From Alphaproteobacteria bacterium (lineage in GTDB: Bacteria > Pseudomonadota > Alphaproteobacteria > UBA2966), in the NCBI GenBank assembly GCA_964291395.2, contig OZ219856.1, positions 2,572,439-2,636,438 on the forward strand: a stretch of 64,000 nt of DNA. Direction: 5' to 3'. Shown in pieces: positions 1-64,000 of this stretch (positions are counted from its first letter, which is position 1; the number at the start of each line of letters is the position of its first letter). The notes beneath the pieces are model-generated. The model saw only the letters and a program-made list of their open reading frames with translations, made no database searches and was not told the origin of the DNA. A program made the position numbers and the translations under genes.

Positions 1-2
1 CG

Positions 3-1130
3 GTGCCCGCGGCCCTGGCTGCAGGCGGCGCCAAACTGCTGTTGGCGATTGCGGTAACGTGCCTGACGCTTGGGCTTGTCTGGGTCGCCTGCCGGAGGTT
101 GCCGCGCGGCAGGCTCCGCGCGTTCGGAGTGACGGCCGTGGCGGTGGCCGGATATTTCGCGATCCGCACCTTCTTCGATCCCGCCGTCAAGGCCATCGAA
201 GCGGTCAATCCAGCCGCCAGCGGCTATCTCGGAGGGCTGGGTCTCCCCATCATATTGTCCTGGGCGGTCGGGGGCCTGTTCGCGGCCGGTGCCGCCTATG
301 TGATCGGTCGAATAGCGCTCGGCCTGCGCGCAGACTATTTCGCCATCGCCACGCTGGGCATTTCCGAAATCGTGATCGCCGTGCTGAAGAACGAGGACTG
401 GCTTGCCCGCGGCGTGAAGAACGTGACCGGTCTCGACCGGCCCGTACCGTACGAGATCGATCTGCAGCACGCGGCATGGTTTCAGGAACTGGTGCGGTCG
501 TTGAACGTCAGCACGCTGTCCGCCCTGCCCGAAGCCGAACATGCCGCGATGCTGCGTGAACTCGTGATCGAGGCAGCCGGTATCTTCGTCAAGCTCTGCT
601 ACGCGGGGCTGTTCACCCTTGTCCTTCTCGTAATCCTGCTGCTCAGCGAGCGAGCGCTCCGTTCACCGTGGGGGCGAATGATGCGGGCAATTCGGGACAA
701 CGAAACGGCGGCCGAGGCACTGGGTAAAGACGTATTCCACCGACACATGCAGGTCTTCGTCATCGGCTCGGCGGTCGTGGGCGTGGCGGGCGCCATGCTC
801 GTCACACTCGACGGACAGTTCACGCCCAATAGTTACAATCCGTTGCGGTTCACCTTTCTGATCTGGGTGATGGTGATCGTCGGCGGCTCAGGCAACAACC
901 TGGGCGCCGTACTCGGCGGCTTCATCGTGTGGCTGAGTTGGATCGAGGCCGAGCCGCTCAGCTTATGGGTGATAGAGGTCCTGACGTCGGCGATGACGCC
1001 TGATGATCCGGTGCGCATGCATCTGGTCGAAGCGGCGGCCCACGTAAGACAGATACTGATGGGGTTGATCCTGCTTCTGGTGATGCGTTTCAGTCCGCGT
1101 GGCGTGGTGCCCGAAACCGTTCGATATTGA
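3..1130 (+). CDS. livM: Branched-chain amino acid ABC transporter permease (LivM-like), 5' truncated by window edge
   Basis: Motifs LGLRADYFAIATLGISE, SPWGRMMRAIRDNETAAEALG, VIVGGSGNNLGAVLGG; multiple hydrophobic helices. Confidence 0.9.
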   Translation: MPAALAAGGAKLLLAIAVTCLTLGLVWVACRRLPRGRLRAFGVTAVAVAGYFAIRTFFDPAVKAIEAVNPAASGYLGGLGLPIILSWAVGGLFAAGAAYVIGRIALGLRADYFAIATLGISEIVIAVLKNEDWLARGVKNVTGLDRPVPYEIDLQHAAWFQELVRSLNVSTLSALPEAEHAAMLRELVIEAAGIFVKLCYAGLFTLVLLVILLLSERALRSPWGRMMRAIRDNETAAEALGKDVFHRHMQVFVIGSAVVGVAGAMLVTLDGQFTPNSYNPLRFTFLIWVMVIVGGSGNNLGAVLGGFIVWLSWIEAEPLSLWVIEVLTSAMTPDDPVRMHLVEAAAHVRQILMGLILLLVMRFSPRGVVPETVRY

Positions 1131-1172
1131 CGGACTTGCGGAGCTCTCCTTCGCCCATTCCAGTGCACCGCC

Positions 1173-1721
1173 CTACCCGCAGTGGATGAAGAACAACGCC
1201 CACGGCCACATGATCTCCTCCTCCTCCGTGGCAGGCCGGTCTCCCGGCGGGTCGAAGACCAGCCACAGCGGGCCTCTCCCGCCGATGTCGTGCGGCCGGC
1301 CGTCGGCCTTCGTCGCCAGCACCCAATCCCGCGTCTCGACTTCCGACGCCGATATCTCGGTACTGAAACCGTCGAGGGCCAACGTAGCGAGCGGCCCGCC
1401 CCGGCAGCCAGCAGCCTTCAGCACGTCCGTGAGGCGCGGACCGGAGAAAGTTATCAGGCCGTCCCAATCCTTGTACTCGATACCTACCTCCGTGATACCG
1501 AGACCTTCCAGCATGGCGCGGTCGAATACGAACGCCCTGTCGAACGCGCGTTCGTGATACGCGAGGAAGACATCGCGCTTCTCGTCATAGGCCGGCCGGT
1601 TGGCATTCGCCACGTTGCCCGCGACCGTCAACACCACCGGACCGGCCGGTGCTTCGGCACCGGAGGCAGAGGCGGTTGCGACGAACGAAATCGTCAAGAC
1701 GACGGCGATGAACCTTTCCAT
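1173..1721 (-). CDS. Exported protein, molybdopterin-oxidoreductase-like fold (COG3915-like)
   Basis: Signal peptide; VLTVAGNV, FSGPRLTDVL, ALDGF, GGRGPLWLVF, WPWALF motifs typical of this family. Confidence 0.7.
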   Translation of the reverse strand: MERFIAVVLTISFVATASASGAEAPAGPVVLTVAGNVANANRPAYDEKRDVFLAYHERAFDRAFVFDRAMLEGLGITEVGIEYKDWDGLITFSGPRLTDVLKAAGCRGGPLATLALDGFSTEISASEVETRDWVLATKADGRPHDIGGRGPLWLVFDPPGDRPATEEEEIMWPWALFFIHCG

Positions 1722-1890
1722 GGAATACCTCTTTCGGAATCTTGGAGAGCTTTTGCGGACCGCCGGCGGAATCTGCCCGCCTCCGACAGTCTATCCCCGG
1801 CGCCGACGCGCGTCAGGACGTCTCTAGGTTCAATACCGGCACTACCGTGTAGTTGAAGTCCCGCGGTTCAGCGACGACGACAACGATAAT

Positions 1891-1940
1891 ATAAAACTAC
1901 CTTATGTGAACGAGAGGAAATCAGTATTAGTTTTTATGAT
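1891..1940. promoter_or_regulatory. Putative LysR/OxyR-type binding boxes in AT-rich divergent promoter
   Basis: ATAA-N7-TTAT at 1891-1905 and ATTA-N7-TGAT at 1926-1940 resemble ATAG-N7-CTAT; upstream of the LysR gene. Confidence 0.45.
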
Positions 1941-2020
1941 CCGCCCATGCCAGAATCCGACACTCTGGAACCGGAGCGGGGTTTTCCCCGTCACGGCGTT
2001 CACGCGGAAAGGGAGGAGAC

Positions 2021-2968
2021 TTGCCTGTCACCCTGCGTCAGCTGCGTTATTTTCAAGCACTGGTAGAACACGGCTCGTTCAGCCGCGCGGCCGAGAGCGT
2101 TCACGTCTCACAGCCCGCGCTCTCCCTCCAGATCCGCGAGCTCGAGGCTGCTCTCGGCGGAACGCTGGTGGAGCGCGAAGGCCGCAACAACGTTCTCACG
2201 CCGTTCGGCAGGGAGGCACATCAACAGACACTGAGGATCCTGGACGAGACGCTTGTCCTGGAAACGATGGGAAAACGTTTCGAGGCGGGCTCTGTGCGGG
2301 TCACCGTCGGGATCGTCTCTACACTCGCGCCATATCTGCTGCCGGGTCTCCTGGAGCGGCTGCAAGCGTCGACACCCCGTGTCCAGCTCGATGCAGTGGA
2401 AGATCTGGGTCAGCATCTGGTTTCGGCCCTTCTCGCCGGCCATCTCGATGCGGCGATCGTCTCCCTTCCGCTGGGTCTGATGGAGCTCCCCGAGCGGGAG
2501 CTTTTCGACGACCGATTCGTGCTCGCTGCCCGTGCTGCGAGGCTTGGTGGAATCCGCGCGCTCGGAGACACCGTGCGTCCGACGGATCTGGCGCGGGCCG
2601 ACATCGGGCCGCTTCTCACGCTCGGGGACGACCATTGCTTGGGCAACCAGGTTCTGGGGGCCTGCTCGATGTGGCGCCTGCAGGAAGTTCACCGCGGCAC
2701 CGAATCACTGGCCACCCTCTCGCGGCTCGTGGCGAGCGGCGCCGGCCTGACTCTTCTTCCTGAAACGGCGGCTCTTTGTGAACTCGCGGCTTCTCCGGGC
2801 CTGAGTTTTCTCCGTTTCGCCGAACCCGAACCTTCGCGGCGGATCGGTCTCGCTCACCGCATCACATCTCACGGTCAGCGCTGGATCGATCTCCTCGCCG
2901 AGGCCACGGCCGGTGCAGGCCAAGAGCTCACGTCCCGAGCCCGGGAGGCGATCAGCGGACGTAGTTGA
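2021..2968 (+). CDS. oxyR: LysR-family regulator, OxyR-like
   Basis: LysR HTH (TLRQLRYF...SFSRAAE...SQPALSLQIRELE); HCLGNQVLGAC gives the C-x8-C redox pair of OxyR; TTG start after GGAGG. Confidence 0.8.
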   Translation: MPVTLRQLRYFQALVEHGSFSRAAESVHVSQPALSLQIRELEAALGGTLVEREGRNNVLTPFGREAHQQTLRILDETLVLETMGKRFEAGSVRVTVGIVSTLAPYLLPGLLERLQASTPRVQLDAVEDLGQHLVSALLAGHLDAAIVSLPLGLMELPERELFDDRFVLAARAARLGGIRALGDTVRPTDLARADIGPLLTLGDDHCLGNQVLGACSMWRLQEVHRGTESLATLSRLVASGAGLTLLPETAALCELAASPGLSFLRFAEPEPSRRIGLAHRITSHGQRWIDLLAEATAGAGQELTSRAREAISGRS

Positions 2969-2980
2969 CGAGCGGTGCCG

Positions 2981-4177
2981 CTAATTGGACACGTCTTCGA
3001 CTCCCTCCCGGGTTTCGGCGAGCACCAGATCGACCACGTGCCGCAATGCCTCTTCCGAGGTATCCCCTTCCAGGCGGCGTAGGCGGTACAGGTCGAGCTG
3101 GCGGTCCGCGCCGGCTCCCTCCCGGATGATGGTCAGCGCATGGCGCATTTCGGCCTCGCAATCCAGCGCGCGGGCGTCGGGCGCGAGTTCGTCGACGAGC
3201 TCGGCGGTGTGGTCGTGGATGTCCACCCGTCCACCACCGGACGTCCTGTCGCCTAGGAAAGCGAAGACGCCGTAGCGCTGGGCCAACCAGCGGTCCTCCG
3301 CGATGAGTTCGGTGAGGGGTCCGGGCGGTGGCGTGCCCTCCAGGTCCCGGCGCATCAGCCACCGGACGAGGGACGCATAGAGCGCCACGATGCTCACCGC
3401 TTCCTCGAGGCGCGTGCAGATGTCGCAGATCCGCATCTCCACCGTCGGATATGCGTGGGAAGGGCGGATGTCCCACCACAGTTCGCTGCCGTTCTCGATG
3501 AAATTCATTCTCTGGTATTCGGCGACGAGCCGGTCGTACTCCGCCCGAGACCCCAGCGGGCCGGGCATGCCCGTGCGCGGGAGATTACCCATGATCGTCA
3601 ACCGGTAGGACTTGAACCCGGTCTCGTGCCCGGCATTGAACGGCGACGAGGTGGACAGCGCATGGAGCAACGGCAAGTAACGCCGGATCGCCGTCATGAC
3701 GCGTATGCGGGTGTCCCCATCGCCGAAACCGGCATGGATGTGCATGCCGCCGACGACGGCGCGGCGCACGGCCTCCTGGTACGTGGCCGCGAACCGCGCG
3801 TAACGGTCCCGCGGCGTGGGACTCTGATCCCTCCAAATCGCGAAGGGATGGGTGGAGGCGGCCATCACGGCGGCGCCGTGCCGTTCGGCCGCCTCGATGA
3901 CGATCCGCCGGGTCTCTTGCAGCGCCGTGCGCACTTCGGCCACCGACCCGCATACCCGGGTATTCGTCTCGATCTGGGAGCGCAGGAACTCCCGCACGAC
4001 CTTGTGCGGCCCGCGGTTCTCGTCGCAGGTCTTGAAGATACCCGGATCGGGGTCGGCGAGAAGGTCGCGGGAATCGGGATCGACGAGAAAGAACTCCTCC
4101 TCGATCCCGAGCGTGATCGAGAGGTCTCCCTTGCCCGCGGCAGCGGTCACGTTTACAGGCGAAGGTCCATCACTCAT
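2981..4177 (-). CDS. ybdK: Carboxylate-amine ligase, YbdK/GCS2 family
   Basis: TLGIEEEFFLVD, GMHIHAG, ALSTSSPF, LWWDIRPS, TVEMRICD motifs. Confidence 0.9.
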   Translation of the reverse strand: MSDGPSPVNVTAAAGKGDLSITLGIEEEFFLVDPDSRDLLADPDPGIFKTCDENRGPHKVVREFLRSQIETNTRVCGSVAEVRTALQETRRIVIEAAERHGAAVMAASTHPFAIWRDQSPTPRDRYARFAATYQEAVRRAVVGGMHIHAGFGDGDTRIRVMTAIRRYLPLLHALSTSSPFNAGHETGFKSYRLTIMGNLPRTGMPGPLGSRAEYDRLVAEYQRMNFIENGSELWWDIRPSHAYPTVEMRICDICTRLEEAVSIVALYASLVRWLMRRDLEGTPPPGPLTELIAEDRWLAQRYGVFAFLGDRTSGGGRVDIHDHTAELVDELAPDARALDCEAEMRHALTIIREGAGADRQLDLYRLRRLEGDTSEEALRHVVDLVLAETREGVEDVSN

Positions 4178-4503
4178 AGCCGCCCAAACCTCACACCCCG
4201 GATGGCGGGGAGTTCGCCCTCGTCACACGGTTGGCTCTCAGTCGGCAATGGTGATCGGACATTCAAAGTCCCCGTCAAACCCGGAGCCTGAATCATATCG
4301 CAGCAGCACCGGGATACGACAACATTACTCCCCGATCAATGGGTCCCGAGCCCAGGCTGCGCCACCGAGGCCCGTGTGTGCGGTTTGACTCGGGACGATG
4401 GGATGCGGCCATCGCGACGCCGGAGGATGCAAACCAACGCGCCGGCGGCCGTCGTAAAATCGGACACCACGACGATGTTCCGCGATGGAAACGAAGTTCG
4501 GGT

Positions 4504-5439
4504 CTATTCGGGCATCACCTGCAACAGCGCCTTGATGAGCGCAGTCGCGTTGGCGGCCGCGAGGCCGAGAAAAATCTCCATTTCGTTTCCCCCCTCGCCG
4601 CCGCCCGCCAAGTCGGACAGACTCCGGATGGCGATGAACGGCACGTCGTTCGCGTAGGCCACATGCGCCACGGCGGCGCTTTCCATGTCCAGCACGCGGG
4701 CACCGAAGGTCTCGAACGTATATTCGCGGAAACCCGCGTTATCGACAAAGGCGCCTCCCGAAACTCCGGAACCGCCGACGACAACCTTGGGCGCCCGCCG
4801 CAGGCACGTGCCGTCCGCCGTGCAACGCTCGAGCATCACATCCGCGGCCGCGACACGGGCGGCCGCCAGCAGCGCGTCATCCACCGGGAACCAGAAACGG
4901 GTCTCGGGCGCACCGGCTCCCGCCCCCTGCACGGTGACCGACCGCGGAAACATCATGCCGAAGTTCGCGTAGGGATAGTCGAAGAACGCCGGCTTGTCCC
5001 ACCCGCCTTCGACCTCCCGGGCGAAGAGCATTTCGAGATATTGCCCCCACCGGTCCGCGATCACGACATCGCCGATGTTCAACGCGGGGTCCACGCCGCC
5101 CGCGATGCCGGAGAACACGATCCGCTCTACATTGAAGTGGTTCAAGGCAAGCTGCGTCGTCATGGCCGCGTTGACGACGCTGATGCCGCTCAGAAACAGC
5201 ACGACGTCCCGGCCCTGCAGCGTCCCGACGGAAAAATCGACGCCCTTCACCGTATGCACCGACGCGCCGTCGAGTTCCTCCTTGAGAATCGACATTTCCG
5301 GCGCGAAGGCGGATACCACGGCGATGCGTGGAACATCATCCTGAACGCCGTGCGCGAACGCCGGCGAGGCCGAACCGGCCGACGCCACCGCCGCCGCGAC
5401 CAGACCAGCGATCAGACTCCGAAATCCGGATGGCATCAT
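4504..5439 (-). CDS. MTA/SAH nucleosidase family protein with N-terminal signal peptide
   Basis: SAFAPE, SGISVVNAA, FSGIAGG, DMESAAVAHVA, IRSLSDLAG; Ala-rich signal ending AFA; start taken at MMPSG. Confidence 0.85.
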   Translation of the reverse strand: MMPSGFRSLIAGLVAAAVASAGSASPAFAHGVQDDVPRIAVVSAFAPEMSILKEELDGASVHTVKGVDFSVGTLQGRDVVLFLSGISVVNAAMTTQLALNHFNVERIVFSGIAGGVDPALNIGDVVIADRWGQYLEMLFAREVEGGWDKPAFFDYPYANFGMMFPRSVTVQGAGAGAPETRFWFPVDDALLAAARVAAADVMLERCTADGTCLRRAPKVVVGGSGVSGGAFVDNAGFREYTFETFGARVLDMESAAVAHVAYANDVPFIAIRSLSDLAGGGEGGNEMEIFLGLAAANATALIKALLQVMPE

Positions 5440-5644
5440 CCTCACCACGCCTCGGTATGCGGCCGACATCCCGTTCGGCCGCCGCCCCGTCAGCTTGCAG
5501 CATACGATTGCCGCGCCACAAGGGATTGTCTCGGGTCGGCCCTCCCCGGCGGACCCTCCGGGGCTGCCGATCGGGTGTCATTCGCCCGCCTCGAGCTCTG
5601 TGCGAATCGGCGTGCACAGCGTCGTCGAGGATAGCGGACACGCT

Positions 5645-6613
5645 TTAGAATCCTCGGTCTCCGGGGTGGGCCAAGGCGCGGCGGACGATCGCTTGCATGA
5701 GGTGAACGACGACCGCGTTGTCATCCACGGACACGCCGTCGACGGCGGCGATCCGCTTCCCGCTGCCGCCGTCCGCCAGTCCGAGCTCGACGCCGTAGGC
5801 GACGATGGCGTGCTCTTCCTCCCGGGTGTGGCAAAGCTCCAATTCGCCCCGCCTGAGGGCGAGTGCCGCGACCATACCATAACACCCGATGTTGGATGAC
5901 GTTCCGACGACTAGAACCTCAGCCGGTATCACCGTGAAGATGCCGCCGCCGCACTCGGTCTTTTCCTTCAGATTGAATTCCGGCATGCGCGCACAAAGCG
6001 TGTCGTAGACCTTGCCGAAGCCGACTTCATTGCCGCCGTCCCCTACGCCGAGGGTCGGCTTGCCGGAAGCGGTCATCGTTTTGAACAGGTGATCCACATT
6101 TGACCGGAAGGCGTGTCGCGGCAGGCCGGTGACACCGTAGAGATTGCCATACGGATTGCCGCCATGGCGCTCCACGGCCATCGCGATATCCAAGTCCGCA
6201 GCGATGGCGTCCTGCTGGACGGTATCGTGAAGGCCGAGGTGCACGGTCGGCACGTCGATGCCGTAGCGCGCGACCAAGGCTTCGATCGGAGGCGCGGCCG
6301 GCGGATCGGTATAGATGCTGACCCGATGCCCCATGCGGACGAGGGTTCGGGCCAGCACGACCGAGCCCAGCGGGCCGTCATTCTCGCCGGCAGGCATGTG
6401 ATCGGGCACCGCTGCGCCGGTCACGATCCCGATACGGACCGGCGGCCGATCAAGCAACTCGGCGGCGGCAAGGGTGAGCGGCCGGCCTTCCGCCTCCCGC
6501 GCTGCCTCATAGAGGCCCGTCTTGACGCCGTAGGGCAGGGCCGCACCCTGGATCTCCAGGCACAAGAGCTGGTCCAGATTGGCGTAGGCCACTTCATCGG
6601 TTGAATTCACCAT
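5645..6613 (-). CDS. D-glutamate cyclase / DUF4392 family protein
   Basis: GENDGPLG, AVER, GVGDGGNEVGFG, SNIGCYG motifs. Confidence 0.75.
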   Translation of the reverse strand: MVNSTDEVAYANLDQLLCLEIQGAALPYGVKTGLYEAAREAEGRPLTLAAAELLDRPPVRIGIVTGAAVPDHMPAGENDGPLGSVVLARTLVRMGHRVSIYTDPPAAPPIEALVARYGIDVPTVHLGLHDTVQQDAIAADLDIAMAVERHGGNPYGNLYGVTGLPRHAFRSNVDHLFKTMTASGKPTLGVGDGGNEVGFGKVYDTLCARMPEFNLKEKTECGGGIFTVIPAEVLVVGTSSNIGCYGMVAALALRRGELELCHTREEEHAIVAYGVELGLADGGSGKRIAAVDGVSVDDNAVVVHLMQAIVRRALAHPGDRGF

Positions 6614-6832
6614 CGGGCCTTTCTCCCCTTGTTGCCGGACCTGGAATCCCGCCTGAAGGCCTTGCCGTCGGGAAACACTCCTGTCGTCAAGAGGAACCGT
6701 CCGGACCGTGGACGCCGTTCTCGGCGCGGCTTATTGTTTTCTTTCCACGGACTTCACGGTCTGACTCTCGAAGGTTCCGCAGCGTATGCGGGGCCCGGAC
6801 CGACTGCCAACATAGACGCACGCAGATGTAAC

Positions 6833-8008
6833 ATGCCGGTTGAAGACACGCCCTGTCCGATCCCGATGAAGGAGTTCGCAGCCAGCACGACCGAGCACCG
6901 CAGGACGATATCACTACCGCCCGAGTGTTTTTGGGATCCGGTTTTCTATCGCTTCGAACTCGACGCCGTGTGGGGGCGCGACTGGTTCTGCGCGGGTCGT
7001 GCGACCGACGTACCGAATCCCGGGGATTACTGCACCATCACGGTTGGACAGGAGCCCCTGCTGATCGTGCGGCAAAAGGACGGCTCGGTCCGCGTGCTCG
7101 CGAACGTGTGCCAGCACCGGGGGCAGCTTCTGCTGACGGGGAACGGCAATGTCCCGCAAATCCGCTGCCCCATGCATTCATGGACCTACGATCTTTCCGG
7201 CGGCCTGACCTTCGCACCCGGCTTCGAGGAAGACCCGACGTTCGGCGCCCCGGCCGTCTGCCTGCCCGAAATCCGGTCCGAGGTGTGGGAGGGTTTCCTG
7301 TTCGTCACGTTCGACAAAACGGTTGCCGGCATCGGCAAACGTCTCGCGAAGTTGAAGAGGCAACTGGCGAATTACCATTTGTCCGGACTGCGATCTCCCG
7401 CCCCGCTGGAGTTCGTCCGCCACGACTGGAATTGGAAGATCTATGCGGACGAGTGCTACCACTGTACCTATCTGCATGCCCGGTCTTTCGGGAGCATGTT
7501 TCCCGTACCGCCTTCCGCGATCGATGAGGAGTGCGAGTACAACGACGCCGACAACGGGATCATGGCCTACACGTTGATCGGGCGGCACCTCGACGCGAGC
7601 CCGACCCGCACGGGAAAGTCCCTTCACCCGATTTTTCCGGACCTGACGGAGACGCAACGCTCGCGAATCGCCTACATCACGGTCGCACCCAATCTTCTCA
7701 TCGTCGCGATGCCGGACAAGGTGAAGTACTGGGTCTGGTTGCCGGCGGAACCAACCGCGTCCTATCTGGGCGTAACCAACACATTTCCGGAGGCCGTGCT
7801 GGGCGATCCCAAGTTCGAAGAGCGCGCGCGGATGGAAGCGGAGGATCTGCACACGACGGCCGAAGAGGACCTGGAGGGCTGGAAGCGTTATCAGCTGGGA
7901 ATCGGTTCGCGATTCGCGCCGCGCGGTCGGCTGTCGGGATTCGAAAAAACGCTCGGACGGCTGCAGGACTGGCTGGTGGCTCACTACCGGGCGGCAGAGT
8001 CGGGATAG
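6833..8008 (+). CDS. Rieske non-heme iron oxygenase alpha subunit
   Basis: Rieske CQH...CPMH; mononuclear iron NWK...DECYHCTYLH and EED; start probably 6833 or 6866. Confidence 0.9.
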   Translation: MPVEDTPCPIPMKEFAASTTEHRRTISLPPECFWDPVFYRFELDAVWGRDWFCAGRATDVPNPGDYCTITVGQEPLLIVRQKDGSVRVLANVCQHRGQLLLTGNGNVPQIRCPMHSWTYDLSGGLTFAPGFEEDPTFGAPAVCLPEIRSEVWEGFLFVTFDKTVAGIGKRLAKLKRQLANYHLSGLRSPAPLEFVRHDWNWKIYADECYHCTYLHARSFGSMFPVPPSAIDEECEYNDADNGIMAYTLIGRHLDASPTRTGKSLHPIFPDLTETQRSRIAYITVAPNLLIVAMPDKVKYWVWLPAEPTASYLGVTNTFPEAVLGDPKFEERARMEAEDLHTTAEEDLEGWKRYQLGIGSRFAPRGRLSGFEKTLGRLQDWLVAHYRAAESG

Positions 8009-8108
8009 GTCTTAGCGCCCCAAGAGATGTCCGGGTCGGCGATCAAGAACCTCCACCCGGTACAAGCCCCGAGAAAGACGCAAGGGGGCGGCCACACGCC
8101 AGAAGAGG

Positions 8109-9881
8109 TCAGGCCTGGGCGCGCCCTCGTGACGCTCTCAAGCGCTCCGTCGCCTCGGCGTCGACCGTGCGGCCCCGGGCGTCGAGCACGACGCCATAGA
8201 GCGCTTCGGCAGCCTCGCGGCTTAGAACGCCGTCTCGCGTGTCGCGCAGCACGCGTTCCGGGTCGCGGTTCAGAGGATCGCCCCAGCCGCCGCCGGCCGG
8301 CGACCAGGCTCGCAGCCGCAAGGGATCGTACGTCTCCACTCCGTACTGCGGAGCTTCGAGCTCGGTCCCATCCTCGAACGTCAACGTCATCCGTCCGGCT
8401 TCCCCCGTGCCGCCGCCGCCGATGCCGAATCCCGACGGGTGGATGAGCCCCTCCCCGCGGAACGAATATTCCGCCTGCTCCTGCACGGCCACTTCGTAGT
8501 CGATCCCCGTGCCGCCCCGGAATTCGCCGGGCCCGGCGGAGTCGCAACGGTATTCCTGACGGATGAAACGGGTCGGATAGCGTTGCTCACAGACTTCGAC
8601 ATTGTTCATCACGATGCCACCCAGCGAGCCGATGTGGCCGAACTGGTTGAACCCGTCCCGTCCCTTCACGCCTCCCGAGCCCGACATCGTATTCCAGTGA
8701 TACATGACCCACGGGTTGGGAGTTCCCATACCCCCGGACGTGAGGCCGTGGATACTCTTGCCCCACCCGGCGCAGGCGCGCACCGGATCCGCCTTCCCCA
8801 TCGCCTTCCAGACGACGTGGCCGATCTCGTGTGCGGCCGCTGCCGTGCAAAACGTCATGGGGGCCGGCGGACGCGGGTTGACGACCGTTCCTTCGGGCAA
8901 AATGACGTCGATGGCCCGAAACGCGCCGCCGTTGCGGGGCATGTCGGCGTCGAAGTACGCCGTGATAGCCAGGTACACGGCCGAATGCGTGTTCACGTAG
9001 GAACTGTTCTTGAATCCGCGCATCTGGGGGTCCGTACCGTCGAAGTCGACCGTCACATGGTCTCCGTCGATCGTCACGGCCGCGCGGATGCCGATGTCGA
9101 CCTCCTCAAAGCAATCGGTGTGGGTGTACTCCTCGGCCTCGTAGCGGCCATCCGGCAGAGTGGCGAGCGCCGCCCGGAGGCGGCGTTCGCCATGGTCGAG
9201 TATGGCGCCGATCAGGTTGAGCGTCGTCTCGACGCCCAATTCGCGCGTGATTCCCGCGATGCGTTCCGCCCCGATCCGTGTCGATCCGACCATGGCGCGC
9301 AGGTCGCCATCCATGAGGTCCGGCGTGCGCGAATTGAGCAGCAGCAATTGCCAGAGGTCCCGACGCATCGTTCCCTGCTCGACCAGGCGCATGACCGGCA
9401 ATCGGATGCCCTCTTGCCAGATCTCCGTGGCGCGCGAGTTGTACGTACCGGCGGCGCCCCCGCCGATATCCGACTGGTGCGCCCGGTTGCAAGTGAAGCC
9501 GATGAGCTCGCCGTCGACGATGATGGGACGCGAGATCACCCAATCGGGTGGATGGTTGCCGCCGGCGGCGTACGGGTCGCTGGAGACGAACACGTCGCCT
9601 TCCGAGATACGGTCGCCGAATACCCGGAGAACGGCGGCAACCGTGAATCCGCCGCCCCCGGTGTGGATGGGGATGCCGTCCGACTGGCTCAACAGCGTTC
9701 CCTCGCGATCCGTCATGAAACACGAGAAGTCGTGGGAATCGGTGAGGATCGGGCTGCACGCGGTGCGCGTCATGATCCAACCCATATGCCGGCAGGTATC
9801 GTCGAACAGACCCTGGGTCAGGGCCAGGGTTACGGGGTCGACGCCCGCGTCCACCGCGGGTTCCGCAGCGAGCGCGTTCAT
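8109..9881 (-). CDS. Hydantoinase B / oxoprolinase beta-subunit family
   Basis: DFSC, IPIHTG, DPYAAGGNHPPD, HQSDIGG, EIWQEG, DSAGPGEFRGG, PAGGGWGDP. Confidence 0.92.
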   Translation of the reverse strand: MNALAAEPAVDAGVDPVTLALTQGLFDDTCRHMGWIMTRTACSPILTDSHDFSCFMTDREGTLLSQSDGIPIHTGGGGFTVAAVLRVFGDRISEGDVFVSSDPYAAGGNHPPDWVISRPIIVDGELIGFTCNRAHQSDIGGGAAGTYNSRATEIWQEGIRLPVMRLVEQGTMRRDLWQLLLLNSRTPDLMDGDLRAMVGSTRIGAERIAGITRELGVETTLNLIGAILDHGERRLRAALATLPDGRYEAEEYTHTDCFEEVDIGIRAAVTIDGDHVTVDFDGTDPQMRGFKNSSYVNTHSAVYLAITAYFDADMPRNGGAFRAIDVILPEGTVVNPRPPAPMTFCTAAAAHEIGHVVWKAMGKADPVRACAGWGKSIHGLTSGGMGTPNPWVMYHWNTMSGSGGVKGRDGFNQFGHIGSLGGIVMNNVEVCEQRYPTRFIRQEYRCDSAGPGEFRGGTGIDYEVAVQEQAEYSFRGEGLIHPSGFGIGGGGTGEAGRMTLTFEDGTELEAPQYGVETYDPLRLRAWSPAGGGWGDPLNRDPERVLRDTRDGVLSREAAEALYGVVLDARGRTVDAEATERLRASRGRAQA

Positions 9882-10049
9882 CCGACCGCCCGAGATACGA
9901 AGTGTATTTCCATGGCGAGACTCCGGATTGTCCGTCTGGAGCGGATCATTATACCTCTCCCAACGATCGCGTCGGGCGGGTGTCAGTCGGCATGAACCAA
10001 GAACAGCCTGGTCGCTTGGGCCCGGGTGGTCGGCGCGCCTGATAGTGCC

Positions 10050-11474
10050 TCATATCGGAGGGCCGAATGTTTGCCAGCCTGACTCGCGCTCATACGCGCG
10101 GCCTACGCGAAAAAGCGACGCTTCGTCGTTGGGCCGGCCGATCAGTTGGAACCCAACCGGCACCCTGTTGTGATCCAATCCAGCCGGCAGACTCAATGCG
10201 GGCAGATGGAACGCGTTGATGGGGCGGGTGGTGTGGCTAACCCGTGCGGAGAGCTCCAGATAGTCGTCGCGGGTATCCGGGTCCGATTCGGCAATCGTGG
10301 GAACCGGCGTCGGTACGACGGGCGCATGAAGCATGTCGGCCTGGTCGAACACGGCGGCGGAAAATTCCGCCAGCAATCTCTCGCGCTGTTCGAGTGCTTC
10401 CGCGTAGCGCGTGGCCGGGATGTCGAGGCCGGGTGCGAGCCTCTGGCACGTCCACGCCGTATAGTCGTCAGGCCGGTCATTGATCCACTTCTGATGGTAT
10501 CGGGCCGCTTCGAACTGAAAGACGATTCGGTGCATTTCCAGAGCCTCGTCGAGAGACTCCGGTAACCGTATGTGCACGATGTCGGCGCCTGCCGTGCGCA
10601 ACGAGGCGAGACTCGTGTCGAGATGTTGCCGCACCTCTTCATCGACGTGGTCGTAAAAATAGTCTTCCGAGACCGCGATTCTGACACGCCTCGCGCCGTC
10701 CTCGATGTCGGAAACGTAGTCCGGAACGGGAGAGGCATTGGATGCCGGATCATTTGAATCGTGTCCGGCGATGACACCAAGCATCAGCGCGCTGTCCTTC
10801 ACGGTCCGCGTCATGGCGCCGACGTGATCCCACGACGTTGAAAGCGGCATAGCGCCGTAGCGGCTCACCCGGCCATAGGTAGGCATGATACCGACCACGC
10901 CACAACATGACGCCGGCACTCGGATCGACCCGCCGGTGTCCGACGCCAGGGCCCCGTATATGAGCCGCGCCGCCACGGCAGAGGCGGGGCCGCTCGACGA
11001 TCCGCCCGTTCCGTGATCCGTGTTCCAAGGATTGCGAGGTGTTCCCGTGATCGGGTTATGACCGTACACGGGCGCGCCGGTCGCAAACTCCGTCATGTTC
11101 AGGCGCGCAATGTCGAGCGCGCCCGCCAAGTCGAGGCGCTTGAGAACGTGTGCCGTGTGGTCGGGTCGATAGTCCGCGAGAATGCGCGATCCGCAGGCGC
11201 TGATCTGTCCCTGGCGATAAAACATGTCCTTATGCGCCAGTGGCACGCCGTGGAGGGGTCCACGCACGCGACCGGCGGCGAGCTCTTCGTCGGCCCTTTT
11301 CGCCGCGGCCAGCGCAGCACCGGGCTCGCACCGGACGACAGAGCGGTGCTGCCGGCCCAACGTAGCGATCCGATCCAGACATACGCGCGTTGCTTCACGT
11401 GACGTGAGCCGGCCGTCAGCGATGCAGGCGGCCACCGTATTCAAGCTCAGGTCAGCGATTTCGTCGTCGTTCAT
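10050..11474 (-). CDS. Amidase signature family enzyme
   Basis: GPLHGVPLAHKD, GGSSSG, SDTGGSIRVPASCCG (Ser-cisSer-Lys triad). Confidence 0.92.
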   Translation of the reverse strand: MNDDEIADLSLNTVAACIADGRLTSREATRVCLDRIATLGRQHRSVVRCEPGAALAAAKRADEELAAGRVRGPLHGVPLAHKDMFYRQGQISACGSRILADYRPDHTAHVLKRLDLAGALDIARLNMTEFATGAPVYGHNPITGTPRNPWNTDHGTGGSSSGPASAVAARLIYGALASDTGGSIRVPASCCGVVGIMPTYGRVSRYGAMPLSTSWDHVGAMTRTVKDSALMLGVIAGHDSNDPASNASPVPDYVSDIEDGARRVRIAVSEDYFYDHVDEEVRQHLDTSLASLRTAGADIVHIRLPESLDEALEMHRIVFQFEAARYHQKWINDRPDDYTAWTCQRLAPGLDIPATRYAEALEQRERLLAEFSAAVFDQADMLHAPVVPTPVPTIAESDPDTRDDYLELSARVSHTTRPINAFHLPALSLPAGLDHNRVPVGFQLIGRPNDEASLFRVGRAYERESGWQTFGPPI

Positions 11475-11777
11475 GGCCGCTTACCGAAAGGTTCGCCAAG
11501 ATTTGGCGGCGTCTTGGCTGAAGCACGTGAATGTCCGGCCAATTTCGAGGCCTTGCCCAAGTATGTGCAAGAACATACCGCACACATAAAGACGGCGTGA
11601 GCGCCACCTGCAATCGATGGCGCATCCGTGGACGCCGCGACCGGACCGCCCCGACGCCTCTCGTGGAGAATTTTGGCAGCGCCGACTACACTCCGCTCAA
11701 CTGCCCTCGAGCCCCGTGATCGAAACCGAAAACTCTCAGACGAACCGGCCCCAAACATCGGAGAAGGTCAACTCCAC

Positions 11778-13823
11778 ATGCCGTGTCGACAAATCTGCCT
11801 GACAACTGCGCTGCTGCTCGCACTCGTCAGCGCTCAATCGACCCCGGCACATGCGCTGTCGGCCGACACACTGAAGTCGGTCGTTTCGGTGTTGCCCGTC
11901 TGGCCCGGGCGAGCCCAAGCCGGCGCCGGCGGATCTCCGGGCGTCGCGCCGGAAGGAAGCGGGGTGGTTTTGAAACCCGGACTTATTGCGACGGCCTGGC
12001 ATGTGGTCAAGCCCGCCAAGCGGATCGACATTCGTCTTTCGGACGGACGCATCCTGCCAGCGCAGCTGATTGCAAAGGACGCCGCGAGCGACATCGCCGT
12101 ACTGGGCGTTGAAGTTGAGCTTGTGCCGATCGAGATCGCGCCTGCGCCGCAACTTACGCAGCCGGTATGCGCCGTCGGCAACGCATACGGCCTGGGCCTT
12201 TCCGTGACATGCGGCGTGGTTTCCGCGCTGAACGTATCCGACGCAGGTTTCAACCCTGTGGAAGACTTCGTCCAGACGGATGCCGCTGCGAACCCGGGCG
12301 TGTCGGGTGGAGCGTTGGTGGACGCGGAAGGTCGCCTGGCGGGCATGATGTCGGCGATCTTCGCCTCCGAGGGCGATACCAATATCGGCGTTAATTTTGC
12401 CACTTCGACCGAGCTGCTCCTGCGGGTCGTCGAGGCACTTATTTCCGATGGTGAGGTCCGGTATCCTTCACCCGGCTGGCGGCTGGAGGCCGCCGGGCGC
12501 GATCAGTTGGCCACAGTGGCCGCGCCGGTGATCAGCGAGGTGAGCGACGGCGGTCCGGCGGCCACGGTGGGCATCGCACCCGGCGACATGATCCTGAAAA
12601 TCGGCTTGCGCCGGGTTCGGACGCCTCGCGACGCACTCGCCGCGCTTGCCGTTGTTCCCGACGTCAGCGCGCCACTCGACATTACCTTGCAACGTGACGG
12701 GCAACGGCGCGTCGTCGCTCTGTCTTTTGATGCAGCACCGACGGTGTCCGACGCGCCGGACACATCGGAATCGCTCGGAGACTGCCCCCATCCGGCGCCG
12801 GTCTGCCGCGTCCGACAGGCGGTTTTCCCGGTCTCCGGCTTCGATCCAATCGCCAGCGCAACACGGATCGGACCCACGCTCCTGGTCACGAACCGGCATG
12901 TCGTGGCAGACCGACCGGATGCGGTCGTCCACACCCCCGATGGGCCAAAAGGCGCAAGGGTGATCCCCTCGGCCTACCTCGGCGATCTGGCACTGCTCGA
13001 GGTTCAGGGTCTGCCCGGGGATGGGTTCATTCCGGACCTCGAGGGGGAAGTCTCGGACGATGGCGCATTCTACGCCGTCGGCGCCGATATAGCCCGGAAA
13101 GAGGTGCGCGTCTTCGACCCCGGCGGGTTGATTGCGGGGCCGGCGGAAGGCGCAGATCTGGGACGGCTCCACGTTCGGTCACGCATGCAACCCGGCGTCA
13201 GTGGCGGGGCCCTCGTGGACCGGCGAGGCGAATTGGTGGGGATTGCCGTGGGCGGCGGCGACGGACGTTTCGAGGCGGTGACTCTGGAAGGCGTCCGCGC
13301 ACTTTTGGCTTTGCGCACCGACGCTGCGGCCGCCGACGTGACGCGCCGGCTGGGAACGGCCCTGTCGGAGTGTGCGGCCAGGATGAGCGCAATTCAGGCG
13401 CGCACGGCGGACGAATCCGACCGTGATACGCTGTTTGAAACCTGCGCCGCGACGATGAACCATGGTCAGCTGCTCGAAGCCGGGCGCATCCTGGCGCGGG
13501 CCGGCGATTTTGACGGCGCCATAGCTCTACATGGTCAGGCTGCCGAGCAGGTCCCGAACTCGATCAACGCACGGATCTCGCTATTGGTGTCGCTGCAGCT
13601 CGCCGGACGCTTCGATGAGATGACAGGGCACGCACGTCGGCTGATGCTCATGGCACCCGAGGACCCCCAGGCCTTGCGGTTTGCAATACAGTCCGGCGTC
13701 TGGGGAAACGCGCCGGCACTCGCCGAAGAAGCCTATCGGGCGCTCGTGAAGGCAGATCCGCGACAGGCCGAGGCCGCCCGCCGGTTCATCGACAATGCAC
13801 CGCCTGCGCCGGTGCGTCGATAG
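11778..13823 (+). CDS. Exported serine protease: trypsin domain - PDZ - second trypsin domain - TPR-like tail
   Basis: Signal peptide; triad 1 TAWHVV/SDIAVL/NPGVSGGAL; PDZ (GPAATVGIAPGDMILKIG); triad 2 TNRHVV/GDLALL/QPGVSGGAL; helical TPR-like C-terminus. Confidence 0.85.
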   Translation: MPCRQICLTTALLLALVSAQSTPAHALSADTLKSVVSVLPVWPGRAQAGAGGSPGVAPEGSGVVLKPGLIATAWHVVKPAKRIDIRLSDGRILPAQLIAKDAASDIAVLGVEVELVPIEIAPAPQLTQPVCAVGNAYGLGLSVTCGVVSALNVSDAGFNPVEDFVQTDAAANPGVSGGALVDAEGRLAGMMSAIFASEGDTNIGVNFATSTELLLRVVEALISDGEVRYPSPGWRLEAAGRDQLATVAAPVISEVSDGGPAATVGIAPGDMILKIGLRRVRTPRDALAALAVVPDVSAPLDITLQRDGQRRVVALSFDAAPTVSDAPDTSESLGDCPHPAPVCRVRQAVFPVSGFDPIASATRIGPTLLVTNRHVVADRPDAVVHTPDGPKGARVIPSAYLGDLALLEVQGLPGDGFIPDLEGEVSDDGAFYAVGADIARKEVRVFDPGGLIAGPAEGADLGRLHVRSRMQPGVSGGALVDRRGELVGIAVGGGDGRFEAVTLEGVRALLALRTDAAAADVTRRLGTALSECAARMSAIQARTADESDRDTLFETCAATMNHGQLLEAGRILARAGDFDGAIALHGQAAEQVPNSINARISLLVSLQLAGRFDEMTGHARRLMLMAPEDPQALRFAIQSGVWGNAPALAEEAYRALVKADPRQAEAARRFIDNAPPAPVRR

Positions 13824-13828
13824 CGCGG

Positions 13829-15124
13829 TCACTCCGATAGCGGGTCGGGAATCCAACCGGCCGCGACGACGCCTTCACGCTCAAACGGAGACGGTGCCGC
13901 GCGGGCCAGGATGCGGGCCTTGAGCTCGGCCGAGCTCAGCCCCGGGTTCCGCGCCAGTAACCTGGCCGCAAGGGCGGCGAGACGCGGAACCGCGTAGCTG
14001 GAGCCGGAGGCGATCCCGGATGCGCCGCGAAAATCGACGATCTCCAGGTTCTCGGCCGGCAGCATCACATCGACACTCACCGCTCCCCAGTTCGATCCCG
14101 AAGCAAGGCGCCCGAAGCCGTCGGCCGAGGTTACGGTGACGATGTTTTCGAGCGCGGACGCGGCCGGAAAGACAGGGTCTTTGTCGATATCGCGGCCGTC
14201 GTTTCCGGCTGAAACGATGGCCAAGATGTCGAGCCCGCGAAGCGCGTTCTCGAAAGCGCGCCAGTCTTCGGGCCTGCGGCTGCCCAGCGGCACGGCGAGG
14301 ATGCGGGCGCCCGCATCGGCCGCGCGCGCGACCAGATCGCCCATGCGCCTCATGTCGGGGCGCGGATAGCGGAACGGGATCAGCGCGGCGTGGGGCGCTT
14401 CCCGCGCGAGCACCGATGCGGTCGCCGTACCGTGACGGATCGGAAGGAAGGGTCCGCGCGAGACGTCCCCGTCGTACGGCCAGGGATCGAGGTCCCAATA
14501 GTCATAGCCCAGGGGCATTCCTTCGCCGTCGCGGGCCAGTCGGTTCCGAAACATCGGTAGATCGTAGGCCAGGCCCGAGTCCACAAGGGCGACCCGAATA
14601 CCGCCGGGGTCTCTCCCCTCAGGCCAGGGGGCCTGCAAGGTCTCGGTCCATCTTGGCGTCTTGAGATCGCCTTCCAGCTGATCGAGGTATTGCCGAACAT
14701 CTCCGTCTGCCCGGATCGCCCGACCGGATCGAACGGTGCACCCGCCATCGGCTATGGCCTGAAGAGACGGCCGAGCGCCGTCGCCGTCGTGCGCGGCGTA
14801 GGAAACCAGGAACCGGCGAAGCCTGCCGTCGAACTGCCGCCGCTCGATGATGAGTTCGTCGGCTCCCGGCAGCAGAAGGCGAACCACGATACGGCGCGGG
14901 TCTCGATTGTCGGGCTGACGGGTCTCATCCAGAAACCAGCTGCCGGGTATGGCGTTCTGTGCATCGAGGCCGAATAGTCCGGGCTGCGGGCATACCCGTT
15001 CGACGGCGAGACGCAGCCAGTGCGCTTCGTCCCTGTTGCTGTCGGCGATCGATCCAGTCGGCACCGCAATCATCGAAGCGAGTACGAACAGTCCGCCGGG
15101 GGTCCGCATGAGAAAGCGTCTCAT
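13829..15124 (-). CDS. Exported S8 (subtilisin-like) peptidase with N-terminal extension
   Basis: VALVDSG (Asp), HGTATASV (His), SAGND (oxyanion Asn), SGSSYAVP (Ser). Confidence 0.85.
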   Translation of the reverse strand: MRRFLMRTPGGLFVLASMIAVPTGSIADSNRDEAHWLRLAVERVCPQPGLFGLDAQNAIPGSWFLDETRQPDNRDPRRIVVRLLLPGADELIIERRQFDGRLRRFLVSYAAHDGDGARPSLQAIADGGCTVRSGRAIRADGDVRQYLDQLEGDLKTPRWTETLQAPWPEGRDPGGIRVALVDSGLAYDLPMFRNRLARDGEGMPLGYDYWDLDPWPYDGDVSRGPFLPIRHGTATASVLAREAPHAALIPFRYPRPDMRRMGDLVARAADAGARILAVPLGSRRPEDWRAFENALRGLDILAIVSAGNDGRDIDKDPVFPAASALENIVTVTSADGFGRLASGSNWGAVSVDVMLPAENLEIVDFRGASGIASGSSYAVPRLAALAARLLARNPGLSSAELKARILARAAPSPFEREGVVAAGWIPDPLSE

Positions 15125-15205
15125 GTACCGATGATTCCACCACCGAGAACAAGTGTGACGATCTGTCGCTTGTTCATTTCAGAGATATTCCCAAGGTTGG
15201 AGTAA

Positions 15206-16087
15206 TCACCCCGCAAAGAACGGTTCCGGAATCCCCCTTGAACCCGTCCCGTAGATCGCAAACAAAGCACCCCCGAGTGGCGAGAGCTCCTTGTCTCCAG
15301 GCTGGACCTCGTAACCGATCGACGTGACGTACAGCACGTCGAGATTCTTACCTCCAAACGAACACATGCTGGGGTACCGCACGGGCATCGGGATCGTCCG
15401 CATGCGTTGGCCTTGGGGGTCGTACTGGGCCACTTCCCAGCCATCGATGTGGGCCGCCCAGTAGCAACCCTCGGCATCGACCGTTGCGCCGTCGACCCGG
15501 CCGGGAATATCTTCGGTCGAGATGAAATCCCGGCGGTTTTCGATTTCGCCCGTCTCGATATCGAAGTCGAAGGCATAGACCGTGTTGCCGCGGGAATTCG
15601 CGTAGTACAGGACCTTGTCGTCCGGACTCCAGCCTAGTCCGTTGGAGACGACGACACCCTCGGCCATCTTCGTACAGGACAAATCCGTATCCAGACGATA
15701 TAGCGCGCCGAGTGGATCCCTCAGGTTCATGTCCATCGAGCCGCACCAGTATCGCCCCCGCCGGTCGCACTTGCCGTCGCTCAATCGTGTGCTGGGATGA
15801 TCGGGGTCGGGATCGATGATGTACGTGAACGATCCTGTTTCCAGATCGACAAAATGGAAGCCGGCATGCATGCCGGCGACGAGCCCGCCCTGTTCGCGGA
15901 ACACGATGGAACCGATTTTCATAGGGGCGTCCCAGACGGTGACGATGTCGGTTTCGGGGTCGAGGCGCTGGATTTTCTGGCCGTTGATGTCGACCCAGTA
16001 GAGGGCGTTTTCCCGGCAGTTCCAGTTTGGGCTCTCGCCCAATTCGTTGGGGCCCTTCCAGATACAGGCCACTTCGGGTTGGGCCAT
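15206..16087 (-). CDS. SMP-30/gluconolactonase family protein
   Basis: LGESPNW, LYWVDI, DGKCDRRGRYWCGSM, SNGLGWSPD, DGATVDAEG; ATG at 16087 after GGAGG. Confidence 0.92.
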   Translation of the reverse strand: MAQPEVACIWKGPNELGESPNWNCRENALYWVDINGQKIQRLDPETDIVTVWDAPMKIGSIVFREQGGLVAGMHAGFHFVDLETGSFTYIIDPDPDHPSTRLSDGKCDRRGRYWCGSMDMNLRDPLGALYRLDTDLSCTKMAEGVVVSNGLGWSPDDKVLYYANSRGNTVYAFDFDIETGEIENRRDFISTEDIPGRVDGATVDAEGCYWAAHIDGWEVAQYDPQGQRMRTIPMPVRYPSMCSFGGKNLDVLYVTSIGYEVQPGDKELSPLGGALFAIYGTGSRGIPEPFFAG

Positions 16088-16314
16088 GCCCGCCTCCGTC
16101 CGTTCGTTGAGGGGCACCGTGCGTTCCGCGGTCACCTCGGATATGTCAGCATATGCGCAGGCGTTGTCGGACAAAAATGGATCGACGCGCAGACGGAGCG
16201 GCGACACGCCGGAGCGGCCTGTTGGATCCGAGCCGGGGATCCCGGAGGAAATCACGGCAAGAGTCCCGTGCGTAATCAGATCCGCAAGAGAAGGCCCGAA
16301 GGAAGCACCGGACG

Positions 16315-16953
16315 ATGAAACGGCTCGAGGAAGATTTATGGCAGAGCACGATTCACCGTTCGGGCATCCTGAACGCCCACGCCTACTTTCTCGAGCGTCC
16401 GTCAGGCAACATCCTGTTCTACAACACTGGCGATAAGGGCGATCTGCGGCACATGTCCGAACGTGGCGGTATCGCCTATCAGCTTCTCACACACCGGGAT
16501 GAGGCCGGCCCATCGCAGACCCGGATCAGGAATCGGTTCGGCTGCAAGCTCGGCTGCAGTGCGATCGAAGGGCCGTTCGTCTCCGCCCACGGGAAGGCCG
16601 ATCTCCTGTTCGAGACGGGCGACGACCGGATCGAGGACATCGATATCATCCACACGCCGGGGCACACGGCGGGCAGCATCTGCTTTTTCTACCAATCCCC
16701 GTACGGCAAGTCCTATCTCTTCAGTGGCGACACGATTTTCCAGCGGAACGGAGAATGGTCGACTCTGGTGCTCCCCGATTCCGGCGGCAGCGCGGCCGCC
16801 CTGGCCGAGAGCATGGCCAAGCTGCGTGACACCAGCCCGGATATCGTGATGAGCAGCGGATTTGTCGGCGATGTGGCGTATCGAGAGGTCACGCGCGAGG
16901 ACTGGACGGCGGCGCTCGACGACAGAATCACCCATCTCAATGCCTCGTCCTGA
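16315..16953 (+). CDS. MBL-fold metallo-hydrolase
   Basis: LTHRDE, HTPGHTAGS, LFSGD. Confidence 0.85.
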   Translation: MKRLEEDLWQSTIHRSGILNAHAYFLERPSGNILFYNTGDKGDLRHMSERGGIAYQLLTHRDEAGPSQTRIRNRFGCKLGCSAIEGPFVSAHGKADLLFETGDDRIEDIDIIHTPGHTAGSICFFYQSPYGKSYLFSGDTIFQRNGEWSTLVLPDSGGSAAALAESMAKLRDTSPDIVMSSGFVGDVAYREVTREDWTAALDDRITHLNASS

Positions 16954-17155
16954 ACGGGCCGATGCCGTGGGCAGGCTGGCGTTCATCAACGGGTATGAAC
17001 GTCGCCTTTCCAGCGCCGCTTCCTTTCCGTTTCCCATCCTCCGCCCGACCGGAGGGTGTGCACGGGGTGTCTGCTATCGCATAGGGCACGGCAGGAGAGC
17101 CGAGCGGGACCTCCGCTACCGACAAACGCGGGCACCAAACGTTGGATTCAATCCC

Positions 17156-18151
17156 CTAGCTTTCGAGTTCGGACGGCCGCTCGACGGGGTCGGGCTCCTG
17201 CCGGTTCGCGAAAGACTTGGTCTTGTCGAAAATATGATCGCCTTCCCCGAACGCATCGGCGCTGGCGCCCACGATCAGAGGATCGGGATGGCCCACGACG
17301 TGGAGATCCTTGTCCGCATAGGGCAGCGCCGAGAGAAAGTGCCTCATGCAGTTCAGCCGGGCGCGTTTCTTGTCGTCGGACTTGATAATCGTCCAGGGCG
17401 CGTCGGCGGTGTCGGTATAGAAGAACATGGCCTCCTTGGCGTCGGTATAGGCCTCCCACTTGTCCAGCGACTGACGGTCGACCGGCGACAGTTTCCACTG
17501 TTTCAGGGCGTCGTTCTCCCGAGCCTCGAAACGGCGTCTCTGCTCCCCTTGCGTGACGGAAAACCAGTATTTGAACAGGATGATTCCACTGCGCACGAAC
17601 ATGCGCTCCAGCTCCGGCGCCTGACGCATGAACTCCAGATACTCCTTGGCGTTGCAGAACCCCATCACCCGCTCGACGCCGGCGCGGTTGTACCACGAGC
17701 GGTCGAACAGAACGATCTCGCCACCTCGCGGCAGGTGGCGGATATAACGCTGGAAAAACCACTCGGTCTTTTCGCCTTCGGTCGGCTTGTCGAGCGCCAC
17801 CACACGGGCGCCGCGCGGATTGAGATGCTCGGTGAACCTCTTGATGGTCCCGCCCTTGCCGGCGGCATCCCTTCCTTCGAACAGGATGACGACCTTCCCC
17901 CTCGTCTCCTTCACCCACTCCTGGACCTTCAGCAGCTCCACCTGCAGTTCGGCCTTCTGCTTCTCGTAGACCTTGCGGGTGAGTTTCTGCTTGTAGGGAT
18001 ACTCGCCGGTCTCGAAAATCCGGCGAATGGCGTCGTGGTCCCGGCGCAACGCAGCCACGGTATCCGCGTTGCCGGCACCGTCCCCGCCACGAGTGGTTCC
18101 GGCCCCCAACTCATCCGCCGACGGCCTTCCGGCGGCATTCGCTTTCACCAT
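17156..18151 (-). CDS. ppk2: Polyphosphate kinase 2
   Basis: FEGRDAAGKGGTIKRF, FDRSWYNRAGVERVMGFC, QWKLSP. Confidence 0.95.
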   Translation of the reverse strand: MVKANAAGRPSADELGAGTTRGGDGAGNADTVAALRRDHDAIRRIFETGEYPYKQKLTRKVYEKQKAELQVELLKVQEWVKETRGKVVILFEGRDAAGKGGTIKRFTEHLNPRGARVVALDKPTEGEKTEWFFQRYIRHLPRGGEIVLFDRSWYNRAGVERVMGFCNAKEYLEFMRQAPELERMFVRSGIILFKYWFSVTQGEQRRRFEARENDALKQWKLSPVDRQSLDKWEAYTDAKEAMFFYTDTADAPWTIIKSDDKKRARLNCMRHFLSALPYADKDLHVVGHPDPLIVGASADAFGEGDHIFDKTKSFANRQEPDPVERPSELES

Positions 18152-18375
18152 ATCGTCCTCCGCAGGATCGCCCTCTTGATCACCAACGCGTCATCACGTT
18201 CGTACCGACAACTCATCAGGCACCATTCCTCTTCCGACAGCTTAGCTGCGCCCGGACCCGACCTCCACCCGTTCGTTCAAAACGGGCGTCGTTGAGCGCC
18301 CGGTACGCGTCCGCAGCCGCATCCCTGAAAAGAGAAGAAGGGGTGTAATCGCGGCCGCGAAAACGTCAACCACCG

Positions 18376-18798
18376 TCAATTTCCAGGTCTCCAATCGGGC
18401 GGTGCGAGCTCGAAGCCGGCGAATTCGAAAGCCGGCGCTACCGTGCAGCCGACCAATGTCCAGGCACCTTCCGAACGGGCGCTTTGCCAGGCTCCAGCGG
18501 GAACCACGACCTGGGGCTCGGCGCCGACGCCCACCCCCAGAATCCGATTCGTGATCTCGACGCCGTCGGACGACAGGTCGAGCCGCAGCGCATCGCCCGC
18601 ATGGTAATGCCATATCTCCACCGCATCGATCCGGTGCCATGCAGAGATCTCGCCGGACTTGAGAAGGTAGTAGATCGCGGTCACCGCGCCCCGGTCGCCG
18701 TCGCCGGTAGGTGCACGAAACGTCTCGCGGTAATGCCCGCCTTCGGGGTGCGGTTTCAGTCCGTACCGAGCGATAATTTCGTCAGCGTTCATCGGCAA
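18376..18798 (-). CDS. Cupin_5 (DUF985) family protein
   Basis: LKPHPEGGHYRETFR, AIYYLL, GCTVAPAFEF. Confidence 0.9.
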   Translation of the reverse strand: MPMNADEIIARYGLKPHPEGGHYRETFRAPTGDGDRGAVTAIYYLLKSGEISAWHRIDAVEIWHYHAGDALRLDLSSDGVEITNRILGVGVGAEPQVVVPAGAWQSARSEGAWTLVGCTVAPAFEFAGFELAPPDWRPGN

Positions 18799-19155
18799 CC
18801 CATTTTTCAGCGGGCCACGGCGGCACCGGGCCGTAACGGCTCAGCGTACCGGACGATAAGCCGATCCCCTGACGGCCCACCCTGCGGGCAGAGAGTTCCG
18901 ATTGCATCATGGATTCAAACACCGCCGGACGGTTTGTGTCTGCATGAGGAAATAGTAATTTACGGATCTCGTTCACTCCTCGCCTCTTTCTGCGGAATGG
19001 CGGAAGCGTGAAGAAGCGTGAAGAAGTGAGACTTGCCGTCGCCGCGTTCGCCTCTGTTGGCGTGCGGCGCCGTTTTCCGCCTGCGGTGAGTCCCGTCGGG
19101 AATCGAGGGAAACGGGCTTCCCCGCCGACGACTCCAGTATAGCCAGAGGCTGACG

Positions 19156-20451
19156 ATGCGCGAAAACATATCGGAACGGGGATTGTTCGACCTCTACCGC
19201 GAGGACCCCGATGAGGCTGACCGGCTGTTGTTCGGCCGCGAGACGTACCCCGACAGGCGGGGATTTCTAAGGAACGCCGGACTGGCGGCCATGGGAGCGC
19301 TGGTCGGCACGGCTATTCCCTTCCACCGCAATATCCCGGCCCATTTCGTTCCCGTCGCGCTCGCCGCGCAGCACACGATTCAGGGCAAGGACGGATTGAC
19401 GGTGCTCAACGACCGGCCGTTATGCGCGGAAACGCCACCGCACCTGCTCGACGACGACATTACGCCGACCAGCAGGCACTTCGTCCGCAACAACGGCCTT
19501 CCTCCGGAGGACGTCGACGCGGCGAGCTGGAGGTTGACCATCGACGGTCTGGTCGAAAACCCGATGACATTGAGTATCGATGATCTCAAGCGGCAGTTCG
19601 ACGTGGTCACCGAGGCGTTGACGTTGGAGTGCGGAGGCAACGGCCGTGCCTTCTTCGACCCCCCGGCGAAGGGCAACCAGTGGACCTACGGCGCCGTCGC
19701 CTGCTCCGAGTGGACCGGCGTCCGCCTCGCCGACGTGCTCAAGGTCGCAGGGGTGAAAAACAACGCCGTCTACACCGCGCATGTGGGCGCCGACACCCAT
19801 CTTTCCGGCAAGGAGGGCAAGCTCCCCATCTCCCGCGGCATACCGATCGAGAAGGCCATGAATGAGCACAACCTCATAGCCTTCGCCCAGAACGGCCGGG
19901 CGATCCATCCCATGAACGGTGCGCCGCTGCGCCTCGTAGTACCGGGCTGGCCAGGCTCATGCTCGCAGAAATGGCTGACCCGCATTTGGCTGCGAGACCG
20001 GGTTCACGACGGTCCGAAAATGGGCGGCACCTCCTATCGGATTCCCGACCGGACGGTAGCCCCGGGGGCGAAGGTGGCCAAAAAGGACTTCGTCATCATC
20101 CAGGCCATGCCGGTCAAGTCTCTGATCACCAGTCCGGCCACTGACCACAAGACGGCCGACAAGACGCTGCGCGTCCGGGGACATGCCTGGGCCGGAGACC
20201 GGAAGGTCGACGCCGTCCGTCTGTCGATCGACTTCGGCGCGACTTGGATCGAGACCAGGCTTGACGACCCGGTGAACGACCACGCCTGGCAGAATTGGCA
20301 TGCCGCGATCGCATTTCCCCGGACGGGATACTACGAGATTTGGGCCAGGGCGATCGACTCGCGGGGTGTTGGCCAACCTCACGCCGTTTCCTGGAACCCG
20401 AAAGGCTACCTCAACAACTCGATGCACCGGATCGCGGTAACCGTCGGTTAG
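19156..20451 (+). CDS. Sulfite oxidase family molybdoenzyme (SorA/SoxC-like), Tat-exported
   Basis: Tat motif DRRGFLR; FVRNN, LECGGNGR (Mo-Cys), GAPLRLVVPGWPG, WNPKGYLNN. Confidence 0.9.
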   Translation: MRENISERGLFDLYREDPDEADRLLFGRETYPDRRGFLRNAGLAAMGALVGTAIPFHRNIPAHFVPVALAAQHTIQGKDGLTVLNDRPLCAETPPHLLDDDITPTSRHFVRNNGLPPEDVDAASWRLTIDGLVENPMTLSIDDLKRQFDVVTEALTLECGGNGRAFFDPPAKGNQWTYGAVACSEWTGVRLADVLKVAGVKNNAVYTAHVGADTHLSGKEGKLPISRGIPIEKAMNEHNLIAFAQNGRAIHPMNGAPLRLVVPGWPGSCSQKWLTRIWLRDRVHDGPKMGGTSYRIPDRTVAPGAKVAKKDFVIIQAMPVKSLITSPATDHKTADKTLRVRGHAWAGDRKVDAVRLSIDFGATWIETRLDDPVNDHAWQNWHAAIAFPRTGYYEIWARAIDSRGVGQPHAVSWNPKGYLNNSMHRIAVTVG

Positions 20452-20480
20452 GGAGCGCTCCGGGTCGCTGGCTCCGATCG

Positions 20481-20864
20481 ATGCCCCTGCGTCTCGCACG
20501 CCGCAAACCTCGGCTCGTCGCGCCGCACGCTGCGGTAGCGGCGATGCTTGCCGTCGGCGCGACGCTCGTCCTCAGCGCGGCAGGCATGGGCTCCGGCATC
20601 CCGGACGAATACTTCGGTCTGCCCGACGATACGGGTCGCGAGGAAGTCATGGCCTATTGCGGCGCCTGCCATTCCATGAAGCTGGTGGCGCAACAAGGAC
20701 TGACCCGTGCCGACTGGGCGGATGTCCTGGTGGAGATGTACGAAGAGCAGGACATGGAGGTACTCGAAAAGGAGGACGCGAAACTGATCCTCGACTACCT
20801 CGCCAAGCATGTCGGCCTCGAAAACCGGAAGCGGCGCCTTGAAGAGCTCGGGATAGTCCCCTGA
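20481..20864 (+). CDS. Small monoheme cytochrome c (SorB-like partner)
   Basis: CGACH heme motif, signal peptide, ILDYLA; directly downstream of the sulfite oxidase gene. Confidence 0.75.
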   Translation: MPLRLARRKPRLVAPHAAVAAMLAVGATLVLSAAGMGSGIPDEYFGLPDDTGREEVMAYCGACHSMKLVAQQGLTRADWADVLVEMYEEQDMEVLEKEDAKLILDYLAKHVGLENRKRRLEELGIVP

Positions 20865-20972
20865 GCAAAGGCGCCGCCGGTATGGGCCATGCTGGCCCAT
20901 GACCGGGCATACCGACCGGACTTCGTCAGCCAACCGGCATGAACGCGGCTGGCGACACGATCGGTTCACACC

Positions 20973-21017
20973 TTGACAGGTCCGACGCATGCTCATAAAA
21001 AACTACTATATACTATA
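20973..21017 (+). promoter_or_regulatory. Putative sigma70 promoter/operator of vapBC
   Basis: TTGACA (20973-78), 17 bp spacer, TAAAAA; TACTATA direct repeat at 21004-21017. Confidence 0.4.
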
Positions 21018-21031
21018 AAGAGATTGGGCTC

Positions 21032-21277
21032 ATGCGCACCGTTTCTCTCATGATCGCCAACCAGGAGTTCTCCAAGCTGATCAAGGAAGTCGAGCATGGC
21101 GAAGCCGTCGTGATCACTCGGCGCGGTCGCCCCATAGCCAAGCTGGTGCCCCATACGGCCGACAAGACCGCAGATCCGGAATGGGCGGCCGCCTACAGGC
21201 GGATGATGGAGCGGCTGGAGGAAGGCGCTCCGCTCGGCGGACTGCGGGTCGAGCGGGACGCTCTCTATGACCGTTAA
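21032..21277 (+). CDS. vapB: Phd/YefM-family antitoxin
   Basis: FSKLIKEVEHGEAVVITRRGRPIAKLVP; overlaps PIN toxin gene. Confidence 0.9.
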   Translation: MRTVSLMIANQEFSKLIKEVEHGEAVVITRRGRPIAKLVPHTADKTADPEWAAAYRRMMERLEEGAPLGGLRVERDALYDR

Positions 21278-21725
21278 GGGTCGCTTCTCGCTCGACACGA
21301 ACATCCTCGTCTATGCCGTTGATCGCGATGCGGGCGAACGCCACCGGCGATCCAGGGAGCTCATGGGGCAGGCCGCTCTGCGCGACTGCGTGCTCACGGT
21401 CCAGGCACTCGCGGAGTTCTTCCATGCGACGACACGGAAGAACCTCCTCGAGCCCGAGCACGCAAGTGCCTTCGTGCGAAGCTGGCTCGACGTGTTCAAG
21501 GTCGCTTCGGCAGACGATTCGGCTCTCCTCGACGCCATGGACGCGGTCGAGGAGCATCACCTTTCTTTGTGGGACGCCATGCTCTGGGCCGCGGCCCGGC
21601 AGACTGGCTGCTCGGCCATCCTCAGCGAAGACACGCAGGACGGCCGACGTCTGGGCGGCGTCGAGTTCATCAATCCTTTTGTCGGTGACGCCGCGACCCG
21701 CCTCACGGCGCTGCTTGAAGCATGA
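21267..21725 (+). CDS. vapC: PIN-domain toxin
   Basis: LDTNILVYA, LAEF, WDAML, LSED acidic residues intact. Confidence 0.9.
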   Translation: MTVKGRFSLDTNILVYAVDRDAGERHRRSRELMGQAALRDCVLTVQALAEFFHATTRKNLLEPEHASAFVRSWLDVFKVASADDSALLDAMDAVEEHHLSLWDAMLWAAARQTGCSAILSEDTQDGRRLGGVEFINPFVGDAATRLTALLEA

Positions 21726-21838
21726 TCCCCGCTGCACCGTCTCGGCCGCGCCGGCGCTCGCGAGACCGGACACGATAATCAAGCCGGCATTCAAAGGCAG
21801 AAGTCGACGAGGTCTCCTGGTTCGATCGCATCACCGAA

Positions 21839-21882
21839 GCGGCTTGCAAGAACGGTGCGCAGATTTCGTGGCACGGCGCGGC
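21839..21882 (+). repeat. 44-bp diverged copy of an internal segment of the downstream methyltransferase gene (23420-23463)
   Basis: 41/44 identical; the three differences are synonymous in the GLQERCADFVARRG frame. Confidence 0.85.
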
Positions 21883-21932
21883 TCAAAAGGCTGTGCAATC
21901 CCGGCCTCTCCCAAGATCGCCATTCGAAAGGC

Positions 21933-22226
21933 TCAAGCGGCCTTGGCGAGTTGCTTCACGGTCTTCCTTATCGCGGGTCCGTTATCACGCTCGGCAACCT
22001 CGAGCTCGTAATGGGACTGGAGGTTGAGCCAGAACGACGCGGACACGCCGAAGGCCCGCTCGAGCCTGAGCGCGGTGTCGGCCGTGATGCCGCGCCGGCC
22101 GCGCACGATGTCGCTGATTCGGTTCTGCGGGATGCCGAGCGCCTTCGACAGGCCGTTGGCGCTGAGCTCGTAGGGTTCCATGAAATCCTCGCGGAGAGTC
22201 ACGCCCGGGTGTATGGGTCCGATCAT
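21933..22226 (-). CDS. higA: HigA antitoxin (HTH)
   Basis: PIHPGVTLREDF, ISDIVRGRRGITADTALRL, FWLNLQSHYEL. Confidence 0.93.
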   Translation of the reverse strand: MIGPIHPGVTLREDFMEPYELSANGLSKALGIPQNRISDIVRGRRGITADTALRLERAFGVSASFWLNLQSHYELEVAERDNGPAIRKTVKQLAKAA

Positions 22227-22504
22227 CGGTGGTAGTCCGTTATCTCTACGTTGGCGGGTCCATCCTTCCAGTCGAACACGATGCGGTATCGCTCGTTGAT
22301 GGCGACGGTCCACTACCCTTCGCGATTCCCTCTGAGCCTGTGGAGCCTCGCGCCGGGGTTGTTTCGCAGGTCGTCCAGCGTGGTCGTCGCGTTCAGAACG
22401 TTGAGCCTGCGTTTGGCCTGGGCCTGAATGCCCTGGAAGCGGCGCACCCGCCGGTCGCGCCAAACCGCCTCCGTATCCCTGTCCACGAACGACCGTATCG
22501 CCAT
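22223..22504 (-). pseudogene. higB: HigB toxin with internal TAG
   Basis: MAIRSF...LHRLRGNREG*WTVAINERYRIVFDW...VEITDYHR; frame continues past TAG at 22313-22315 to an ATGA overlap with higA. Confidence 0.9.
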
Positions 22505-22552
22505 GTCCAATGTGTAATACGGTGCTCGTATATGTCAAGACTCCGCCACTCG

Positions 22553-22641
22553 ACGGGCGTCGAGATCCAGGGCATCGATCTCGCGTCGGACATGAGCGGA
22601 TCATGCGCCATGTCCAGGTCGCCGGGGACAGATCCGTCTGA
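22553..22641 (+). pseudogene. Collapsed TauD/TfdA dioxygenase remnant
   Basis: TGVEIQGIDLASDMS (N-terminal motif) joined out of frame to ERIMRHVQVAGDRSV* (C-terminal motif). Confidence 0.55.
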
Positions 22642-22752
22642 TTCGGACGTTCAGGACCGGCGGCCAAGAGACCCGCGGCCCCGGTCTTGCGCGTGACGCC
22701 GGACACGGCGCACGTCGAGCGTGATACACTTGTCTTTCGGGAGAAGCGTCCG

Positions 22753-23643
22753 ATGTCGTCCACCGGTCCGGCAGTCCAACGACCAAGCAAGACCGCGGAG
22801 TTGGCCGCGGCCGTTCGTGCGCTGCACCTTCGACGCGCCCGGTCTCCCGTATTCTACGACGATCTGGCGCTGGAGATGTGTGGACCGTTCTGGCGTACCG
22901 TGGTCTCCAGCAGGCTTTTGTCCTGGTTGGTCGTCGACGGCATCTTACGGCGCCTGGCGCCCATTTCGCCGGCTGTCTATACCCGCGCCCGGTTCGGCGA
23001 GGATTGTCTGGAAGCAGCCATTGGCCGGGGCGTCGAGCAGTACGTGATCGTAGGGGCCGGCTATGAAACCTTCGCGATGCGCCGCCAAGACCTCATGGCG
23101 CGGCTGACGGTTTACGAACTGGATCAGCCGGCAACGCAGGAATCGAAGCGGCGGCGCATGCGGAAGGCGGGAATCCCGATGCCGGAAGGACTACGCTACG
23201 TCGCTGCCGACCTGAATGCCGAGACTCTGTATGACGCGTTGGGGCGGGCCGGCTTCGATGCCTCGCGGCAGACGCTTTTTTCCTGGTTCGGTGTCACCTA
23301 CTATCTCGGCAAGGATGCCATACGGGAGACCCTGGAAAGCATCGCCGGCAAGATGGCGCCCGGCTCGTCCGTGATGTTCGACTATCTCGCGGATCCGGCA
23401 TGGACGCCCGTCGCGTGGCGCGGCCTGCAGGAACGGTGCGCCGATTTCGTGGCACGGCGCGGCGAACCTTGGGTATCGAGCTTCGATCCGGCTGAGATGC
23501 CCGACTTTCTTACCGGCATCGGGTATTCGGAAATCAACAATCTCGAACCGGACCGGATCGGCAGCGAGTATTTCTCCGCCGATCCGGATCTCGTCTATCC
23601 TCCCGTCATCGGCTTTTGCCATGCGGCCACGTCGACGGGATGA
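22753..23643 (+). CDS. SAM-dependent methyltransferase, LCM/YktD-like family
   Basis: SKTAELAAAVRA, QYVIVGAGYET, VYELDQPATQ, WFGVTYYL. Confidence 0.88.
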   Translation: MSSTGPAVQRPSKTAELAAAVRALHLRRARSPVFYDDLALEMCGPFWRTVVSSRLLSWLVVDGILRRLAPISPAVYTRARFGEDCLEAAIGRGVEQYVIVGAGYETFAMRRQDLMARLTVYELDQPATQESKRRRMRKAGIPMPEGLRYVAADLNAETLYDALGRAGFDASRQTLFSWFGVTYYLGKDAIRETLESIAGKMAPGSSVMFDYLADPAWTPVAWRGLQERCADFVARRGEPWVSSFDPAEMPDFLTGIGYSEINNLEPDRIGSEYFSADPDLVYPPVIGFCHAATSTG

Positions 23644-23977
23644 AATTGCGCCCCGAATCCGACCGGCCCTCACGTTTGGCGCGACGCGTAGAGTTGGAGT
23701 CGTAGTTCTCTCGGTCGCCGGCGCGTTCCGCGTCGCCTTCGCCGCACAGAGCGGAACACGCCCTGACTCGGCCTCGACCGGGTCGTTTCGATATCGGCGG
23801 AAACGGGTCTTATGAGTCTGGCCCGACCGTCCCGTGCCGATCTTCAACATATAATGCGAGAACTTGCCGTCGCCGCCCTATGCCGTCAAACTCCGGGTAG
23901 GAATACCGCCTCGTCGAATCGTCCACGATGACGACGTCCGGCGCATGTGGTGGTCGTTCAAAAGGAGACAGACCAAA

Positions 23978-25378
23978 GTGGCGATTAATCGACACATCCA
24001 TACCGGTTTTGGTTTTCGGTCTTTGGGGATCAGTGCCCTTACTGGTCTTTTGGCCGTTTCGTTCTTGGCGTTTTTTCCGAGTGAGGCGCAGGCGGCCCTG
24101 GACGGTGAAGCCCAGTTCGTTCTGAACAGCTTTTCGTTCCTGATCTGGGGGGCGCTGGTGATGTGGATGTGCGCCGGGTTCACCATGCTCGAATCGGGCT
24201 CGGTGCGCACCAAGAACGCATCGGTGATCTGCCTCAAGAACATTGGCCTCTATTCCATAGCCGGTCTGATGTTCTACCTGGTCGGCTACAACATCATGTA
24301 TGTCGGGGTCCCGGAAGGCGGCTGGTTCGGCACGCTGACTCTGTTCTACGGCACCACGGGCGACGAGGTGACGCTGCTCGGCGGCGGCGACGACGCGGCC
24401 AAGGCGGGCGCGGCGGTGGTCAAGAACGGCTATTCGACGATGTCTGACTGGTTCTTCCAGATGGTGTTCGTCGCAACCACCGCCTCCATCGTCTCCGGAA
24501 CCCTGGCCGAGCGGGTCAAGCTCTGGTCCTTCCTCCTGTTCATCACCGTGCTGACCGCGATCATCTACCCGGTCATCGGGTCGTGGACCTGGGGCGGCGG
24601 CTGGCTCTCGGCAATGGGCTTCCAAGATTTCGCCGGCTCGACGATCGTCCACTCGACCGGCGGCTGGGCGGCGCTCGCCGGCGCCCTGGTCGTCGGCGCG
24701 CGCAAGGGCAAGTTCCGCGAGGACGGCAGCGTGAAATCCACCCCGCCCTCCAACGTGCCGGCGGTGACGCTCGGCGTGTTCATCCTCTGGCTCGGCTGGT
24801 TCGGATTCAACGGCGGTTCGCAGCTGGCGCTCAGCGGCGCCGCCGATGCCGTGGCCATCAGCAACATCCTCGCCAACACCAATCTCGCGGCGGCCGCCGG
24901 CGTGCTCGCCGCGATGGCGCTGTCGCGGCCGGTGCTCGGGCGCGTCGACCTGCTGGCGAGCCTGAACGGCGCCATCGGCGGACTGGTGGCGATCACCGCG
25001 GGACCCGACATCGTCGACCACTACTGGGCGGTGGTAATCGGCGCGGTCGGCGGCGCCATCGTGGTACTCGGCGTGAAGGTGCTCGACCGGCTCAAGGTCG
25101 ACGACGTGGTGGGCGCGGTTCCCGCGCATCTGTTCGCCGGAGTCTGGGGCACGCTCGCGGTGTGCATCGCCGCCGGGGGCAGTTTCCTCGTGCAGCTCAC
25201 CGGGATCGTCGCCATCGGCGCGTTCGTGTTCGCCTCCTCCTGGATGGTATGGTGGGCGATCAACATGACACTCGGCGCCCGCATCACGCCGGTGACCGAG
25301 GACCTGGGCCAAGATGTGGCGGAGCTGGGCATCGAGGCCTATCCCGAGTTCGTCGTCGTCCCCGACTCCGACGACTGA
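23978..25378 (+). CDS. amtB: Ammonium transporter
   Basis: FQMVFVATTASIVSG, DFAGSTIVH, WLGWFGFNGGS, DDVVGAVPAH; GTG start after AAGGAG; no adjacent glnK. Confidence 0.95.
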   Translation: MAINRHIHTGFGFRSLGISALTGLLAVSFLAFFPSEAQAALDGEAQFVLNSFSFLIWGALVMWMCAGFTMLESGSVRTKNASVICLKNIGLYSIAGLMFYLVGYNIMYVGVPEGGWFGTLTLFYGTTGDEVTLLGGGDDAAKAGAAVVKNGYSTMSDWFFQMVFVATTASIVSGTLAERVKLWSFLLFITVLTAIIYPVIGSWTWGGGWLSAMGFQDFAGSTIVHSTGGWAALAGALVVGARKGKFREDGSVKSTPPSNVPAVTLGVFILWLGWFGFNGGSQLALSGAADAVAISNILANTNLAAAAGVLAAMALSRPVLGRVDLLASLNGAIGGLVAITAGPDIVDHYWAVVIGAVGGAIVVLGVKVLDRLKVDDVVGAVPAHLFAGVWGTLAVCIAAGGSFLVQLTGIVAIGAFVFASSWMVWWAINMTLGARITPVTEDLGQDVAELGIEAYPEFVVVPDSDD

Positions 25379-26682
25379 GAGGCGGACAATGCGTGAGGGT
25401 GAGTGGCGCCGTCCGGCGTGCCTTCGAAGATGAAGTCATTCAGAAAGATGCGCTGACCGAACAGGTTACGCTCGACCTCGGTCAATCCAGCTTCCTTGCA
25501 GATGTCGTCCCATTCGTCCCGGATGGCGCCGATCTGCCGATCTATGATGTCCCTCGCCGCTTTCGCGCTGAGCTGGAAATTGGGCGCGGCCTCCAGGCAG
25601 GTCGCAAGCGTGCTCGTCCGATTGTCTCCGACGATCAACATCGCCTGGCTGGCCACATTGCCGGAACGGCTTTGCGGGCAGATGTCATAGGCAGGCGTCA
25701 GGGTCAGGCGTTCGCCGTCCCAGAAGCCCGCATGGTTGCGGGCGTGGTCGTCGGTATTGCCGCACAGGACGTTGAACACGAGCCGTCCGTAAAGCTCGTG
25801 CAACGTCGCCTTCGGCGAGGTGAAGCGGTGCCGAATGATTTCCGCGAGGACTTCATAGCTGGCGTAACGCGCCATCATTTCATCGAGACCGAACAGCGTC
25901 AGCGCCGAGACCATCGCCTTGCGCGTCCAGCCGTCTTTCGTCTTCACGCGGTCGAAACGCTCGACCAGCAGCACGTTCTTGCCGGCGACATGCGTAATAC
26001 GCACGGGAGCGACGTCGAGCCCCGCCTTGGCAGCAAGGCGCATGGCGACATATTCCGCCTTCACCACGTTATAGGTGTCGGTCGAAGACGAGAACTTGGC
26101 GATCATCTTCGTGTCGCCTTCCTGGATCGTCGCCTTCGGGCGCGCGCCGCCGAGCGACGTACCGTGCAACAGCGCTTGATCGAGATCGGGCGTCAGCGGC
26201 ACGCCATTCTCGACTTTCTCGGCGGCGCTCAGCAGCTCTTCGAGCGTCGCGGCTTGGACGGCGCGCGACACGTACTCGGAAGGGGAGCGCTGGAAGTCCA
26301 GGGCGCCGATTCGGTCGGAGCCGGACTCCGAGCAGATAGGTCAGCTCGTCGAGCGCAGCGGTGTCGACATGCATTGCCCTTGCGCCCGAAGGTCCGGTTC
26401 AGGATGACGCGACGGCCCCACGCATCCGGCGCGGCGTCGCGCAGACATCCGGCCATGCTCAGCCCGGCATTCGGGCGCAATCGCTCCGCTGCGCAGCGGC
26501 AGTTCCGGCTCGTAGATCGGAATGCGGTCATTCCGATCCAGATAGCTCTGGCCGTAGTTGAAGATCAGCCGCTCGCCGTCACGCGCGATTCGACCGGCGA
26601 CGACCGGTGCCGTCGCGCCGGGCAGCCATACCCAGACATAGGCTTCCTCCGGCGCTTTCGTGTCGGGGCGATCAGAAGTCAT
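25339..26682 (-). pseudogene. hipA: HipA-family kinase toxin with three +1 frameshifts
   Basis: Consecutive frames give FNYGQSYL, LRDAAPDAWGRRV, LDELTYLL, DRIGALDF, SLGGARPKA, GNTDDHARN, LTPAYD. Confidence 0.88.
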
Positions 26683-27010
26683 CCTTCACCTTCTTCGTTC
26701 CGGTGCGGACGGATTGCGGCAGCAGGGTGAGCTTGTCGCGTTCCATCGACAGATGGCGCGTCAGCGTTGTCGGTTCGGCTTGGAACAAGCGCAGCCCGAC
26801 AATGGCGGCCACCTCGAAGGCCGCGCCGATGGAGGAGCCCATTTCGCCTTTTTCGATGCGGTGCACGAGGCCGCGCGAAGTCCCGGCGCGTTCGGCGACA
26901 TCGGCGACCGTGATGCCGCGTTCGATGCGCGCGTTACGGATCATGAGCCCAAGAAGCTCTGCGGCTTCGCGGGCATAGCGGGAATAGCTTCTGTTTGCGG
27001 GCTTCGCCAT
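26672..27010 (-). CDS. hipB: XRE-family HTH antitoxin (HipB-like)
   Basis: LGLMIRNARIERGITVADVAERAGTSRGLVHRIEKG; overlaps hipA start. Confidence 0.85.
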   Translation of the reverse strand: MAKPANRSYSRYAREAAELLGLMIRNARIERGITVADVAERAGTSRGLVHRIEKGEMGSSIGAAFEVAAIVGLRLFQAEPTTLTRHLSMERDKLTLLPQSVRTGTKKVKDDF

Positions 27011-27019
27011 TGCTTTGTT

Positions 27020-27150
27020 TGATCCATAAATAGATCATGAATAAGGGTCATGACTTATTTATAGATTATTCCAGTGGATTTCAAGTGGATTGGAAAGTCT
27101 GAGTTCCATAAATTGATTGTAAGATAGATTAATGATCCGTTTATAGAACA
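27020..27150. promoter_or_regulatory. Four 18-bp palindromic operators (TGATC-N8-GATCA) upstream of hipB
   Basis: Copies at 27020, 27051, 27102, 27133 in an AT-rich tract; two pairs each spaced 31 bp. Confidence 0.7.
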
Positions 27151-27219
27151 GATATGTTGGATTGAGCCGCCATATAAAGCCCATGTGTTGGTTCAAAGCC
27201 AAATAGGGCTTTGCGCCAA

Positions 27220-27360
27220 AGGACTACGAACGAGAAGCGGCTGCCGTTCGCCGCCCAGGTGCCGAATGCCACCACCGTCAAAGCCATGAAGGAACTCGAC
27301 GACTGCGAGGGCGAGCGCGTCGGAAGCGTCGAGAAGTTGTTCGAGGACATCGGCGGCTGA
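27220..27360 (+). pseudogene. dinJ: DinJ/RelB antitoxin, 5'-truncated remnant
   Basis: RTTNEKRLPFAAQVPNATTVKAMKELDD...VEKLFEDIGG*; N-terminal half absent. Confidence 0.75.
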
Positions 27361-27361
27361 T

Positions 27362-27635
27362 GTGCTGATCCCGGTCCGGTCCACGCAATTCAGGCGCGAC
27401 GTGAGGAGAGCGCAAAAGGCGGGGCAAGGACCTGACCTAGTTGCGGCCTCCGCTGACGGCACCGATCCAACAGGAACCTTTGCCCGTGGGCTATCGCGAT
27501 CATCCGTTGCGAGGGATCTGGAAAAGTTACCGGGAGTTTCATATCGAGCCCGAGTGGCTGTTGATTTACCGCGTCAAGGGAGACGAGTTGCATTTGGTCC
27601 GCACCGGGTCCCACGCCGACCTTTTCGATGAGTAG
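27362..27635 (+). pseudogene. yafQ: YafQ toxin with frameshift and internal stop
   Basis: STQFRRDVRRAQK[fs]RGKDLT*L...YRDHPLRGIWKSYREFHIEPEWLLIY...VRTGSHADLF. Confidence 0.88.
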
Positions 27636-27980
27636 CACTGACAACGAGGCGTTGTCCCTGCGGAGGATAGCTGCCCTGGTCCCGTTTCAGCCCGCGCTCT
27701 GTCCGTCCTGGTGGCGCCGCGCGTTCGGGGGAAAGGGACGCGAGGGGACCGGGGATCGAGGAAGAGAAAACTGACGGATCATGACGGTCATTCGACGTAT
27801 CCCAAGGCGCCTGCGATTACCGTCCGTGACGCAATGCATGATACCCACAACACCAACTTGACCCCTCCATCAAAACCGGGGACCATCCGGAGAGAATGCA
27901 TGGGTCATCGGTTCCGGGGATGACCGGTCTCGAGCCGGCATCCCGGAGCCGTCCGTGGCTTGATGAAACGCTTGTTCAGG

Positions 27981-28422
27981 GTGTGACGAAATCGCTGTCC
28001 TCGAAATCTCGCTGACCAACGATCTTCAGGAGATCGCCGTCGCGGCGGAGCAAATCGAAGAATTCTGCGCCGCGCGCGACCTGTCGCCGGCCATCGCCTA
28101 CGCCGTCAACCTGTCGATCGATGAACTGCTGACCAACACGATCAACTACGGGTATGACGACGGCGTCCGGCACCGGATCGACATCGCGGTGCACATGGAC
28201 GGGAGCGTCATCGTCGTCGAGATCACCGACGACGCCAAGCCGTTCGATCCGTCCGGAGTCGCGCAACCGGATACCGATATCCCGCTCGAGGACCGGCCGG
28301 TCGGCGGGCTGGGCATTCACTTGGTCCGCGAAATGATGGACGAGTTCCGATATCGCCGCAGCGGGGAACACAACATCGTGACCTTTACCAAAAACACGAA
28401 GGATGCCGGGACGGCGGTATAG
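27981..28422 (+). CDS. RsbW-like anti-sigma factor Ser/Thr kinase (no in-frame start; possibly frameshifted at 5' end)
   Basis: LEISLTNDLQEI, LSIDELLTNTINYGY, ITDDAKPFDP, RPVGGLGIHLV; frame open from 27967 but no ATG/GTG/TTG until 28189. Confidence 0.8.
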
Positions 28423-28447
28423 GGGCGCCGGGAGTGGCGCCGTGCGG

Positions 28448-30394
28448 TCAATCGGGCTTGCCGTTGTAGCGTAGAACCAGACATGTGATGTCGTCCGACT
28501 GCGCCGCCTCGCCGACGAAATCGGCGACCGCGAGGGTCACGTTTTCGATCACGGCGTCGACGGAGATCTGGTTGCCGGTCGACAGCACGGTTTCCAGGCG
28601 CGCCTCCTCGAACATATCGCCGCCGACGTCCATCGCCTCGGAAATGCCGTCGGTGTAAAGGAACAGCGTGTCCCCTATGGTAAGCGTCAGGCTGTTTTCC
28701 TCGTATGGCAGGTCCGGCATGACGCCGATCGCGACGCCGCCGGTCAACGGCAACGTCTCGACCTCACCGTCCCGCCGAACGAGGAACGGCGCATTGTGAC
28801 CGGCATTGGCGTAGGAGAAACGGCCCGTCCCGGGATCCAGAATACCGTAGAACAACGTGACGAACAGATCGTGGGGGTTCTGGGCGCAGATCCCGTCATT
28901 GACAAGGCGCAGGCAGGCGCCGGCCCGGTCCGTGTCGTTCGCGGCGGTGCGCGTGACCGTCCTCGCGATCGCCATGAAGAACGCCGCCGAGACGCCCTTG
29001 CCGGAGACGTCGGCGATCACCACGCCGAGACGGCCGTCCGGCAGGGTGAAGAAATCGTAGAAGTCGCCGCCCATCTCGCGCGCCGGGGTCATCAGGGCGT
29101 GCCCCGAATAGGCGTCGTGGCTCGGCATGGTCTTGGGCAGGATCGCGCCCTGCAGGGAATGCGCGATGGCCAGCTCGTCCTCCATGCGCCGTTTCGCCTG
29201 ATCGAGTTCCGCGTTCTTCTCCTCGAGGTCCCGCGTGCGCGCCGCCACCAGGGCTTCCAGATGATCCTCGCGCGCCTGGACCTCGCGGGCCATCGCCTGA
29301 AACACGCGGATCAGCCGTCCCAGCTCGTCCCGCCGGCGCCCGATGCGGTCGAGCGATTCCGGGACGAAACTGCGCCGGTCCATCTCCTCGGCCGCCTGGG
29401 TCAGCGCCATGACCGGCCGCGTGATGCGGCGGGCCGACAATATTGCGGTCACCGAGCCGACCAGGAAGGCGGCGGCCGCGACCATGAAGCCGAATCTGAG
29501 ATAATCGGCAAGCAGTCGGTCCAACTGGTCGCGGGGCATGTGGATGACGGCAACGCCAGTGGCTACGCCGCCGCGGTCCAGGACGGGCGCGGCGACGTGG
29601 AGCGCATCGTCGCTCAGTACCGATTGCGCGCCCGCGTTCAGCGCCCGGCCGGCGAGCGACCGGTCGACCGCCAGGAACGCCGGCCCCGGCACACCGGCAT
29701 GCGCGTCGGTCGCGACCGCAGCCGTCACCTCGAGAGAATCGTCAACCACCCAGATCGCCCGGACTCCCGGTTGCCCGGCCAGCGAACCGAGCGCTGCCAC
29801 CAGACCGAAGGTCTCGCGCAGGCCCGTGGTCTTGTCGGCCAGGCTGCCGACCAGCACCAATCCGCCGCTGCGGGCGCGGACGCCGACGTATTGCAGGGGC
29901 CGCTCCAACCCGTCCCGCGGCACCGGCCGAAGGGCGACGGAGAAGCGGCGTCCCGACAGGAGGGTCTGCAAGACCGGTCCGTCGATCTCCTCGAGCGCCA
30001 TGCCGACGCCGGTCTGGCTGAGCCCATTGATGGCGCGCGCCGACGGCGCTCCGGTTTCGTCCAGTACCCAGATGTCGTCGATGACACTGTCCGACGTTAT
30101 CTCCGCGAGGTGGATGGCAAGCCCCTTCGCGTCGCTGCCGACGACCTCGGCCAGGTGAGCCAGGGCGATCGCCTGCGCCTCGTTCTCGCGCGCGACGAAA
30201 CGGTCGATCTCGTCGGATATCATGCCGGTCCGGTTGGCTTCGCCCGCGATCAGGCCGGCGACGAGCCGTGCCTGATTCTCCGCCTGGTCGACCAGCGCAT
30301 CGCGCGCCAGCAAGCCCATCGCCGTCGCCACGCCGAGAATGGCGACACCGACCGACGCCGAGACGATCAGGATGAGATGCCGGGAGAGGCTCAT
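28448..30394 (-). CDS. Membrane sensor PP2C (SpoIIE/RsbU-type) phosphatase with extracytoplasmic domain and HAMP
   Basis: Two TM helices, HAMP (ITRPVMAL...RRDELGRL), GGDFYD, IADVSGKG, NAGH, LYTDG, DDIT. Confidence 0.92.
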   Translation of the reverse strand: MSLSRHLILIVSASVGVAILGVATAMGLLARDALVDQAENQARLVAGLIAGEANRTGMISDEIDRFVARENEAQAIALAHLAEVVGSDAKGLAIHLAEITSDSVIDDIWVLDETGAPSARAINGLSQTGVGMALEEIDGPVLQTLLSGRRFSVALRPVPRDGLERPLQYVGVRARSGGLVLVGSLADKTTGLRETFGLVAALGSLAGQPGVRAIWVVDDSLEVTAAVATDAHAGVPGPAFLAVDRSLAGRALNAGAQSVLSDDALHVAAPVLDRGGVATGVAVIHMPRDQLDRLLADYLRFGFMVAAAAFLVGSVTAILSARRITRPVMALTQAAEEMDRRSFVPESLDRIGRRRDELGRLIRVFQAMAREVQAREDHLEALVAARTRDLEEKNAELDQAKRRMEDELAIAHSLQGAILPKTMPSHDAYSGHALMTPAREMGGDFYDFFTLPDGRLGVVIADVSGKGVSAAFFMAIARTVTRTAANDTDRAGACLRLVNDGICAQNPHDLFVTLFYGILDPGTGRFSYANAGHNAPFLVRRDGEVETLPLTGGVAIGVMPDLPYEENSLTLTIGDTLFLYTDGISEAMDVGGDMFEEARLETVLSTGNQISVDAVIENVTLAVADFVGEAAQSDDITCLVLRYNGKPD

Positions 30395-31023
30395 TGTTGC
30401 CTCGCGGCCAGGCGGGCGCGCAGGGCCCGCATCGCCAGGGCCACGACCGCCGCGAAGGCGAGAAACCAGACCATGGCATAGAGATAGACCCAGAACGTAA
30501 ACTCGGCCCTGCCTATCGCGCCGATCACGGTCTCGGCCCGGTGGACGAGTTCGGGCACGCCGATGACCGAGGCCGTGGCGGAGGCCATGACGATGATCAG
30601 GAAATAGCTCGTCCAGGAGGGAAGGAACAACAGCGCCTCGGCGGTCTCGCCGCGCCTCAGATGCCGCAGCGCGGCAAGCGCGTTGTCGGACACGTAACCG
30701 GCGACCGCGATCGCCAGCGCGAGCGACGCCTTGAACCAGGCCGGCACGGTGACGACGACGCCCAGAACCTCGAAGGTTCCGGGGACGGCATAGGCGAGAT
30801 AGAACAACATGACGAAGGTCGGCGCCCCACGCGCGAACGCCGTGAGCGCGCTGCCGGTCTGCTTGACGCCCGGCGCGGTGCCGCCCCGCAGCGCCGCGAG
30901 CAGCAGGCCGACCGCCGTCCCGATCGCCATCGCGGCCAGCGAGACGATCATGTTCCAGCCGAAACCCGCCGCCAGATAGGGCGTCCAGGTGATCAGCACG
31001 TCGGCGACGTCCACCATCATCAT
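30391..31023 (-). CDS. Polar amino acid ABC-type permease lacking the EAA loop
   Basis: RGAPTFVMLFY and ASVIGVPELV match HisM-type permeases; no EAA-x3-G motif; ATGA overlaps at both ends. Confidence 0.8.
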   Translation of the reverse strand: MMMVDVADVLITWTPYLAAGFGWNMIVSLAAMAIGTAVGLLLAALRGGTAPGVKQTGSALTAFARGAPTFVMLFYLAYAVPGTFEVLGVVVTVPAWFKASLALAIAVAGYVSDNALAALRHLRRGETAEALLFLPSWTSYFLIIVMASATASVIGVPELVHRAETVIGAIGRAEFTFWVYLYAMVWFLAFAAVVALAMRALRARLAARQQ

Positions 31024-32630
31024 GACGCGTGCTCCCGGTGCTCCCAGCGGCGGAAGATCCGGACCGTGACGATGACCAGCACGAAATAGCAGATCAGCAG
31101 CAGGTTCATCATCACGTCATCGTTGCCTTTCTCGGCCACGATGGCGGTGCTGGCGTGCACCAGTTCGGGCAATGCCAGGGTGCTGGCCATGCCGGTCGCC
31201 TTGACGATGTTGACCGAATTGCCCATCACCGCGGCGTGGCACAGCCCCAGCGCGCGGCGGATCTCGGCGATCCTGAAACCCAATCGGCTGCCCTCGCCGG
31301 CCGCCACGTCCGCCGCCAGAGCGAACGCGACGGCATTGCTGGCCGCGGCATAGAACGACAAGACCACGGATGCGACCGTGAACGCGTCGAGCGAAAAGCC
31401 GAGCGCCAGGATGACGCCGCCAAGGCCAAAGAAGACGACATAGAGCTGCAGGAGCGGCGGCGTCATGCGCAAGGTCGCGCAAAGAGCCTGCAGGACGACC
31501 GCGACGACAGGGGTCCGTCGATGCATCAACCAGCCGAACAGAACACCCAGGCCTATGCCGCCCGCCACCGTCACGACGGACAGCGCGACCGTCAAGGCCA
31601 GGCCGAACAGAAAGATGTCGCGGTCCAACGGATCGTAGAGCAGGCTGACGTCGAGACCGGTCGCTTCCATCAACGTCAGGGAGACGCCCGAAATGCCGCC
31701 GAGCTCGCCGCCGGCGACCAGCGCGACCTCGCGGCATGCGAGCGGCCATTTTCCGGTGCCGTCGCGCCGGCAGACGAGATCGCCGGCCTCGTCGGTCTCC
31801 TGCCAGGTCAACCGGGCCCGCCGCAGATAGGGCGAGGGAGGCAACTCCCACCGCTTCTCCAGTTCCTGCAGAAAGCCTCCGCGATGCCATCCGGCGAGCG
31901 TATCGCCGAGCAGCCGGTCGAGGCTGCTGCCCGCCGCCTCCTTGGCGATGGCGACCGCCCATGGGAACACGAAGCGCGTCGGCAGCGAGACGCCATAGCC
32001 CTCCCACTCGCCGCTCCTCAGCTCGTTCAGCAGGTTGACCTCGTCGTACAGCCAGCCGATGCAGTGCTCGTTGCGCAGGGCGAGCGCGGCCTCGCGCGTG
32101 GAGTTGAGAGAGATTGTCTCGACCAGCAGCCGTTCGCGGGCGAGGCGATTCCACAGCGAGCCCTGGACGCTGCACAGGGTGCGGCCCCGCAGGTCCGCCC
32201 AATCCGAGATCCCCGCATCCGGACGCAACAGGACGTTGGCGCCGTCGCCGTAGTACTGTGGTTCCACCATGTGGACGAGTTCCCGGCGGCTGCGGGTGTC
32301 GCCCAGTGTGGCGACGACGATGTCGATCTCGCCGCGCTGCAGTTTCTGCAGACGATTGGCGCTGGTCACCGGCGTCAACCGCAGCGAGACGCCGATGACT
32401 TCGGCGAAGGCGCGGGCGACGTCGACATCGTAGCCGACGAGGTTTCCGTCGGCGTCGGGGAAGCCGAAGGGCCGGTAGTCGGCCTTGACCCCGGCGATCA
32501 GATGGCCGCGCTCTCGGATCTCCTCAAGCCGGTCGGCCACGGCCGGGCCGGTGCCGCAAAGCCAGACGGCGACGGCGAGAATGACGAGGCCCGCGCGGTG
32601 GCGGGGACGGTCCCGGTCGGTCGCACTCAC
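31020..32630 (-). CDS. Fusion of family-3 amino acid binding protein and ABC-type permease
   Basis: RLEEIRERGHLIAGVKADYRPFG, TSANR, GEIDIVVAT; C-terminal RMTPPLLQL, NIVKATGMAS; GTG start overlapping the upstream stop. Confidence 0.85.
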   Translation of the reverse strand: MSATDRDRPRHRAGLVILAVAVWLCGTGPAVADRLEEIRERGHLIAGVKADYRPFGFPDADGNLVGYDVDVARAFAEVIGVSLRLTPVTSANRLQKLQRGEIDIVVATLGDTRSRRELVHMVEPQYYGDGANVLLRPDAGISDWADLRGRTLCSVQGSLWNRLARERLLVETISLNSTREAALALRNEHCIGWLYDEVNLLNELRSGEWEGYGVSLPTRFVFPWAVAIAKEAAGSSLDRLLGDTLAGWHRGGFLQELEKRWELPPSPYLRRARLTWQETDEAGDLVCRRDGTGKWPLACREVALVAGGELGGISGVSLTLMEATGLDVSLLYDPLDRDIFLFGLALTVALSVVTVAGGIGLGVLFGWLMHRRTPVVAVVLQALCATLRMTPPLLQLYVVFFGLGGVILALGFSLDAFTVASVVLSFYAAASNAVAFALAADVAAGEGSRLGFRIAEIRRALGLCHAAVMGNSVNIVKATGMASTLALPELVHASTAIVAEKGNDDVMMNLLLICYFVLVIVTVRIFRRWEHREHAS

Positions 32631-33478
32631 GGAGCGCCCGGGAGCAGAGGTTTGCTCACTATGAGAAATCCGTAGCCGCCGGCCGCGGGCACAAACCGGC
32701 ACGCCAAGTCGTCGAGCCGGCCGAGCAGCGGCCTGCCGACGACGACACTCTCGGGCAGCAGACTCTCGGGCTCGATGCTCTCGATTCGAAACCCCGCAGC
32801 CGAGAGGTCGTGCCGCGCCTCCGATGGAGAGAAGAGATGGTAGAACAGCCGGATCTCATCCGCGCCGCCGCCCCGCGTGTAGAGAACGTCTCCGGGCTCC
32901 AGTTCGCCGGCCCGGACCAGGGGGGCCACCGAGCGCTGTTCCGCTCGAAACCGCCGCCTCGCGTTCGGCAGGCCGAGGATCAAAACGCCATCCGGCTTCA
33001 GCATCTCGCGAACCGTGCCGAGCAGGCGCAGGCGCTGCTTCCGTCCGGCGACGTGCCCCAGAACTCCGAAGGTCAAAAGCGCCAGATCGAACGCCCGCTC
33101 GTGCGTTTCGACCAAAGCCGCCAAGTCGCCGTTGCGGATGACGAGCCGTCCGTCGCCGACGAAGGCGCGCAAGCGCTCCGCCATCACCCGGCACGCCGCC
33201 GGGCAGACATCGTACGCCACGCCGCTCGCCCGGGTCAGTTCCATCAGCGGCAAGGTGTAGCGTCCGGTGCCGGCCCCGAAGTCGAGAAACCGGCCTCCTT
33301 CCCGCAGGCAGCGCAAGGATTTCCTCAACGTGCGCCTGTTCGGGCGCGGGTAGCGCCGGTCGTAGAGGCCCGAGGAGATGTAGGTATCGTAACCGCCGCG
33401 CACGTCCGGCACGCCCACCCGGGGCACGGGCTCGTCCTTGCCCATGGCGTCGGTAACGCCACTGGGTACGCTCATCAT
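32627..33478 (-). CDS. Class I SAM-dependent methyltransferase
   Basis: FLDFGAGTGRY, FDLAL, LKPDGVLIL; ATG after AAAGGAGG. Confidence 0.88.
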   Translation of the reverse strand: MMSVPSGVTDAMGKDEPVPRVGVPDVRGGYDTYISSGLYDRRYPRPNRRTLRKSLRCLREGGRFLDFGAGTGRYTLPLMELTRASGVAYDVCPAACRVMAERLRAFVGDGRLVIRNGDLAALVETHERAFDLALLTFGVLGHVAGRKQRLRLLGTVREMLKPDGVLILGLPNARRRFRAEQRSVAPLVRAGELEPGDVLYTRGGGADEIRLFYHLFSPSEARHDLSAAGFRIESIEPESLLPESVVVGRPLLGRLDDLACRFVPAAGGYGFLIVSKPLLPGAP

Positions 33479-33611
33479 TCCTCCTTTGGCCTCGGTCCGT
33501 CGGGGCTTGTCACCCAAGCGACTGTACCATTAGGCTACCGGCGTCGGTCCGACCCTACTATCGACTGTCCCAGGGAGCAATTCCTGAAATCACGTCGATG
33601 CCCTTGGGCGC

Positions 33612-34607
33612 ATGGCGAAGCAGGGCGGTCGCGAAAGGGCCGGGGACGAGAACCTGCGGACGCGCAACACCTCGATTGCCCATGGCGAAAAGGGGCGGAG
33701 ATTGAGATCACGAGAGAACGGTTGGTCGCGAGCGCGGCGACTGGCGGCCCTGCCGATGTTGGCGGCGCTGGCGACGGTCCACGCCGGGGTGCATGCGGCG
33801 GACGGCGTCCTCGACCAGATCGCGGCCGACGGCGTGATGCGCGCGGGCACGAGAGCCAACGCGGCGCCCTTCGCCCAGAAGACGGCCTCGGGAGAGTTCG
33901 AGGGATTCTCCGTCGACCTGCTCGGGGAGATCCGTGCGGCGGCAGAGAGGACGGTCGGCCGGACCGTCAGCCTCGAGCTTCACGAGGTGACCCCCGCCGA
34001 TCGGCTGCAGCGCGTCGCCGCCGGTGAGATCGACATCGTCTGCGGCATCACCACGCCAACCTGGAACCGGGAAGACCTGGTGGACTTTTCCCTGCCGTTC
34101 TTCCGCGACGGTACCCGTGTCATGGTGTATCGCGGGCATGGAGACCGCGCCCTGGATCTCGGCCGGCTGAAGGTGGGCGTGGTGGAGGGCACCACCACCG
34201 TGACCGTCGTGAAGGATCGGCTGCCCGGCGCCAGCCTCCACGTCTACGCCAACATGGGCGACGCGATGCGCGGGCTGGAGACGGGCGAGGTCGAGGGCGT
34301 GGCCAACGTCGGCGTCGTGCTGCTCGGGCTGGCCGAACGCAGCAAGCCGCGGCGCAGCGTCCTGCTGCTGCCGAGGACGCGCGCGTTGGCGACTGAGGCC
34401 CTGGCCTGCGTTCTACCGCAGAACGACAGCCGCTGGCGCGACCTGGTCAACAGGACCCTCGTCGGAATGTTCGCCGACGTGCAGGACTTCAACGGCCGCT
34501 ACGAGGAAATCTACGATCACTGGTTTGGCCGCGACGGCGCGCTGTTCTATCCGCTCGACCGCGCGACGCGCGACTACCTCGGCAACGTCTCGATCTGGGC
34601 CAGATGA
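33612..34607 (+). CDS. Family-3 amino acid binding protein (GltI-like); true start may be nearer 33756
   Basis: GFSVDL, VTPADRL, IDIVCGITTPTWNREDLVDFS, GTTT, IYDHWFG. Confidence 0.88.
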   Translation: MAKQGGRERAGDENLRTRNTSIAHGEKGRRLRSRENGWSRARRLAALPMLAALATVHAGVHAADGVLDQIAADGVMRAGTRANAAPFAQKTASGEFEGFSVDLLGEIRAAAERTVGRTVSLELHEVTPADRLQRVAAGEIDIVCGITTPTWNREDLVDFSLPFFRDGTRVMVYRGHGDRALDLGRLKVGVVEGTTTVTVVKDRLPGASLHVYANMGDAMRGLETGEVEGVANVGVVLLGLAERSKPRRSVLLLPRTRALATEALACVLPQNDSRWRDLVNRTLVGMFADVQDFNGRYEEIYDHWFGRDGALFYPLDRATRDYLGNVSIWAR

Positions 34608-34861
34608 CCGCCCCGGTGTTCGCCGGAGACGTTCGATGCTCCGCCCCCGAGTCGGCGGCCGCTCGTTCGCAACTCGGTGACGGCGGCGTCCGTGCCCAGA
34701 ACCACCACGAAAAATCTCCGCCCGCGACCGCGCGGACGCACGCGGATGCGAAAGCCGGCCTCAACCGATAGGATCGACTCACTGCCGCTACCCGTCGGAT
34801 CATGCGGCCGTGACAAGGGCCGGCCAGCCGATCGCCCCTTACGCCTCGGCCACAAGCGCAC

Positions 34862-36745
34862 ATGACCCTCCCTCTCCGTCGTGCCGTAAGCCTCATCACC
34901 GGCCGCGGCCCGAGGCAAGGTGATGGGGGGCCGCACCCCGAGCCGTCACGCGGACGCTTGGCCGTGGCCGTCCTTCTGGCCCTGTCGGCAGACGGCATCG
35001 AACCGCTGGCCGCACAGGATCACGGCATCGCCATGCACGGCGACCTCAAGTACGAGGCCGGCTTCGGTCATCTCGATTACGTCTATCCCGACGCGCCAAA
35101 GGGGGGCGAGCTCCGACGTGCCGCGACGGGCACCTTCGACAACCTCAACCCGTTCATCATCAAGGGTGTGCCGGCGCGTGGGAGTCACTTGCCCTTCGAA
35201 AGCCTCCTGAAAAGGACGTGGGACGAGCCGTTCTCGCTTTACGGTCTGATCGCCGAATCGATCGAGGTGCCGGATGACCGTTCTTCCGTTACCTTCGTGT
35301 TGCGACCGGAAGCGCATTTCCACGACGGCCGTTCGATCACCGCGGATGATGTCGTCTTTTCCTGGGAGATCCTGAAGGAACAAGGAAGGCCCAACCACCG
35401 GCTATATTACCGGCAGGTGCAGCGCATCGAGCGGCCTGATGCGCGCTCGGTACGGTTTGTCTTCGATTCCGAGGCGCCGGACCGCGAGCTGCCGCTGATC
35501 ATCGGATTGATGCCGATCCTGTCCAAGTCTTACTACGCGGCGGTGACGTTCGAGAAAACGACGCTCGATCCACCGCTCGGCAGCGGTCCCTATCGTGTTG
35601 AGAGCGTGGACGCGGGCCGCAGCATCGTCTATCGCCGCGATCCCGAATATTGGGGGCGCCACCTGCCCATCAACCGCGGGCAGCACAACTTCGACCGCAT
35701 TCGCTACGACTACTACCGCGACGGCAACGTGATGATGGAGGCTTTCAAGGCGGGCGAGTACGACCTTCGTCGGGAACACTCCGCGAAACGTTGGGCAACC
35801 GCGTACGACTTCCCTGCCGCCGCGGACGGCCGCGTCAAGCTCGAACGCCTGCCGCACGGTCGCCCCTCCGGCATGTTCGCCTTCGTTTTCAACACGCGGC
35901 GGGAGGTTTTCGTTGACCGCACGGTTCGCCGCGCCCTGGCGCACGCCTTCGACTTCGCCTGGGTCAACGAGACGCTGCTGCACGGCGCCTACATCCGTAC
36001 ACGCAGCATCTTCGATAACTCGGAACTCGGTTCGCGAGGTGTTCCGCGAGGTCTCGAGCGCGATCTGCTGGAACCCTTTCGGAAGCGTCTGCCTCCCGAG
36101 TTGTTCGAGGGCACCTACCGTCCGCCGGCTGTCGACGGCGGCATCCGAGCCAACCTCAAGGCGGCGCGGCGCCTGCTGGCCGAGGCAGGCTGGGTGGTGC
36201 GGAAAGGATCGCTACGGCGCGCGCAAGACGGACTGCCGATGGCATTCGAGATCCTGCTCGTGGATTCGGCGAACGAGAAAATCGCCCTCTCGTTTGCCCG
36301 GAACCTCGAGCGCCTGGGCGCACAGGTGCGGGTCCGGACGGTGGACACACCGCAATACCGGTACAGGCTGAACGCCTACGACTTCGACATGATCGTTTAC
36401 CGCTGGGGCATGTCGCTTTCACCGGGGAACGAGCAGGCGTACTATTGGGGCATCGCGGCGGCAGCGCAGGAGGGGACGCGCAACTACCCGGGGGTGCGGG
36501 ATCCGGTCGTCGATGAACTCATCGATCGCATGACCAAGGCGCGCGAACGCGATGCCTTCGTCGACATCGTCCGCGCCATGGACAGGGTGCTGTTGTGGGG
36601 GCACTACTTCGTTCCCCTCTACCATCTGAACGAAGATCGAATCGCCTATTGGGACAAGTTCGGTCGGCCTGACATCACACCCTTATATGGAATCGTGATG
36701 GAAGCGTGGTGGGAGGACTCCGACAAGGCGAAAACCGGACGGTGA
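34862..36745 (+). CDS. Family-5 solute-binding protein, YejA-like
   Basis: HGIAMHGDLKY, PDAPKGG, TFDNLNPFIIKG, PLGSGPY, SPGNEQ, DRVLLWGHY. Confidence 0.88.
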   Translation: MTLPLRRAVSLITGRGPRQGDGGPHPEPSRGRLAVAVLLALSADGIEPLAAQDHGIAMHGDLKYEAGFGHLDYVYPDAPKGGELRRAATGTFDNLNPFIIKGVPARGSHLPFESLLKRTWDEPFSLYGLIAESIEVPDDRSSVTFVLRPEAHFHDGRSITADDVVFSWEILKEQGRPNHRLYYRQVQRIERPDARSVRFVFDSEAPDRELPLIIGLMPILSKSYYAAVTFEKTTLDPPLGSGPYRVESVDAGRSIVYRRDPEYWGRHLPINRGQHNFDRIRYDYYRDGNVMMEAFKAGEYDLRREHSAKRWATAYDFPAAADGRVKLERLPHGRPSGMFAFVFNTRREVFVDRTVRRALAHAFDFAWVNETLLHGAYIRTRSIFDNSELGSRGVPRGLERDLLEPFRKRLPPELFEGTYRPPAVDGGIRANLKAARRLLAEAGWVVRKGSLRRAQDGLPMAFEILLVDSANEKIALSFARNLERLGAQVRVRTVDTPQYRYRLNAYDFDMIVYRWGMSLSPGNEQAYYWGIAAAAQEGTRNYPGVRDPVVDELIDRMTKARERDAFVDIVRAMDRVLLWGHYFVPLYHLNEDRIAYWDKFGRPDITPLYGIVMEAWWEDSDKAKTGR

Positions 36746-36854
36746 CGGGCGCAGATGATCGGAAGGGCCCGCGGACAAACGGCACCGTCTCGGGACGACG
36801 ACGCCGGAGATCCGGCTCCATAAGGGGCCCGACGCGAGCCGCTCGACCGGAAAA

Positions 36855-37259
36855 TCAGCAGACTGAGGAGAGACCTTCGACCGCCACGGCGCGAGCGAGA
36901 GCCTTGTCAAGGGTCGCAAGCGGCGCCGCGTGTCTTGCCGCCAATTCCAGATAAATTGCGTCGTAGAACGACAAACCGTGTCTCTCCGCCAGAGCGAATG
37001 CGATGTCCAGATCGGGGTCCGTGTCGGTACGGATGGGCAAATCATACAAGGCGCTCAGGCGCTCCGCCGGCCCGTCGGAGGCAGATCGGCCACGCCGGAC
37101 CGCCACGAGAAGGTCGTTGCGCAGTTCCAGATGCCATAGATGCGGGACCAGCGCCTCATCGTCTTCCAGGCGCCTCAACGCCGACTCCGCCGCGGGCACC
37201 GCCTCGTCACCCAACAGCCAAGCAACCGCGACCGAGGTATCGAGGACAAAGAGGCTCAC
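36855..37259 (-). CDS. vapC: PIN-domain toxin
   Basis: VLDTSVAVAW, LELRN, LSFYDAIYLELA, LATLD; GTGA overlap with antitoxin. Confidence 0.9.
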   Translation of the reverse strand: MSLFVLDTSVAVAWLLGDEAVPAAESALRRLEDDEALVPHLWHLELRNDLLVAVRRGRSASDGPAERLSALYDLPIRTDTDPDLDIAFALAERHGLSFYDAIYLELAARHAAPLATLDKALARAVAVEGLSSVC

Positions 37260-37507
37260 AGGCGATGCCCGTGATGGCGTGCCTGCGGAATATCGTCGAT
37301 GGACATGGCGACGGGTCTCCATTCGCCGCTGCGGCGGCGAAAGCGTGCCATGGCCCGCTTGTGGTCGGTGCGCTCACCCGCCGGTGCCGGGATCACATGT
37401 GCTATCGCCTGGCCATGCCGGGTAATCGCCACGGTCTCGCCGCGCTCGACCGTGCGGAGGAGTTCGGCCAAACGTGCCTTGGCTTCGGTTGCCTGTATGA
37501 CGCGCAT
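37256..37507 (-). CDS. vapB: Phd/YefM-family antitoxin
   Basis: [27 protein letters not shown]; AACCGGWCAT direct repeat upstream (37518-37540). Confidence 0.88.
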
Positions 37508-37668
37508 CGCGAGATCCAACCGGTCATTATAACCGGACATATCCCATCATGCGTCGCTGGAGACTGGCAACCCGTTCGCGGCCTTGCGCCACTCGGCGTT
37601 TGAAAGAGAACCGGTTTCGCGGTGCGGCGGCATCGCCGTGCGCCGGGCGCCAAACTAGCCAGCGTCCC

Positions 37669-38568
37669 GTGGCGCATGTAGGATCGGCGGCGGCGCCTAC
37701 GGGACGGCCCGCCGACCCGTATGCCGAGGGGGGACGCGCGATTCCGAGTTCTGACGACCGAGTCACGATCGACGAGGGAGGCGACCCCGCGTTCGAGCGG
37801 GGCGGCACGGCTCTGGCGGTCGAAGACGTGCACAAGAGCTTCGGCCCGGTCGAGGTCCTGAAGGGCGTCTCCCTCGGCGCGAACGATCACGACGTGGTCT
37901 CGATACTCGGCTCGAGCGGCTCGGGCAAGAGCACCCTGCTGCGCTGCATCAATCTGCTGGAAACTCCCGATTCGGGCCGCGTGTACGTGAAGGGGGAACT
38001 CATCCGGATGCGCGAGAGCCGCCGGGGCGGCCCGGTTCCCGAGAATCCGAAGCAAGTGGAGCGGATACGCGGGAAGCTCGCGATGGTGTTCCAACAGTAC
38101 AATCTATGGTCGCACATGACGGTCATTCAGAACGTCATCGAGGCACCGGTGCACGTGCTCAAGCTTCCCCGCGCCGAAGCCATCGAGCGCGGCGAGGAGG
38201 AGCTGCGACGAGTGGATATGTACGATCGCCGCGACTACTATCCGGCCCATCTTTCGGGCGGACAGCAGCAGCGCGCGGCGATTGCCCGCGCTCTCGCGAT
38301 GCAGCCCGACGTGATGCTGTTCGACGAGCCCACGTCGGCGCTCGATCCGGAGCTGGTCGGCGAGGTGCTGCGAGTGATGCGCGGCTTGGCCGAGGAAGGC
38401 CGCACCATGCTGGTGGTCACCCACGAGATGGGTTTCGCCCGGGAGGTGTCGGACCGGGTGATGTTTCTCCATGAAGGCAGAGTGGAGGAGAACGGGAAAC
38501 CGGACGAAGTGTTCCAGAATCCGAAGTCGGAGCGCTTCCGGCAATTCCTCGCCGGAACGTTGAGATGA
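37669..38568 (+). CDS. Polar amino acid ABC transporter ATPase (HisP/AotP-like); start uncertain
   Basis: [33 protein letters not shown]. Confidence 0.92.
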
Positions 38569-38647
38569 CGGCGTGGGCCCCGGTGCGGACAAAGGTCCCA
38601 CCCAACCGTCGCCGACCCACCCCGTCCAAACGAAAGGAGGAGCCAAC

Positions 38648-39424
38648 ATGAAACGTTTCACCACCGCGTTGGCGGCGGCGGCACTTGCCGTCGCGGCCGG
38701 CACCGCGTCCGTGTCCGCCGGAGAAGAGCTCCGGATCGGAGTCGAAGGCGCCTATCCACCGTTCTCCTGGAAAGAGGCGGACGGGTCCCTGAAGGGATTC
38801 GACATCGATATCACGTTCGCTCTCTGCGAGAAGATGGGTCGCGAATGCACGCTCGTCGAGCAGGACTGGGACGGCATGATCCCCGCCCTCCTCGCGAGGA
38901 AGTACGACGCCATCGTCGCGTCGATGTCCATCACCGAGGAGCGAAAGAAGCGCGTCGACTTCACCGGCAAGTACTACAACACGCCGGCGCGTTTCGTGGC
39001 CACGGAAGGATCGGACCTCGACGTTTCACCGGCCGGGCTGGCCGGAAAGGCGGTGGGCGTGCAGCGTGGGACGACTCACCAGTGCTTCATGGAGAAGCTC
39101 TTTCCGGAGGCCGACCTGAGGCTCTATCAGACGCAGGAGGAGGTCTTCCTCGATCTGGCCGCGGGGAGGCTCGATGCCCAGTTCTCGGATGCACTCCAGG
39201 CCGACGAAGGCTTTCTCAAGTTGGACGCGGGCAAGGGCTTCGCCTTCGTCGGCGGTCCTCAGTACGACCTGGAATGCCACGGCGAGGGCGCCGGCGTCGC
39301 CTTGCGCAAAGGCGAGGACGAGCTTCGTCAGGCGTTCAACGCGGCGATCCTGGCGATCCGCGAAGACGGCACCTACAAGTCGATCAACGACAAGTATTTC
39401 GACTTCGACGTGTACGGCGACTAG
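38648..39424 (+). CDS. Basic amino acid ABC binding protein (HisJ/ArgT-like)
   Basis: IGVEGAYPPFS, DWDGMIPAL, SMSITEERKK. Confidence 0.92.
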   Translation: MKRFTTALAAAALAVAAGTASVSAGEELRIGVEGAYPPFSWKEADGSLKGFDIDITFALCEKMGRECTLVEQDWDGMIPALLARKYDAIVASMSITEERKKRVDFTGKYYNTPARFVATEGSDLDVSPAGLAGKAVGVQRGTTHQCFMEKLFPEADLRLYQTQEEVFLDLAAGRLDAQFSDALQADEGFLKLDAGKGFAFVGGPQYDLECHGEGAGVALRKGEDELRQAFNAAILAIREDGTYKSINDKYFDFDVYGD

Positions 39425-39558
39425 CCCGCCGACGGCCGGGTGAAACCTCCGGGTGAAGAGTCCCCGGTGAAGCGGGGCTGCCCGAGTTCGCGCGACGGGC
39501 CCCGCCGGTCGCTCCCCGCGCCTTCGATCGCCGCCCGGCGGGCGGGCTCCGGGCCCAG

Positions 39559-40248
39559 ATGGACACGGTAGTCGCCTATCTGCCGGCCATTCTGAGGGGC
39601 ACCAGCGTCACCGTCGCGGTGGCCCTGTGCTCGGCGGTGCTGGCCGTGCTTCTGGGGCTGCTCGGCGCGTGGGGGAAGATCGCGCCGTCGCGGACCGCGA
39701 ACGCCGTCACCGGCGCCTACACCACCCTCGTCCGCGGGGTCCCCGATCTCGTGCTGATGCTGCTCCTGTTCTACGGAGGGCAGCAACTCCTGAACGACAT
39801 CGGCGCCGCCACCGGGTGGTGGGGATATATCGAAATCAGCCACTTCACCGCCGGCGTATTCACCATCGGGTTCATCTACGGCGCCTACATGACCGAGACG
39901 TTCCGCGGCGCCTATCTCGCGATCCCGAGAGGCCAGATCGAGGCCGGGACCGCCTGCGGCATGAGCGGCAGCCTGGTGTTCCGCCGTATCGTCTGGCCGC
40001 AGCTCGTGCGCTACGCCCTCCCCGGATTCGGCAACAACTGGCTGGTGCTCCTCAAGACCACCGCCCTCGTATCGGTGCTGGGCTTGCACGAACTGGTCTG
40101 GGAGTCGTTCACCGCCGGCCGGTCCACGCGCCAGCTCTTCACCTTCTTCTTCGTAACCCTGGCCATCTACCTGGTGTTGACCGCGATCTCGGACACGGGG
40201 CTCAGGTGGCTCGAGCGCAAGTACAGCGCCGGCGTGAGAAGGGCCTGA
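39559..40248 (+). CDS. Polar amino acid ABC permease (HisQ-like)
   Basis: YTTLVRGVPDLV, ETFRGA...GQIEAG..CGMS, LKTTALVS. Confidence 0.92.
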   Translation: MDTVVAYLPAILRGTSVTVAVALCSAVLAVLLGLLGAWGKIAPSRTANAVTGAYTTLVRGVPDLVLMLLLFYGGQQLLNDIGAATGWWGYIEISHFTAGVFTIGFIYGAYMTETFRGAYLAIPRGQIEAGTACGMSGSLVFRRIVWPQLVRYALPGFGNNWLVLLKTTALVSVLGLHELVWESFTAGRSTRQLFTFFFVTLAIYLVLTAISDTGLRWLERKYSAGVRRA

Positions 40249-40251
40249 ACG

Positions 40252-41010
40252 GTGGACGATCCGCGCGGCCCGAGCCTCCTCGACGCGATCCGCGACTTCA
40301 GCGGGAACGCGTCGCCGCTCGATTTCGTGCTCATCATCCAGCACTGGGAGATGTTTGCGGCCGGAGTCGGCTACACCCTGCTGCTGGTCGCGGTCTCGCT
40401 CGTCATCGGCGGTGCGCTCTCGCTGCCGCTCGCCGTCGCGAGAGCCTACCGGACTCCCGTCGTCAATCAGGTGGTCTGGGCCTACGTCTACCTCTTTCGC
40501 GGCACCCCGCTCCTGGTGCAGCTCTACATCATCTACTACGGCGTCGGGCAGTTCGAAATCGTGCGCGAGAGCGTCCTCTGGCTGGTCCTGCGCGAGCCCC
40601 TGTGGTGCACCCTCATCGCCTTCGTGCTGAATACCGCCGCCTATACGACCGAGATATTCCGCGGAGCCATCGAGGCGGTGCCGTACGGGGAGGTCGAGGC
40701 AGCCAAGGCATACGGCATGTCGGCCCGGCTGCGCACGTCCCGGATCGTGCTGCCGAACGCCCTGCGCCGGGCGTTGCCGGCGTATTCCAACGAGGTCATC
40801 TTCATGCTGCACGGCAGCGTGGTCGCGAGCACGGTGACCATCGTCGATATCCTCGGCGCGGGGCGGATCCTCAACTCGAAATACTATCTGGCCTACGAGG
40901 GCTTCCTCGCCGCCGCGGTGCTCTACATGCTCCTGGTGTACGCCATTACCCGGGGCTTCAAGATCTGGGAGCGGCACTGGCACGCACATCTTCGCCCGCG
41001 CGCAGCCTGA
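40252..41010 (+). CDS. Polar amino acid ABC permease (HisM-like)
   Basis: FRGTPLLVQL, EIFRGA...EVEAAKAYGMS (intact EAA loop), ALPAYSNE. Confidence 0.92.
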   Translation: MDDPRGPSLLDAIRDFSGNASPLDFVLIIQHWEMFAAGVGYTLLLVAVSLVIGGALSLPLAVARAYRTPVVNQVVWAYVYLFRGTPLLVQLYIIYYGVGQFEIVRESVLWLVLREPLWCTLIAFVLNTAAYTTEIFRGAIEAVPYGEVEAAKAYGMSARLRTSRIVLPNALRRALPAYSNEVIFMLHGSVVASTVTIVDILGAGRILNSKYYLAYEGFLAAAVLYMLLVYAITRGFKIWERHWHAHLRPRAA

Positions 41011-41067
41011 CCGCCTCCGGACGGGCGGATCCGCGCGCGACCCGTCCCGCGGCCGAAGAAGACCACA

Positions 41068-41111
41068 CCCTCCTCCGCCCTCCCCGTTCAACGGGGGAGG
41101 GTTGGGCGGGG
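41068..41111. repeat. GC-rich palindrome (REP-like or bidirectional terminator)
   Basis: CCCTCCCC-GTTCAACG-GGGGAGGG stem between convergent genes. Confidence 0.55.
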
Positions 41112-41125
41112 ATGGCCGGCCGTCA

Positions 41126-41524
41126 TTACGAGCCCCCCAGGACGAGCCCCAGCGCCATCGCGGCGATGGCGATCGTCGCGACGCCCCAGACGATGCTGCG
41201 AAGCCAGCGGAGTCCGGAGGCGTAGGCGGGCAGGTAGACCACCCGGCTGCAGAACCATATCCAGCCGCCGTACGAGGTCAGTTCGTTGGCGCGGCCGGAC
41301 AACTCGGCGGCAATGAGCACCGCCAGGGCGGCGGGCAGCGTTTCGAGATAATTCGTGAACGCGCGCCGCAAACGCCCGCTCAACAGGGTTTCGCGCGGCG
41401 GATCGTCGCGAGCGCCGAACGCCCAGGCGTTTCCGGCGACGCCCCATTGCGTCAATCCGTGTGCGCAGACATGGACGAACAGCCACGCCCCCGCAAGCAC
41501 GATCAGCAAAACTTCGTCGGTCAC
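41126..41524 (-). CDS. MAPEG family membrane protein
   Basis: GRLRRAFTNYLE, SRVVYLPAY, WLRSIVW. Confidence 0.85.
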   Translation of the reverse strand: MTDEVLLIVLAGAWLFVHVCAHGLTQWGVAGNAWAFGARDDPPRETLLSGRLRRAFTNYLETLPAALAVLIAAELSGRANELTSYGGWIWFCSRVVYLPAYASGLRWLRSIVWGVATIAIAAMALGLVLGGS

Positions 41525-41621
41525 TGTTTTCTCACTTCCACCTCGGCCGCGATTTGGCGCCGGGGCGCAAATCCGAGTTAGGATTTCTTGTTCGCATAGG
41601 ATACTTAGTCAGAGAAGGCCG

Positions 41622-42620
41622 ATGCCAACGAGCTTACTTGAGGTCAGGGACCTGCGTACGGTCTTTCACACGCGCGAAGCCGTCATCCACGCCGTCAATT
41701 CAGTGAGTTTCGACCTTCGACAGGGTGAGATACTCGGTGTCGTCGGGGAGTCGGGGTCCGGTAAGTCGGTGACGATGATGTCGCTGCTCGGCCTCTTGCC
41801 GTCGCCGCCGGCGGAAATCACCGGTGGTCGCGTCATGTTCGACGGACGGACGCTGCTCGGCATGCAACCCGAGGAATTGCGCCGCACATGCGGCCGCGAG
41901 ATCGGGTTCGTCTTTCAAAATCCGACGACATCGCTGAACCCGGTTTTTTCGGTCGGATTCCAGCTGATGGAGCCATTGCGGCGCCATCTCGGACTATCGC
42001 GCCGGGCGGCAAGGGCCCGGGCCGCGGAGTTGCTCGAACTGGTCGGTATCCCCGATGCCGGGCGCCGCCTGTCCGACTATCCGCACCAGTTCTCGGGCGG
42101 GATGTGCCAGCGGGTCATGATCGCGATCGCCCTGTCGTGCACGCCCCGGATCCTGATCGCCGACGAACCGACCACGGCGCTCGACGTCACGATCCAGTCC
42201 CAGATCCTCGAGCTGATCGAGAATCTGCGGCACAAGCTCGGCATGGCCGTCATCTGGATCACCCATGATCTCGGCGTAATCGCCGAAATTGCCGATCGCG
42301 TCCTCGTGATGTATGCCGGCCAGATCGTCGAACACGCACCGGCGGGAGATTTGTTTACCCGCCCGCGGCACCCGTATACCCGTGCCCTCCTGCGTACGAT
42401 GCCGGCGACGCGCGATGACGGCCCCGCTCGGCTTCGGACGATTCCGGGCCAGACACCTACTCTGGTTGCCGATCTCGTCGAATGTCCGTTTCGCCCGCGA
42501 TGCGAAGAGGCGTTCGCGCGTTGCCGGCAGGAGGTTCCGCGGCGCATGGCCTGTACCGACACGCACGATGCAGCGTGTTTTCTCGTATACCGTCCCGGGG
42601 CCGACACCCATGCCTTGTGA
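41622..42620 (+). CDS. Peptide ABC transporter ATPase (OppD/DppD-like)
   Basis: GESGSGKS, YPHQFSGG, IADEPTTALD, C-terminal Cys cluster. Confidence 0.92.
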   Translation: MPTSLLEVRDLRTVFHTREAVIHAVNSVSFDLRQGEILGVVGESGSGKSVTMMSLLGLLPSPPAEITGGRVMFDGRTLLGMQPEELRRTCGREIGFVFQNPTTSLNPVFSVGFQLMEPLRRHLGLSRRAARARAAELLELVGIPDAGRRLSDYPHQFSGGMCQRVMIAIALSCTPRILIADEPTTALDVTIQSQILELIENLRHKLGMAVIWITHDLGVIAEIADRVLVMYAGQIVEHAPAGDLFTRPRHPYTRALLRTMPATRDDGPARLRTIPGQTPTLVADLVECPFRPRCEEAFARCRQEVPRRMACTDTHDAACFLVYRPGADTHAL

Positions 42621-43626
42621 CCGCGACGTTTCCCGGACGCTTCTGGAGGTCGAGGACCTCAAGGTTCATTTTCCGGTGACCTCCGGCCTGCTGCGGCGCG
42701 AGACCGGTCGCATCAAGGCGGTCGACGGAATCTCGTTCCGCGTGCGAAGCGGCGAGACCCTCGGGATAGTCGGCGAGTCGGGCTCGGGGAAGACGACCGC
42801 GGGTCGCGCCATACTGCGCCTCACCGGTATAACGGCGGGCAAGGTGCGGATGGACGGCACGGACATCACGGCGGCCGACAGGCGTACGCTCAAACGCATG
42901 CGGCCGCTGATGCAGATGATCTTCCAGGACCCCCAGTCGAGTCTCAATCCGCGCATGACCATCGCCGACATCATCGGCGAGCCGCTCGACGAACATCGCC
43001 GGCCGACGCGGCGGGAGAGGGCGTTGCGGATCGGCGAATTGATGGACGCCGTCGGCCTCAACCGGGACTATGCCGACCGCTTTCCGCACGAGTTCTCGGG
43101 AGGACAGCGTCAACGGATCGGAATCGCCCGGGCTCTTGCGCTCAACCCGAGACTGATCGTGTGCGACGAGCCGATCGCGAGCCTCGATTTCTCCATCCAG
43201 GCCCAGGTCGTGAATCTGCTCGCGGACCTGCAGGTGGAATTCGCGCTCACCTATCTTTTCATCAGCCACGATCTCGGCATGATCCGGCACATGGCCGATC
43301 GTGTCGCGGTGATGTATCTCGGAAAGATCGTCGAACTGGCCCCGACGAACGCACTTTACCGCAGCCCCCGGCATCCATACACGCAGGCGCTGCTGTCGGC
43401 CGCGCCGGAGATCTCGGGCGCGGCCGGCCGCGACCGCGTGGTGCTGCACGGCGAAGCGCCGTCCCCTCAGCATCCACCCGGCGGATGCGTGTTCCAAAGC
43501 CGCTGCCCGGTGGCGGCCGACATCTGCAAGACGCGGGCGCCCCGACTCGAGGAAATCGCGGCAAACCGTCTTGTCGCCTGCCATCTCTGCACCCCGGACC
43601 TCGTGGTGGAATCCGATCGGCCTTAG
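42610..43626 (+). CDS. Peptide ABC transporter ATPase (OppF/DppF-like)
   Basis: GESGSGKT, FPHEFSGGQRQR, VCDEP, GCVFQSRCP. Confidence 0.92.
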   Translation: MPCDRDVSRTLLEVEDLKVHFPVTSGLLRRETGRIKAVDGISFRVRSGETLGIVGESGSGKTTAGRAILRLTGITAGKVRMDGTDITAADRRTLKRMRPLMQMIFQDPQSSLNPRMTIADIIGEPLDEHRRPTRRERALRIGELMDAVGLNRDYADRFPHEFSGGQRQRIGIARALALNPRLIVCDEPIASLDFSIQAQVVNLLADLQVEFALTYLFISHDLGMIRHMADRVAVMYLGKIVELAPTNALYRSPRHPYTQALLSAAPEISGAAGRDRVVLHGEAPSPQHPPGGCVFQSRCPVAADICKTRAPRLEEIAANRLVACHLCTPDLVVESDRP

Positions 43627-43667
43627 ACGCGTAAAGTCCCGGACAGGCCCCAACAGGAGAAGACAGC

Positions 43668-45365
43668 ATGAAAGCGATATCGTTGGCGATCATGATGACG
43701 GGCGCCCTGCTCGTTTCCGGCGCGGCGGCGGCTGAGCGGGGACGCGACGGTCATGTCAGCATCATCTACTGGCAGGCCCCGTCGATCCTCAATCCGTATC
43801 TCTCGGGCGGGACCAAGGATCTCGAGGCCGCGTCGATGATCCTGGAACCGCTCGCCCGGTTCGACGAGTCGGGAAACCTTACTCCCTGGCTGGCCGCTTC
43901 TGTGCCGACGGTGGCCAATGGCGGGGTGTCCGCCGACTTGAAGACCATCACCTGGAAGCTGCGCGAGGGCCTCCTCTGGTCGGACGGAAGCCCGGTGACG
44001 GCCGCCGATGTCGTGTTTACCGCCGAATACTGCCGCGACCCCGCCGGCGGCTGTTCGCAGCTTGCGAAGTTTGACGACGTGACCGCGGTCGAGGCGGTCG
44101 ACGATCTGACCGTGGAGGTCACCTTCGGCATCCCCAAGCCCTATCCCTACGCCCCCTTCGTCGGCGCCACGTCGCCGATCCTGCAGAAGGCGCAATTCGC
44201 GGATTGCACCGGCGCCCGGGCTCCGGAATGTACCGAGGCCAATTTCAACCCGATCGGCACCGGCCCCTTTCGCGTGACCGAGTTCCGGTCGAACGACGTG
44301 ATCTCCCTCGCGGCCAATCCCCACTATCGCGATCCGGCGAAACCGGCCTTTGCGACCGTCACGTTCAAGGGCGGCGGCGATGCCGCCGCGGCGGCGCGGG
44401 CCGTCCTGGAAACCGGCGAATTCGACTACGCCTGGAACCTGCAGCTCGCTCCGGAGGTGCTGCAAGGTATGCTGGCAGCGGGCAAGGGGGCGCTGGTCTC
44501 GAGTTTCGGAACCTTGGTCGAGCGGCTCGTGGTCAACCTGACCGATCCGGCCCCGGAGCTGGGCGACGCACGCTCCACCCGCGCCCATCCGCACCCGTTT
44601 CTGTCGGACCGCGCCGTCCGCAAGGCCCTGTCGATGGCCATCGACCGCGAGCTTCTCGTCGAGATCGGCTACGGCCAGGCCGGACGGCCGACCTGCAATA
44701 TCGTTCCGGCACCGGAGATCTACGCGTCGAGCGCGAACGAGGATTGTCTGGTGCAGGACATCGAAGGCGCAAAGCGTTTGCTCGACGAGGCCGGCTGGCG
44801 GCCGGGGCCGGACGGCATACGGCGGAAGGGCGGCATACGGCTTTCGATCCTGTACCAGACCTCGACCAACGCGGTTCGGCAGGATTTCCAGGCTCTGATC
44901 AAGCAGTGGTGGTCGGAGATCGGCGTCGAAACGGAACTCCGCAACATCGACGCGTCGGTGTTTTTCGGCGGTGACCCGGGCAGTCCGGACACCTATCAGA
45001 AGTTCTTCGCCGATATCGAGATGTACGCGAACAACTTCGAGGGCGCCGACCCGGAACCGTATCTCGGCGGCTGGCGTTGCGGCAACGAACCGCGGCCGGC
45101 CTCCCAATGGCAGGGTGAGAACATGCCGCGGTATTGCAGCGAAGAGTACGATCGGCTGCTCGGGGAAATGGCGAAGACCGGCGATCTCGGCGAGAGGGCC
45201 CGCCTCGCCAAAGCCATGAACGACATGCTGGTTCAGGACCATGTGCTGATCCCGCTGGTTCACCGCGGGCGCGTGTCCGCTCACGCGCACTCGCTCGGCG
45301 GCGTCCTGCTGAATACCTGGGACAGCGAGATCTGGAACATCGCCGACTGGCATCGGACGCGATGA
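43668..45365 (+). CDS. Peptide ABC transporter binding protein (family 5)
   Basis: WQAPSILNPYLSGGTKD, WSDGSPVTAADV, PIGTGPF. Confidence 0.92.
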   Translation: MKAISLAIMMTGALLVSGAAAAERGRDGHVSIIYWQAPSILNPYLSGGTKDLEAASMILEPLARFDESGNLTPWLAASVPTVANGGVSADLKTITWKLREGLLWSDGSPVTAADVVFTAEYCRDPAGGCSQLAKFDDVTAVEAVDDLTVEVTFGIPKPYPYAPFVGATSPILQKAQFADCTGARAPECTEANFNPIGTGPFRVTEFRSNDVISLAANPHYRDPAKPAFATVTFKGGGDAAAAARAVLETGEFDYAWNLQLAPEVLQGMLAAGKGALVSSFGTLVERLVVNLTDPAPELGDARSTRAHPHPFLSDRAVRKALSMAIDRELLVEIGYGQAGRPTCNIVPAPEIYASSANEDCLVQDIEGAKRLLDEAGWRPGPDGIRRKGGIRLSILYQTSTNAVRQDFQALIKQWWSEIGVETELRNIDASVFFGGDPGSPDTYQKFFADIEMYANNFEGADPEPYLGGWRCGNEPRPASQWQGENMPRYCSEEYDRLLGEMAKTGDLGERARLAKAMNDMLVQDHVLIPLVHRGRVSAHAHSLGGVLLNTWDSEIWNIADWHRTR

Positions 45366-45466
45366 CGCCGCGCCCGAGAGAGAGCCTGACGTTCGGGCAC
45401 CCGAACGGCGGCGGGCGGACGGCCGTACCACGGACAGCCGGCCGCAGGGCCTGACGCGGCGGCGGT

Positions 45467-46474
45467 ATGCTCGTCTATACCGTCCGGCGGATACTCGTCG
45501 CGGTTCCGACGCTGCTCCTCATCAGCCTGATCCTGTTCCTGTTGCTCGATCTCGCCCCCGGGGACCCCACGGCGCAACTGCCGTTGACGATCCCGCCGGA
45601 GGTGAAGGAGAAGATTCGCCTGTCTCTCGGGCTCGGCGAGCCGATCCATGTCCGCTACCTGCTCTGGCTCCAGCAGTTCTTCGTCAACGAACCGCTTCAT
45701 CTGCTATCGGAACTGACGGGTCTGGACCTCGCCGGCGATCGACCAAGAGTGATTTCCTGGCAGTCGCGCTCACCGGTCGTCGATATCGTGGTCGAGCGAC
45801 TGCCGCAGACCTTATGGGTCGTGGGGCTGTCCTACGTCATCGGCGTTCTGATCGCCGTCCCGGTCGGGGTCGTCTCGGCCTGCCGCCAGTACAGCTGGTT
45901 CGATCAGCTCGGCACATTCGCGTCCATGGTCGGGTTCTCGGTTCCGACCTTCTTCAGCGGCGTATTGCTGATCGTCGTCTTCTCCGTCCATCTCGGCTGG
46001 TTCCCGTCGATCTACGATACGACCCACAGGGTCACCGACTGGGACAGCCTCCTGTACCAGGTCCGGCAGATGGCCATGCCGGTGATGGTCCTTGCGTTCT
46101 ACAACGCGGCGCAGATCAGCCGCTTCATGCGGGCATCCACGCTCGACAACCTGAATCTCGACTATGTCCGCACTGCTCGGGCCAAGGGAATGCCGGAGCG
46201 GACAGTCATCCTCGTTCACGTGTTGCGGAACTCGATAGGCCCGGTGGTCACCGTTATCGCGCTCGGCGTCCCGGCCATATTCGGCGGCGCGATCATCACC
46301 GAGCAGGTCTTCAAGGTTAACGGGCTCGGCCAGCTCCTGATCATCTCGATCCAGGCCAGTGACCTTCCGATGGTGCAGACCCTGACGTTCATCTTCGCCG
46401 TCCTGATCGTCCTGTTCAATCTGCTCGCGGACCTCCTGTACGGCATTGTCGATCCGAGGATCCGCTATGATTGA
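45467..46474 (+). CDS. Peptide ABC permease (OppB-like)
   Basis: LAPGDP, DYVRTARAKG, NLLADLLYGIVDPRI. Confidence 0.92.
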   Translation: MLVYTVRRILVAVPTLLLISLILFLLLDLAPGDPTAQLPLTIPPEVKEKIRLSLGLGEPIHVRYLLWLQQFFVNEPLHLLSELTGLDLAGDRPRVISWQSRSPVVDIVVERLPQTLWVVGLSYVIGVLIAVPVGVVSACRQYSWFDQLGTFASMVGFSVPTFFSGVLLIVVFSVHLGWFPSIYDTTHRVTDWDSLLYQVRQMAMPVMVLAFYNAAQISRFMRASTLDNLNLDYVRTARAKGMPERTVILVHVLRNSIGPVVTVIALGVPAIFGGAIITEQVFKVNGLGQLLIISIQASDLPMVQTLTFIFAVLIVLFNLLADLLYGIVDPRIRYD

Positions 46475-47363
46475 GGCCGCTCCGCTGCGGAGCTCTCGCG
46501 GGCGTGACGTGTGGCTGCAATTCAAGAGCCACAAGGGGGCGCTGCTCGGGTGCGGCTTCTTCGTCTTCGTCCTGTGTTTCGTCACGATCGGCCCCGCGTT
46601 CTGGACGATCGATCCCCAGTTCATCGACATCCGGGTGCGCAATTCGGGAATGAGCCTCGCCCATCCCCTGGGCACCGACCAGCTCGGGCGAGACATGCTC
46701 GCCCGCCTGATGATCGGTGGCCGGACCTCGGTCGCGGTCGGCATTGCCGCGATGCTGTTGTCGCTTCTCATCGGCAGCCTGATCGGCGTTCTGGCCGGAT
46801 TCATGCGGGGGCTCGATGGTCCGCTGATGCGCCTCACGGACCTGTTTCTGGCCCTGCCGCTCCTGCCCCTGCTGCTCGTCATCATCTTGCTGTTTCGCGA
46901 TACGCTTCGGGCGACCTTCGGGCCGGAAACGGGTATCTTCTTCCTGATTGTCGCGGTCATAGGCATCACCAGCTGGATGCAGACCGCCCGGGTCGTCCGG
47001 GGCGAGGTTCTTACCGTCAAGGAACGCGAGTTCGTGATCGCGGCGAAGTCCATCGGCACGCCGGCACACCGGATCGTCCGGCGCCATATTCTGCCGAACG
47101 TCCTATCGCCGATCATGGTTTCGGCGGCCCTCGGCATAGCCAATGCCATCATCACCGAATCGGCGTTGTCCTTTCTCGGGCTCGGATTTCCGTCGGATTT
47201 CGCGACGTGGGGACGCCTGCTGTTCGATGCCACGGACTATCTGCAGGGATATCCGAGCCGGGTGCTGTGGCCCGGCTTGGCGATTTCGCTGACCGTCCTG
47301 TCGGTCAACTACATGGGCGACGGGCTCCGCGATTCGCTCGATCCACGAATGCGTGGGCGCTGA
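46467..47363 (+). CDS. Peptide ABC permease (OppC-like)
   Basis: HPLGTDQLGRD, EFVIAAKSIG, HILPN, ESALSFLGLG, GDGLRD. Confidence 0.92.
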   Translation: MIEAAPLRSSRGRDVWLQFKSHKGALLGCGFFVFVLCFVTIGPAFWTIDPQFIDIRVRNSGMSLAHPLGTDQLGRDMLARLMIGGRTSVAVGIAAMLLSLLIGSLIGVLAGFMRGLDGPLMRLTDLFLALPLLPLLLVIILLFRDTLRATFGPETGIFFLIVAVIGITSWMQTARVVRGEVLTVKEREFVIAAKSIGTPAHRIVRRHILPNVLSPIMVSAALGIANAIITESALSFLGLGFPSDFATWGRLLFDATDYLQGYPSRVLWPGLAISLTVLSVNYMGDGLRDSLDPRMRGR

Positions 47364-47410
47364 CTCTGCCCTTGACCCGTCCCGGCGTTCTGCCGTAGGG
47401 GAATAGAGAC

Positions 47411-48283
47411 ATGGCGCTTGAGATCAGACCGACCGACGCGACCCTCGGCGCCGTCGTCCGCGGCGTTCGGCTCTCCTCCCTGGACGACGGCATGTTCCCC
47501 GACATCGAGCGCGCGTGGCATGACTTCGCCGTGCTGGTCTTTCCGGACCAGCATCTTTCCGAGGCGGACCAGATCGCCTTCAGCCGCCGCTTCGGGCCTT
47601 TGGAGCGCAGCCTCACCGCCAACAACGTTGGCGCCGACCCGGACATCATCGTGCTGTCCAACGTCAAGGAGGACGGCAGCCTCTGGCCGGACGAGAGCGC
47701 GCATGGCCTGTTCCTGAAGGGCAACAACCATTGGCACACCGACAGTTCGTACAAACGCCTTCCGGCCAAGGGGTCCGCCTTGGCCGCAAGGATCGTGCCG
47801 GAGACCGGCGGCGAGACCGCGTTTGCCGACATGCGCGCGGCATATGACGCTCTCGACCCCGAGATGCGCACCTACCTCTCGGACAAGATCGCCGTGCACA
47901 GCTATGCGTACAGCCAGGGCAAGGTCGGCGGAACGAAAGCCCTGAGCCAAGCGGAATGGGACGCGCTGCCGCCGGTCCGGCATCCCGTGATCCGGCGCCA
48001 TCCGGAGACCCGGCGGCCGTGTCTCTATATCGGGCGCCATGCGAGCCATCTCGTCGGCGAAGACGAGAGCGAGAGCCGCCGGCTGCTCGAGCGGCTGTGC
48101 GCGGAGGCGTGCCGGCCTCCTCGGATCTACACCCACCGATGGCGGGTTGGCGACTTGGTCCTGTGGGACAATCGCTGCGTTCTCCATCGTGGCCTCGGCC
48201 ATCCGGGCGACCAGGCACGCCACATGACCCGCACCACCATCGCGGGCGATGGCGAGTCCAACGAATGGCTGCTCTCCGCCTGA
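47411..48283 (+). CDS. TauD/TfdA family 2-oxoglutarate dioxygenase
   Basis: WHTDSSY (HxD), GGETAFAD, LWDNRCVLHR. Confidence 0.92.
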   Translation: MALEIRPTDATLGAVVRGVRLSSLDDGMFPDIERAWHDFAVLVFPDQHLSEADQIAFSRRFGPLERSLTANNVGADPDIIVLSNVKEDGSLWPDESAHGLFLKGNNHWHTDSSYKRLPAKGSALAARIVPETGGETAFADMRAAYDALDPEMRTYLSDKIAVHSYAYSQGKVGGTKALSQAEWDALPPVRHPVIRRHPETRRPCLYIGRHASHLVGEDESESRRLLERLCAEACRPPRIYTHRWRVGDLVLWDNRCVLHRGLGHPGDQARHMTRTTIAGDGESNEWLLSA

Positions 48284-48319
48284 CACATCCGTTGCCGGGG
48301 AACCGAAGGCAGCGTTTGG

Positions 48320-48555
48320 TCACGCTTTCGCCGTGGAGCGCAATGTCGAGACCCGGGCTCTCCCGGTCTCCTTCGACGCGAAGGCCGGTCACGAGCCGGA
48401 CGACCATCAACAGTATGAACGTGGCGATGGCGCAGTATCCGGCGGTGACGAGAACGCTGATGGCCTGGATCGCGACCTGGAACGTTGCCCTCGATGGCGC
48501 CCGGGACGCCGCCCGCGGCAAGCGCCGAGCCGGCGTTGAAGCCGAACCAGCCGAC
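48320..48555 (-). pseudogene. Collapsed ammonium transporter remnant
   Basis: VGWFGFNAGSALAAGG joined directly to VPGAIEGNV[fs]QVAIQ...GLRV...GLDIALHGE; 5' half absent. Confidence 0.85.
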
Positions 48556-48693
48556 TTAGAGACGCCCGGCAGGCGTTGTCTTGCGTGCGGGTTTGCGCTT
48601 GGGTTTGTGGACAATGGTGTCGGTGCGGGCTAGAAGGGTGTCGCTGTTTCGGGGTGTCCGGGATGGTTGAGAGGATTTTGGAGGGGTGGAGCG

Positions 48694-49032
48694 ATGGATG
48701 TTGCGACGGAACGGCAGGACGACGTCTTGTCGGTCCTGGTGAGCGGTCGCATTGACGGTTCCAATGCTGCGGCGTTCGAGGAGTCGGTTAGAGCGGCGAT
48801 TTCGGACAGCGACCGAGCGGTGATCATGGACCTTGAGAAGCTTTCTTATATCAGCAGCGCGGGTCTTCGTGTTTTGCTGATGATTGCCAAGAATCTTTCG
48901 GGTCGGGACGCCAAGCTGGCGCTTTGCGCCATGTCGGATCAGATTCGGGAGGTTATCGAGATAAGCGGTTTCGACAAGATCATCCCGGTTCACCCGTCCA
49001 AGGCCGAGGCGCTTGCGTCCCTGGACGGCTGA
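48694..49032 (+). CDS. STAS anti-sigma factor antagonist (RsbV/SpoIIAA-like)
   Basis: SGRID, MDLEKLSYISSAGLRVLL with phospho-Ser, ISGFDKII. Confidence 0.92.
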   Translation: MDVATERQDDVLSVLVSGRIDGSNAAAFEESVRAAISDSDRAVIMDLEKLSYISSAGLRVLLMIAKNLSGRDAKLALCAMSDQIREVIEISGFDKIIPVHPSKAEALASLDG

Positions 49033-49100
49033 TCTGGTGGGGTGGGCGTTTTCTGCGCCTTGTTTGTGGTTCTGGGTGCCGCGACGCGGGGGTCTGAGGG

Positions 49101-49523
49101 ATGGTCGCTGAGGTGTCCTTGCGCATGGGGGCGGCCCGGGAGGAGCTTCCGCGCGTACACGCGGCGCTTGAGGCGTTTGCGCGGGATGAGGGCTGGCCTT
49201 CTCGGCTTGAGTTTCAGATCAAGCTGGTCATCGAGGAGGTGGTCATGAACATCCTGAGTCATGGGTACGAGGATGGCGGCGATCACGACATCCTGATCGA
49301 GCTTGCCTCGGATGCGGAGAAGATCGGCATCGAGATTGTCGACGACGGTCGCCCGTACGATCCTCTGACGGAGGCGCCGGCACCGGATACCGAGGCGTCT
49401 CTCGCGGACCGTCCCGTGGGCGGGCTAGGCGTGTATCTCGTATGCGCGTTGATGGACGAGGCCAGCTATCGGCGGGAGGACAACCTCAACCGCCTCGCCC
49501 TTACCAAACAAAAACCCGCGTAA
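49101..49523 (+). CDS. RsbW-like anti-sigma factor Ser/Thr kinase
   Basis: EEVVMNILSHGY, IVDDGRPYDP, RPVGGLGVYLV. Confidence 0.9.
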   Translation: MVAEVSLRMGAAREELPRVHAALEAFARDEGWPSRLEFQIKLVIEEVVMNILSHGYEDGGDHDILIELASDAEKIGIEIVDDGRPYDPLTEAPAPDTEASLADRPVGGLGVYLVCALMDEASYRREDNLNRLALTKQKPA

Positions 49524-49814
49524 CCAGACGCCACCGGACCGGAACCGGTTCTTGCCGATCGGTATTCGAGGACGCCTGCCAGCTCGCGGCCTGCGCCAGG
49601 TGCAGCCGGCCATCAGGACGGGCCGCTTGCCGATCTCACAAAGTGGCGGGCACTGGCCGTCAGACGATATGACTCCCAATCGCGCGGGGGCGCCCCACGA
49701 CGCATTCGCAATGAGGTAGACGCTCCTCGATTTTGCAACCTGCCGGATTGGCCGTATAGGCTGACGCACCCCGGCCCTGGCGGAGCGTCGAACGAGACGA
49801 GCAGGTACGCGAGC

Positions 49815-50315
49815 ATGACATCGAGCAAGACCCTGTATCTGGCGAACCCCTATGGGTTTTCCGCGCAGCAGCGCGGCGGGCCGCTGGCGGCGCTGGTGGC
49901 CGCCCTGGAAGCGATGGGTGCGGAGGTCTGGGAACCGTTCGCCCGCAACAACCAGATCGACCGGGCGAGCCCCGGCTGGGCCTACCGGATCGGCCAGGCC
50001 GACCTTCGCGACGTGCGCGATGCCGACGGGCTGTTCGCGGTGGTCAACGGCTGTCCTCCGGACGAGGGGGTGATGGTGGAGCTCGGCATGGCGATCGCCT
50101 GGGGAAAGCCCGTGTTCCTGTTCCGTGACGATTTCCGCCGCTGCACCGACAGCGAGGCCTATCCGCTGAACCTGATGGTGTTCACCGGCCTGCCGGAGAC
50201 GGGCTGGGAGGCCTACTGGTACGACTCGGTCGAGGAGATCGCCGATCCCGGCAAGGCCCTCGCGCGGTGGCTGAACGGCGGGGTGCGCGGCCCTCGCCCC
50301 GACGCCGCCGGGTAG
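49815..50315 (+). CDS. Nucleoside 2-deoxyribosyltransferase family
   Basis: LYLANP, DEGVMVELGMA, NLM. Confidence 0.85.
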   Translation: MTSSKTLYLANPYGFSAQQRGGPLAALVAALEAMGAEVWEPFARNNQIDRASPGWAYRIGQADLRDVRDADGLFAVVNGCPPDEGVMVELGMAIAWGKPVFLFRDDFRRCTDSEAYPLNLMVFTGLPETGWEAYWYDSVEEIADPGKALARWLNGGVRGPRPDAAG

Positions 50316-50323
50316 GAGAGAAG

Positions 50324-51790
50324 CTACGTTTTTCGGGAGGCGAGGAAGCGCTCGTAACGGCTGACGCCCGCCAGGGCGCGTGCCACTTCCGGAATTTCAT
50401 CGAACACGGGAATCCCCAATGCCAGGGCCTGGGTCCGGTCGGTACGTTTCCGCTCATCCGCCTCGGTGGAACCGTCCGAGCGCAGCACGAGCGCGAAATG
50501 AACATGCGCCTCCATCCGGGCCCGGACGTGCAAGGCGTTCTGGATGAGATTCTCGAGGATGTTGAAGCGTTGATCCGCCGAGCCGACGAACGACGCGATA
50601 TTGAGATGCATCACGAGCGCATCCGAATCGCCCGAGGCATACGCCGCTTCCAGGATTTTCTCCACGATTCCCGCCCCTTCGACCCGAAGCGTCGAGCGTG
50701 GCGTGTCGATCGGGTTTTCGACGCTCGTCCCCGGCGGCAGGTTGAGATCGTCCAACGGCTTCCGCGTCTCCTCCGAGAAAGCGGGGACCGAGAGCCCCAC
50801 CGATGAGAATATGTCGGTCCCCATGACACTGATTCCGCCGCCGTTGCCGAAGAGAACGACGTTTTCCGTGGGCTTTGACGGACGCGGCGTAAGCATCTGG
50901 AACGCGAGCAGGATATCCATGAACTCGTCGAGGGTGTCCGCCTGTACGAGACCCAACTGGCGGACCGCTGCCTGCCAGACGCGCTCGTCGCTGGCCATGG
51001 CGCCCGTGTGAGAGACCGCGGCGCGCTGACCTTCCCGGCTGCGCCCCCCGCGCAACAGGACGACCGGCTTGGCCCCCGCGGCGGCGCGAAGAATATCGAA
51101 AAATCGGCGGCCGTCCTTGATGTCCTCCAGATATAGCCCCACCACTCCGGTGTCGGGATCGGCGAGGTAGAACTCCAGGAGATCGTTGGGGCCGATGTCC
51201 GCGCTGTTGCCGACGCTGACCAGGCTGCTGAAACGCACGCCGCGCTCGTTCCCGCGGCGAATCATGTTCGTGCCGAGGCCTCCGCTCTGGGTCACGATGC
51301 CGACGGGCCCCGGTTCCGGCGAGACGCCTCCGACCCACGTGAGATGGCCCTTGGGACAATAGATCCCGATGCAGTTCGGACCGACCAGCCGCGAGCCCCC
51401 GGCGCGGGCCGCCGCAACGATGTGGTCCTCGAGCTCCTTGCCCGCGACGGTCTCACCGAAGCCGCTGGACGACACCTGGGCGAACCGCACCTTGCCCCCG
51501 GCACCGGAGAGGAGACCGGGGATCGACCGTGCCGCCACCGAAATGTACGCGTAGTCCACGATCTCCGGCAGGTCGGCGAAGGTGCGATAGGCGCGAAGTC
51601 CCTCGACCTCCTCCGCGGACGGATGAATCGGATAGATATCGCCCTTGAAGCCGAAGTTCCGGACGTGATTGATGATCTCGTTGCCGAGCGTCACGCTCGA
51701 AGCCGAAGCCCCGGCGACCGCGATGGCGCGGGGTTCGACGAGCGGCCGGAACGTTTCCAGCACGTTCGGATCGGGCGGCACGTCGCTCAT
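50324..51790 (-). CDS. ADP-forming acyl-CoA synthetase alpha subunit (CoA-binding)
   Basis: AVAGAS, GPNCIG, QSGG, SVGN, SHTGA phospho-His, NPID; no ATP-grasp domain. Confidence 0.85.
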   Translation of the reverse strand: MSDVPPDPNVLETFRPLVEPRAIAVAGASASSVTLGNEIINHVRNFGFKGDIYPIHPSAEEVEGLRAYRTFADLPEIVDYAYISVAARSIPGLLSGAGGKVRFAQVSSSGFGETVAGKELEDHIVAAARAGGSRLVGPNCIGIYCPKGHLTWVGGVSPEPGPVGIVTQSGGLGTNMIRRGNERGVRFSSLVSVGNSADIGPNDLLEFYLADPDTGVVGLYLEDIKDGRRFFDILRAAAGAKPVVLLRGGRSREGQRAAVSHTGAMASDERVWQAAVRQLGLVQADTLDEFMDILLAFQMLTPRPSKPTENVVLFGNGGGISVMGTDIFSSVGLSVPAFSEETRKPLDDLNLPPGTSVENPIDTPRSTLRVEGAGIVEKILEAAYASGDSDALVMHLNIASFVGSADQRFNILENLIQNALHVRARMEAHVHFALVLRSDGSTEADERKRTDRTQALALGIPVFDEIPEVARALAGVSRYERFLASRKT

Positions 51791-51827
51791 GTCAGGCAAT
51801 TTCCGATTGCGCCCGGATCGAGATTCG

Positions 51828-52604
51828 TCATGCTTGCGCGCCCGTGGCCGAGGAAGGTGCTCCGGTCGCGCCGGCGATTCGCGTCAGCCAGTCCAGCAAT
51901 TCCTTGACCGTATCGACCTGTACCGCTGCCTGGGTAACCGGCCCGTTTCCGACACGGATGCTCACTCCGCCCCGCGCATTGACGACGGCGAAACCGTCTT
52001 CATCGGTGATGTCGTCGCCACAGAATACCGGGGTCCGCCCGTGGAACGGCGCCTCGCGCATGAACGCTTCGATGGCGGTACCTTTCGTGAAAGCACGCGG
52101 TCTGACGTCGAAAACGAACTTGCCTTCGACCACCTGCCAGTCCTTCGTATGGCCCTCGAGGGCGGCGTTCACGGCGTCTCTGCAAGCGTTCATCGACGAG
52201 GGGTTGAGGCGGCAGTGCAAGGCGACGGTGAATTTCTTGTCTTCGACGAAGACGCCTCGATGACCCGCTGCGAATTCCCGCAGCAGCGTCCCGACACTCC
52301 GTAAGCCATTGGGAAGCGGGCTTGGACGGACGATCGCGCCGTCGGCGGCGCGCCGTTCAAGTCCGTGCAGCCCGGCGACGGCGGGGACGGCGGTACCGAG
52401 AAAGCCGTCGATCTGCTCGATGGGCCGTCCCGTGACGATCGCCACGGCATTTCCCAACGTCTTGCGCAACGCGGCCAGCAATGACGGCAGAGTCTCCGGA
52501 ACGTCGACGGACTCGGGCGTCGGCGCGATATCGACGATGCTGCCGTCGAAATCGAGAAACAACGCCCAATCCATGCGGGGTTCGGGCAGGTTCACGGAGT
52601 GCAT
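51828..52604 (-). CDS. otsB: Trehalose-6-phosphate phosphatase
   Basis: FLDFDGS, VTGR, GLHGLE, KGTA, GDDITDEDGF. Confidence 0.92.
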   Translation of the reverse strand: MHSVNLPEPRMDWALFLDFDGSIVDIAPTPESVDVPETLPSLLAALRKTLGNAVAIVTGRPIEQIDGFLGTAVPAVAGLHGLERRAADGAIVRPSPLPNGLRSVGTLLREFAAGHRGVFVEDKKFTVALHCRLNPSSMNACRDAVNAALEGHTKDWQVVEGKFVFDVRPRAFTKGTAIEAFMREAPFHGRTPVFCGDDITDEDGFAVVNARGGVSIRVGNGPVTQAAVQVDTVKELLDWLTRIAGATGAPSSATGAQA

Positions 52605-53890
52605 GGCCGCCCCTTGCCCAGAATCTCGCGTGTCCGGACCTTGCCTTCCTCGACGGCGGGCTGGTCGAAGGGGTTTATGCCCGACATCCGCGCCCCGATG
52701 ATCGTCTCCAGCATGAAATGCATGAACAGCGCGCCCATCGCCGCGGCGTCGATCCGGGCCAGCCGGAGGACTCGCGTGGGCCGGCCGCGCGCGATCAGCG
52801 CCTCCGTCGTCGCCGTTTGCTGCGCCGCGACGAGGTCGCCGATGGTCGTATCCGCAAGGTAGGCCAGGGACTCCTCGCCCGTTCGTCCCACCGGGATCGC
52901 GGGGCCCGTGCCGCGAACGTCCGCCTGGATGATCGTGAACATCTTGTCCCGCGGGCCGTCGAGATAGAGCTGCAGCTGACTGTGCTGGTCCATGGGACCC
53001 AGCGCCGGAATCGGCGTCGTGCCCGCTCCGTCCTTGCCCAGGCTCTCTGCCCACAATTGACGGTGCCAGGCCGCGAGGGGGTTCAGGGCATCGCCATAGG
53101 GCATGACGACGCTCATGGTTGCGCCGTGATGCCGGGCCAGCCCCAGCGAGACCGCGGCTCCAAGTGCCGCGGGGCGGGAGCCGGATGATCCCGTGCCGAA
53201 GGCGTCATCCAGAACCGAGGCCGCGCCCCCCCGGATTTCCACCGGGTCGAGGCCCGCAATCGCGGCAGGCAACATGCCGACCGCCGACAGAACCGAGAAA
53301 CGCCCACCTACGCCAGGGTCATGATCCAGCACTTCATGGCCGCGCTCGACGGCGAGACGTCTCAGGACGCTGTCCGTCGGGTCGGTGACGACGACGAAGC
53401 GGTCGGATGCCGTCTCGGCAAGCGCGACCTGGGCCGCCCGGTGGCAAACCAGGTATTGCGAGATCGTCTCCACCGTGGAGCCCGACTTCGAGATCACCAG
53501 AAATCCGGTGCGCGTGAAGTCGATCGTCCCGATCAGCGCCGCCATGGCCGCCGGATCGAGATTGTCGGCGAAATGGAGTTTCGGATCGCCATGCGGGTTC
53601 AACCGCGTGATCGCCCGGCCTCCGAGGCTCGAGCCCCCGGTGCCCAGCACGACGACGCTCTCGAACCGGGACTTGATTTCCTCCGCGACGGAGGCGAAGA
53701 GGGAAATGTCGTCCCGACGCGCGGGCAGGGCCAGGACGTCCGCGGCACCGTCCACGTCGCCGTTGCGCAGGTCCTCGAGAGCGGCGGCCGCGCCGTCGAG
53801 CAGAGCCGCCAGCTCATCCTCGGCGAGGCCGTGTTCGCCGATGGTCTCCGCGAGACAGCCCAGAATATCCTGTTCGTAGTGCACGGGCAT
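52592..53890 (-). CDS. pgi: Glucose-6-phosphate isomerase
   Basis: GTGGSSLG, SKSGST, GGRFS, QLWAESLGK, DQHSQLQL, DQPAVEEGK. Confidence 0.93.
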   Translation of the reverse strand: MPVHYEQDILGCLAETIGEHGLAEDELAALLDGAAAALEDLRNGDVDGAADVLALPARRDDISLFASVAEEIKSRFESVVVLGTGGSSLGGRAITRLNPHGDPKLHFADNLDPAAMAALIGTIDFTRTGFLVISKSGSTVETISQYLVCHRAAQVALAETASDRFVVVTDPTDSVLRRLAVERGHEVLDHDPGVGGRFSVLSAVGMLPAAIAGLDPVEIRGGAASVLDDAFGTGSSGSRPAALGAAVSLGLARHHGATMSVVMPYGDALNPLAAWHRQLWAESLGKDGAGTTPIPALGPMDQHSQLQLYLDGPRDKMFTIIQADVRGTGPAIPVGRTGEESLAYLADTTIGDLVAAQQTATTEALIARGRPTRVLRLARIDAAAMGALFMHFMLETIIGARMSGINPFDQPAVEEGKVRTREILGKGRPCTP

Positions 53891-53935
53891 GCGATGGACT
53901 GCTTTCCGGAAAAGGTCAAGTCCCCATGTAGAGGG

Positions 53936-55215
53936 GGTGACGTATCAGGGTTTGTGTCAGCTGAGGAGAGGGGGGTACTCCGTGGATTGTCGAGATCCAC
54001 GAGAAGGAGCACCCCCATGCCGCAATCTGCGACGATCGAGAGTTTACCCGCCGCGTTCCGGATGATGAAGGCGATGCAGGCCGAAGGGGTCGAGTGGGGC
54101 GAGGATTACCGCACCGCCGCCAGGGCTGCGCTGAAGGAGGTGCTCGAGGCGCGGATGGGCGATCTGATCGTCGGCCATCTCGATGCCATGGCGAGGCGCG
54201 AGATCGCTGACCGGCGCAACGGCCATTACCGGCGCTGGCTGATCACCGAAGCTCGGCGAGATCGAGCTCTGCGTGCCGCGCACCCGCAGCTTCTCGGCAC
54301 GCGCGGTGCTGCGCGCCTATGCAAGGCGCGCGCCGCATGTCGACCGCCTGGTGCTGGCCTGCTTCGTGCTCGGACTGTCGACCCGCAAGGTAGCCACCGC
54401 GCTCATGCCGATCCTCGGCCGGCGCATCAGTCCGGCCACGGTGAGCCGCATCGCCAGGACGCTCGATGGCGCCGTCGCCGCCTTCCACCGCAGGCCGTTG
54501 AAGGACGCTTACCCCGTGCTCATGCTCGACGGCGTGGTACTCGCCCGCAAGACCGGCGCCGGCGCGCTCAGGCGCCCCGTCCTGGTGGCGCTCGGCATCG
54601 GGGCGGACGGCAAGAAGGAGGTCATCGACTTCCGCCTGGCGGCCAGCGAGAGCGCCGCCCAGTGGGAGCGCTTCCTCACCGATCTGTACCGCCGCGGGCT
54701 CACCGGCGAAGGGATCGAGGTGATCTGCGCCGACGGCGGCCAGGGCCTGCTCGCCGCCCTGCCCATCGTCTACCCCGGCATCGCCGTCCAGCGCTGTTGG
54801 GCGCACAAGATCAGAAACGTCCTCGACAAAGTGCGCAAACCCGACCGCGACGCCGTCAAGGCCAGCCTGCACGCCATCATGAACGTCCCAAACCGGCCCA
54901 AGGCAATCTCCGCCGCGCGCCGCTTCGCCGAGCGCTGGCAGACAACCTACCCAAAGGCCGTCGCCTGCCTGCGCAACGACCTCGACGACCTGCTCACATG
55001 CTTCCGATACAAAACCCCAGACCAGCGCAAACGGGTCAGAACCACAAACGCCATCGAACGACGCTTTCGAGAAGTCCGGCGCAGAACAAGGCCCATGGGA
55101 ACCTTCCAGGACCGAACCTCAATGGACCGCATCCTGTTCGCCGTCTTCACACATGAAAACCAAAACCAGGGAGTCCCTACCCTCTTCTCCCTGACACACA
55201 ACTCTTGACGTTACC
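53936..55215 (+). mobile_element. IS256-family insertion sequence
   Basis: Imperfect IRs GGTGACGTATCAGGGTTTGTGTCAG / GGTAACGTCAAGAGTTGTGTGTCAG; 9-bp target duplication TGTAGAGGG at 53927-53935 and 55216-55224. Confidence 0.92.
54017..55208 (+). pseudogene. IS256 transposase with +1 frameshift near 54250
   Basis: RNGHYRR...[fs]GEIELCVPR, LSTRKV, MLDG, ADG, QRCWAH, TTNAIER (DDE). Confidence 0.85.
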
Positions 55216-55389
55216 TGTAGAGGGGTGGAAAGCGGCGGCGCCGGGTTGCCTCGGCGCCGCCGTAATTTGTGGGATCTCCGACCGGCCTCCCACGCGGTTT
55301 CAAGTGTCATACGCGTATGCTACACACGGCGGTCGCGCGGGCGGTCGCCGACGCACCCCGGAAGGCGATGTCGATCAGGGAGAACGTGA

Positions 55390-55776
55390 ATGAGGATTGG
55401 CGGACTTTTTGCCCTCGCCGCGGTGCTCGCGGTGGCCGTCGCCGGCTCGCCGGCTGGCGCGGCGGGCGACCCCGCGAAGGGCGAGAAAGTGTTCAGGAAG
55501 TGCAAGGCGTGCCACACGGTCAAGCAGGGCGCGAAGCACAAAGTCGGCCCGAATCTGCACGGCGTGATCGGACGCCAGGCCGGCACGGCCGAGGGTTTCA
55601 AGCGATACTCCAAAGGTCTGAAGACCGCCGGATTCGCATGGGATGCGGAGCTGCTTGACCGGTATCTGAAGAGCCCGAGGAAGATGATCAAGGGCGGCCG
55701 GATGGCGTTCCCCGGACTGAGGAAGGAGCGGGATCGCGCGGATGTCATCGCCTACCTCATGCAGGCGACGAAATAG
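55390..55776 (+). CDS. Cytochrome c2-like class I cytochrome
   Basis: Signal peptide, [23 protein letters not shown]. Confidence 0.93.
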
Positions 55777-55795
55777 GTACGGCGGCGGCCTTTCC

Positions 55796-55824
55796 GAGCG
55801 GTTCCGGTCAAGCCGGAACCGCTC
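55796..55824. terminator. Hairpin between convergent genes
   Basis: Perfect 12-bp stem GAGCGGTTCCGG-TCAAG-CCGGAACCGCTC. Confidence 0.65.
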
Positions 55825-55845
55825 CGGCATTTCTTGTCCTGTCGC

Positions 55846-56274
55846 TCACTCCCGAACCACCAGAACCGACACCGGCGCATGTCTGACGACGCGCGCGGCG
55901 TTCGGCCCGAGCAGGTAATCCCGGATTTCGGGCCGATGCGACGTCAGGACGATCAGGTCGGCATCGATCTCCTTCGCCGTTTCGAGGATCTCCTCATAGA
56001 TCGTGCCGTTGGCCACGATCGTCCGCGCCGGGATGTCGCCGGGGACGTTCTTCGCGACGAAGTCCCCCATCTCCGCATTCGCCTTCTCGAGCGCCTTTTC
56101 CTCGAAGTCGGCCGGGAAGAATCCGGCGACCCACGACGAGCCCATGTCGGGCACGACCGTCATCACGTGCAACTTGGCGTTCGACGACTTGCAGAGACTT
56201 AGGGCCGTGGGCAACGCCTTGCGCCACGAAGATTCGTGGTTGAGATCGATGGAAAGCAGAATGTTGTCGTACAT
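55846..56274 (-). CDS. Universal stress protein
   Basis: MYDNILLSID, ADLIVLTSH, LLGPNAARVVRHA. Confidence 0.92.
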   Translation of the reverse strand: MYDNILLSIDLNHESSWRKALPTALSLCKSSNAKLHVMTVVPDMGSSWVAGFFPADFEEKALEKANAEMGDFVAKNVPGDIPARTIVANGTIYEEILETAKEIDADLIVLTSHRPEIRDYLLGPNAARVVRHAPVSVLVVRE

Positions 56275-56288
56275 CGCGCGTCTCCGTA

Positions 56289-58877
56289 TCAGGCGGCCGC
56301 CGGCACCGATTTCTCGCGTCGGCCACGCTGCAGCATGATGATGAGCCCAAGCAGGACGAGCGCCGGTATGTACATCAGCTGCCTGGGCGGACGCTCCGCC
56401 TCCATCTCTATGCCCTTGATCTCCCAGTCGAAGTCCAGGCCCGCCAGTTCGGCCGGGCTGCCGAACACGAGATTGTCGACGAGGACCCTGCCCTCTTCGG
56501 TCCGGACCTCGATTCCGGCTTCGTTCAAACGTTCCGCTCCGCTCGCCTTCGGTCCGAGCGGCAGCATCACGAGCTTGCTCACCCGGTCGCCGTCCAGGGT
56601 CTCGCCTTCGGCACTGATCAGAAGGCTGGCGCCGTCGGGCAACCCCTCGGCCAACGCCTCGATCTGCGTCGCCGCGACGACCTCGACCGGCGGGTAAACC
56701 ATGTCCCACCAATACCCGGGCCGGAACAGGGTGAACGCCACGAGCACCAGGGCCAGAGACTCCCACAGTCTGCTCCTGACGAGGAAGAAGCCCTGGGTGG
56801 CCGCCGCGAACACCAGCATCGCCAACACCGCCGCGACGACCACGACGACGAAGTGGTACCAGCTCGTGATCCCGATCATCAGCAACTCGGTGTTGAATAT
56901 GAACAGGAACGGCAGGATGGCCGTCCGGATGTCGTACGTGAAGCCCTGGAGACCCGTCCTGATCGGGTCGCCGCCGGATATCGCGGCGGCGGCGAAGGCG
57001 GCGAGCCCCACCGGCGGCGTGTCGTCCGCGAGAATGCCGAAGTAGAAAACGAACAGGTGCACCGCGATGAGCGGCACGATCAGGCCGGATTGGGCCCCCA
57101 ACGTGACGATCACCGGCGCCATCAGAGTCGAAACGACGATGTAGTTCGCCGTCGTCGGCAGGCCCATGCCCAGGATCAGGCTGATCACCGCCGTGAAAAT
57201 GAGCATCAGGATGAGGTTGCCGCCCGAGATGAACTCGACGAACTCGGTCATCACCAGGCCGATGCCGGTCAGGGTTACCGTTCCCACGACGATACCGGCC
57301 GCCGCCGTCGCGACGCCGATGCCGATCATGTTGCGGGCGCCGGACACCAGGCCGTCCAGCAGTTCGTCCCACCCCTGCCGCACCGCCGCGCTCAGGTCTG
57401 CGCTCTGCCGGAAACAGGCCATCAGCGGCCGCTGGGTGATGACGATGAAGATCATGAACACCGTCGCCCAGAAGGCGGACAGACCCGGGGAGAAACGCTC
57501 CACGGTCAGGCACCAGACCAGCACGACCACCGGCAGCAGGTAGTGGAGTCCGGATTTGATCGTCGGACCCGGCAGCGGCAATTCCGTGATCTCCGCGTGG
57601 GGATCCGCCCCGGCCGGGAATCGGGAGCCGTACCAGGCCAATCCGACGTAGGCGATCACGGTCAGAACCGCCGCGACCCACGGCGAAGCCGCGCCGAACG
57701 CCGTCTTGATCCAGCCCATGCCGTAGTACACGACGCCCGACAGGATGATCAGGCCGATGACGGTCATGACGAAGGCCAGGAGCATCTGGACGCGCGTCGA
57801 TTCGGAACGGCGCGGAAGACCCCGCAAGTCCGCCTTCGCCGCTTCCAGATGGACGATGTAGACCAGGGCGATGTAGGAGATGATCGCCGGCAGGAAAGCG
57901 TGCTTGATGACCTCGACATAGGAAACGCCGACGTATTCCACCATGAGAAACGCGGCGGCCCCCATGATCGGCGGCGTGAGCTGACCGTTGGTCGATGACG
58001 CGACCTCGACGGCGCCGGCCTTTTCGGAGGGGAATCCGACGCGTTTCATCAGTGGAATCGTGAACGTGCCCGTGGTCACCACGTTCGCGATGGAGGACCC
58101 GGAGATCAGGCCCGTCATGCCGGACGAAACGACGGCCGCCTTGGCCGGTCCCCCGCGCATGTGACCCAGCAGGGAGAAGGCGACGCGAATGAAGTATCCG
58201 CCGGCCCCCGCCTTGTCGAGCAACGCCCCGAAAAGCACGAACAGGAACACGAAACTCGTCGAGACCCCCAGCGCGATGCCGAACACGCCTTCCGTCGACA
58301 ACCACTGGTGCGACATCGCCTTGCTGAGCGACGCGCCCTTGTGCGCGATCACGTCCGGCATGTAGGGGCCGAAGAACGTGTAGATGAGGAACACGCTGGC
58401 CACCACCATGAGCGGCGGTCCCAGGGCACGCCTCGTGGCCTCCAGAAGAAGAAGCATGCCCACCACGGCGACCACGAGATCGAAGGTCTCGGGCGCGCCG
58501 GCTCGGTCGGACAACGCCTCGTAGAAGAGATACAGGTACGCCGCGGCGAAGGCGCCTGCGACGGCAAACACCCAATCCTGGATCGGGACGTGACGTCGCG
58601 GCGAACTCTTCAACGCCGGGTAGGCCGCAAAAGTCAGGAAAATCGAGAACGCGAGATGGATCGCGCGGGCCTCGGTATCGTTGAGGACACCGAACCTGAG
58701 CAGGAACGGCAACGGCGAGGCGTACCACAACTGGAACAGCGACCAGACGAGAGGCACGGCGAACAGGACCTTGGCCGGGAGTCCGGTCGGCGTGCGCCCG
58801 CCGGTATCGGCCTCCGCGATCATGTCCTGGAGGTCCTGCTCCTCCGCGGTATCGGGACTGGTGTTTTGGTCAGTCAT
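56289..58877 (-). CDS. TAXI-TRAP fused 4TM/12TM permease
   Basis: GGPAKAAV, GSSIANV, PPIMGAAAF, GMGLPTTANY, ADDTPPV. Confidence 0.93.
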   Translation of the reverse strand: MTDQNTSPDTAEEQDLQDMIAEADTGGRTPTGLPAKVLFAVPLVWSLFQLWYASPLPFLLRFGVLNDTEARAIHLAFSIFLTFAAYPALKSSPRRHVPIQDWVFAVAGAFAAAYLYLFYEALSDRAGAPETFDLVVAVVGMLLLLEATRRALGPPLMVVASVFLIYTFFGPYMPDVIAHKGASLSKAMSHQWLSTEGVFGIALGVSTSFVFLFVLFGALLDKAGAGGYFIRVAFSLLGHMRGGPAKAAVVSSGMTGLISGSSIANVVTTGTFTIPLMKRVGFPSEKAGAVEVASSTNGQLTPPIMGAAAFLMVEYVGVSYVEVIKHAFLPAIISYIALVYIVHLEAAKADLRGLPRRSESTRVQMLLAFVMTVIGLIILSGVVYYGMGWIKTAFGAASPWVAAVLTVIAYVGLAWYGSRFPAGADPHAEITELPLPGPTIKSGLHYLLPVVVLVWCLTVERFSPGLSAFWATVFMIFIVITQRPLMACFRQSADLSAAVRQGWDELLDGLVSGARNMIGIGVATAAAGIVVGTVTLTGIGLVMTEFVEFISGGNLILMLIFTAVISLILGMGLPTTANYIVVSTLMAPVIVTLGAQSGLIVPLIAVHLFVFYFGILADDTPPVGLAAFAAAAISGGDPIRTGLQGFTYDIRTAILPFLFIFNTELLMIGITSWYHFVVVVVAAVLAMLVFAAATQGFFLVRSRLWESLALVLVAFTLFRPGYWWDMVYPPVEVVAATQIEALAEGLPDGASLLISAEGETLDGDRVSKLVMLPLGPKASGAERLNEAGIEVRTEEGRVLVDNLVFGSPAELAGLDFDWEIKGIEMEAERPPRQLMYIPALVLLGLIIMLQRGRREKSVPAAA

Positions 58878-58986
58878 GTCCGGCCTCCGGCAACGCCGAT
58901 CGCAATTCCGTTGATACAGGCATCCCGCGAGCGAGGCTTGGCAACCCGGTGTCCGTCACCGGGAGACGTTGCAACCGCTCGGGCCA

Positions 58987-59961
58987 TCACATCAGCCCGT
59001 GCTCGCGGAAGTACCGCTCCGCGCCTTCGTGCAGAGGCGCGGACAGCCCTTCGCTCGTCATGAATTCGGGACGCAGCGGCCCGAACACGGGGTGCATCCG
59101 CTTGAATGCGTCGAGATTGTCGAACACGGCCCCGACGACGGCATACACCGTTTCGGCATCGACATCGGCGGAGGTCATCAACGTCGCCTTGACGCCGAAC
59201 GTCTCGACGGACTCGGGATTTCCGGGATACGTCCCCCCGGATATCCGCGCGTGCGCGTAGTACGGGTTTTCCGTCACGAGCCTGTCGATCTCCGGTCCCG
59301 TCACCTCGACGATCACGGAGTCGCAGAGTCTCGCAGCCCGGGCGACCGAGTCGTCGGGATGCCCGACCGTGTAGACCACGACCTGCACGCGCCCGTGACA
59401 CAGTGCCAGGGACTGCTGGGATGCCGGCAACTCCGTGACCAACTGGAAGGCGTCCTTGGACCAGCCTTTCGCGTCCATGACGGCTTCCATCGTCGCACGC
59501 TGGCCCGAGCCCGGGTTTCCGATATTCACCCGCTTCCCGGGAAGATCGTCGAGCGTGATGACGTTCGAGTCGCGCCGGGCGACGACGGTGAAGGGCTCCG
59601 AATGAACGGAGAAAACGGCGCGCAGGTGTCCGAGATCGATACCGACGAATTCGAACGGGCCGCTCTTGTTACTGGCATGGAATTGAACGTCGGATTGGAC
59701 GATTCCGAATTCCACGGCCGCGTTCGCCAACTCCGCGACGTTGTCGAAAGAACCCTCGGACTCCAAAGCCCGGCAGCCGATACCAGAGATCGCGCGTTCC
59801 ACGATCCGGCAGATCGCTCGGCCCACCTGGAAGTAAACGCCCGTCTTGCTGCCCGTCCCGATGAACAGATCGGCCGCCCACGCGGTCTCGGTCGGAGCGG
59901 AAAGGGTCATTGCGGCCGCGCAAGCCACACCCACGGCGGTATTGGCCCGTTTCGCCGCCAT
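58987..59961 (-). CDS. TAXI-family solute receptor (copy 2)
   Basis: [32 protein letters not shown]. Confidence 0.92.
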   Translation of the reverse strand: MAAKRANTAVGVACAAAMTLSAPTETAWAADLFIGTGSKTGVYFQVGRAICRIVERAISGIGCRALESEGSFDNVAELANAAVEFGIVQSDVQFHASNKSGPFEFVGIDLGHLRAVFSVHSEPFTVVARRDSNVITLDDLPGKRVNIGNPGSGQRATMEAVMDAKGWSKDAFQLVTELPASQQSLALCHGRVQVVVYTVGHPDDSVARAARLCDSVIVEVTGPEIDRLVTENPYYAHARISGGTYPGNPESVETFGVKATLMTSADVDAETVYAVVGAVFDNLDAFKRMHPVFGPLRPEFMTSEGLSAPLHEGAERYFREHGLM

Positions 59962-60173
59962 CACCAGCCTCCCATGTCGAGCACCGGCCGGCATCGCCGA
60001 CGCGCACCAAGTGCCCTGCGTCTTCAGCGACGCCGGCCGGCTCAATTTCGGGGACCGGCGGGAAATTGCCGGTCCACCGGCAACCACATTGGGGGACCAA
60101 AAAACCACGCGGGGGAAAACCACTCCACGAACCGTCGTCGGGACGTCTCCGGACGTCCCGACGCAAAGCGCGG

Positions 60174-61154
60174 CTACATCAGGCCGGCTTCCTTGTAGTA
60201 CTTCGCCGCGCCGTCGTGGATGGGCGCGGAGAGGCCGTCCTTGACCATCTGGGCCTTCTGAAGATGCCTGAAGGCGGGATGAAGCTTGCGGAAGTCGTCG
60301 AAGTTTTCGAACACGGCCTTGACGACCTCGTACACCACGTCGGCGGACGCCGCGGTCGACGACACGAAGGTGGCGCCGACGCCGAAGGTCTGAACGTCAC
60401 TGTCGGAGCCGCGATACATCCCGCCCGGAATGGTCGCCGTCCGGTAGTAGTCGTTGTCCATTACGAGCTTGCCGATCGCGTCGCCCTTGACCGACACGAG
60501 AACACTGTCGCACGACGTCGTGGCTTCCTTGATCGACCCCGAGGGGTGCCCGACCGTAAAGACCATGGCGTCGATCTTGTTGTCGCACAGCGCCTTGGAC
60601 TGCTCCGCCGACTTCAGCTCGGAGGCGAGCGCGAAAGTGCCCTTGTCCCATCCCAGGGCGGCCATCACGACCTCCATGGTGCCGCGCTGGCCCGAACCCG
60701 GGTTGCCGATGTTCACGCGCTTACCCTCGAGGTCCATGAAATCCATGATGCCGGAGTCGGCGCGGGCAACCACCGTGAACGGCTCGGGATGGACGGAGAA
60801 GACGGCCCTCAACTCCTTGAACGGGCCGGCATCCTTGAACTTGCTGGTGCCGTGGTAGGCGTGATACTGCCAGTCCGACTGCGCCACACCCATGTCGAGC
60901 TCACCGGCGCGGATGGTGTTGAGGTTGTAGACCGAGCCGCCCGTGCTCTCCACCGAGCAGCGGATTCCGTGCTGCTTGCGGCCCTTGTTGACGAGACGGC
61001 AGATCGCCCCGCCCGTGGGGTAGTACACACCTGTCACGCCCCCGGTGCCGATCGTAATGAATTTCTGTTGTGCCTCCGCCACCGGAGCCTCGGCCGCCAC
61101 GAAGGCGCCCGCGGCCAGAGCGACGGCGGCTGCAGTCAATGCGATACGCTTCAT
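60174..61154 (-). CDS. TAXI-family solute receptor (copy 1)
   Basis: [34 protein letters not shown]. Confidence 0.93.
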
Positions 61155-61310
61155 TTCTCACAATCCTCCATCTCGAAGTTCGTGTCACGACGTTGTCCGG
61201 CCTCCTCGGCAAGATCCGATGCCCGAAAATCACCGGAGCGCACGACGGCAGGACGTGACACGGATCTCCCTGCCGCCGCAAGTCGAATTCTCTCGAAGCT
61301 GTCGATTCCC

Positions 61311-62678
61311 TCATCGTGACGCCCCTGCCGCCCGAGCGACCGGTTGGGCGTCCATGCCCTCGAACACGTCGCTGAATGCCGCCTCGAGGCGGCTCGCGAT
61401 TTCTCGTACATCGTCCTCGTCGACGATGAAGGGCGGTGCCAGCAATACATGGTCCCCCCGCTGTCCGTCGGCGGTTCCGCCCGACGGATAGCAGATCAGG
61501 CCACGCGCGAAGGCGGCGCTCTTGATTTGTGCGTTGAGGCGCAACGCCGGGTCGAACGGCTCTTTCGTGGTCCGGTCGGCGACGAGCTCGAGCGCGCGAA
61601 ACAGCCCACGCCCCCTGATCTCACCGACGTGCGGATGATTTCCGAACGCATCGCGCAGCGCCTGGTCCAGCACCTCCCCCTGGCGCCTCACGTTGGTCAG
61701 CAAATCCCGCTCGATTACCGCCCGTTGCACGGCCAACGCGGCCGCACACGCCGTGGCGTGGCCCATGTACGTGTGTCCATGCTGAAAGTATCCGGTACCC
61801 GCGCCGATCCCACGGTAGATCGCGTCCGACGCGAGCACCGCCCCGATGGGTTGGTATCCGGCGCCGAGCCCCTTGGCGACGACAACCAGATCCGGCGTGA
61901 TTCCTTCCTGTTCACAGGCGAAAAGAGTCCCGGTCCGGCCCATGCCCGACATCACCTCGTCGAGGATGAGCAGGACGCCGTGGCGATCGCATATTTCACG
62001 GATCCGGGTGAAATAGCCGGGCACTGCCGTGGCCGCCCCGATGGTAGAACCGACGACGGTCTCGGCGACGAATCCGATGACGGTGTCCGCTCCCAACTCC
62101 AGAATCGCCGATTCGAGCTCGTCCGCGACCCGGAAACCATAAGCCTCTTCGGTTTCGCCCTCGTTCCGGCCGCGGTAGGCGTAGCAGGGAGAGATATGCG
62201 CCACATCGAGGAGAAGCGGTTCGTAAGGCGCCCTGCGCATGGCGTTGCCGCCGACGGACAGAGCGCCGAGCGTGTTCCCGTGATAGCTCTGCCGTCGGGC
62301 AATGAAACGAGTGCGCCGCGATTCACCGATATCCACGCAGTACTGACGGGCAAGCTTGAGCGCGGTGTCCATGGCTTCCGAGCCGCCGCTGACGAAGTAG
62401 ACGCGTTCGAGGCCGGAAGGCGAAACCTCGCTCAGCAGATCGGCGAGGTCTTCCTGGGCGCGCGTCGTGAAGAATGCCGTGTGTACATAGGCGAGCGACT
62501 CGACCTGATCGAGGATCGCCTGGCGGACACTTGAATCCGAATGCCCCATGACCGATACGGCGGCACCGCCCGAGGCGTCGATATACCGGTTCCCCGCGTC
62601 ATCGATGATGTGAACGCCCTCGCCCCGCACGGCGACCGGAGGGCTCACCCGAATGTCGCGATAGAATACGCGGGTCAT
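61311..62678 (-). CDS. Class III PLP aminotransferase
   Basis: DASGGAAV, SGGSEA, SYHG, DEVMSGMGRTG, AKGL, HGHTY. Confidence 0.92.
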   Translation of the reverse strand: MTRVFYRDIRVSPPVAVRGEGVHIIDDAGNRYIDASGGAAVSVMGHSDSSVRQAILDQVESLAYVHTAFFTTRAQEDLADLLSEVSPSGLERVYFVSGGSEAMDTALKLARQYCVDIGESRRTRFIARRQSYHGNTLGALSVGGNAMRRAPYEPLLLDVAHISPCYAYRGRNEGETEEAYGFRVADELESAILELGADTVIGFVAETVVGSTIGAATAVPGYFTRIREICDRHGVLLILDEVMSGMGRTGTLFACEQEGITPDLVVVAKGLGAGYQPIGAVLASDAIYRGIGAGTGYFQHGHTYMGHATACAAALAVQRAVIERDLLTNVRRQGEVLDQALRDAFGNHPHVGEIRGRGLFRALELVADRTTKEPFDPALRLNAQIKSAAFARGLICYPSGGTADGQRGDHVLLAPPFIVDEDDVREIASRLEAAFSDVFEGMDAQPVARAAGASR

Positions 62679-62926
62679 GGCAGTTCCGGCCAACCTCGAT
62701 CTCGCGGCAACCGTCGCTGCGCACGGGTCTCGAACAGGTCCAGGTGATCCTCCCCGGTCGCCGGAAAGCCGCGGTTGGGTATCGAAAGACTAGATGCGCT
62801 TTATCCTGTACGCAACAAATGATCCGGAATCAAGGTACTGTCCTAAGCAGGGGAACTACGTACCTATCTTGAATTGGGGATCACTGCCAGGCCCACACAC
62901 CGGTATTGGATGTCCGATCCGGGGTG

Positions 62927-63139
62927 TCAGGAGTCCCGCAGAATTTCCGGCAGATCCGGGGCGCCATGAAGCACGCGTACGATCAGCGGCGGATCACGGT
63001 CCGGCGTGTAAACGACAACACAGGGGTAGCCGCGGATCGGAAGAAAGCGGATCGGCGGAGACGCCAGATGCGGTTTCGAGGCGCCGGTCCGCGGATGCTC
63101 GCCGATGACGGCCGCCAGCTTGTCCAGAGCCATGCGGAA
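62927..63139 (-). pseudogene. ParE/RelE-family toxin remnant, 5'-truncated, no antitoxin
   Basis: IGEHPRTG...IRFLPIRGYPCVVVY...IVRVLHGAPDL. Confidence 0.75.
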
Positions 63140-63142
63140 GCT

Positions 63143-63187
63143 GGTCGCCTGGGTATCTTCACTCCGATGTATTTCTTCCTCGCTCGG
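63143..63187 (+). pseudogene. Inverted 3' fragment of a second sterol methyltransferase homolog
   Basis: Plus strand reads GRLGIFTPMYFFLAR versus GRTGIFTPLYCFLAR in the adjacent minus-strand gene. Confidence 0.8.
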
Positions 63188-64000
63188 GTTTGCGGGCCAG
63201 GAAACAGTAGAGCGGCGTGAATATGCCCGTCCTGCCACCCGCGACATACGCGTCGGCCGTTCGATCCATCAATTGGACGACGGAGGTCGAACCCTTGGGG
63301 AAGACCCGGAACGCTTCGGCCAGCCGAAGGCCGGCGATCATTGCCTTGCGGCCCCACGGCGTCCTGCGAAACGCATTGCGCAATGTCCCGTCCTGTCCTT
63401 CCATGGGTCGATACCAGGGCGTGCCCGCGCCATCCCCGATGTCCCTGTCTGCAGCCTCGACAATGTGGAAGCCGGCGGCCTCGAGCGCGCGCTCTACTTC
63501 TCGAAACGTGGCGATGTTCTTGAGGGCGATTCCCAGCATGAGCTCGTCCCTGATGGCACGGTGACGACCGTTGTCCAGATCGAAGCTTTCCGTCAGGCAC
63601 ATCTCCTGGCCCCAGAACAGCGCTCCCGGCTTGAGTACGCGGAGGATCTCCGCAAACGCGCGCTCCTTGTCCGGCGCGTGACACGTTGACTCGATCGCGT
63701 AACCCGCGTCGAACGAGTCGGCTTCAATGGCGCTCATGTCCATGAAATTGCATTTGACGTACTCTGCCATGTGATCGAGGCCCGCCTCGACGTTCCTCCG
63801 CCTCGCCTTTTCCAACTGCTGTTCGTTGTTGTTGATGCAGACAACCGTGGCTCCCGACTCGCGGGCGACCCGCCGCATGGGACCGCCCACACCGCAGCCA
63901 ACGTCGATGACCCTCATCCCCTCCCGCAGCTCCAGCTGTTCGATCATCATGCGCTGATGCCGGACGATGGATTCCTCCACTGTTTCCCCGGGCGTCAACG
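63159..64000 (-). CDS. Sterol C24-methyltransferase-like enzyme (ERG6/SMT family), 5' truncated by window edge
   Basis: ESIVRHQ, IDVGCGVGGP, INNNEQQ, YAIESTCHAP, VLKPG, PWY, GIFTPLY...ARKP. Confidence 0.85.
   Translation of the reverse strand, partial: LTPGETVEESIVRHQRMMIEQLELREGMRVIDVGCGVGGPMRRVARESGATVVCINNNEQQLEKARRRNVEAGLDHMAEYVKCNFMDMSAIEADSFDAGYAIESTCHAPDKERAFAEILRVLKPGALFWGQEMCLTESFDLDNGRHRAIRDELMLGIALKNIATFREVERALEAAGFHIVEAADRDIGDGAGTPWYRPMEGQDGTLRNAFRRTPWGRKAMIAGLRLAEAFRVFPKGSTSVVQLMDRTADAYVAGGRTGIFTPLYCFLARKPERGRNTSE

Follow-up and report, generated by a model that had tools for sequence, protein, structure and literature searches.

Type I ABC importers for polar amino acids, such as Art(QN)2 (4YMS), HisQMP2 and the GlnPQ type, use family 3 SBPs, and GlnPQ has fused SBDs. 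Transporters or their homologues can also report solute availability to a signalling protein, as in BceAB-BceS, PstSCAB-PhoU-PhoR, UhpC and the yeast proteins Ssy1 and Snf3. BceAB and Pst retain their ATPases and transport or hydrolyse ATP, and UhpC, Ssy1 and Snf3 are homologues of secondary carriers. In LuxP-LuxQ, TorT-TorS and BvgS with its Venus-flytrap domains, a periplasmic binding protein or domain is the ligand input of a membrane signalling protein; ABC TMDs are absent from these systems, which signal through histidine kinases. SiaABCD of Pseudomonas aeruginosa is made up of the HAMP-PP2C SiaA, the kinase SiaB, SiaC and the diguanylate cyclase SiaD, and to our knowledge SiaA is not linked to ABC TMDs. 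An account of the SiaABC pathway is given in 10.1101/674879 / PMC7647112.

The window, i.e. the whole 64,000-nucleotide stretch of alphaproteobacterial DNA analysed here, contains a gene unit that a sequence-only reading had taken for an ATPase-less ABC receptor coupled to a PP2C phosphatase. One of its membrane proteins (TMD2) shares the TMD fold of the type I polar-amino-acid importers, and family 3 SBPs are common to both. As in the SBD-fused GlnPQ type, an SBP is fused ahead of a TMD (FUS), and two TMD genes would supply a heterodimer. Unlike those importers, the unit has no NBD gene and is partnered on the cytoplasmic side by a PP2C and a GHKL kinase; TMD2 has a deletion of the EAA coupling helix, which in FUS is degenerate. 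RsbU/RsbV/RsbW and SpoIIE/SpoIIAA/SpoIIAB are likewise built from a SpoIIE-type PP2C, a kinase of the HATPase_c_2 type and a STAS protein bearing a conserved serine motif. Here, however, the input is a membrane ABC-type module, and in 25 loci a transporter TMD is joined in one protein to one of the two enzymes, kinase or phosphatase. What sets the unit apart from BceAB, Pst, UhpC, Ssy1 and Snf3 is an ABC importer core that lost its NBDs and coupling helices, together with a proposed Ser/Thr phosphatase-kinase output; with LuxP-LuxQ, TorT-TorS and BvgS it would share a periplasmic binding protein or domain as input. SiaA is the best NCBIfam match of the membrane HAMP-PP2C over HAMP and PP2C, 6k4e_A is its best solved relative, and a kinase gene lies in the cluster as in SiaABCD. 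However, this match, at 112 bits, falls short of the equivalog cut-off of 700 and covers only residues 306-643, the periplasmic part is unlike that of SiaA, and a scan of 10 loci showed no GGDEF gene. Full-text searches returned no description of an ATPase-less ABC-derived receptor with a partner switch.

Organization of the gene unit

The unit and the related genes of the window are as follows.

27967-28422, plus strand: RsbW-like serine kinase, HATPase_c_2 open frame (PF13581), convergent with the PP2C gene
28448-30394, minus strand: HAMP-SpoIIE PP2C, 648 aa (Pfam SpoIIE and HAMP)
30391-31023, minus strand: TMD2, 210 aa (NCBIfam TIGR01726, below cut-off)
31020-32630, minus strand, from GTG 32630: SBP_bac_3-TMD fusion (FUS), 536 aa (Pfam SBP_bac_3)
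32627-33517, minus strand, likely start ATG 33478: methyltransferase (MT; Pfam Methyltransf_12/23/25/11)
33612-34607, plus strand: free periplasmic SBP_bac_3 protein, divergent from the operon (Pfam SBP_bac_3)
48667-49032, plus strand: STAS protein (Pfam STAS, 78.1 bits)
49101-49523, plus strand: second RsbW-like kinase, adjoining the STAS gene (Pfam HATPase_c_2, 89.3 bits)

The four minus-strand genes are chained by three 4-nt overlaps, as had been proposed, and all three can be read in the sequence: GTGA at 32630-32627 (MT/FUS), ATGA at 31023-31020 (FUS/TMD2) and ATGA at 30394-30391 (TMD2/PP2C). The flanking divergent SBP and convergent RsbW-like kinase were likewise borne out by domain matches. 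MT, whose start ATG 33478 is preceded by AAGGAGG, is a class I SAM-dependent methyltransferase translationally coupled to FUS via the GTGA overlap; its top PDB sequence match, CcbJ, has an E-value of merely 4e-4. The longest ORF for FUS (560 aa from 32702) overlaps the methyltransferase, and the homologues fit the 536-aa form instead.

The PP2C is composed of TM1, a periplasmic domain of ~270 aa that is weakly dCache-like, TM2, HAMP (25.1 bits), a coiled coil and a SpoIIE-type PP2C domain (175 bits). It is the only SpoIIE domain found in the genome scan, its profile matches 6k4e_A in the PDB at 1e-24, and the metal-binding Asp positions show no variation among 28 sequences, leaving the catalytic motif intact. 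The dCache_1 model scores 40 bits in the Undibacterium orthologue and weakly in the others.

The free SBP (SBP_bac_3, 75.9 bits) has TIGR04262 GrrP as its best NCBIfam match (130.7 bits, below the cut-off of 190), and its nearest solved relatives are the amino-acid binders AncQR, DEBP (2ia4) and GlnH. The convergent kinase matched PF13581 with 92.5 bits in the genome scan, and its NCBIfam RsbW/SpoIIAB matches lie below threshold. The start previously assigned to it, GTG 27981, is wrong, being out of frame and immediately meeting TGA. Ahead of the conserved N-terminus the true frame offers no ATG, GTG or TTG, and the same holds in related loci (L011-L015); ATC at 27991 is the likely start.

No STAS gene lies beside the convergent kinase in the window locus. 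The STAS gene at 48667-49032 is the orthologue of those adjoining the cluster in relatives (70% identity to the STAS of L011 and 74% to that of the paralogous locus in the same genome), and the YISSAG motif is invariant in 6 sequences. Its product is a candidate substrate for the PP2C and the kinase.

The unit is conserved across related loci

The FUS pattern matched 554 genome stretches encoding a relative, from which 77 loci were fetched. This neighbourhood search for an SBP-TMD fusion, a second TMD and SpoIIE without an ATPase revealed a conserved unit in alpha- and betaproteobacteria. FUS and TMD2 are kept in all 77 loci, with the 4-nt overlap in 62, and 75 keep the PP2C, so that its linkage proved to be conserved. 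Fusion of TMD2 and PP2C accounts for 13 of these loci; in 49 the PP2C gene comes directly downstream, in 12 of them behind a TMD2-kinase fusion, and in the rest it is one gene away (6 loci) or upstream on the same strand (7 loci). A free SBP is present in 69 loci (divergent upstream in 59), a relative of the RsbW-like kinase in 48, and a STAS gene within 10 kb in 52. In 40 loci MT immediately precedes FUS; in 15 it lies downstream in the same orientation and in 3 elsewhere.

The commonest neighbours of the STAS gene encode an ammonium transporter (Amt, 18 loci), an NCS2-type permease (Xan_ur, 20 loci) and a GPP34-like protein. The scan of loci showed no sigma factor gene nearby, and control of a sigma factor, as known from PP2C/RsbV/RsbW cascades, is therefore not supported.

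The natural fusions make the link of TMD2 to the PP2C or the kinase covalent in 25 loci. TMD2 and PP2C share one reading frame of 854-855 aa in 13 loci, and TMD2 and the RsbW-like kinase one of 382-384 aa in 12. Independent public gene calls agree with this: SpoIIE is present in 22 proteins that measure 853-855 aa, and PF13581 in 3 that measure 383-384 aa.

Loss of the EAA coupling helix in TMD2 and its degeneration in FUS

FUS begins with an anchor or signal helix, continues with an SBP_bac_3 domain (80.5 bits), a Cys-containing linker and an ABC-type TMD with a five-helix core, and has at least 177 homologues. TMD2 is a divergent polar-amino-acid-type ABC membrane domain without a Pfam match. 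BPD_transp_1 of Pfam detects neither TMD, and both fall under the 42.2-bit cut-off of TIGR01726 (40.4 bits for FUS residues 364-456, 36.7 bits for TMD2). The AF2 model of TMD2 (pLDDT 76.9) nevertheless has 4yms_D/C, Art(QN)2, as its top Foldseek match (E 3e-5, TM 0.6).

We counted the loop from the Y of AxY to the K/H of the LLK position. In the window it measures 57 residues in HisQ and HisM, 37 in TMD2 and 47 in FUS; the difference of 20 residues is that of the 23 and 43 aa counted previously, and the FUS loop is indeed shortened and lacks EAA. Alignment revealed that the loss is systematic: the 20-residue deletion at the EAA coupling helix recurs in 78 of 78 TMD2 sequences (37 versus 57 canonical residues), and in 76 of 76 FUS sequences the loop has 40-51 residues, i.e. 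is 6-17 short. In the models, TM3 and TM4 are separated by just 9 residues in TMD2 and by a 9-residue loop in FUS (TM3 416-444, TM4 454-485; pLDDT 78.6). TMD2 sequences with the deletion (n=80) form one clade (SH-aLRT 99). An EAAxxxG string occurs in 6 of 76 FUS sequences (Kaistia group), 7 residues upstream of the canonical position, and may be a vestigial docking site. The membrane motifs of both TMDs are very strongly conserved across lineages that are only ~40% identical.

No cognate ATPase accompanies the unit

Between window positions 27000 and 37500 there is no ABC_tran domain. The nearest ABC ATPase is a HisP whose system is canonical and complete, with SBP, HisQ and HisM as its other members (37549-41010). 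We typed ATPases by their best match in the window's genome, by which 7 of 7 controls from beside canonical relatives scored as polar-amino-acid type. Across the 77 loci, flanks of ~10 kb contained 43 ABC-ATPase stretches, none of which was of this type, and NCBIfam typing of 16 flank ATPases returned none of HisP/GlnQ/ArtP type; the types found were ZnuC, MalK/UgpC, PotA, ModC, Dpp/Opp, LptB, LivF and others. Homologous operons thus do not usually include a matching ATPase. Three canonical systems occur in the genome to which the window belongs, and in each of them a dedicated ATPase stands beside its own TMD pair; the two FUS-TMD2 pairs of this genome have none.

The nearest relatives with an adjacent HisP/GlnQ-type ATPase are complete importers at 7 loci (L090-L096), in which the ATPases adjoining the sister FUS/TMD2-like pairs are 46-50% identical to HisP. 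EAA loss tracks ATPase loss, because these sister operons retain full EAA-bearing loops in 5 of 5 TMD2-like and 4 of 4 FUS-like sequences aligned.

Discussion

These results support the earlier interpretation, as every outcome that could have spoken against it and was accessible to computation went its way. The unit is probably an ATPase-less receptor that arose from a polar-amino-acid ABC importer with a fused SBP and that feeds a partner-switching module. We infer the following mechanism. An amino-acid-like ligand would be bound in the periplasm by one or both of the SBPs, the free protein and the domain tethered in FUS, and the loaded SBP would dock on a heterodimer of the FUS TMD and TMD2 in the fashion of type I importers. 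The coupling helices for driving an NBD dimer being absent, transport would be lost, and the conformational change might be relayed within the membrane and via the cytoplasmic C-terminus of TMD2 to the HAMP-PP2C, also where the two are separate proteins, and in some lineages to the RsbW-like kinase. The PP2C and kinase would then set the phosphorylation state of the STAS protein at the conserved serine of YISSAG, and the STAS protein would act on a target.

The flow of information might be reversed, with FUS-TMD2 as an ATP-independent, SBP-gated facilitator or channel regulated by the PP2C-kinase-STAS module. The strong conservation of the membrane motifs could reflect a retained translocation pathway, and STAS genes beside Amt and Xan_ur fit a STAS protein acting on transporters. 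Nor is the MT-FUS-TMD2 core confined to loci with the PP2C: L076 and L079, two of the 77, have a Peripla_BP_6-MscS fusion after it instead, and L089 and the paralogous locus of the window's genome (L088) likewise lack the PP2C, so that the role of the membrane pair is not strictly PP2C-dependent. Yet with HAMP and a periplasmic domain the PP2C is built like a receptor and unlike a regulator acting on its neighbour, and no pair of type I ABC TMDs is known to us to transport in the absence of NBDs, which leaves this direction unlikely.

The PP2C, with its own Cache-like periplasmic domain, could also sense alone, and the TMDs might be a mere scaffold for a tethered or free SBP that contacts this domain in the manner of LuxP-LuxQ or TorT-TorS. 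The size of the domain, the dCache_1 match in Undibacterium and the conserved free SBP agree with this, but a plain anchor needs no two multi-pass TMDs so conserved, and the 12 loci in which TMD2 carries the kinase at its cytoplasmic end would be left unexplained; we consider a scaffold improbable.

Shared ATPases exist in other ABC families (MsmK-type sugar systems), and the window HisP stands 3 kb beyond the free SBP; the unit might hence be an ordinary amino-acid importer served in trans, its PP2C merely co-regulated. This is very improbable: every TMD2 sequence lacks the coupling helix, which is degenerate in FUS, no flank ATPase is of the right type, ATPase-using sister operons keep both the adjacent ATPase and the EAA loops, and TMD2 is fused to the PP2C or kinase in 25 loci. 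HisP, for its part, has its own SBP, HisQ and HisM in a neighbourhood that is not conserved among related loci, and each of the genome's three polar-amino-acid ATPases adjoins its own TMD pair.

Least probable of all is MT as the cytoplasmic partner, trapping the FUS-TMD2 solute by methylation (group translocation) or methylating the receptor for CheR-like adaptation, since this methyltransferase, although coupled to FUS in the window, often directly upstream of it and staying with FUS-TMD2 where the PP2C is missing, is without informative relatives and absent from the flanks of 19 of the 77 loci, which keep FUS-TMD2-PP2C.

The receptor reading accounts for an importer core that has lost its ATP motor and has been wired, or fused, to a phosphatase or a kinase. 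Judged by these features of sequence and gene order, the FUS-TMD2 pair is most likely a sensor of nutrients and not a pump.

Organization of the operon

The unit consists of four minus-strand genes, flanked by a divergent gene for a free substrate-binding protein (SBP) and by a convergent kinase frame.

Features of the unit, in window positions
32627-33517, minus strand: ORF of a class I SAM methyltransferase, likely start ATG 33478, behind AAGGAGG
31020-32630, minus strand: FUS, 536 aa, an SBP_bac_3 domain followed by an ABC-type membrane domain (TMD) (Pfam/NCBIfam)
30391-31023, minus strand: TMD2, a 210-aa membrane protein, the second ABC-type membrane domain
28448-30394, minus strand: PP2C, a HAMP-SpoIIE phosphatase of 648 aa
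33612-34607, opposite to the operon and divergent from it: free SBP_bac_3 protein
27967-28422, opposite to the operon and convergent with it: RsbW-like HATPase_c_2 frame (PF13581, 92.5 bits)

Read directly from the sequence, the junctions GTGA, ATGA, and ATGA bear out the three 4-nt overlaps that the sequence-only reading had described as chaining the four genes, all of which have a strong third-position G+C bias in a window of 62–68% G+C. The family 3 substrate-binding domain SBP_bac_3 is present twice, in FUS (80.5 bits) and in the free SBP (75.9 bits; both Pfam), the latter staying below the curated cut-off of the GrrP orphan SBP family TIGR04262 (130.7 vs 190 bits). As had also been claimed, the unit contains no ABC ATPase (NBD); the nearest one is HisP of the complete canonical polar-amino-acid system HisP/HisQ/HisM at 37549-41010. 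In public annotation, these proteins carry only the names "transporter substrate-binding domain-containing protein" and "SpoIIE family protein phosphatase". Four cysteines in the periplasmic part of FUS are invariant (C153, C190, C287, and C299 in the 536-aa numbering), two of them within the conserved SBP-TMD linker, a pattern that suggests disulfides and a rigid tether.

DNA nearly identical to positions 27400-35000 occurs in sequencing runs X1-X19, many of them labelled sponge metagenome and coming from several studies. Contigs from RNA libraries of sponge and coral samples (X2, X18, X19) overlie parts of all five genes, and one RNA-library contig spans the divergent promoter; DNA carry-over is possible, and these contigs are evidence neither of transcription nor of an operon transcript, just as the stretches they leave uncovered carry no meaning.

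The start of the kinase had to be revised. GTG 27981, proposed as the start by the sequence-only reading, is out of frame. From an in-frame TGA (27964-27966) up to the conserved N-terminus, the kinase frame offers no ATG, GTG, or TTG, and neither does that of the closest relatives (loci L011-L015). In the alignment, the first residue of more distant kinase orthologues falls on the ATC at 27991, which has AGGG 7–9 nt ahead of it. The TGA directly ahead of the frame overlaps the conserved ATG or GTG of a short ORF in the +1 frame (window 27963-27993; L011-L015). A programmed +1 frameshift or read-through was considered for the missing start and is less favored, as the end of this short ORF differs in the window, L011, and L012. 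Because of this variation, ATC 27991 is the preferred predicted start of the RsbW-like kinase, and such a weak non-canonical start may keep kinase levels low.

Absence of the coupling helix

The ATPase of an ABC importer docks at the EAA loop, the EAA-x3-G coupling helix between TM3 and TM4. We aligned 78 TMD2 and 76 FUS membrane domains with HisQ and HisM of the window and counted residues between two conserved landmarks. This distance is 57 residues in the canonical domains and 37 in all 78 TMD2 sequences, the gap of 20 residues being exactly the EAA helix. The FUS domains measure 40–51 residues, 6–17 short of the canonical length, with 47 in 51 sequences. None of the 78 TMD2 sequences has an EAAxxxG string. 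Such a string occurs in six of the 76 FUS sequences (Kaistia group), where alignment with the canonical domains places it seven residues too far upstream; because of this displacement it was not counted as a retained motif, though it may be a vestigial docking site. The loss of the EAA motif, previously read from the two permeases of the window, is thus systematic in the aligned TMD2 sequences.

In the AlphaFold2 models of TMD2 (pLDDT 76.9) and FUS (pLDDT 78.6), only nine residues separate TM3 from TM4. Foldseek matches the TMD2 model best to the membrane subunit of Art(QN)2, an importer of amino acids (4yms_D/C; E 3e-5, TM 0.6), and TMD2 is therefore predicted to have the fold of a type I importer. 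NCBIfam TIGR01726 scores just below its cut-off of 42.2 bits with both proteins (36.7 bits for TMD2 and 40.4 bits for FUS), and Pfam BPD_transp_1 matches neither TMD. The membrane fold and the family 3 SBP are shared with type I polar-amino-acid ABC importers, whereas an intact coupling helix and a cognate ATPase were not found.

Conservation of the locus

FUS has at least 177 homologues with identities of 44–96%. A pattern scan with one genome per species gave 554 stretches encoding a FUS relative, of which the best 77 were fetched with 10-kb flanks. Components were counted by tblastn with the proteins of the window within these flanks, some of which end at contig edges; neighbor annotation rests on the tblastn maps and Pfam searches of selected ORFs rather than on complete gene calls. 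The loci come from Rhodospirillales (Defluviicoccus-like MAGs, Geminicoccus, Azospirillum rugosum, Zavarzinia), Hyphomicrobiales (Kaistia, Bosea, Mesorhizobium, Aquamicrobium, Tianweitania, Oryzicola), and Burkholderiales (Undibacterium).

Components found in the best 77 of 554 loci
TMD2: 77/77
PP2C: 75/77
Free SBP: 69/77
Methyltransferase: 58/77
STAS, within 10 kb: 52/77
RsbW-like kinase: 48/77
Position of PP2C, fused to TMD2: 13/77
Position of PP2C, directly downstream of TMD2: 49/77 (12 of these behind a TMD2-kinase fusion)
Position of PP2C, one gene from TMD2: 6/77
Position of PP2C, upstream of TMD2 on the same strand: 7/77 (Undibacterium group)
PP2C missing from the flank: 2/77 (L076, L079)

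The neighborhood of SBP-TMD, TMD, and SpoIIE expected from the sequence-only reading is therefore conserved in these loci, and the 4-nt overlap between FUS and TMD2 is kept in 62 of the 77. At the two loci with PP2C missing, a fusion of about 1000 aa, combining a Peripla_BP_6 domain (Leu/Ile/Val-type) with an MscS-type channel, replaces it after TMD2 (L076:12229-15240 and L079:12262-15207). Together with the extra locus L089, these two have a core of methyltransferase, FUS, and TMD2 without PP2C. The genome of the window (G000) also carries a paralogous locus, L088 (G000:C1:2140001-2160000, positions 8437-13464), with genes for a GPP34-like protein, a free SBP, FUS, and TMD2, followed by a convergent RsbW-like kinase and STAS. 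Its free SBP, FUS, and TMD2 are 71%, 89%, and 85% identical to those of the window, and neither PP2C nor a methyltransferase is present at L088. The single PP2C of the genome may serve both FUS-TMD2 pairs.

Absence of a cognate ATPase and the ATPase-bearing relatives

ABC-ATPase stretches in the flanks were detected with HisP and classified by their best match in the genome of the window, asking whether it was one of the three polar-amino-acid ATPases there. None of 43 such stretches in the 77 loci was of the polar-amino-acid type, compared with all seven control ATPases taken from beside canonical relatives, so that the homologous operons, like the one first noticed, have no cognate ATPase in these flanks. 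Representatives of the flank ATPases were assigned by Pfam and NCBIfam to ZnuC (with Fur and ZnuB), MalK/UgpC, PotA-like, ModC, DppF/OppD, LptB, and LivF types and to heme/corrinoid, sugar-type, and MsbA-like types. ATPases close to the unit in some of the loci were rejected as partners: the one adjoining the free SBP in L019-L037 belongs to a Fur-ZnuC-ZnuB unit, the one adjoining the SBP in L060 is PotA/Fbp-like with a double permease, and the one after PP2C in L069 is a sugar-type double ATPase with BPD_transp_2.

A TMD2 profile run over 401 genomes of the phylum gave nine matches at E <= 1e-25. Two of them are the genome of the window and one further locus bearing the deletion (L089). The other seven (L090-L096) are weaker, with 25–33% identity over the membrane domains, and belong to complete importers comprising an SBP-TMD fusion (or a split SBP and TMD), a second TMD, and an adjoining ATPase 46–50% identical to HisP. 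Their TMDs have full-length EAA loops in 5/5 TMD2-like and 4/4 FUS-like sequences aligned. All 80 TMD2 sequences with the deletion fall into a single clade (SH-aLRT 99), separate from the ATPase-linked relatives, in a maximum-likelihood tree that was obtained by a quick search and rooted at the midpoint and in which the branches to HisQ and HisM are very long. Tree and alignment thus indicate that the losses of the ATPase and of the coupling helix coincide in a single derived lineage.

Natural fusions to the signalling enzymes

In 13 loci, TMD2 and PP2C are encoded by one ORF of 854–855 aa, with about ten residues between the last TMD2 helix and the first membrane helix of PP2C. All of these lie inside the 18-row clade that contains the window. 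In 12 loci (Kaistia, Zavarzinia, Bosea, Mesorhizobium), TMD2 is fused instead to the RsbW-like kinase in an ORF of 382–384 aa with a linker of about 50 residues, and PP2C is encoded next. Independent public gene calls agree, with 22 proteins of 853–855 aa with SpoIIE, most of them also with HAMP, and three of 383–384 aa with HATPase_c_2. Importer TMDs end in the cytoplasm, and the topology of the fusions is consistent with this. The linkage between TMD and PP2C, one of the original claims, thus extends from neighborhood (75 of 77 loci) to covalent connection. Nothing else argues as strongly as these fusions for joint action of the membrane pair and the partner-switching enzymes in one complex. 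A complex prediction with FUS 305-536, TMD2, and PP2C 1-400, run without controls, scored 0.00 and counts neither for nor against binding.

The partner-switching module

The match of PP2C to SpoIIE spans the whole domain (175 bits, positions 1-191 of 192), and the metal ligands D444, D447, D462, D582, D634, and D635 do not vary among 28 sequences. Among solved structures, those closest to PP2C are 6k4e_A, RssB, and Rv1364c. The periplasmic domain, about 270 residues long, weakly resembles dCache. Likeness to SiaA of the SiaABCD system covers only the HAMP and PP2C part (NF038263, 112.4 bits vs a cut-off of 700), and no GGDEF domain, the kind found in the diguanylate cyclase SiaD, turned up in the ten loci scanned. 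Three elements of RsbU/V/W partner switching are found: a SpoIIE PP2C, a HATPase_c_2 kinase, and a single-domain STAS protein with a serine motif. This motif, YISSAG, is invariant in six STAS proteins of the cluster family and holds the candidate phosphorylatable serine. The genome of the window has one SpoIIE domain, that of this PP2C, four RsbW-like kinases, and nine STAS matches.

Further features, in window positions
48667-49523: STAS orthologue (48667-49032) and second kinase, 20 kb from the unit
23864-25378: ammonium transporter (Amt) gene

The STAS-kinase pair has a copy with identical scores at G000:C3:1052645-1053453, either a true duplicate or a product of redundant assembly; the contamination rating of the genome is 9%. 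Just ahead of the ammonium transporter gene is a gene of the LCM (leucine carboxyl methyltransferase) family (22687-23643), and a toxin-antitoxin cluster is found nearby (Phd/PIN 21032-21725, HipA 25339-26271, HipB-like HTH 26672-27010, and a broken YafQ-type toxin 27441-27635). The window has toxin-antitoxin genes and no STAS gene in the stretch from the ammonium transporter gene to the kinase; in L013 and L015, STAS is encoded just upstream of the kinase.

No sigma factor domain was found among 71 neighbor ORFs of ten loci or among the window ORFs scanned. The recurrent neighbors are an ammonium transporter (20/77 loci), an NCS2-type permease (20/77), and a GPP34-like protein (12/77). In 18 of the 20 Amt loci, a STAS gene lies about 20–110 nt behind the ammonium transporter gene (L011, L016-L018, L025, L026, L032, L038, L040-L043, L047, L049, L063, L071, L073, L075), an arrangement hinting that STAS proteins may regulate Amt. 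In about eight loci, the GPP34-like gene has another STAS gene ahead of it. In L053 (14976-16853) and its Kaistia-group relatives, PP2C and the methyltransferase are separated by a STAS gene in convergent orientation and by a gene for an NCS2/Xan_ur permease (570–625 aa); the last ~180 residues of this permease have no Pfam match.

Discussion

We consider it fairly likely that the unit encodes an NBD-less, ABC-derived receptor feeding a partner-switching module. An SBP-fused amino-acid importer would have lost its NBDs and coupling helices and become a receptor. The ligand-loaded SBP, tethered, free, or both, might dock on the TMD heterodimer, and the change might be relayed to the adjacent or fused HAMP-PP2C and to the kinase. 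Phosphatase and kinase together would set the phosphorylation state of STAS, which would act on some target, a neighboring transporter being one possibility. A more specific version seems doubtful to us at present: PP2C and the RsbW-like GHKL kinase might replace the NBDs at the cytoplasmic face, a periplasmic amino acid on the tethered and free SBPs might set STAS phosphorylation, and STAS might control transporters post-translationally, for example the adjoining ammonium channel, rather than a sigma factor.

Some observations count against the receptor reading. FUS-TMD2 persists without PP2C in L076, L079, L089, and the paralogous L088, and the membrane motifs of the TMDs are very strongly conserved. 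The information flow might be reversed, with the module gating FUS-TMD2 as an ATP-independent facilitator. The TMDs might also be a mere scaffold for contact between SBP and Cache domain, which is favored by PP2C having a periplasmic domain of its own. The methyltransferase is unexplained by a receptor, and the system could have a role centred on this enzyme, which accompanies FUS and TMD2 at the loci lacking PP2C and is itself missing from L088. A further alternative, unlikely in our view, is an ATPase supplied in trans: in the genome of the window, each of the three canonical polar-amino-acid systems comes with an ATPase of its own, the two FUS-TMD2 pairs have none, and a search for this type revealed no orphan ATPase.

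The ATPase is the defining component of ABC importers. The component families of the unit are known, and transporter-derived sensors are a known idea. In the literature outside subscription journals, our search turned up no account of an ABC importer core that lacks NBDs and is coupled or fused to a PP2C or to a kinase of the RsbW type. What is apparently new, within that literature, is a conserved and widespread lineage in which the membrane core seems to be kept without NBDs and coupling helices and fused to signalling enzymes.

If the receptor reading is true, the system shows a path from transporter to receptor, with ATPase-bearing sister operons still extant for comparison. To our knowledge, the input signals of Gram-negative partner-switching phosphatases are mostly unknown, and the unit would offer them a concrete, testable ligand-binding input. 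The system is directly testable in cultured carriers, which include Kaistia soli DSM 19436, Kaistia hirudinis DSM 25966, Zavarzinia aquatilis, Aquamicrobium species, Undibacterium umbellatum, and Azospirillum rugosum. The data also raise the possibility of STAS control over transporters such as Amt, and the more specific version, if true, would add a new class to the transmembrane receptors of bacteria and give partner switching a new output logic.
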